Source: Psammoneis japonica (taxonomy: Eukaryota). Taken from it: a stretch of 20,000 nt of DNA. The notes under the pieces were generated by a model that saw nothing but the letters and a program-made list of their open reading frames with translations, did no database searches and was not told the origin of the DNA. The translations under genes were made by a program, and so were the position numbers. How positions within the stretch are numbered: position 1 is the stretch's first letter; the number at the start of each line of letters is the position of its first letter. The stretch covers positions 173,335 to 193,334 of the forward strand of contig QPGO01000140.1 of the NCBI GenBank assembly GCA_008632985.1. Reading direction: 5' to 3'. Shown here in pieces: positions 1-20,000 of this stretch.

Positions 1-1
1 A

Positions 2-1392
2 ACAACATCTGCGTGTATACTACTACTTCCCGGTGCTCCTCGACTTGGTACTACTCGAACCATGTTTCACGATGCCTTTGATTTGAGAGGTCATCCAAAG
101 GATACTATTTATTTGGTGACATCGTGCTTCGTGTGTATTGCTTGTGGTGCACCAATAGGTCCAGAGATGGCAATCGGAGCCATGGGAAGTGCGATTGCGA
201 CAATACTCTTCCAGAAGCTTGTTCATACTAAAGAAAATTCGCTAGAAACAGAAAAGACGCGTGCCATATTGGTGGCGAGTGGCTTGGCAGCCTCCTTGGG
301 TGGATTATTTCCGTCGCCCATTCTGGGTGTCACCCTTCTTCACGAACTTTCCGTGGCGGCTCGTACTCGGCACGGCACAAGCATCCGCGCTCTAGTTGCA
401 TCTCAGCAAGCCTACGAAGGCAGTGATGACGAGTCGTCCTTGTATTCCTCAATCGAACCAACATTGCCTCCTGAAGAGGAGGAAAAGGATCATGATTTTA
501 TGGAACAGATTACAACAACTGGCGTGGCTGCCACCATGGCGTTTGTCACGGTTCGACTCTTGCTGGCGGTGCTTCCGTTGCACACTCCCTACGGAAGTCA
601 CCACGGCGTCGTATGGCCTACTGATAGTGTTCAGTTGTGGCATTTGGCATTAGCTATTCCGTTGGGAGTTGCTTGCGGCGTTCTTGGTACCGTCGTTTTG
701 CTTGTCAACGGCGTCTGTCGATCCATTCGACAAGGATCATGTCGCATGTTGACAAGCTTTGGCGCAGTGTGGGTGGGAAGACTCTTGTTCCCGGTACTTG
801 CGGGTGTACTGTATGGAGTCACGTCTACCTCCAATCCCCTTTTAGTGGGATCAGGCATGCAGTTGCTGTGGCCAATCTTGGAGCAACACTATAGCGAAGA
901 ACCCGACCCGCTCTCGACTCGACTTTTGCTTCAAACTGCTCTAGTCAAGTCAATGACAATGGCGGTGTGTCTTGGATTTGGCCTAGCGGGAGGACCTGTG
1001 TTTCCACTCATCTTTGTGGGCATGTGTATAGGACTGGCTTCTTCTGCTCTCTGTGGTGCTCCTTTGGTGGTCACGCTACCATGCTGCATGTGCGCCCTAG
1101 CCGGCTCGTTTGTGGCTATACCGATAACACTTGTTGCCTTTGTATCCATGGTGTTTTCACTGTCGCCCGAACAAATGGGACCTCCCTTTGTGGCGACGTT
1201 GTGTGCGTACAGCGTAGTGGGCGGCTTAGGAATTGTGAAACGATTGGGACTGAAGCGGTTGGGCAATGGCACGATACAACGAAACGAATCGTGGGTAGAT
1301 GAACGAGAGGGAAGGTCGTCCTCCATTAATGAGATGATGATGACGGTGACGTGCTTCGAAATGTACAGAAAAGCATATTTGGGACAACCTGA
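2..1392 (+). CDS. CLC-family (YfeO-like) chloride channel/anion transporter, 5'-partial, probable 1-nt frameshift near 1331
   Basis: The frame is open from position 2, through the ORF-track ATG at 62. It has many hydrophobic helices and CLC motifs GAPIGPE (gating-Glu helix), GLAASLGGLFPSP and GLAGGPVFP. After ~1331 the shifted frame reads DDDDGDVLRNVQKSIFGTT* (TGA 1390-1392), a more plausible end than the ORF-track tail (to 1534), which runs into an (AG)n microsatellite. Confidence 0.8.
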
Positions 1393-1488
1393 ACTTCCCA
1401 GAAGCCTTTCCTACTGCCTACCCGATGGTATCAAAGCTTGTTTCGGAATTCAATCCGGATACATTTGTTGGGCTTGTGCGTTGAATTC

Positions 1489-1506
1489 AGAGAGAGAGAG
1501 AGAGAG
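1489..1506. repeat. (AG)9 microsatellite
   Basis: Seen directly in the sequence. Confidence 0.9.
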
Positions 1507-1699
1507 CCCTCGTTCTCTCTGGCTTCCTTATTAGCGTCCTGTGAGAACTCTGTCTCGTTCTTTCTCTCTCAACGCTGCACGCCTATTTAAAAAAAAGAAA
1601 CTAGCATGTAAGAAAAGTCTAAGAATTCTTCCGGATGGCTTATGCTCCTCAATTTAGCTCTCTAGCTAAGTAGCTCTCTGCTCTTAGCTAGCTAGGGGT

Positions 1700-1723
<24 letters not shown>
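1700..1723. repeat. (AG)12 microsatellite preceded by a TAGC/CT-rich low-complexity tract
   Basis: Seen directly. 1655-1695 is built from tagc/ctct units. Confidence 0.9.
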
Positions 1724-1730
<7 letters not shown>

Positions 1731-2112
1731 GCAATTGATGTGTAGCGAGTTAGTTTTAAAACTCGAAAACCCGGATGAGGAGACATACCGGTACGAGGTA
1801 CGAGCTCTTCATACACCACGCCAGAAAGGGAAAAAAAGCCAGCGGCTGTATTGTTGTTCTGGTGATGTTCTGACGATGAGACGAGCCAGTAAGAGTGTCG
1901 TCGCTAACTACACTAATGTGCTGATGGGTATATATGGAGTTTGGAGCGAGTGTGACAGCTGGAAATGATGAAGATGTTGCAGGACTCACAACGAGAACCT
2001 CGGGTGTCACGAGTGTCAAGACTCAATTCTATGCGAACCAAAGCCGCGACGACGTCGCTAAGCAGGTTTGGGCTTCGCATAATTTTTCACAATATCAATT
2101 CAATCATCAATC

Positions 2113-5100
2113 ATGCCTCCTAATAAATTGGACGAAGACGAAACAAGCGCACCTGTAAGTCTTCCTGGAAAGCCCTTAAGCAGCTCCAAGGTGCGATCTA
2201 CCAGTATGAGTATGCAGCAACTTATGGTTAAGGTAGAGTTCCACGATGACAACGATGGCTCAGTTATCGCTGTGGAAGTTCCAACTGGAACAAAAGTGAC
2301 AGAAGCAGCCACGAAGGCTGGAGTGAACATTCCCACCCTCTGTCATCACCCTCGTTTGTCTCCGGTAGGAAAGTGTGGCCTCTGCGTCGTGTCTGTTGAG
2401 AACGGGCCGACTCCGACGCAATTGGCATGTTCGACTGTATGCCGAGCAAACGAGGATGGGAGCCCAATGAAAGTGCACGTTCACGGGACGTTTCTAAATG
2501 GGCTTGCTAACGCGGCCTTGCAGAGGAACTTACAAGCCTCCCTCTCTCATCAAACCAAGAAGTTTCAAGACAATCATGACTTTGCGCCTTGCGGCTCTTT
2601 GGAGATTGAAGATCTTGCCAACTTTGTCACCAACCAAAATATTGATACGTCGTCGAGATGTATCATCTATGACCCATCCCTTTGTGTTGGCTGTTCACGA
2701 TGCGTTCGGGCTTGTGATCAGCTTCAAGGTATGAAGATTCTCGAGGCACCTTACCCAAGAGCAACCCTCCTCTCGTCGGTATCGCCCAAGCCCCTCCGTG
2801 TATGACGACACGTGCCGGTCGCCCCCTGTCAGAGACAGAGTGCATTTCTTGTGGACAGTGCACCGTATTCTGTCCGACGGGTGCAATTAAAGAAGTGGAC
2901 CATAACCCACGAGTGATGCGAGCCCTGCTGGACCCCGAAATGGTTGTTGTCCTGCAGACAGCTCCCAGCATTCGCGTCACTATTTCCGAGATGTTTGGTG
3001 GCAAGCCCGGAGATTGTTCTGAAGGCAGACTTGTTGGGGCCGCTAAAGCAGCAGGCTTTCGCTTCGTATTCGATACTAACCTAACTGCCGATCTTACCAT
3101 TATGGAAGAAGCGAACGAGCTTTTGCAGCGCATCGATATTGCCGAGAATGGCACCGATGAAGAAAAGAAGTCTAAGCCTCTTCCCATGTTCACCTCGTGT
3201 TGTCCAGGTTGGATAAACCTGGTGGAGCAGTCTTATCCAGAGCTTATTCCTCACCTTTCCACCTGCCGTTCGCCCATGGGAATGTTATCGAGCATCGTTC
3301 GTCACCACTGGTGGCCTAGACAGACCAACATTCTCAACCAGCACGGCACGGCATCCGTGGAAGCCGAACACGAAGCAGTCGACCAGTCTAAGCTCTTTGT
3401 GGTTGCCGCCATGCCCTGCACTGCAAAGAAAGACGAGATGGCACGACCGCAATTCAAGATGTCCAACGGCAAACCGGAGACGGACGCTGTCTTGACGGTT
3501 CGAGAGTTGGCACGCTTGTTTGAGTTACGCCAGGTTGCCCAACTCAACAACTACAAGTCCTTTGCAAGCATCCCTGAGCTTGTGTACGATAACCCTTTTG
3601 GAGAGTCGACCGGGGCGGCTATTATCTTTGGAGTCACAGGAGGCGTAGCCGAAGCTGCTTTGCGCACCGCCGCGGACGTCTTGAGTGGCAAGAACCTGGA
3701 GAATGTCAAGTACGAATCTGTCAGAGGCATGTATGGTATCAAAGAGTCGACGATTCAGCTTGGTCCTAATGGTGAGGTTGCGTTGAACGTAGCGGTCGCC
3801 CACCAAATGCGAAATGTTCGCGACTTTCTGGCCCAACTTGAAGAAGGTAACAAGAACTACCATTTCATAGAAGTTATGACGTGCCCTGGAGGCTGTATCG
3901 GCGGCGGAGGGTTGCCTCAGAGCAGAGATGAAGATATTCTGCCCAAACGCATTGATAGCATCTATTCTTGGACGAGAGAATGGTGGTACGAAAGTCACAC
4001 GAGAATCAAGCCGTCAAACGACTATACGACGACTTATTGAAGAAGCCTCTCTCCCCACTTTCCCACAAGTTGTTGCACACCCACTACTTCCCTCGACCAA
4101 GGAAGCCACCTATTGCGCTCAAGGCTCCAGCTCTTGTTGCGAAAGTTGAAACCGAGGACAGTCGTAATACTGTCTATGTGGTGTATGGAACGCAGAGCGG
4201 CACCGCAGCTCAAGCAGCCAAGGAGATCAAGCTTGAGTTACAAGGATTCATCGGACAAGCCAAGTTATCACCTGAGCCACAAGTTTGCCTCGTAGCTGGC
4301 AATGCTATGCATCCTGACAAGCTCATGAAGAGCGTTTCTGATTCTCTCGGAACAATATTTGTCACCTGTACGTTTGGCGAAGGTGAGTTCCCGGAGACCA
4401 TGGAGCAACTCTGGGACTATTTGGAAGACTGCAAGGACGACAAGTACGAGGAGTTTCGCTTTGGCGTGTTTGGACTCGGCTCGTCAATGTATGCTGTTGG
4501 CGACCAGTTTAATCGAGCCGCGAAACGGCTTGACAAGAGACTGGAAGAAGTGGGAGGAAGTAGAATGATCGAGGTGGGATTGGGCGATGACCAGCATTCT
4601 GAGTTATATAGGAGTGAGCTAGAGAAGTGGCTCGAGAAACTGTTGCCGAAGCTCTTTGGAAAAGAAGGTGGTGGGGCATCATTGCTTGATCCACCTGAAC
4701 CGTTGTTCAAGCTTGCTCTTGCACCAGGAACGCATGATAGTCAGTTTCGTCCTTTGCCTCCAAGTTATCACTATGTTAAATTGGAATCCGCGGAAAGTCA
4801 AGTGGCTGTTGGGTATGATCGTCCAGCGTCTATCTTCACGTTCGATCTTGACGAAACAGGAGTCCAGTATGAAGTTGGTGATCACCTTGCTGTCCTTCCC
4901 AGAAATCCTTCGCGGGTTGTGGAGAGAATTCTTTCCCTTTATTCAGGCAGCATCAACGGATCAAGTCTGCTGACCGTCGAACCCGTCGATTGTCACAGTG
5001 ATTGTCCTTTCCCTCCGGTGTTGACTGCTAGAGAGCTACTGACTCAGTATCTCGACCTTTGTGGGAGGCCATCCCGTTCATTCTTTAAGCAGCTGTTCCT

Positions 5101-6058
5101 CTTTGCCACTTCGCTCGAAGCTCGCAATATTCTCAGAGCTCTTTTTGAGCGCACTGAGACAAAGTCGCAAGAGGAGCCAGCTCCGTACACCGCACGGCTA
5201 CGATCACAAACCTGCGATCGTGAGAAAGTTAATCAGGAGGAGTTTGAGCGCTACACTGCGACTCATACGTATGCGGACGTCTTGTGTGATTTTGGTTACA
5301 AGGCGTTGCCTCCCTTCGAGTACCTGCTCTCGATGGTGCCAACGATTTGTCCCCGATTGTACTCGATTGCCTCTTCTCCACTTTATCGAAAGAATAAACT
5401 GGATCTGTTGGTTGTCTTGAATGAGTGGACGGATCCAAACATGAAGACGAGAGTTGGTTTGGCCACGCAGTTTTTGTTTGGTGCGGACATCGGAGATAAG
5501 GTCGCTATTCAGGTACGCACAGGCATTCTTCAGCCTCCGGCTGACACAACTACCCCCATCGTTTGCTTTGGTTTGGGATCGGGAATTGCACCGTTCCGCG
5601 GCTTCTTGCAGCATCGGCAACGACAGCACGAGCAAGGCGCGAAGCTTGGACCTGCGACTCTATACGTTGGGTATCGTCACGAGTCAATGGATTATTACTT
5701 GAAAGACGATTTCGAAGAATGGATGAAATTAGGAGTGTTGACCTGTGTGCATCCCGCCTTCTCTCATGATGATCGAGAGAAGCGAGGCGGAAAGCTCTAC
5801 TTCATTTCAGATCTTATTGGCGATAAACCAAAGGACATGGCCAAGGCATTGCTTCTGGAGGAGGAAAAAGAAGAGGAAGACAACCAAGTTCATGTGTATT
5901 ATTGTGGACCTGCACTTGGTATCCCTGAGACCATCCAGCATGCGATGGAGGATGCAGTCAAGCACGAGGAAGGCGGTGGAATGGACGAAGAAGAGGCAGA
6001 AGCCTTGATGGAGCGCATGGTCCACTTGGAGGATAGATTCCATGCAGAATGCTTTTAG
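2113..6058 (+). CDS. hydA: [FeFe]-hydrogenase (group A type) fused to a C-terminal flavodoxin + FAD/NAD(P)H-binding diflavin reductase (CysJ/CPR-like); ~1,315 aa after correcting two 1-nt frameshifts (~2750, ~3969)
   Basis: N-terminal 2Fe-2S domain (IPTLCHHP..GKCGLCVV..LACST). Two 4Fe-4S motifs (CVGCSRCVRAC; CISCGQCTVFCP). H-cluster L1 FTSCCPGW (3189), L2 MPCTAKKDE (3411) and L3 EVMTCPGGCIGGGG (3870). Small-subunit segment RKSHEN..LY..LLHTHY. Flavodoxin motifs YGTQSGTA, TFGEGEFP and FGLGSSMY. FAD motif RLYSIASS. NAD(P) motifs GLGSGIAPFRGF and YYCGP. ORFs 2113-2805, 2802-4040 and 3968-6058 join by adding one base at each junction. Confidence 0.92.
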
Positions 6059-6289
6059 TTTCGCCTGTCCGCTTTGCAGGATGGCTCGGATCGGAGTTGC
6101 GACGCCATTGCATGCTACACTTCTGCATATTTTTTATTATAATAAGTTAGCAAATAGTTTTATCAGGATACTTCGCTTGGTCGGCTTGTTCTACTAGCTA
6201 CTACAGTACAAGGCGAATGCATTTACCGGTATTGTTGATCGGAGCAACATAATCACAAGCACCATGAGCGCTGCACACCTTTGCTTGCG

Positions 6290-7759
6290 TCATTGCGTGG
6301 TGCGTCCGCCGAGACTGTTCATCGACGACTGACAGAGATAGCGATACTCGTCAAGTGTCATTCCAACATCCTTGGCACAGGCGGGCAGCGTGACGAGCTG
6401 GCCGTCTTGTTCTTGAACCATTGTGACAAGCACGGTCGCCATGGTCCTCCAGAGCTTGGTACCTAGATTAGGATTGGCTTCAGCGTATGAAAAGCACCTC
6501 AATAAACTCGAAAGCTGCTGCTCAATCATTCTTCTGGCTTCTTGTGGAGTGTCTAGATCCTTGTAGGCTCTGGGCAGCTGCCTCTTGAGAATCGAGTGTA
6601 AACCCGCACAGCGAGAAGCACCAATGTCAGAAGAATCCACAACCGGCGGCAGCTCTGGATGAGATTCGCCATTCTGTTGCATACGTATCCACTCGATTGC
6701 TTGAGGGGTGATCCAGTTGGAGAGAGTAGTCCATATTCTCATAAAGGCCCGTGGTTCGGGTGGTGGGAGCGCGTCACCTTCACTAGAGTCAAAGTCACAA
6801 TCACCGGCTCCTTCCTGTCTCATGATCTCCGCCAACATGTACAACGTTTCCTCGTCATTGTTGCTCGATACTTCCTCCTCCTCATCATCATCTATTCCCA
6901 TTGTAACAAGATTTTCTTCCTCTTCCTCGTCTGTTTGCTCTTGTACTTGGTGCCGTCCGTAGAAATCGTCGTACAATCCAATTGACTCTTGCCGTTGCTC
7001 CTCCATAGCTTCTTGATACTCCGCCGGGGCCATCACCGAGAAGCTCAGGTCAGTTTCAATTCCAGACTCCTGATTAGACAAGTAATTTGCTGTTTTAGTA
7101 CCAGGTTTTGCGCCACTAGCATGAGCTAGCAACTCCGACATTGAAGACAAAATCAGTGGGTCATCGCTGGAGGAATTCTCTTGCTCGCTACTACTTTGCT
7201 TCTTTGAAGTGTCCTTGTTTTCATCAGCCATACTGCTCGGCTTGTATCCTTCAATAGAGTCGTGGCTGTCTTTTACGTTGGGGGCACACCGGCTTGTAGG
7301 TAAACTGCTGACGGGTCGTTCCACCACAAAATCCTTAACAGCGGCAGGTGGCAACAGTTGCGAGTTTTCTTGTTGCAGTGCAGAGCTGCTCTGCTCATGA
7401 CTGACAGACGATAATTCTGCTACTTTTGAGTACTTTGGTTTGCGAAGAATACCCTTTACGGGTGGTTTCGTATCAGCTACAGTCTCGGAAGTCAAAGGAT
7501 CTCCATTGGAAGCAGCAGCTTGGTGTGTTTCATCAGTCGTTGCACTTGAGAGGCACCACGAATTCACTTTTTGTCGCGTTTCTTCCACCATGGTGTTACT
7601 CTCAAATACCTTGTTGTCTCTATCCTTGCTTACGCTTGGAGAGCCTCCGCTCTTCCGAATTGTTGGACGCACATGTTGCTGCTTCATCATGGCCGTGTTT
7701 TGTGTGGGAGGGATAGGCGAGAGCGTTTTGGAGTTTGCAGCGGGACTCAAAACACGCAT
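6290..7759 (-). CDS. RPAP2 (Rtr1) C-terminal-domain-like protein with a long low-complexity/acidic N-terminal region
   Basis: Long ORF with normal dinucleotide use; first ATG at 7759. The C-terminal ~150 aa (FMRIWTTLSNWIT...LKRQLPRAYKDL...IEQQLSSLLRCFSY...KLWRTMATVL) resembles, from memory, the C-terminal helical region of plant/animal RPAP2. No Rtr1 zinc-finger cysteines are visible. Confidence 0.55.
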   Translation of the reverse strand: MRVLSPAANSKTLSPIPPTQNTAMMKQQHVRPTIRKSGGSPSVSKDRDNKVFESNTMVEETRQKVNSWCLSSATTDETHQAAASNGDPLTSETVADTKPPVKGILRKPKYSKVAELSSVSHEQSSSALQQENSQLLPPAAVKDFVVERPVSSLPTSRCAPNVKDSHDSIEGYKPSSMADENKDTSKKQSSSEQENSSSDDPLILSSMSELLAHASGAKPGTKTANYLSNQESGIETDLSFSVMAPAEYQEAMEEQRQESIGLYDDFYGRHQVQEQTDEEEEENLVTMGIDDDEEEEVSSNNDEETLYMLAEIMRQEGAGDCDFDSSEGDALPPPEPRAFMRIWTTLSNWITPQAIEWIRMQQNGESHPELPPVVDSSDIGASRCAGLHSILKRQLPRAYKDLDTPQEARRMIEQQLSSLLRCFSYAEANPNLGTKLWRTMATVLVTMVQEQDGQLVTLPACAKDVGMTLDEYRYLCQSSMNSLGGRTTQ

Positions 7760-8865
7760 ACCGGCCAGACGCAATCGCACCCAACGGAAATTTTACACGG
7801 ACAAACGCACTAATGATAAAATTTTGAAATTTTGAATGGCCATTTCCAACTGCTCCTTGGATGCGAATTCCGCTTGTTTTCATGCCGGTGGCATGTTTAC
7901 CATCATGCATCATTGTGAGACTTTGGTGACGCTGCACAGCAGCAAAAGCAAAGAGCATCATTGTTTTGGTGAAGAGTGAAGAGACAGCAACCAGAGTGCA
8001 AGGATTCAGTTTGACCGGCGCCACGGCGATGAAAAGCAGGAGATCGTCCATTCTGCAAAAGCTGCACATGCAACAAAGGAGCAATCGGAGTGCACGAGAA
8101 ACCAAGCCTGTCAACAACAATGAGAGTCATCCAAGTCACAGTGCTGCCAAGAAGAAACAGCAAGAACAAAAGCCATTGAGTGTCGTTTTGCAGAATGAGA
8201 ATGAAGTCGAAACCACTCCTCCTGAAGGTTCCAAGAACAAACAATTGCAACCGAGAGGCAGCCACAGCAAAGCTTCTCCTTCAACAAAAGAGAAACAACC
8301 TGCTTCTTCACTGATGGCACTTTTGCCATCTGCAGATTCTTGTTCAAGCAACAAGCGTGCAAAAAAGAAGCCTCCGGTTGCAGCTTTCAATCATGACGAT
8401 TAAATTGCATCATGACACCACGTCAAAAATGGAAGCAGAGAAGTTGGGAGCCACTCACCCCCTTGTAACTTCTCTCCATGCACAAGTTGAGGGGAGTGCA
8501 GTTGAGCAGTCCAAACACTTTGTTGTGTGAAATGTCTGAGTTTCCATCATCCGGGAGAGGGTTCAAGTTGGCGAGCCGACTTTGGTGATTTGTGCGGAAA
8601 ACATGCTGAGCTCTGTGCACATGGAATCTGGCCCACTTTTGCACCCATGCCACCTTGGATGTCTCAAGAATGGCACAGGGCAGGCAGATTGTCCAAAACT
8701 TTGAGTGGGAACAGGGATGTGTGTGCCACAAACTTGGTCGCTTGTTTCGCGTCGAAGACAAATGCATCCACCAACCAGAGCACAAACTGCAGAGCTTGCA
8801 TGCAGAATTCTGTGGGGCAAATGTCACACAGAGTCCCACCTGGCTAGCAGGACTGGAACCTTTTG

Positions 8866-9430
8866 CCATGTCTTGAGCCTGAAGATGGTCGAATGTGTCC
8901 AATGGTTGCCAACAAGCCTCCGGAAATGTTGGACAAGGAGTGGGCATGGCTCAATGAGCTCAGCTTTGGTGCCATTGTTTTTGCAAATCCATGAGACAGC
9001 ATCAAGCCCCTGCCAGAAATCATTGTGGATGGAGATTTAGATGGAGACCTGTTTTTTGCATGTTGGAACAAAGAGATCTCAACTCCATTTGGCTCTCCCA
9101 CCTGAAGACATCCCATTGCCAGCAGAGGACAAGGATGCATCAACTGCACCAACCACCAATGACAATTGGTTGAGAGGAACACAAAAGATCATGTTGAGCA
9201 CTTGTGCTGCAGGTGAGATTCACTCATTGATTGGAAAGCTGTGTGCACTTTCTGCCAAGACATCCGATTCATCTGCTCAATGCAACAAGGATCTGGATGC
9301 AATTGCATTTGCAAAAGCATTCAAACAAGCACTTGAGTTTGGAGAGCACAGAGGAAAGATTGAGCTTCCTGTCCATCTTCATGACAAACTTCCTGCAAAC
9401 CTCCAGAAGCATCCAGCTCCTCTCAAATAC
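8866..9430 (+). pseudogene. Relic of a cellular RNA-dependent RNA polymerase (RDR/QDE-1-type, DLDGD catalytic motif), C-terminal portion
   Basis: The frame from 8866 reads PCLEPEDGRMCPMVANKPPEMLDKEWAWLNELSFGAIVFANP*DSIKPLPEIIVDGDLDGDLFFACWNKEI (DLDGD at 9034-9048; TGA at 8992, probably from CGA). After a frameshift it reads DNWL...LIGKLCALS...DAIAFAKAFKQALEFGEHRGKIELP, matching the RDR pattern GxL...ALDxxKHG. Confidence 0.75.
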
Positions 9431-9751
9431 CATGTGCCACCTGCCACTGTCTGCAGTGCAGGACTTGAGTGACACTGCAAGAACCAACATCCAGCCCACT
9501 CTCATTGCAGAAGTTGCTGGAGTGAGGGCAAAAGAGCATCTTCTTTTTGTTGTGCAATTTCAACTCATTCTTTGACATGTGTTGGATGTTGCAAGTGCCA
9601 GTGCACAGAGTTGCACCATTGACCAATGTGCTTTGTTAGAGCAGAAGAAAGAGTGCAGGGTTGTCTTGCAGCATTCTTCTGTGCCATCTGATGGGGGGAG
9701 AAGCAGCCACACTGGCGTTCCGTCTGCTCCAGATGCTGGCAGGAAGTGGCG

Positions 9752-9771
9752 CTCTCTCTCTCTCTCTCTCT
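9752..9771. repeat. (CT)10 microsatellite
   Basis: Seen directly. Confidence 0.9.
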
Positions 9772-12208
9772 GGAGACAGCTGGAATGGAGACTGCTTGCC
9801 CCCACCCCTGCGCACTGCACTGTTTTTTTTTAGAGGGAGCTTTCCATGGGCCAATCATTGATTGAGGCCCTTGATCAATGCAAAGCCAACGATTTGGTGA
9901 GAATCCGAGCTCAAGCAAGGTGTCCATTTCCACCAAAACCATCAATCAACGGGAGTGTAATGGCCGGTCAATCAAGAAAACTGATGGACAGACTGCTCCA
10001 TCTTGCCAGAGCAGAGATCAAGCCATCCACTTGTGAGGTCTGCAGGTCATGTGGAAAGAAGAAAGGAAGAAACGGCCCTCTGTGTGGATGATGGTGCAAA
10101 GGTTTCCACTCTGGGACAACTGCCAGAACAGCTCCTGATTGAAGCAAACCATTCTTGCATGCAGCAAAGGGCAAGAAGCCTCATGTGGGCATTGCATTTG
10201 TTGCTCCAAGGCTTTGAAAAGTCCTCTTGTTGCTTTTTTGAGAAGATGCCTGGAGGATGCAGTTGTTTGCCACAGAGTTGGTTGAACCAGCACAACCACC
10301 AGAGCCTTGTCATGTGCCTCTGAGGGTCTTCATCCACCCACGCTTTTCATGTGTGGTGACTCCATGGACTCCTGCTGCCTGGCTGCTGCTGGCTGGCCGA
10401 ACTGACAACCATGGTCTGGAACCCACCCAGGAGGGGGAGGCATCAGAAATGAGCTGAGACCCAGTGCGGGCACCAGCACACCAAAAAGCTTGTGACTCTT
10501 GCAATCAGTTGACAAGAGAAGTGCTGCTGTCATTGCCAAACAGCTGTCTGGGGTTAAAAGCTCTTGCACCAGAGTCAACCTTGCAGGTGCAGAGAGAGAT
10601 TGAGTTGCATGACTTGTTGTTGACCCAGATGTGCTCTCTTTTTGGGTCCAAAACTCATTGAGCTCCTTGAAGCCAACAACAGCACCTGATCATGGTGAGA
10701 ATCTGCACCCCTTGTGCAATTGAAAAAAACCCCTTTCTGTGGAGAGGGGGGTTGGCCCAAGCAGGCTCAGGATGAGAGTTGTCAGAAGGCAAAAGGGAGC
10801 TTCATCGAGCATTCTGAAATGACAGTGTTGTGGCGGGTTGCCCAAATGCACAGATTGTGTTTGCAAAAGGAGTGATGAGAAAAACAAAAAGAGCGAGTGT
10901 GCATGAGAAGCAGAGGTGAGCCTCTTGATGTTGAAGCTTGGCATGGGAAAGGTTTTCATGGCAAGTGACCACATCACATTTTGTTGTTCAAAGCTCAAAA
11001 TCCACCTCGCTGCCCTCGTCATCCTGTGCAGAAACATCTGCACAGTTGAAAAAAATGAAAACAAGTGCAGAGTGGCACACTGCCACCTGTGGGGAACAGT
11101 GCAGCATTTTCAAGCAAGGGTGCATCATGTCAGTGTGACCACTTCCCAAGCAAAGTTTCACACTCCATTTTCTGCAAGCCCAACAAAACATGCTCCCCAC
11201 CTGCCCATCATGTGCCACACTTGCATTTTTTTGTCATGCCACTTTGAGGTTCACCGCTGCACACCATCACCAAATTTGGAAAAATGCAAAAGCAAAGGGC
11301 TTGAAGAATTCCATCCAATGACGGCATCATGTGCAAGGTCTCAGACTTTTTTTCATCTTTGCCTCAAATGAACAAGTGTCACATTTTCAACTGTGCAACA
11401 ACTGTGGGCTTGTGCAGGGTGCCCACTGCTGACAGGACCCAAGCGATGTTTTGTTTGTTGAGAGAAAGGTGGCACAATTGTCAAGAAAGTCTGCTCTTGT
11501 TGCTCAAATCTTGCAATGTGCAGGTGTGAGTTGCAGGCTCAAGGTGGCAACTTTCCATGCAAATGGCAGCTTTTTGTTGTTTCTTGTGCATCAGATCTTT
11601 TCTTTTTGTTGAAATGAAAAGAGCCCCCCTGTTTGTGTTCCTGTGCCTGTGATTGTGCCAGAGGATGTTGCGCCAGCATGATTGCACAGTGGCAGTGTGA
11701 TGTGGGAAAGCTTGTTCTTGTCACAAGTTTTTTTCTGATTTCACAGTTTTTTGATTTGTTGGCAAGGCAATCTGGCTCTGCAGTGGCCCAAGCGCTGTGC
11801 ACATGAATTGTGCCAAGACATCAAGAACCCCCAAGCTGGGAGAGCCTAGACTTCCAAAGAGACACACCTTGCTCTGCACAACCTTTTGCGTCCTTGCTCC
11901 TGCCCCTTCTCTCCCTGTGCCTCTGGCAACCACCACCCGCCAATCTGTCCATCTGCCCACTCTTGCTGGTGTGGCATGCACACAGCCCACTTGTTTTGGA
12001 CAAGCAACATGTGTTGTGGCTCTCACAACTTCATTTGATCTCTTTGGCTGCACCCTGATGCATTTCCTCCCTGGTTTCTGTGCTGTGTTGCTGGCTTGCC
12101 CTTTGTTGCAGGCACAACGAGACCTTTCCTGGATTTTTGTGTGGTGTGTGTCCAACGTTCCAGCCAGCCTCATCCTTTTTACAAAGTCCAGCTTGTGAAC
12201 TTGCGCTG

Positions 12209-12210
<2 letters not shown>

Positions 12211-12252
<42 letters not shown>
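12211..12252. repeat. (CA)21 microsatellite
   Basis: Seen directly. Confidence 0.95.
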
Positions 12253-12255
<3 letters not shown>

Positions 12256-13481
12256 GACACAAGTGCTGCACATGCACAGCTCCTGGCAAGGTCAGGACAG
12301 GATTGCCATTTTTCAAATGGACACAACTGCATTCATGTGGCTTCATTTCTCTGACCTCTGACAGCACTTGGCATCGCTGAAAAGCTCACCTCAATGTCTT
12401 GCCATCTGGTCAGTGAGTGGGGACAATGTTGCCCCCACATTCTGCACAGCTCTCATCAGCAGTGTGCAACTGTGGACAACATTGCTCAGTGCAGTCAAAA
12501 AAGTTGTTCTTCCCCTTGCAACAAACAGCTTCTTTGCTGCTGCTCATGACGGACGATGCTCTTTTCTGTCGGGGGCATCTGGCACAGAGGAGGTGTGCTG
12601 CGTCCAGAAGTCACGTGAACCACCCCCCTGCAGGAAGCTGAAAGATGGCTCTGTTCAATTTTAAAAAGGTGCAGTGAGCTTGGCTTTTTGGCCAGCAAAA
12701 ATTGTCAGACTTTAGAAAAATGAACGTGGCATCGCTTGTTGCACCTTGTTGGCACAAAAAGCAACAAAGAGATTGCTGTGACATGCTGGTGTGTGTGTGC
12801 ATGTGGGTGAGGGGTGGGGTTGGGGCATTTGAGGGAATGTGACCCTGGTGTTTTGTGCACAGTTGGTTGAGTGTGTGGTGGTTGTGGCTGTGGCAGCAAC
12901 TTTCCTTGGTGCAAAGATTTGTCAGCTTCAAAAGTCGGGAAATTGCTGGGGGACTTTGAAAAACGCTGGTGCCAAGCAAAACAGCTCTCTCCCCTGAGTT
13001 GCCATTGCATCAAGTGTGTTGTGTTGTCCTCACACTGTGTTGACTTGCTCTGGGGCTCCCAACAGGCCAGCGATTGTCTCAGCAGCAGGGTGCTCGCTGG
13101 CTGGTGCTGCGCGCTCATGCTGCTGGCAGTCTGTGTCATTGCAGTCGACTGGTGCCCTGCCTCCTCCTGGCCAAAGCTGTGGGCACTCCTGCAGACATGC
13201 CAGAGCTGAGAAAAGCTGCTTTGCAAACAAATGTGCTCCTGCTGCAGAAGCTGCTGATCTCCAAAGCAACAAGAAGTGTGTGTGTCACCACGAGGATGAA
13301 GCGCTGTCGCAGCTCTCAAAAACATGTCAGCAAGATAAGAGCCATACCGTAGTAGAATGAAGCAGCCACACTGACATTCCAGAGAGTTGTCTTCGTGGAA
13401 GTCAGTACAAAATCTACGCGACCTCCCCGTCGCCAATCAACTGTGTCAAGAGCATCAAGAGGGAGCATAGTGAGTTTGACC

Positions 13482-14748
13482 ATGGCGCCTCGATCGCAAG
13501 ACGACTCCGCTGCTCTCTTGCGTGAGTTGTATCAGCACAATGATTATTTCGATTCAGTCGTTGACATGATCCCTGCGAAGCTCTACGTTGCAGGGAACTC
13601 GGGTAAGACACAAGCACAGAAAGCTAGCTGCAGAACACAACATACCGCTAGGATCTAGAATCACTCGGGATTGCTAACTCATTATTTGAACTCACTTGTT
13701 CTTTTCTCAAGGCGATGGTGACGCTCTGAATAGCAAATACTTCAAGGGACAGCACAAGGAGTCAAAAGAGCTGAAGCGAGCTCGTACAAAGGCTGCGAAA
13801 CGAGCAAAGTACGACCCGGATCAAAGCGAATCAACGACTGAAACAAAAGTGAAGAAGGAACAGCAGCAGCACGAAGAAGCGAGTAAGGAACTAAGCCAGT
13901 TGGTAAGCTCTGAAGCTGTTGAGGATATGCGAGTTGATGGGAGCGAAGAGGCAGCGAAAGAGACGAAAACGCAAGGCAGCGCTGATAACAAGTCGCGAAT
14001 CGAGGCTCTGAGAGCTAAACTGCACGCCAAGATTGCGGAGAAACGAGCTCAGCGTCCCATGAGCGACGCTTCTACCATCAGCAAGCGTGCTGCGCGACGT
14101 GCCGAGAAACAGAGACGCCAAAAAGAGGCTCAAGGGAAAAAGAAGAACCGAGTGAATAACCAATCTTCTCCCTCTGTAGCACACGCAATTACAGCTTCCA
14201 ACGCTGCGACTCCTGATATCATCCCATCTCCCATGGATGATTTGAAGCATTTGGATTTTGGAACCTTGGCTGGACTGAACAACATTTCCACCAAAAAGAA
14301 CAACAAGAGTCTTCTCAATCTCAACAAGACCAAGAACTTGGAGAAGATGCTTCACGACGCCGAACAAAAGAAGCAAAAGCTACAGGAGCTGAAAGAGTCG
14401 GCTGCTCAAGAGGACAACGAGCAGGCAAAGGGTATCATGTGGAAGGATGCTCTCAAGGAAGCCAGTGGAGAGCGCGTCAAGGATGATCCAGCACATATCA
14501 AGAAGCTGTTGAAACGCAAGGTTGCGAAAAAGAAGAAGTCGCAAGTCGCCTGGAAGTCGCGTTTGACCCAAGTTCAGCAACAGGCCCAAGACCGGCAGTC
14601 GAAGCGTCAAGCCAATTTGCAACAGCGACGACAAACCGGAGTCAATAAGAAACAAGTGGATCAACCAAAAAGGAATCGCGCCGGATTTGAGGGGAGGAAA
14701 CAAGGCTTTCTGAACAAAGGCCGTGGCGGCGGTGATAAGGAACAATAG
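13482..14748 (+). CDS. RRP14: Ribosome biogenesis protein RRP14/SURF6 (exons 13482-13602 and 13712-14748)
   Basis: Exon 1 HNDYFDSVVDMIPAKLY and exon 2 KAAKRAKYDP fit the RRP14 N-terminal domain. The C-terminal WKDALKEASGERVKDDP..KKLLKRK..KKKSQVAWKSR...RAGFEGRK fits the SURF6 domain. Splicing restores the frame. Confidence 0.9.
13603..13711 (+). other. Spliceosomal intron (109 nt, phase 1) in RRP14/SURF6
   Basis: GTAAGA donor at 13603, branch-like GCTAAC at 13673, pyrimidine tract and AG at 13710-13711. The join gives TCG G|GC GAT in frame. Confidence 0.85.
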
Positions 14749-15124
14749 ATGCTGCGCTTCATTCGTGCATTACATTTCTTTAGATGTGTTTACGCTTTAG
14801 ACTTTTCCTCTTTCCAAGGTTGGTTTAATGAAACTGATTTCCCGCCAATCATATTACTTTCTGCTTCTTTTTTGTTTTGGTGGGCTTGGTAGGCTTAGCT
14901 CCCTTTTCCTCCGGTTCTAGAGATTGACGCGACAGATATAAAGGATGTAAGAGAAACTGAGGCGACGTGTAAGCACATTCAACAACGTTGGAAGTTGGAA
15001 AACACCTGCTTACCAACTGTCGTGGCCGCCTCTGACCTTGGCCGTTTGATTGAGCGATGATCCATCTTGTGGCTTCAAACAAAATGCTCGTCTAATGTGT
15101 TCCTTTCAACTCACACTTTACAGT

Positions 15125-15554
15125 TGTTATAGGGTAGAGTACCGTAGCTCCAGCCAGAAACAGCTCCAACAAGCATGCAAGCAGCAGCAATAAGAGCAGC
15201 AACGACCTCCGCTCCGCAACGACCACGACAATAACAGCAACTCGTATGGCACTCAACTTCGAGTCGGTCAGTCACGAGTCAACAACCGAGTCTGATTCAC
15301 GGATGACGCTCCCGGTCATGGATCTCTTCTTCCGGAAGAAATGTCCGTTGAGTCTTCTAGCGATAGTAATCGGAGTGACACACACGACCGTTAGGTCATA
15401 ATGTCATCTCCAATCCCTCGTGAGATCTTCTCACAATTCGTATCTTTAGCGTATCTTATTGTCCCAAACCCACTTCTTATCATCCTCTGTTGTATTGTAC
15501 AACCTCAAGAGAGTCCTGAACTCTCCATCCTACACAGTGTATTGTTGTATCCCA
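15125..15554 (+). repeat. Putative 5' LTR (TG...CA, ~430 bp)
   Basis: Begins TGTTATAG at 15125 and ends TATCCCA at 15554, 3 nt before the PBS. The second LTR is outside the window, so the left boundary and candidate TSD (ACAGT, 15120-15124) are unconfirmed. Confidence 0.55.
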
Positions 15555-15557
15555 AGT

Positions 15558-15571
15558 GGTTATGAGCCCAA
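15558..15571 (+). promoter_or_regulatory. Primer-binding site complementary to the anticodon arm of initiator tRNA-Met (half-tRNA priming)
   Basis: GGTTATGAGCCCAA is the reverse complement of TTGGGCTCATAACC, the tRNA-iMet anticodon stem-loop. This is the PBS type of Drosophila copia and yeast Ty5. Confidence 0.8.
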
Positions 15572-15632
15572 TCCACGCACCGGTGTCAACTCGTGACGGA
15601 GTTGCTGCCACTCGTTCGTCTCGTCACAGACG

Positions 15633-15742
15633 ATGTCCCATCCAACGGCGATCTTCTATGTCGCAATCCAACGGCGATCATCCATGTCGCAATCCCTGCC
15701 TGCCAATCGATCCTCTATGTCGAATCATCCACAACCATGTCC
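15633..15742 (+). repeat. Imperfect ~20-33 bp tandem repeats in the retrotransposon 5' leader
   Basis: Units start ATGTC at 15633, 15658, 15684, 15717 and 15737. The core ATCCAACGGCGATC is repeated in the first two units. Confidence 0.7.
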
Positions 15743-18700
15743 ATGGATCCTGACACCGTCAAGATGTTTGCTGAGGCCTTCGCCAAGATGCAAACCTCGA
15801 CCAACCCTCCTGCGATCCCCACGCCGCTTCGCGGCGGCATCCACCACTCTCATGGAGTGCATCTGGGTGGTTCGGCTCTGAACAACAAGTGCGAGCAGAC
15901 CGACACCCGCACCCACCATTTTGCCTCGCAACGTCGCCATCCGAAAGCTGTCGACTCTGTCGAGCGATCTCTCAGAGATCAACTCGCTTCGGCAACCACA
16001 TCCAAGTTCAACGGCCAGATTGAGTCATCCAACGGTTCCAGTGCTGAACTGGACAAGGGCCACTTCGTCAAGACCATTCAGGACTTAATCGAGTCGCACG
16101 GACAAGAAACTTTCTACCATCTCAAGAAAGTCGACGGCAAGGTCGTGTGCCTTTTTGATCATCTTCACGCCTTCACTGTCAAAGACCTTGAGAAGGAATG
16201 TGAGACCCGTGTGGCGGCTGCAGGTGACGAAGGCTACGATCAGTGTGAAATCGATGACATCGGCTTGTCACAACTCATCGTCAAGTCGCGCATCACCGAA
16301 ACCTTCCGTGAAAAGATTGAAACCAAGTTTAATCACTTGAAGAGCTACAAGGATCTTCCGGGGTCTGTCTCATTTATGATGGCTCTGGATGCCTGCAACG
16401 CCAGTGCTCTGGTTGACGTCAAGGCCGCCAAGGAAAAGTTGAACAACTTAACTCTGGACAACTGCCCTGGCGAAGACTGCACCGAGCTTGCAACCGAAGC
16501 TCTGCGCCTGCTCAAGATCATGCAGACGGACTGTGCGTCACCAGTTGAAACTGGGTCCACTGTTTTATCTAAGGTGTCAAAGACATCCTCCGAGTTTTTC
16601 AATCATCAAGTTTTCGCCAAGCTCGACTCCATCAAGCGCTTGGAGCGCAAATGTCGCTTGCGTGACCCGGCAGAAGTCCCCAAGGATGCCGACTGTGCGG
16701 ATCTTGGACCTGTTGGCCTTGTTGGCTGGATCACCAAGACCCATGGCGAACTCATTAGCGATGAAGATTGGCCTGCCTTAGCAGCCAAGCTCCCGGAATC
16801 CAACCTCGCCAAGGACAACTCGGAAAAGCATTGCCACGGCTGTGGCAAGGTTGGGTGCACCAAACGCACGTGTCCCACCTGCAAGGAGCAATGCAAGAAG
16901 GACAAAAAGGGCACGGCGGACAAGTCCAAGGATGACCCTCCGGATGTCCGGAAGACCAACCCTTCCAAGAAACCACCCAAGCCGGCCTGGCGTTTCGTTC
17001 ACAAAGGTGCCACTGTCACCGACGAGAAAGGCACGACCTGGCACTGGTGCGACAAGTGTGTGAACAAGGAAACGGGCAAGAAGGGCATGCATCAAGGCCA
17101 CTCCTCCGCTCAACACACCGGGAAACCGTCTGTCAACACCGAAACCACCGCTGCGGCAAATTTATCTGCTGTGTCGGACCCCTCTTCGGGCATTCCTTTT
17201 GGTCCTCCCGAGCAGACGACGTCTCCGCCTACAGCCGACCCCTCTGACCCTAACGAGCTGGTTTATTGCGGCATGTGGTGTGCACCTGTGGACGACTCTT
17301 TGAGTTCGACTCCAGTGACTACGACCGTCTCGTTCACTCCTGCTCCATCGGCCGAGAGGGAGACTGCCGTGGCCAAACCCGCTCCCATCTTGGTTGAAAC
17401 AGTTGACCCCGAAGATGCTGACGATTGCTCCGAGCACTCCGACGCTCACTCCTCTTTTGACTCCCTACCGTCAGCTATCGAGCTATTTCCGGCCTGTGCT
17501 ATGCACGAGATTCAAAATCCGGACGTGTTTTATGACACGATCGCAACTCACGTGGAAGGTCTGTCCGACGATGTGTTAGACGATCTCGTTTCCGGGGCAA
17601 GCATCCTACCTTTCGAAGACAGCTACGAGCACTTACCTCCAAGCACCCAGTGTCGCGGTTTCGAATTTTACGATCCCGAACCCCAAGATGTTGATTGTAG
17701 CGTCGAGGAGGCAACGCCGAGCTCTCGTCTTGAGCTTTTCTGGAACTTCTTGAAGCTCCGAGTTTTCTGGCTGTTTGCTGTGTTCTGGGAAACGGTGCTA
17801 CACATTTGCTGTGCGCCGATTCCTGTCTTACCTCGTCGTACACGCCGTAAGGCATTCATCCCAACCATTCACGGTTTCCCCTCTACCTGGATGGTGCTGA
17901 CTGGAGCTATCATGGTCTGGGCGTCTGTTTTCAACGGTCAGCTTCCCACGTGTCCATTCTCCAATGTCCCTTCTCGCTTCTCCAAAGCTAGCTCTCAGGT
18001 CTGCTCGATCATTGAAGAACTGGACGATAAGATAGTGTTAGATCCGGGCAGTTTGGTGGAGTGCAACAAGATCAAGGCGCGACAAGTGCTTACCGAATTT
18101 GTGGAGCGCGATCCGGACCATCATCTGAGCAAGAAATTCACGCAGCTCTGGGAGAACGACGTATGCTCTTCCCCAGGCCGCTGCATCCCTCCAGCTCTAG
18201 AAGACCTCGAGTCCCACTTCGACACCTGTGATTCAGAGGAAGCCCTCGGCCCGCTCCCGACCGAGCCGAGCCACTGCTTTGATGTGGTTGAGGAGCTCTC
18301 TCCGGACTATTTTCGTTTCGACGAGCTGTCCACCAAGTTTGGTTTCGTGGACACCACTCCATGGCAAGACCCTGTGAAGCTTCTCCAGGCAGCTACTGAC
18401 GGAACCGAAGCCCATCCCACTCATACCTCTATGCAGGTGTTGACGGGCCAACGTTCTTTGGCACAACTCGCCGCCGACCCGCAAGCTTTGCTGAGCCTAG
18501 CACATGAGCGCCACACCGTCACATGCGATGCTGGCGCATCCTTGGCCATTGCTTACGATGAAAACGACTTTGTCGGACCTCCAACGATCCCTGATGGCCC
18601 ATTGAAGCTTGGGGGTCTAGCAAATGGCTTAACCATCGCCGGCATCGGACCCGTCTCCTGGGTTTTCCATGACGAGGACGGCTCTGAGCTCGTCGTCAAG

Positions 18701-20000
18701 ACGATGGCGCACCATGCACCTCAGGCCGGACAATGTCTTCTATCCCCACAACGCCTCTACAGCAAGGAACATGGCGTGACAGGAAAATGTGAGGGAGACG
18801 AGGACTCATTTCGAGTGCATGTTGATGGCGTCGGTTCGCTCAAGGTCGCGTGCGCGTCAAATCACTTGCCGGTTGCGTCTGTGACCAACGGGGTGGCACC
18901 CGCTCCTCAAGTCAATCTGTCTGTGTTGCACGAGGACAACCAGAACCTCACCACCGGTCAGAAGCTCCTTCAAGAATGGCACTTCAGGTTTGGTCACCTG
19001 AACATGCCACGCATCCAAGGCCTGCTTCGGGCCGAACCTTTTCTCCGACCCAAATTCAAGCATGCTTCGCGTTGCGACATTCCGCGGTGCGAGGTGTGCG
19101 AACATGCCAAAGGACATCGCCGAACCCTCAAGTCTGCCAAACATGCGGCTACTCCAGAGCGTGAGGGTGCTCTTCGAGCCGAGCATCTACGTCCAGGCCA
19201 AGCCGTCAGCGTGGATCACTTCGAATCCCGTCTCCTCGGCCGAACCTGCGACTCCTGCGGGAAGGCCTCGTCCCAGCAATACAAAGGAGGCTGCATTTTT
19301 GTGGATCATGCCTCCGGTTACCTGCACATTGAACACCAACTTGGTTTCTCTGCTGTGGAAACGGTGCGAGCGAAGCAAGCGTTTGAGAAGCACGCGATGG
19401 ACCACGGAGTCATCATCCAAGAATTTCTTGCCGATTCTGGCGCTTTCAAGGCCAATGCTTTTGTGCAACACATGCGACAGCACGAACAACGTCTACGTTT
19501 TTGCAGAACCAACGCCCACCATCAGAACGGCGTCGCAGAACGCGGCATTCGCTCCATCTCCAACATGGCGAGAGCGATGCTCCTCCACGCATCCATCCGT
19601 TGGAAGGGGGGCATGGACAGCTCTTTATGGCCTGTGGCCGTGTCTCATGCCGCGCACATTTGTGACGTGACTCCCAACGCTCAAGGCTGCTGCCCCGCGG
19701 ACATTTTTACCGGGACTGCTGCACCCCGACATCGTCTTCGCGACATCCACGTCTGGGGCTGTCCGGTCCATGTCCTTGATCCGAAACTTCAGGAAGGCAA
19801 GAAATTACCCCGCTGGCAACCCCGCACTCGTCGTGGTCTCTTCCTCGGCTTGAGCAGCATCCACTCCAGCGAGGTGCCCCTTGTGCTTAATCTTCAGACA
19901 GGAAGCGTCACTCCCCAGTGCCATGTCATGTTTGACGATCTCTTTGCTGCCGTCTCTTCGATCGCGAGGGAGAGTGAGCCGCCAAGCCACTGGGAAGAGT
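15737..20000 (+). CDS. Copia gag-pol polyprotein (gag, zinc knuckle, protease, integrase), open to the window edge but heavily missense-mutated and probably non-functional
   Basis: ATG at 15737 with no in-frame stop to 20000 (~1,421 codons; absent from the ORF track because it has no stop). Knuckle CHGCGKVGCTKRTC (16832). Protease TCDAGAS (18521). Integrase WHFRFGHLN..CEVC, SVDHFES, FLADSG, HQNGVAER, HVWGCPVHVLD and RRGLFLG. Confidence 0.9.
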   Translation, partial: MSMDPDTVKMFAEAFAKMQTSTNPPAIPTPLRGGIHHSHGVHLGGSALNNKCEQTDTRTHHFASQRRHPKAVDSVERSLRDQLASATTSKFNGQIESSNGSSAELDKGHFVKTIQDLIESHGQETFYHLKKVDGKVVCLFDHLHAFTVKDLEKECETRVAAAGDEGYDQCEIDDIGLSQLIVKSRITETFREKIETKFNHLKSYKDLPGSVSFMMALDACNASALVDVKAAKEKLNNLTLDNCPGEDCTELATEALRLLKIMQTDCASPVETGSTVLSKVSKTSSEFFNHQVFAKLDSIKRLERKCRLRDPAEVPKDADCADLGPVGLVGWITKTHGELISDEDWPALAAKLPESNLAKDNSEKHCHGCGKVGCTKRTCPTCKEQCKKDKKGTADKSKDDPPDVRKTNPSKKPPKPAWRFVHKGATVTDEKGTTWHWCDKCVNKETGKKGMHQGHSSAQHTGKPSVNTETTAAANLSAVSDPSSGIPFGPPEQTTSPPTADPSDPNELVYCGMWCAPVDDSLSSTPVTTTVSFTPAPSAERETAVAKPAPILVETVDPEDADDCSEHSDAHSSFDSLPSAIELFPACAMHEIQNPDVFYDTIATHVEGLSDDVLDDLVSGASILPFEDSYEHLPPSTQCRGFEFYDPEPQDVDCSVEEATPSSRLELFWNFLKLRVFWLFAVFWETVLHICCAPIPVLPRRTRRKAFIPTIHGFPSTWMVLTGAIMVWASVFNGQLPTCPFSNVPSRFSKASSQVCSIIEELDDKIVLDPGSLVECNKIKARQVLTEFVERDPDHHLSKKFTQLWENDVCSSPGRCIPPALEDLESHFDTCDSEEALGPLPTEPSHCFDVVEELSPDYFRFDELSTKFGFVDTTPWQDPVKLLQAATDGTEAHPTHTSMQVLTGQRSLAQLAADPQALLSLAHERHTVTCDAGASLAIAYDENDFVGPPTIPDGPLKLGGLANGLTIAGIGPVSWVFHDEDGSELVVKTMAHHAPQAGQCLLSPQRLYSKEHGVTGKCEGDEDSFRVHVDGVGSLKVACASNHLPVASVTNGVAPAPQVNLSVLHEDNQNLTTGQKLLQEWHFRFGHLNMPRIQGLLRAEPFLRPKFKHASRCDIPRCEVCEHAKGHRRTLKSAKHAATPEREGALRAEHLRPGQAVSVDHFESRLLGRTCDSCGKASSQQYKGGCIFVDHASGYLHIEHQLGFSAVETVRAKQAFEKHAMDHGVIIQEFLADSGAFKANAFVQHMRQHEQRLRFCRTNAHHQNGVAERGIRSISNMARAMLLHASIRWKGGMDSSLWPVAVSHAAHICDVTPNAQGCCPADIFTGTAAPRHRLRDIHVWGCPVHVLDPKLQEGKKLPRWQPRTRRGLFLGLSSIHSSEVPLVLNLQTGSVTPQCHVMFDDLFAAVSSIARESEPPSHWEE

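Follow-up and report, generated by a model that had tools for sequence, protein, structure and literature searches.

A block of 5516 bp in the window, the stretch of 20,000 nucleotides analysed here, is nearly purged of TpA and strongly depleted of CpG (TA and CG below). We consider it likely that two context-specific transition processes have acted on this chromosomal DNA and are nearly complete in a block that is non-functional, consisting of a truncated RNA-dependent RNA polymerase (RdRP) gene copy in a repeat and about 3.9 kb of unidentifiable single-copy sequence. One process would be a locally targeted hypermutation that turns the T:A pairs of 5'-TpA-3' into C:G and yields TpG or CpA depending on the strand hit. 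The other would be decay of CpG to TpG/CpA, as from deamination of 5-methylcytosine. A neighbouring copia element would represent the former process part-way. The features are as follows (o/e, observed/expected).

6290-7780, minus strand: left flanking gene, ATG at 7759, normal composition (TA o/e 0.58, CG 0.82)
7820-13335, no strand: TpA-purged, CpG-poor block between two divergent genes
7820-8461, no strand: left part of the block, A-rich (TA o/e 0.04, CG o/e 0.53)
8462-8865, no strand: high-copy repeat piece of no recognised kind, from depth in run X1 (TA o/e 0.08, CG 0.31)
8866-9078, plus strand: RdRP relic, piece 1, with the DLDGD catalytic motif and one in-frame TGA (tblastn identity 54-61%)
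9104-9433, plus strand: RdRP relic, piece 2, in another frame and reaching the C-terminus of the family (tblastn identity 33-46%)
9434-13335, no strand: about 3.9 kb of nearly TA-free DNA, single-copy in run X1 (TA o/e 0.03-0.04, CG 0.15-0.25)
12211-12252, no strand: (CA)21 microsatellite (Tandem Repeats Finder, 21 copies, 100% matches)
13482-14748, plus strand: right flanking gene, SURF6/RRP14 family
15593-19999, plus strand: copia-type ORF, open at the window end, an intermediate stage of the signature (TA o/e 0.28, CG 0.93)

The block contains 14 TA (o/e 0.04) compared with 299 (0.61) and 140 (0.38) in the two flanks. At the flank rate of 30.3 TA per kb about 167 would be expected, which bears out the earlier note's count of about 14 TA in some 5.5 kb, more than 10-fold fewer than in the flanking genes. 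Mononucleotide shuffles of the block (n=1000) gave a mean of 358 TA (SD 14.6, minimum 307), and the lowest TA o/e in a comparison set of 80 related metagenome loci (1076 one-kb windows) was 0.22. The TA-free run of about 1.3 kb that had been described at 10557-11846 corresponds to a gap of 1292 bp between TA at 10555 and 11847, with a probability of about 1e-17 at the flank rate; elsewhere in the window, the copia ORF contains all three of the longest TA-free runs. All sub-segments of the block are depleted (TA o/e 0.03-0.08, CG o/e 0.10-0.53), and within the window this composition is confined to the block. The CG depletion (n=74, o/e 0.22; flanks 0.89 and 0.94) had been overlooked in the earlier note. 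TG (n=630, o/e 1.81) and CA (n=589, o/e 1.73) are in excess: together they account for 22.1% of the block's steps and 14.6% of those of the flanks, a surplus of 7.5 points that balances the deficit of 7.4 points from TA (2.8) plus CG (4.65). Since TA and CG are both self-complementary pyrimidine-purine steps, conversion of both to TG/CA explains the 1.8-fold excess of TG/CA at an unchanged total of pyrimidine-purine steps (23.7% in the block, 23.8% and 23.4% in the flanks). The G+C content of 49.1%, compared with 51.3% in the flanks, is a shift of -2.2 points, and the TA and CG fluxes predict -1.9. TG and CA follow each other in random order along the block (runs test z = 0.14), with no sign of the processive single-strand tracts left by many deaminases.

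The six-frame translations of the block had been described as essentially Tyr-free and rich in Cys and His, and indeed they hold 0.00-0.11% Tyr (flanks 0.63-2.92%), 5.4-7.7% Cys and 4.6-5.6% His. A change of TpA to TpG/CpA destroys TAA and TAG and makes no stop from a sense codon, so that struck reading frames remain open; hence the long ORFs in six frames of the block and the intact appearance of the copia ORF. The encoded proteins would nevertheless be ruined by Tyr>Cys/His, Ile>Met/Thr and Val>Ala exchanges.

Both edges are sharp. On the left, the final TA of the flank lies at 7817 and the next ones at 7898 and 8401. On the right, the TA at 12713 is followed by those at 13336, 13345, 13350 and 13353, i.e. 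none in 623 bp and then four in 18 bp, and TA is normal from 13336 rightward, toward the SURF6/RRP14 gene. TA thus returns close to the two ATGs that bound the block as read from the sequence (7759 on the minus strand, and 13482), as had been claimed. These edges would be domain borders rather than the result of selection on two promoters. The name RRP14 for the right gene proved apt (Pfam SURF6 1.3e-27, RRP14 8.2e-5); its single intron, about 109 nt long and bounded by GT..AG, lies between 13601 and 13711, where a run X2 contig skips 109 letters. The label RPAP2-like for the left gene found no backing, as ORF 6290-7780 matched no Pfam family at E<=0.01.

Inside the block, 8462-9340 is high-copy in DNA run X1: the summed contig depth, about 60 to begin with, reaches 1232 in bin 8005-8671 and 3753 in bin 8672-9338, and loose contig ends occur at 8462, 8657 and 8843. 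This repeat contains, at 8866-9433, a truncated and frame-shifted C-terminal relic of a diatom-type RdRP gene. For piece 1, phmmer matched 396 proteins among 1.84 billion representatives at E<=0.001, the best of them at 8.7e-23; Pfam RdRP was found in all eight top matches scanned and reached just E 0.0012 on the relic itself. The shifted-frame match of piece 2 was obtained with seven of eight full-length homologues used as tblastn queries, and the N-terminal ~790 residues of the polymerase were absent from the whole window when searched with full-length homologues by tblastn. The nearest named relatives of the relic are diatom proteins. In 7820-8461, no homology was recognised in Pfam or PHROG. 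The part at 9434-13335 has a flank-like depth of 53-132 per bin in run X1; no gene, RNA or repeat homology was recognised there with Pfam, Rfam and PHROG, nor any self-homology with purine/pyrimidine coding. The earlier statement that the block lacks retroelement hallmarks holds insofar as Pfam revealed no retroelement domain (and Pfam and PHROG no viral gene), but has to be amended for the high-copy segment with its polymerase relic.

Comparisons of the relic and of the copia ORF with their homologues point to a change from TA to TG/CA. The relic DNA has 2 TA in 568 bp (o/e 0.05; CG 0.10). Because the same 570 bp hold 9-43 TA (o/e 0.42-0.81; CG 0.47-1.24) in all 37 homologous metagenome loci, the TA-poor state is derived. 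The relic differs at 17 of 85 columns conserved among 135-161 homologues, where four of five A:T>G:C changes are at TpA and five of six G:C>A:T changes at CpG. It carries F, C, F and H at the four Tyr-rich columns; two of the four are thus Tyr>Phe (TA>TT), unlike the proposed transition, and may be ancestral, as Phe also occurs in the DLFF motif of the homologues P0014 and P0126 and locus L008. The in-frame TGA probably arose by CGA>TGA, judging from the Arg or Lys that some homologues carry at this position. When the DNA itself was compared with that of the 12 closest distinct homologous loci, direct TA>TG/CA changes were lost in noise, so that the polarity within the block itself comes from these 17 amino-acid differences and otherwise from analogy with the copia element.

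The copia ORF, whose nearest named homologues are also diatom proteins, has 0.88% Tyr, and 120 homologues have 3.04%. At columns where Tyr is conserved (>=70% Tyr, >=25 homologues) it reads His in three cases, Cys in two, Phe in one and Tyr in one, while 12 control homologues kept Tyr in 194 of 219 cells, with His in 6 and Cys in 0 (Fisher p = 2e-6). Other conserved residues were retained (Cys 6/6, His 13/13, Trp 9/9, Phe 14/15, Arg 16/17). At a threshold of 0.5, 71 differences over 362 conserved columns were found. Among the A:T>G:C changes deduced from them 19 of 22 are at TpA, with A>G preceded by T in 9 of 12 and T>C followed by A in 10 of 10, so that both strands were struck, as in the block with its similar TG and CA counts. 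G>A has a C as its 5' neighbour in 5 of 6 cases and C>T a G as its 3' neighbour in 2 of 2; the rest comprises 17 transversions, 16 multi-step and 8 ambiguous differences. Among the 40 listed of 821 differences, other copia copies in run X1 carry CA for TG of the window at 15634-15635 (at least 7 contigs) and 16148-16149 (at least 2 contigs), as expected if an ancestral TA was resolved in both directions. The stretch on the LTR side (14749-15592) counts against our explanation with a TA o/e of 0.67 compared with 0.28 in the ORF. With TA at 0.03-0.08 in the sub-segments of the block, and the same exchange of conserved Tyr for His/Cys and bias to TpA in the copia ORF, the previous proposal of the block as the near-saturated end state of the copia process fits well. 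The view of the depletion as a mutational footprint that codon bias cannot explain is likewise supported. Since the copia ORF has lost TA but kept CG, the two processes are separable. As agent we would propose an enzyme, in the simplest case an adenine deaminase that attacks TpA in DNA, and its target would be silenced or foreign chromatin.

An attack on the thymine of TpA, e.g. TET/JBP-type oxidation to 5-hydroxymethyluracil followed by mispairing or error-prone repair, would leave the same signature as T>C. TpA is self-complementary, so that an A>G change reads as T>C on the opposite strand and the two are inseparable in the copia and block counts alike; 5-hydroxymethyluracil prefers TpA in dinoflagellate DNA. 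We regard this chemistry as a possible but clearly less probable variant: nothing in our data favours it over adenine deamination, and a preprint on Bigelowiella natans proposes an ADAT2-like adenine deaminase, as a candidate only (10.64898/2026.01.13.699255). Rather unlikely is an untargeted, genome-wide combination of TpA>TpG/CpA and CpG decay in which the block is the only long unconstrained stretch of the window. The genome looks compact, the intergenic spacers in the window (231-844 bp) are possibly all functional, and TA is already under-represented in genes (o/e 0.36-0.66). Yet four non-coding stretches (1535-2112, 6059-6289, 13336-13695 and 14749-15592), admittedly short and maybe under selection, have a TA o/e of 0.67-1.05 and a CG o/e of 0.91-1.11, synonymous and inter-codon TA survive in the flanking genes, the right edge is abrupt, and the B. 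natans process is described as local, about 1000-fold over background (10.64898/2026.01.13.699255).

A functional block under selection against TA and CG, be it for a long RNA safe from UpA-cutting nucleases or against TATA-like cryptic promoters or TA-targeting transposon insertions, appears very improbable. The block exactly fills the gap between two divergent promoters, and many cytoplasmic RNAs and RNA viruses avoid UpA as well as CpG (PMC3829696). However, it harbours a truncated, frame-shifted and stop-bearing gene relic whose conserved residues were altered by the process, the same signature harms conserved tyrosines of the copia polyprotein, no Rfam family was found in it, and selection of implausible strength on single dinucleotides would be required across 5.5 kb. 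Slightly less credible still is an artefact, either a contaminant or misjoin from a TA-avoiding organism or systematic base-calling errors at heavily modified TpA/CpG in a long-read assembly. At least one assembly indel is likely (a base missing after 3966 that is present in X1 and X2 contigs), and at many sites all X1 contigs disagree with the assembly. Run X1 nevertheless contains 0.68 of the sampled 31-letter words of the block, of which miscalls at one third of TG/CA would leave almost none by our estimate; one contig of 2685 letters covers 12264 to 14909, right edge included, and shows 2 differences, the depth of 53-132 over 9339-13340 resembles that of the flanks, and the diatom affinity is common to relic and copia element. 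As X1 may be the sample behind the assembly, its support is not independent. We give least credence to A-to-I hyper-editing of RNA by an ADAR-like enzyme with reverse transcription and insertion. The preferred 5' neighbour (U before the edited A) matches and a retroelement is among the targets, but editing of one strand would give A>G alone, in conflict with the T>C changes of the copia coding strand and the balance of TG and CA in the block, most of which is single-copy and without retroelement feature.

The two transition processes that we favour resemble several known systems in part. Repeat-induced point mutation (RIP) of fungi shares the context-specific transitions at the DNA level, the inactivation of repeats and a dinucleotide footprint with sharp borders. 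Its direction is opposite, CpA/TpG to TpA, and its index values are the reverse of those in the block (TpA/ApT 14/265 = 0.05; (CpA+TpG)/(ApC+GpT) 1219/618 = 1.97); dependence on duplication is not evident here, as most of the block is single-copy. The CpG decay that methylation drives in silenced transposons would match the low CG with gain of TG/CA and the CpG bias of G:C>A:T in the relic, but accounts for the CG part alone, 4.65 of the 7.4 missing points, and not for a copia ORF low in TA with CG kept. Restriction by APOBEC3 (cDNA) or ADAR (double-stranded RNA) is likewise hypermutation against selfish nucleic acids. APOBEC alters C rather than A in a strand-asymmetric manner and ADAR works on RNA, whereas here both DNA strands and chromosomal DNA other than retroelements are affected. 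ADAR is stated to prefer U/T before the edited A (10.64898/2026.01.13.699255).

The footprint of TpA>TpG/CpA has previously been reported in one distantly related alga only, B. natans. Of 302 new point mutations in its mutation-accumulation lines, 231 hit two integrated viral regions, nearly all of these as TpA>TpG/CpA; the genome contains 124 clusters of TpA-poor, CpA+TpG-rich windows (Mettrop et al. 2026, 10.64898/2026.01.13.699255). By the thresholds of this preprint, the block qualifies in five consecutive 1-kb windows. Both cases share changes to TpG and CpA on both strands, TpA-poor, CpA+TpG-rich footprints of at least 3 kb, targets without host function, reverse transcriptase genes in the depleted set, and single-copy DNA, here most of the block and there the NCLDV region (10.64898/2026.01.13.699255). 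Unlike B. natans, a chlorarachniophyte (Rhizaria), the host here is, to judge from the nearest named homologues, probably a diatom (Stramenopila) and thus of another supergroup. TpA has been purged to a much greater extent here (Rho 0.02-0.07 compared with 0.45 in the NCLDV region), and this is accompanied by strong CpG depletion, on which the main text of the preprint is silent (10.64898/2026.01.13.699255). In contrast to the integrated viral regions, the block revealed no viral gene in Pfam and PHROG searches. What this case adds is a likely diatom host, near saturation, and CpG decay alongside TpA hypermutation.

The earlier note had described a 5.5-kb block nearly purged of TpA, and this block stood up to recounting. 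Its 5516 bp (window 7820–13335, G+C 49.1%) contain 14 TA, an observed/expected (o/e) ratio of 0.04, compared with 0.61 and 0.38 in the two flanks. The flank rate predicts 167 TA for a stretch of this length, and 1000 shuffles of the block yielded 358 ± 15 with a minimum of 307. Among 1076 one-kb windows of 80 related metagenome loci, the lowest TA o/e is 0.22. The TA-free run previously put at about 1.3 kb extends from 10555 to 11847 (1292 bp, p ~1e-17 at the flank rate). The edges are as sharp as had been claimed: position 7817 holds the last ordinary TA on the left, and on the right 623 bp free of TA are followed by four within 18 bp from 13336. These edges could represent domain borders or the outcome of selection on the two promoters; the GATAA motif common to both is within chance. 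The translations are also rich in Cys and His and practically free of Tyr, which makes up 0.00–0.11% in all six frames. The block lies among the following features:

2–1534: CLC channel gene
2113–6058, plus strand: [FeFe]-hydrogenase with flavodoxin, FAD and NAD domains, present as three ORFs in the assembly
6290–7780, minus strand: ORF with its ATG at 7759, family not recognised
8866–9078, plus strand: piece 1 of an RdRP relic (tblastn with eight full-length homologues)
9104–9433, plus strand: piece 2 of the relic, in another frame (same tblastn search)
13482 (ATG): SURF6/RRP14 gene with one intron of ~109 nt
~14.9 kb to the window end: copia-type element with an ORF at 15593–19999, plus strand

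The hydrogenase has 2Fe-2S, 4Fe-4S, large and small subunit domains fused to CysJ-like flavodoxin/FAD/NAD-binding domains. Contigs of both sequencing runs placed on the window, the DNA run X1 and the run X2 labelled 'DNA?', have an extra C after 3966 that would join the last two hydrogenase ORFs, and the interruption is therefore probably an assembly indel error. One X2 contig skips 109 letters with GT..AG ends at 13601–13711. The gap points to an intron of the SURF6/RRP14 gene, and a spliced contig suggests that X2 is RNA. X2 contigs cover both flanking genes and none lies over 8005–13340, which is not evidence of silence; no RNA runs containing block sequence were listed. An exact look-up of four window proteins in the protein collection found none of them.

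A second depletion, absent from the earlier note, concerns CG, of which the block retains 74 (o/e 0.22). TG and CA are each about 1.8-fold over-represented and together account for 22.1% of the steps in the block versus 14.6% in the flanks. This excess of 7.5 points corresponds to deficits of 2.8 points for TA and 4.65 points for CG (7.4 points), pyrimidine-purine steps as a whole keep their share (23.7% versus 23.8% and 23.4% in the flanks), and the G+C content has shifted by −2.2 points, with −1.9 points predicted from the TA and CG fluxes. Transitions within TA and CG steps would produce such a mass balance, and the matching of the CpG deficit by a gain of TpG/CpA has the form of methylation-type decay. 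TA loss is uniform across the block (o/e 0.03–0.08), whereas CG loss is graded from an o/e of 0.53 at the left edge to 0.10–0.16 inside. Given this difference, and given that the copia ORF is low in TA (61 left, o/e 0.28) but shows no CG loss (o/e 0.93), the two processes are separable. The surviving TAs of the block, counted strand-wise, are found in TTA/TAA in 14 of 28 and in ATA/TAT in 1 of 28 cases, compared with 18–28% each in genes and spacers, and the trend in copia is alike. They give a hint of a neighbour-context preference of the process, and only a hint because just 14 sites survive.

One part of the earlier description needs correction: the block is not DNA without repeat hallmarks, as it contains a high-copy repeat carrying an RdRP fragment. 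X1 contigs were placed on the window at 80% likeness or more and their depths summed per bin. Each bin over the flanking genes reached 46–197 and each bin of 9339–13340 reached 53–132, while the sum was 1232 over bin 8005–8671, 3753 over bin 8672–9338 and 1326–4307 over copia. The high depth at 8462–9340, relic included, therefore argues for many such sequences in the genome, and the remaining 3.9 kb of the block are single-copy by X1 depth. Pfam, PHROG and Rfam searches with this single-copy part were without match, and its sole long repeat is a (CA)21 microsatellite. Across the whole block we found no viral Pfam or PHROG match, no Rfam match and no long terminal or inverted repeats. A six-frame Pfam scan with stops read as X returned RdRP alone, and weakly (E 0.0012); an MFS_1 match (E 0.063) is at chance level. 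When the block was compared with the remaining window in purine/pyrimidine code, so that transitions are ignored, the (CA)n microsatellite was the sole similarity. A 22-nt direct repeat (20/22 identical) has one copy inside the block (9700–9721) and the other just past its right edge, upstream of SURF6/RRP14 (13359–13380), with G inside and A outside the block at both differences. By a rough estimate its length exceeds chance, and the similarity extends in neither direction.

To judge by its sequence, the RdRP stretch is a truncated relic. The 80-residue translation of 8866–9106 matched 396 of 1.84 billion representative proteins at E ≤ 0.001 (best 8.7e-23), and the best matches are 56–61% identical and located near the C-termini of the homologues. 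Pfam RdRP (PF05183) was present in all eight top homologues scanned, and the relic carries the catalytic DLDGD motif (DxDGD type) at 9033–9047, as expected of a member of this family. A PDB sequence search returned RdRP chains at E 0.12–0.5 only, and a protein homologue search gave a single protein for piece 1 (55% identity) and none for piece 2. The nearest named relative is a protein of the diatom Cyclotella cryptica. Only the last ~190 residues remain, with one in-frame TGA, so that the gene is not complete; tblastn with eight full-length homologues detected no trace of the N-terminal ~790 residues. The frameshift between the two pieces might be an assembly error, because the assembly has at least one indel error, that after 3966; the truncation cannot be. 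The RdRP family is a large one: a library clustered at 50% identity contains 225 of its representatives at E ≤ 1e-10, and the diatom-type members have varied N-terminal modules such as repeated chromodomains (P0008) or KOW/Spt5-like motifs (P0012).

With 2 TA in 568 bp (o/e 0.05) and a CG o/e of 0.10, the relic shares the composition of the block. The corresponding 570 bp of all 37 homologous metagenome loci compared contain 9–43 TA (o/e 0.42–0.81) and have a CG o/e of 0.47–1.24, and the TA/CG state of the relic is therefore derived. The direction of change was read against an ancestor taken from the protein consensus, not from DNA, over 85 columns conserved in 135–161 homologues, at which the relic has 17 differences. 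Four of the five single-base A:T>G:C changes fall at TpA, and five of the six single-base G:C>A:T changes at CpG (C>T before G 3/3, G>A after C 2/3); the others are two TA>TT changes, one further transversion, two multi-step differences and one ambiguous case. At four Tyr-rich columns the relic has F, C, F and H, where the first Phe, shared by some homologues, may be ancestral. Twelve distinct homologous loci were also compared with the relic site by site at the DNA level, but their divergence was too great for this comparison to inform. A Tyr-poor match of 843 aa (P0125) is a repetitive protein that we judged spurious and left out of the comparison. Three homologous proteins from other sources (P0078, P0126, P0014) and one metagenome locus (L008) show Cys where Tyr is conserved, or Cys or Trp in place of Arg; for L008, the only one of these whose DNA was compared, TA is ordinary (o/e 0.66) and CG mildly low (0.56).

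The copia ORF, whose nearest named relative is a protein of the diatom Fragilaria crotonensis, allowed the same analysis on a larger scale. Compared with 120 homologues it is poor in Tyr (0.88% versus 3.04%) and rich in Cys (3.5% versus 1.8%) and His (4.8% versus 3.3%). At the seven columns where 25 or more homologues are represented and 70% or more of them have Tyr, it has His three times, Cys twice and Phe and Tyr once each, whereas in 12 control homologues 194 of 219 cells are still Tyr, 6 are His and none is Cys (Fisher p = 2e-6). Other conserved residues were kept: Cys 6/6, His 13/13, Trp 9/9, Phe 14/15 and Arg 16/17. Polarisation at a 50% threshold, again with the ancestor from the protein consensus and not from DNA, covered 362 conserved columns with 71 differences. 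Of the 12 A>G changes, 9 have T on their 5' side, and all 10 T>C changes have A on their 3' side; a C lies before 5 of the 6 G>A changes and a G after both C>T changes. The remainder comprises 17 transversions, 16 differences of several steps and 8 ambiguous ones. These contexts show that TpA was the specific target in this copy, with the two strands affected to a similar extent. Among the 40 of 821 differences listed, other X1 copia copies have CA where the window has TG at 15634–15635 (7 contigs) and 16148–16149 (2 contigs), which is how an ancestral TA resolved both ways would look. The best homologue of the ORF is 41–49% identical over at least half of the query and at most 69% over shorter stretches, and the homologues found for copia and for the relic thus include no close paralogue for DNA-grade polarisation. 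Upstream of the ORF, 14749–15592 is partly high-copy in X1, has a TA o/e of 0.67 compared with 0.28 in the ORF and is probably the LTR or leader of the element. At the ORF start (15633–15695) there is a 26-nt tandem repeat with 2.5 copies and 89% matches.

The signature has a counterpart in Bigelowiella natans. Of 302 new point mutations in mutation-accumulation lines of this alga, 231 were located in integrated giant-virus and virophage regions, and according to the main text of the preprint these were nearly all TpA>TpG/CpA, at ~6e-7 per site per generation (10.64898/2026.01.13.699255). The same source describes 124 clusters of TpA-poor, CpA+TpG-rich windows in the genome and proposes an ADAT2-like adenine deaminase (10.64898/2026.01.13.699255). 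By the thresholds given there, the block qualifies in five consecutive 1-kb windows, 8001–13000, with Rho_TpA (a ratio of the same kind as o/e) of 0.02–0.07 and Rho_CpA+TpG of 1.64–1.90. The same change of TpA to TpG or CpA was likewise found in copia and the relic, indirectly via protein consensus. In other respects the two cases differ. The host here is probably a diatom or a close relative, to judge by the nearest named relatives of the relic and copia together with the long ORFs, the short intron and a G+C content of about 51%. B. natans itself is improbable, as its genome has 6.0% TA steps and the window flanks 3.0%. The purge of the block is near saturation, at a Rho of 0.02–0.07 versus the 0.45 reported for the B. 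natans viral region. The block is also depleted in CpG, which the main text of the preprint does not mention. Moreover, it has no recognisable viral gene. Of the DNA affected here, copia is a selfish element, and the block carries the high-copy repeat with the RdRP fragment beside about 3.9 kb that matched no known family. A full-text literature search did not find TpA-directed hypermutation in diatoms, and the preprint was the only paper found with the signature.

Other known systems agree less well. Fungal RIP is the reverse, since it changes C to T at CpA and so gains TpA, while the block has a TA o/e of 0.04 and a TG/CA o/e of 1.8. Compared with common RIP index thresholds, its indices (TpA/ApT 0.05, (CpA+TpG)/(ApC+GpT) 1.97) point in the opposite direction. 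APOBEC alters C and is strand-biased, and ADAR works on RNA and on one strand.

The TpA-directed changes in copia and the relic support the earlier idea of a mutational purge, with the block as the end state of the process seen in copia; within the block itself, polarity was read from the 17 relic differences and by analogy with copia. The block may also lie in a heterochromatic domain, as the earlier note supposed. In the best-supported reading, a DNA-level process would convert TpA to TpG or CpA in particular chromosomal stretches, and in the block this conversion would be combined with CpG>TpG/CpA decay. Such a conversion yields no stop from sense codons and eliminates TAA and TAG. Affected ORFs for this reason stay open, which explains both the long ORFs in all frames of the block and the intact-looking copia ORF. 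TG and CA are interleaved at random in the block (runs test z = 0.14), thus without trace of long single-strand tracts. As TpA is its own complement, the attacked base (A or T) is indistinguishable. An attack on the thymine and not the adenine of TpA would be compatible with this main reading, and we consider it unlikely.

The competing explanations fare worse. We regard an untargeted genome-wide mutation bias as distinctly improbable: within the 20,000-nt window low TA is restricted to particular regions and the remainder is normal. Selection against TA and CG might likewise deplete both steps, and we give it very little weight beside the preference of the copia and relic changes for TpA. An artefact or contaminant has a still smaller chance; X1, possibly the source sample of the assembly itself, contains 0.68 of the block's 31-letter words. 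The least probable is RNA editing followed by retro-insertion. A retroelement such as copia might suit this route, but the TpA changes in copia lie on both strands.

Beyond the conversion of TpA with CpG decay, we tentatively propose, at somewhat less than even confidence, that diatoms and perhaps all stramenopile-alveolate-rhizarian lineages might possess a chromatin-guided 'reverse RIP', a DNA editing defence. It would convert TpA, by deamination or otherwise, on both strands of silenced DNA of any copy number, at a higher rate than CpG methylation decay and independently of it, and would disable genes without stops. The block would then be its saturated end state and copia an element still eroding.

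To our knowledge, the 2026 preprint on one chlorarachniophyte was the first description of a natural and targeted A:T>G:C mutation process in chromosomal DNA. If the 'reverse RIP' reading is true, a second, independent natural in vivo DNA A:T>G:C editor would exist in a group with genetically tractable species, and if its agent were a TpA-specific DNA adenine deaminase, it would be of interest to base-editor developers. Elements hit by the TpA process keep long ORFs and could pass for intact genes or active transposons; scanning for TpA and TG+CA would be a simple way to flag them. Block and copia offer an end-state and an intermediate example side by side. If the host is a diatom, the B. natans discovery would be extended to a major, tractable group, and with a second case in algae that are very distant and ecologically dominant, the process would prove to be widespread and not a curiosity.

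Follow-up and report, generated by a model that had tools for sequence, protein, structure and literature searches.

The closest described counterpart of the pattern reported here comes from the chlorarachniophyte alga Bigelowiella natans, a rhizarian, in which mutation-accumulation lines revealed A/T>G/C hypermutation exclusively at TpA in integrated DNA of giant viruses and virophages (Mettrop et al., bioRxiv 2026, 10.64898/2026.01.13.699255). According to the portion of this preprint available to us, two viral inserts acquired 231 new mutations, of which 230 were A>G or T>C, all of these at TpA, and reverse transcriptase and DDE domains were over-represented among TpA-depleted genes. An ADAT2-type deaminase was proposed there, without test; the same portion cites reports of DNA activity for the ADAT2/ADAT3 enzymes (TadA family) BjADAT2 of amphioxus and TbADAT2 of Trypanosoma, and a preference of ADAR for U before the edited A (10.64898/2026.01.13.699255). 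Fungal RIP resembles the present case in its localised, dinucleotide-specific transitions on both strands, which inactivate transposons and spare neighbouring genes. RIP converts C:G to T:A, chiefly in CpA context, with a rise in TpA and AT content. Animal ADAR hyper-editing and APOBEC3 activity likewise cripple retroelements by clustered deaminase transitions; ADARs are not known outside animals.

We analysed a stretch of 20,000 nucleotides (the window) from the diatom Psammoneis japonica (GenBank assembly GCA_008632985.1, contig QPGO01000140.1, positions 173,335 to 193,334 of the forward strand). It carries what is likely the product of targeted, DNA-level TpA hypermutation of selfish or foreign DNA of the B. 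natans kind. As in the available text of the preprint, TpA is the sole target, TpG or CpA arises according to strand, the affected DNA forms discrete foreign or selfish stretches beside normal genes, and the long-term trace is TpA depletion with a gain of CpA and TpG. The host here is a stramenopile rather than a rhizarian, the victims are an LTR retrotransposon and an insert with a polymerase gene fragment rather than a viral genome, and the data are a static signature rather than a measured rate. TpA observed/expected falls to 0.04 here compared to 0.45 in the B. natans viral region, and the strong CpG loss, spared LTR and TAY preference described below are not among the features reported in that portion of the preprint. 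Our literature searches found no report of TpA hypermutation in diatoms. A preliminary description of the window, made from the sequence alone, had recognised the signature and knew of no description of it as a genome defence; the signature is in fact already on record once, in an unrelated alga, and the diatom is a further host.

The frame in which the signature was noticed is the internal region of one copy of a diatom Ty1/copia LTR retrotransposon (Table 1). It spans 1,469 codons (1,421 from the first ATG at 15737), is stop-free up to the window end and is cut there ahead of the reverse transcriptase. Its best protein relatives reach E = 1e-187 with 64% identity and carry PF07727, PF13976, PF22936 and PF25597; no close copy of the element was found in the protein database, where the best identity was 64-70%. 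The frame is indeed poor in Tyr and rich in Cys and His, with 12 Tyr (0.84%), 49 Cys and 70 His among the 1,421 codons, compared to ~46 Tyr expected at the 3.24% of its relatives. Ten of the 11 conserved motifs that the preliminary description had listed for diatom copia proteins match the consensus of 23 full-length relatives; its WYWC does not, the consensus there being WKFC.

Table 1. Features of the window, with the evidence for each.
Feature	Position	Strand	Evidence
Left neighbour, 500-codon open frame, TpA 0.5-0.68; left block edge	6290..7792	-	
Almost TpA-free, CpG-poor block, 5.4 kb	7899..13335	.	dinucleotide counts, sharp edges
Fragment of eukaryotic RNA-dependent RNA polymerase (RdRP) gene	8866..9424	+	phmmer, Pfam of relatives, tblastn
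Right neighbour, RRP14/SURF6 ribosome-biogenesis gene; right block edge	13356..14748	+	PF15459, PF04935
Putative 5' LTR of the copia element	14910..15555	+	depth rise, position before primer-binding 13-mer
Primer-binding-site-like 13-mer TGGTTATGAGCCC	15556..15568	+	12-mer shared with related loci
Gag / zinc knuckle / protease / integrase frame, Ty1/copia (diatom CoDi-like)	15593..19999	+	open frame, relatives and their Pfam families

The fate of Tyr was scored at columns having Tyr in at least half of the 23 full-length relatives. At the 25 such columns where the window has a residue, it carries 3 Tyr, 10 Cys, 8 His and 4 Phe; change to Cys or His thus affects 18 of 25 columns, compared to 27 of 1,115 across the 23 relatives, each scored likewise and each showing 0-2 His and 0-1 Cys in 45-51 columns. 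In the integrase region (residues 1040-1469), Tyr makes up 0.7% of residues (mean 3.24%, minimum 1.85% in 103 relatives), and both Cys and His exceed the maximum among these relatives. The integrase departs from 230 conserved columns at 30 of them, by 7 single TA>TG changes, 5 TA>CA, 6 CG>TG/CA, 1 other transition, 8 transversions and 3 multi-step changes, the direction of change being that indicated by homologues. Single TA-type steps account for 12 of these 30 departures compared to 6 of 207 in 11 related elements (Fisher p = 2e-8), which come from metagenome contigs and are the stop-free ones among 19 near-full-coverage loci picked from 80 related loci. TpA observed/expected in the integrase stretch is 0.18, compared to a mean of 0.62 (sd 0.11, minimum 0.37) in the 61 related loci that remain of the 80 when 19 with matches shorter than ~900 bases are set aside.

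Over the whole transposon (15737-20000) the TpA ratio is 0.28, compared to 0.61 in genes (0.5-0.77 for those at 1-7800), and intergenic DNA at 1534-2083 is likewise normal. Pieces of 500-900 bases of the copia internal region mostly give 0.16-0.21, with 0.36-0.54 in 17000-18500. AA and TT stand at 1.11-1.26, and these steps, AT and the others are ordinary; because AA and TT are undepleted, the target is TpA rather than WA, which contradicts the Pol-eta-type mutator that the preliminary description had entertained. Pyrimidine-purine steps per kb are constant (237 in the block, 236 in the transposon, 238 in genes) and only their make-up shifts, implying transitions only. The two directions occur in near-equal numbers, with a TA>TG:TA>CA ratio of 7:5, a Cys:His ratio of 10:8 at the consensus-Tyr columns and TG:CA counts of 307:339 in the transposon and 620:585 in the block, and they are interleaved along the + strand of the transposon. 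The proposal of A:T>G:C transitions confined to TpA, in both directions and with adjoining genes left normal, is upheld by these data, as is the view that editing of packaged RNA alone does not fit. Edges of TpA depletion are sharp, at 7898/8401, 12713/13336 and 15561/15657. These observations establish a TpA-specific signature that runs in two directions and is sharply confined.

Such a signature would be produced by localised DNA-level hypermutation turning TpA into TpG or CpA; as the step is palindromic, the A on either strand can undergo the A:T>G:C transition. The 1,469-codon frame would stay open, because TA>TG/CA never creates a stop codon, even as codons for conserved Tyr, Ile, Val, Asn and Thr are rewritten. 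In this the TpA process differs from RIP, which makes stop codons, and its direction is the reverse, with TpA falling and GC rising to 0.53-0.59 in the transposon.

A stronger case of the signature than the copia frame is the block between the two divergently oriented, normal genes. The preliminary description had placed the signature at 15737..20000, where it is real, but had missed this block and, within it, the CpG>TpG/CpA decay that goes with TpA loss. The block (5,437 bases) holds 13 TA, 71 CG, 620 TG and 585 CA (observed/expected 0.04, 0.22, 1.82 and 1.73, respectively), and TA resumes at 13336. We found no retroelement homology in the block. The RdRP fragment within it covers about the last 190 residues; its frame changes near 9080-9100, and an in-frame TGA is present. 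A phmmer search with ORF 9041-9469 returned 155 representatives at E <= 0.001 (best 7e-18), PF05183 (RdRP) lies at the C-terminus in all 9 long hits scanned, and tblastn places relatives at 8866-9078 and ~9090-9424; Pfam did not detect the fragment itself directly.

Decay to TpG or CpA is the usual fate of methylated CpG, and it resembles the CpG loss and TpG/CpA gain of the block as well as the CG>TG/CA changes among the integrase departures. CpG decay is unable to remove TpA, however, and in the younger transposon copy TpA has already fallen to 0.28 with CpG nearly intact (0.94), which indicates that the TpA process is faster or earlier than CpG decay. The block is probably an old insertion brought near saturation by the TpA process, close to completion there, plus CpG decay. 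Most of the block lies at single-copy depth in the public run X1, and the repeated LTR is spared. These data give no support to the repeat-directed mutator that had been suggested; RIP, in contrast, is triggered by duplication.

The putative LTR is delimited on the left by the end of a single-copy X1 contig at 14909, from which depth goes up, and on the right by the conserved primer-binding 13-mer, at which the long direct repeats of two related loci (L010 and L014) stop exactly. Nine of the 80 related loci share the 12-mer on the + strand, all with different flanks; in 4 of them (L009, L010, L014 and L029) it sits upstream of the integrase match, at the equivalent place where measured, and in the other 5 downstream. 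The stretch 14910-15592 has 32 TA in 683 bases (TpA 0.68, CG 0.95), and LTRs of relatives have TpA ratios of 0.8-1.2. After the last ordinary TA at 15561, the following ones are at 15657, 15716 and 16086, and depletion is already maximal just behind the primer-binding site (0.18 in 15593-16500). The sparing of the 5' LTR, with depletion beginning at the primer-binding site, is a detail new here. A spared 5' LTR is unexpected under a simple repeat-directed mutator of chromosomal DNA.

This switch bears on the possibility that the element was edited at retrotransposition, by an ADAR- or ADAT-like enzyme acting on genomic RNA or by a deaminase acting on minus-strand cDNA in the mode of APOBEC3G, and then integrated. 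The target is a retroelement whose internal region is changed, exactly from the primer-binding site on; retroviral LTRs are single-stranded for the shortest time, so that cDNA editing spares them. The same single-strand-time model, however, predicts the least depletion just behind the primer-binding site, where it is greatest. If RNA alone were edited, every + strand change would be A>G, and if cDNA alone were edited, T>C, the one-strand mark of ADAR and APOBEC3, whereas both changes are found interleaved here. Moreover, the block, with its polymerase gene fragment, bears the same signature at saturation, and the B. natans process, as the available text has it, acts on integrated DNA. We consider editing at retrotransposition unlikely; targeted hypermutation would rather have acted on chromosomal DNA in place.

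Low TpA could also be a trait of the copia lineage, or of transcripts in this host, maintained by long-term pressure against UpA, for instance through RNA cleavage at UpA or codon bias, in which case active copies would be equally low in TpA and carry the same Cys and His residues. Depletion does affect the transcribed internal part and is absent from the LTR, and in L001, the closest relative, CpG is normal and TpA (0.37) is lower than in any other control locus. This low TpA of L001, not accompanied by Tyr loss, means that part of the depletion may be a lineage baseline. That the frame is fully open agrees with this reading but is no argument for it, because the TpA changes cannot yield a stop. 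Functional copies would not tolerate the loss of conserved residues seen in the window: besides most consensus Tyr, two residues 100% conserved in 103 relatives are changed, at 19505 (Gly>Arg) and 19664 (Asn>Asp). Tyr codons have been lost about as much as TpA overall, so purifying selection is not apparent, and depletion is far stronger in the block, which is largely non-coding, than in the transposon. We therefore judge a lineage trait very unlikely.

As regards the agent of targeted hypermutation, the remaining TA steps rarely have a 3' pyrimidine (chi-square p = 1.4e-4), indicating that TAY is lost first, a second detail new here. The natural tRNA target of TadA/ADAT2 enzymes is an A with U before and C after. 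A TadA/ADAT2-like adenine deaminase, whose product inosine is read as G, is thus a candidate whose natural target fits both the TpA requirement and the TAY preference. Since TpA is palindromic, sequence cannot separate deamination of A from T read as C, and T>C on one strand is expected to look like A>G on its complement. In some protists, TpA is the preferred place of thymine modification. Adenine deamination could be replaced by a change of the TpA thymine, for instance through alkylation or a TET/JBP-type hydroxylase, that makes it read as C, or by error-prone repair of a local patch. The window holds no evidence for base modification, though, a Pol-eta-type WA motif is excluded, and the 5'-T requirement and 3'-pyrimidine preference resemble the U-A-C context. 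The preprint portion available to us also favours an ADAT2 homologue, as a proposal only. Chemistry other than adenine deamination seems to us a slim prospect.

Finally, modified bases of silenced DNA might have been miscalled, TA as TG/CA and CG as TG/CA. Both classes of change do fall at dinucleotides that are often modified, and the assembly is not error-free, as single-base indels between window and reads show (such as an additional C behind 3966 in each of the two runs). X1 contigs nevertheless cover each bin of the block and of the transposon, with ~60-fold word depth for single-copy parts, and the one long X1 piece listed (12264-14909) equals the window except for 2 letters, although this support may not be independent, as X1 may be the sample behind the window assembly. 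Miscalls would also leave the clean LTR and neighbouring genes unexplained, and B. natans has the same changes as real mutations in Illumina data, according to the available text. An artefact is extremely improbable.

Both neighbours of the block appear as ordinary genes: the RRP14/SURF6 gene has ordinary TpA and CpG, and its GT..AG joint 13601/13711 is seen in run X2; no Pfam family was found in the left neighbour. Among the 40 variant places listed, of ~740, other copies in X1 show CA for window TG in 7 contigs at 15634/5 and in 2 contigs at 16148/9. Independent changes of one ancestral TA would give such doublets, which could also come from an ancestral CG.

The frame opening at the ATG at 15737 matched polyproteins of 2,000 to 2,400 residues down to E = 1e-187, with a best identity of 62-64% and two Fragilaria crotonensis polyproteins among its best relatives. 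Since these polyproteins carry the copia-type domains PF07727 (RVT_2), PF13976, PF22936 and PF25597, the frame was assigned as the gag, zinc knuckle, protease and integrase part of a Ty1/copia element of the diatom CoDi-like type. Copia relatives were collinear with it from gag to integrase (tblastn), and the window's own Pfam scores fell slightly below the curated cut-offs (26.4 versus 27, and 20.4 versus 28.4). The window end cuts the element ahead of its reverse transcriptase and leaves the 3′ LTR outside. Searches of the protein database that covered both near-length and shorter proteins returned no copy of the element above 64-70% identity. Within the window, no direct repeats of LTR type were found for the transposon or for a second TpA-poor stretch lying between two host genes (referred to as the block).

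Features of the window and their positions
Feature	Position	Strand	Remark
CLC channel	1-1534		
[FeFe]-hydrogenase fused to flavodoxin/FAD/NAD reductase	2083-6058	+	2Fe-2S/4Fe-4S ferredoxin-like part included
Unnamed 500-codon frame	6290-7792	-	Normal composition; contigs of both sequencing runs
Block	7899-13335		TpA- and CpG-poor
RdRP gene fragment	8866-9424	+	Inside the block; phmmer and tblastn; about the last 190 residues
RRP14/SURF6 gene	13356-14748		
Putative 5′ LTR	ca. 14910-15555		
Putative primer-binding site	from 15556		13-mer
Ty1/copia internal region	15593-19999	+	

A preliminary description of this DNA had proposed, from a scarcity of Tyr and an abundance of Cys and His, that the transposon underwent A:T>G:C hypermutation specific to TpA on both strands. 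Its residue counts were correct: the 1,421 codons from the ATG include 12 Tyr, 49 Cys and 70 His. Of the 11 consensus motifs on which it relied, 10 also agreed with the majority sequence across 23 full-length relatives; WYWC was the exception. Tyr is the residue in half or more of these 23 relatives at 25 columns to which the window contributes a residue; its own residues there are 3 Tyr, 10 Cys, 8 His and 4 Phe. The same scoring applied to each relative against the others gave 0-2 His and 0-1 Cys per 45-51 columns (27 of 1,115 in total). Within the integrase region, Tyr accounts for 0.7% of the window's residues, below the minimum of 1.85% among 103 relatives, while Cys and His both exceed the maxima of the same 103 sequences.

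We then compared codons at 230 integrase columns, each conserved in at least 70% of the 103 relatives. The window departs from the conserved residue at 30 of them, 7 times by a single-step TA>TG change and 5 times by a single-step TA>CA change; the other departures are 6 CG>TG/CA changes, 8 transversions, 3 multi-step changes and a single transition at neither TpA nor CpG. Controls came from the DNA of 80 related metagenome loci, reduced to 19 hand-picked loci of near-full coverage and from these to the 11 without stops, in which TA-type departures amounted to 6 of 207 (P = 2e-8 compared to the window, Fisher's test). Two residues invariant in the 103 aligned relatives are altered in the window (Gly>Arg at 19505 and Asn>Asp at 19664), and its 12 Tyr compare with about 46 predicted from the relatives' frequency, a loss about equal to the overall loss of TpA. 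Both observations suggest that this copy was under no selection at the protein level while it mutated. The frame is still open because TA>TG and TA>CA changes eliminate TAA and TAG and never produce a stop.

The observed/expected ratio of TpA was 0.28 in 15737-20000, 0.04 in the block and 0.61 in the genes (range 0.5-0.77). Over the integrase stretch, it was 0.18 for the window compared to a mean of 0.62 (sd 0.11, minimum 0.37) for a control set of 61 related loci, from which 19 loci with short matches had been omitted. The signature has sharp edges (7898/8401, 12713/13336 and 15561/15657), and both the flanking genes and the intergenic stretch 1534-2083 are of normal composition. Other steps were not lost (AA 1.19-1.26, TT 1.11-1.23, AT 0.73-0.89), indicating that the target motif is TpA rather than WA. 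Error-prone synthesis of the Pol-eta type (A>G at WA), one of the mutators put forward in the preliminary description, requires the loss of AA as well as TA and hence fails. The density of pyrimidine-purine steps is constant, at 237, 236 and 238 per kb in the block, transposon and genes, respectively, which implies that only transitions shifted TA and CG to TG and CA.

The two products are near-equal in number and interleaved, with ratios of 7:5 for TA>TG to TA>CA at the conserved columns, 10:8 for Tyr>Cys to Tyr>His, and 620:585 for TG to CA steps in the block. No clustering into strand-coordinated runs of TG-type or CA-type events was seen, the 12 events forming 6 runs compared to about 6.8 expected. 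Hypermutation of A:T>G:C at TpA on both strands was thus borne out, and the signature is real and stronger than had been stated. The same ratios bear on editing by an ADAR-type enzyme acting on RNA or an APOBEC-type enzyme acting on cDNA, both of which are one-stranded: either alone predicts a single direction, whereas both directions are present, and the earlier argument against editing of the packaged RNA stands.

In the transposon (GC 0.53-0.59), CpG remained at 0.94 of expectation despite the loss of TpA, while in the block both steps are almost gone. Such near-intact CpG in the transposon suggests that the TpA process was faster than, or acted earlier than, CpG decay. The base 3′ of the surviving TA steps was A, C, G or T in 45, 34, 48 and 21 cases, compared to 113, 177, 143 and 161 in the genes (P = 1.4e-4), and this shortage of 3′ pyrimidines suggests that TAY was lost first.

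The block is a far stronger instance of the signature than the transposon and lies outside the region that had been singled out. A sliding count bounded it on the left by an ordinary TA at 7898, the last before the block, and on the right by a TA cluster at 13336. Its 5,437 bases contain only 13 TA and 71 CG, together with 620 TG and 585 CA, corresponding to observed/expected ratios of 0.04 for TpA, 0.22 for CpG, 1.82 for TG and 1.73 for CA. It occupies the gap between two divergently oriented genes and ends about 100 bases before each. Many long open frames run across all six of its reading frames, as expected from changes that remove TAA and TAG without making stops. The block did not match copia proteins, 93 of its open frames gave nothing in Pfam at E ≤ 0.1 beyond chance-level matches, and two of its open frames matched no solved structure at E ≤ 10.

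When the frame 9041-9469 served as query in an exhaustive HMMER search, 155 representatives were returned (best E = 7e-18), and all nine of the long matches scanned carry PF05183, the eukaryotic RNA-dependent RNA polymerase (RdRP) domain, several of them with N-terminal KOW or chromo domains. By tblastn, the RdRP fragment shares 40-59% identity with its relatives over about 190 residues and contains an in-frame stop and a frame change. Its translation at 9034-9048 reads DLDGD, which we take to be the catalytic DxDGD loop of the polymerase. The fragment is broken, and no direct Pfam match to it was found. Its codon departures comprise 2 of TA type and 2 of CG type out of 12, a tiny sample in which the indexing is off past the in-frame stop, and to which no weight was given. 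The block would therefore appear to be a decayed insert that includes a fragment of a polymerase gene. Contigs of X1, one of two public sequencing runs laid on the window, have a depth of 1,200-3,750 over 8005-9338, compared to about 60 elsewhere, which implies many genomic copies of this piece, perhaps as part of a mobile element, so far undescribed, that carries such a polymerase. The block also contains (CT)n and (CA)n microsatellites, at 9742-9780 and 12202-12263, where reads seem to be cut.

TA>TG and TA>CA would represent one event, A>G after T, viewed from either strand. Given that both directions intermingle in almost equal numbers, and that the non-retroelement block bears the same mark, the target would be double-stranded chromosomal DNA, or both strands while exposed. 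TadA and ADAT2 act on a tRNA A that is preceded by U and followed by C, and the TAY preference would fit this target context. An alternative chemistry, in which T comes to be read as C, would be compatible with the sequence alone, since TpA is palindromic and the sequence does not separate such a process from A>G.

The depletion does not extend into the first 646 bases of the element, a stretch whose start was placed at the end of a single-copy X1 contig and in which TpA is 0.68 and TG and CA are ordinary. It sets in a few bases past the 13-mer TGGTTATGAGCCC. The same 13-mer recurs in 9 of the 80 related diatom copia loci, each time between flanks that are unrelated, and in two of these loci, L010 and L014, direct repeats 7.0 kb apart end exactly at it, strongly suggesting that it is the primer-binding site and that the spared stretch is the 5′ LTR. 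TpA in the LTRs of relatives is 0.8-1.2, which means that only a small loss has occurred in the LTR of the window. A mutator triggered by duplication should strike the LTR too. Its sparing thus speaks against one, and leaves the repeat-directed part of the earlier interpretation unsupported.

Several candidate explanations of the LTR sparing can be considered. The targeted transcription or chromatin unit may begin near the LTR end; an unmutated copy may later have supplied a new LTR through recombination or conversion; or a mutated non-autonomous lineage may have spread in trans with its cis-acting LTR under selection. Editing during reverse transcription is a further candidate that fits the sparing, but it leaves the two-strand symmetry unexplained, and the depletion is maximal right behind the primer-binding site, which also counts against it.

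Contigs of X1 cover 30 of 30 bins of the window; word depth is about 60-fold where the sequence is single-copy and 1,300-4,300 in the transposon. X1 may be the source sample of the assembly, in which case its support for the bases would not be independent. One long X1 piece, 12264-14909, differs from the window by 2 letters, and X1 differs from the window at many gene positions, single-base indels included. The variant places listed are 40 of about 740, and 7 of these lie within the transposon; at 15634/5 and 16148/9, other copies in X1 read CA where the window has TG. As the element has kept nearly all its CpG, independent hits on an ancestral TA would account for these doublets better than hits on an ancestral CG. 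Together with the distant relatives (at most 64-70% identity) that keep Tyr, the two doublets form the basis for regarding the change as possibly specific to this copy. The second run, X2, has no contigs on 8005-13340 and 15342-20000, which we treated as absent cover and from which nothing was drawn.

The preliminary description knew of no account of such a defence, and this has been overtaken by a preprint on Bigelowiella natans (Mettrop et al., bioRxiv 2026, 10.64898/2026.01.13.699255). According to its accessible text, 231 of 302 new single-base mutations in mutation-accumulation lines fell in integrated giant virus and virophage DNA, and 230 of the 231 were A>G or T>C, all at TpA (TpA>TpG or CpA), at a rate about 1,000 times the background and in some lines only. 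TpA-poor genes of B. natans are enriched in reverse transcriptase and DDE domains, and an ADAT2 homologue is put forward there as the agent, as a proposal only. The window has the same TpA-only, two-product and confined signature, and we would class the two as one kind on this likeness with the preprint's accessible text. The cases differ in lineage, the window being from a diatom, in target class, and in that ours is a static sequence whereas theirs is a rate. Relative to the same text, the window would add three new details: co-occurring CpG decay, the preferential loss of TAY, and an LTR that is spared up to an edge at the primer-binding site. Among classical systems, fungal RIP comes closest; it proceeds by C>T at CpA, with TpA and AT rising, whereas the window loses TpA. 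No report of TpA hypermutation in diatoms was found in the literature searched; one article returned as a diatom "TpA" report, PMC4504042, was set aside, the matched text being the word "Tpase-like".

We tentatively consider TpA hypermutation to be a genome defence shared by two or more lineages of SAR, the diatoms and the chlorarachniophytes among them, a reading that we regard as possible rather than probable. Such a defence would not be repeat-induced; its target would be a particular unit of chromatin or transcription, with the changes starting from the LTR/internal junction and ending about 100 bases off neighbouring promoters, and its agent would be a TadA/ADAT2-derived DNA deaminase preferring T-A-pyrimidine. 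Because it creates no stops, it would leave long open dead frames, which gene callers would take for genes. Targeted A:T>G:C hypermutation at TpA is known in the literature searched from the one 2026 preprint on one alga; its occurrence in a diatom, where it marks an ordinary LTR retrotransposon and nearly saturates a neighbouring insert, suggests that it is no one-species curiosity. It may be a wider eukaryotic means of disabling selfish DNA, opposite in direction to fungal RIP. Because mutated relics stay open over great lengths, they will swell gene counts and distort both transposon dating and dN/dS analyses. Given the ecological dominance of diatoms and the genetic tractability of some, the enzyme and its choice of target are directly testable.

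The closest relative of the window element among the related loci, L001 (integrase match at 1911-3212, 63% identity), has a TpA ratio of 0.37, the lowest of the 61 control loci. Its CpG is normal, 7 of 9 conserved Tyr are retained, and none of its departures is of TA type. The low TpA may reflect a lower baseline in the lineage, or a mild and mostly synonymous trace of the same process.

The window is nuclear DNA of a diatom-like alga. Among its host genes, the unnamed 500-codon frame matched no Pfam family. The reductase part of the hydrogenase fusion shares 82% identity with environmental proteins, its best named relative (64%) coming from a Bacillariaceae metagenome bin. This gene shows as three overlapping frames in the window, which would be joined by an extra C after 3966, present in X1 and X2, and an extra T after 2750, present in X1; the window probably carries single-base assembly errors here, or a different allele. 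Within the RRP14/SURF6 gene, an X2 contig omits 109 bases with GT..AG ends (13601-13711), which look like a spliced intron. This joint implies that X2 may be RNA, though it is recorded as "DNA?".
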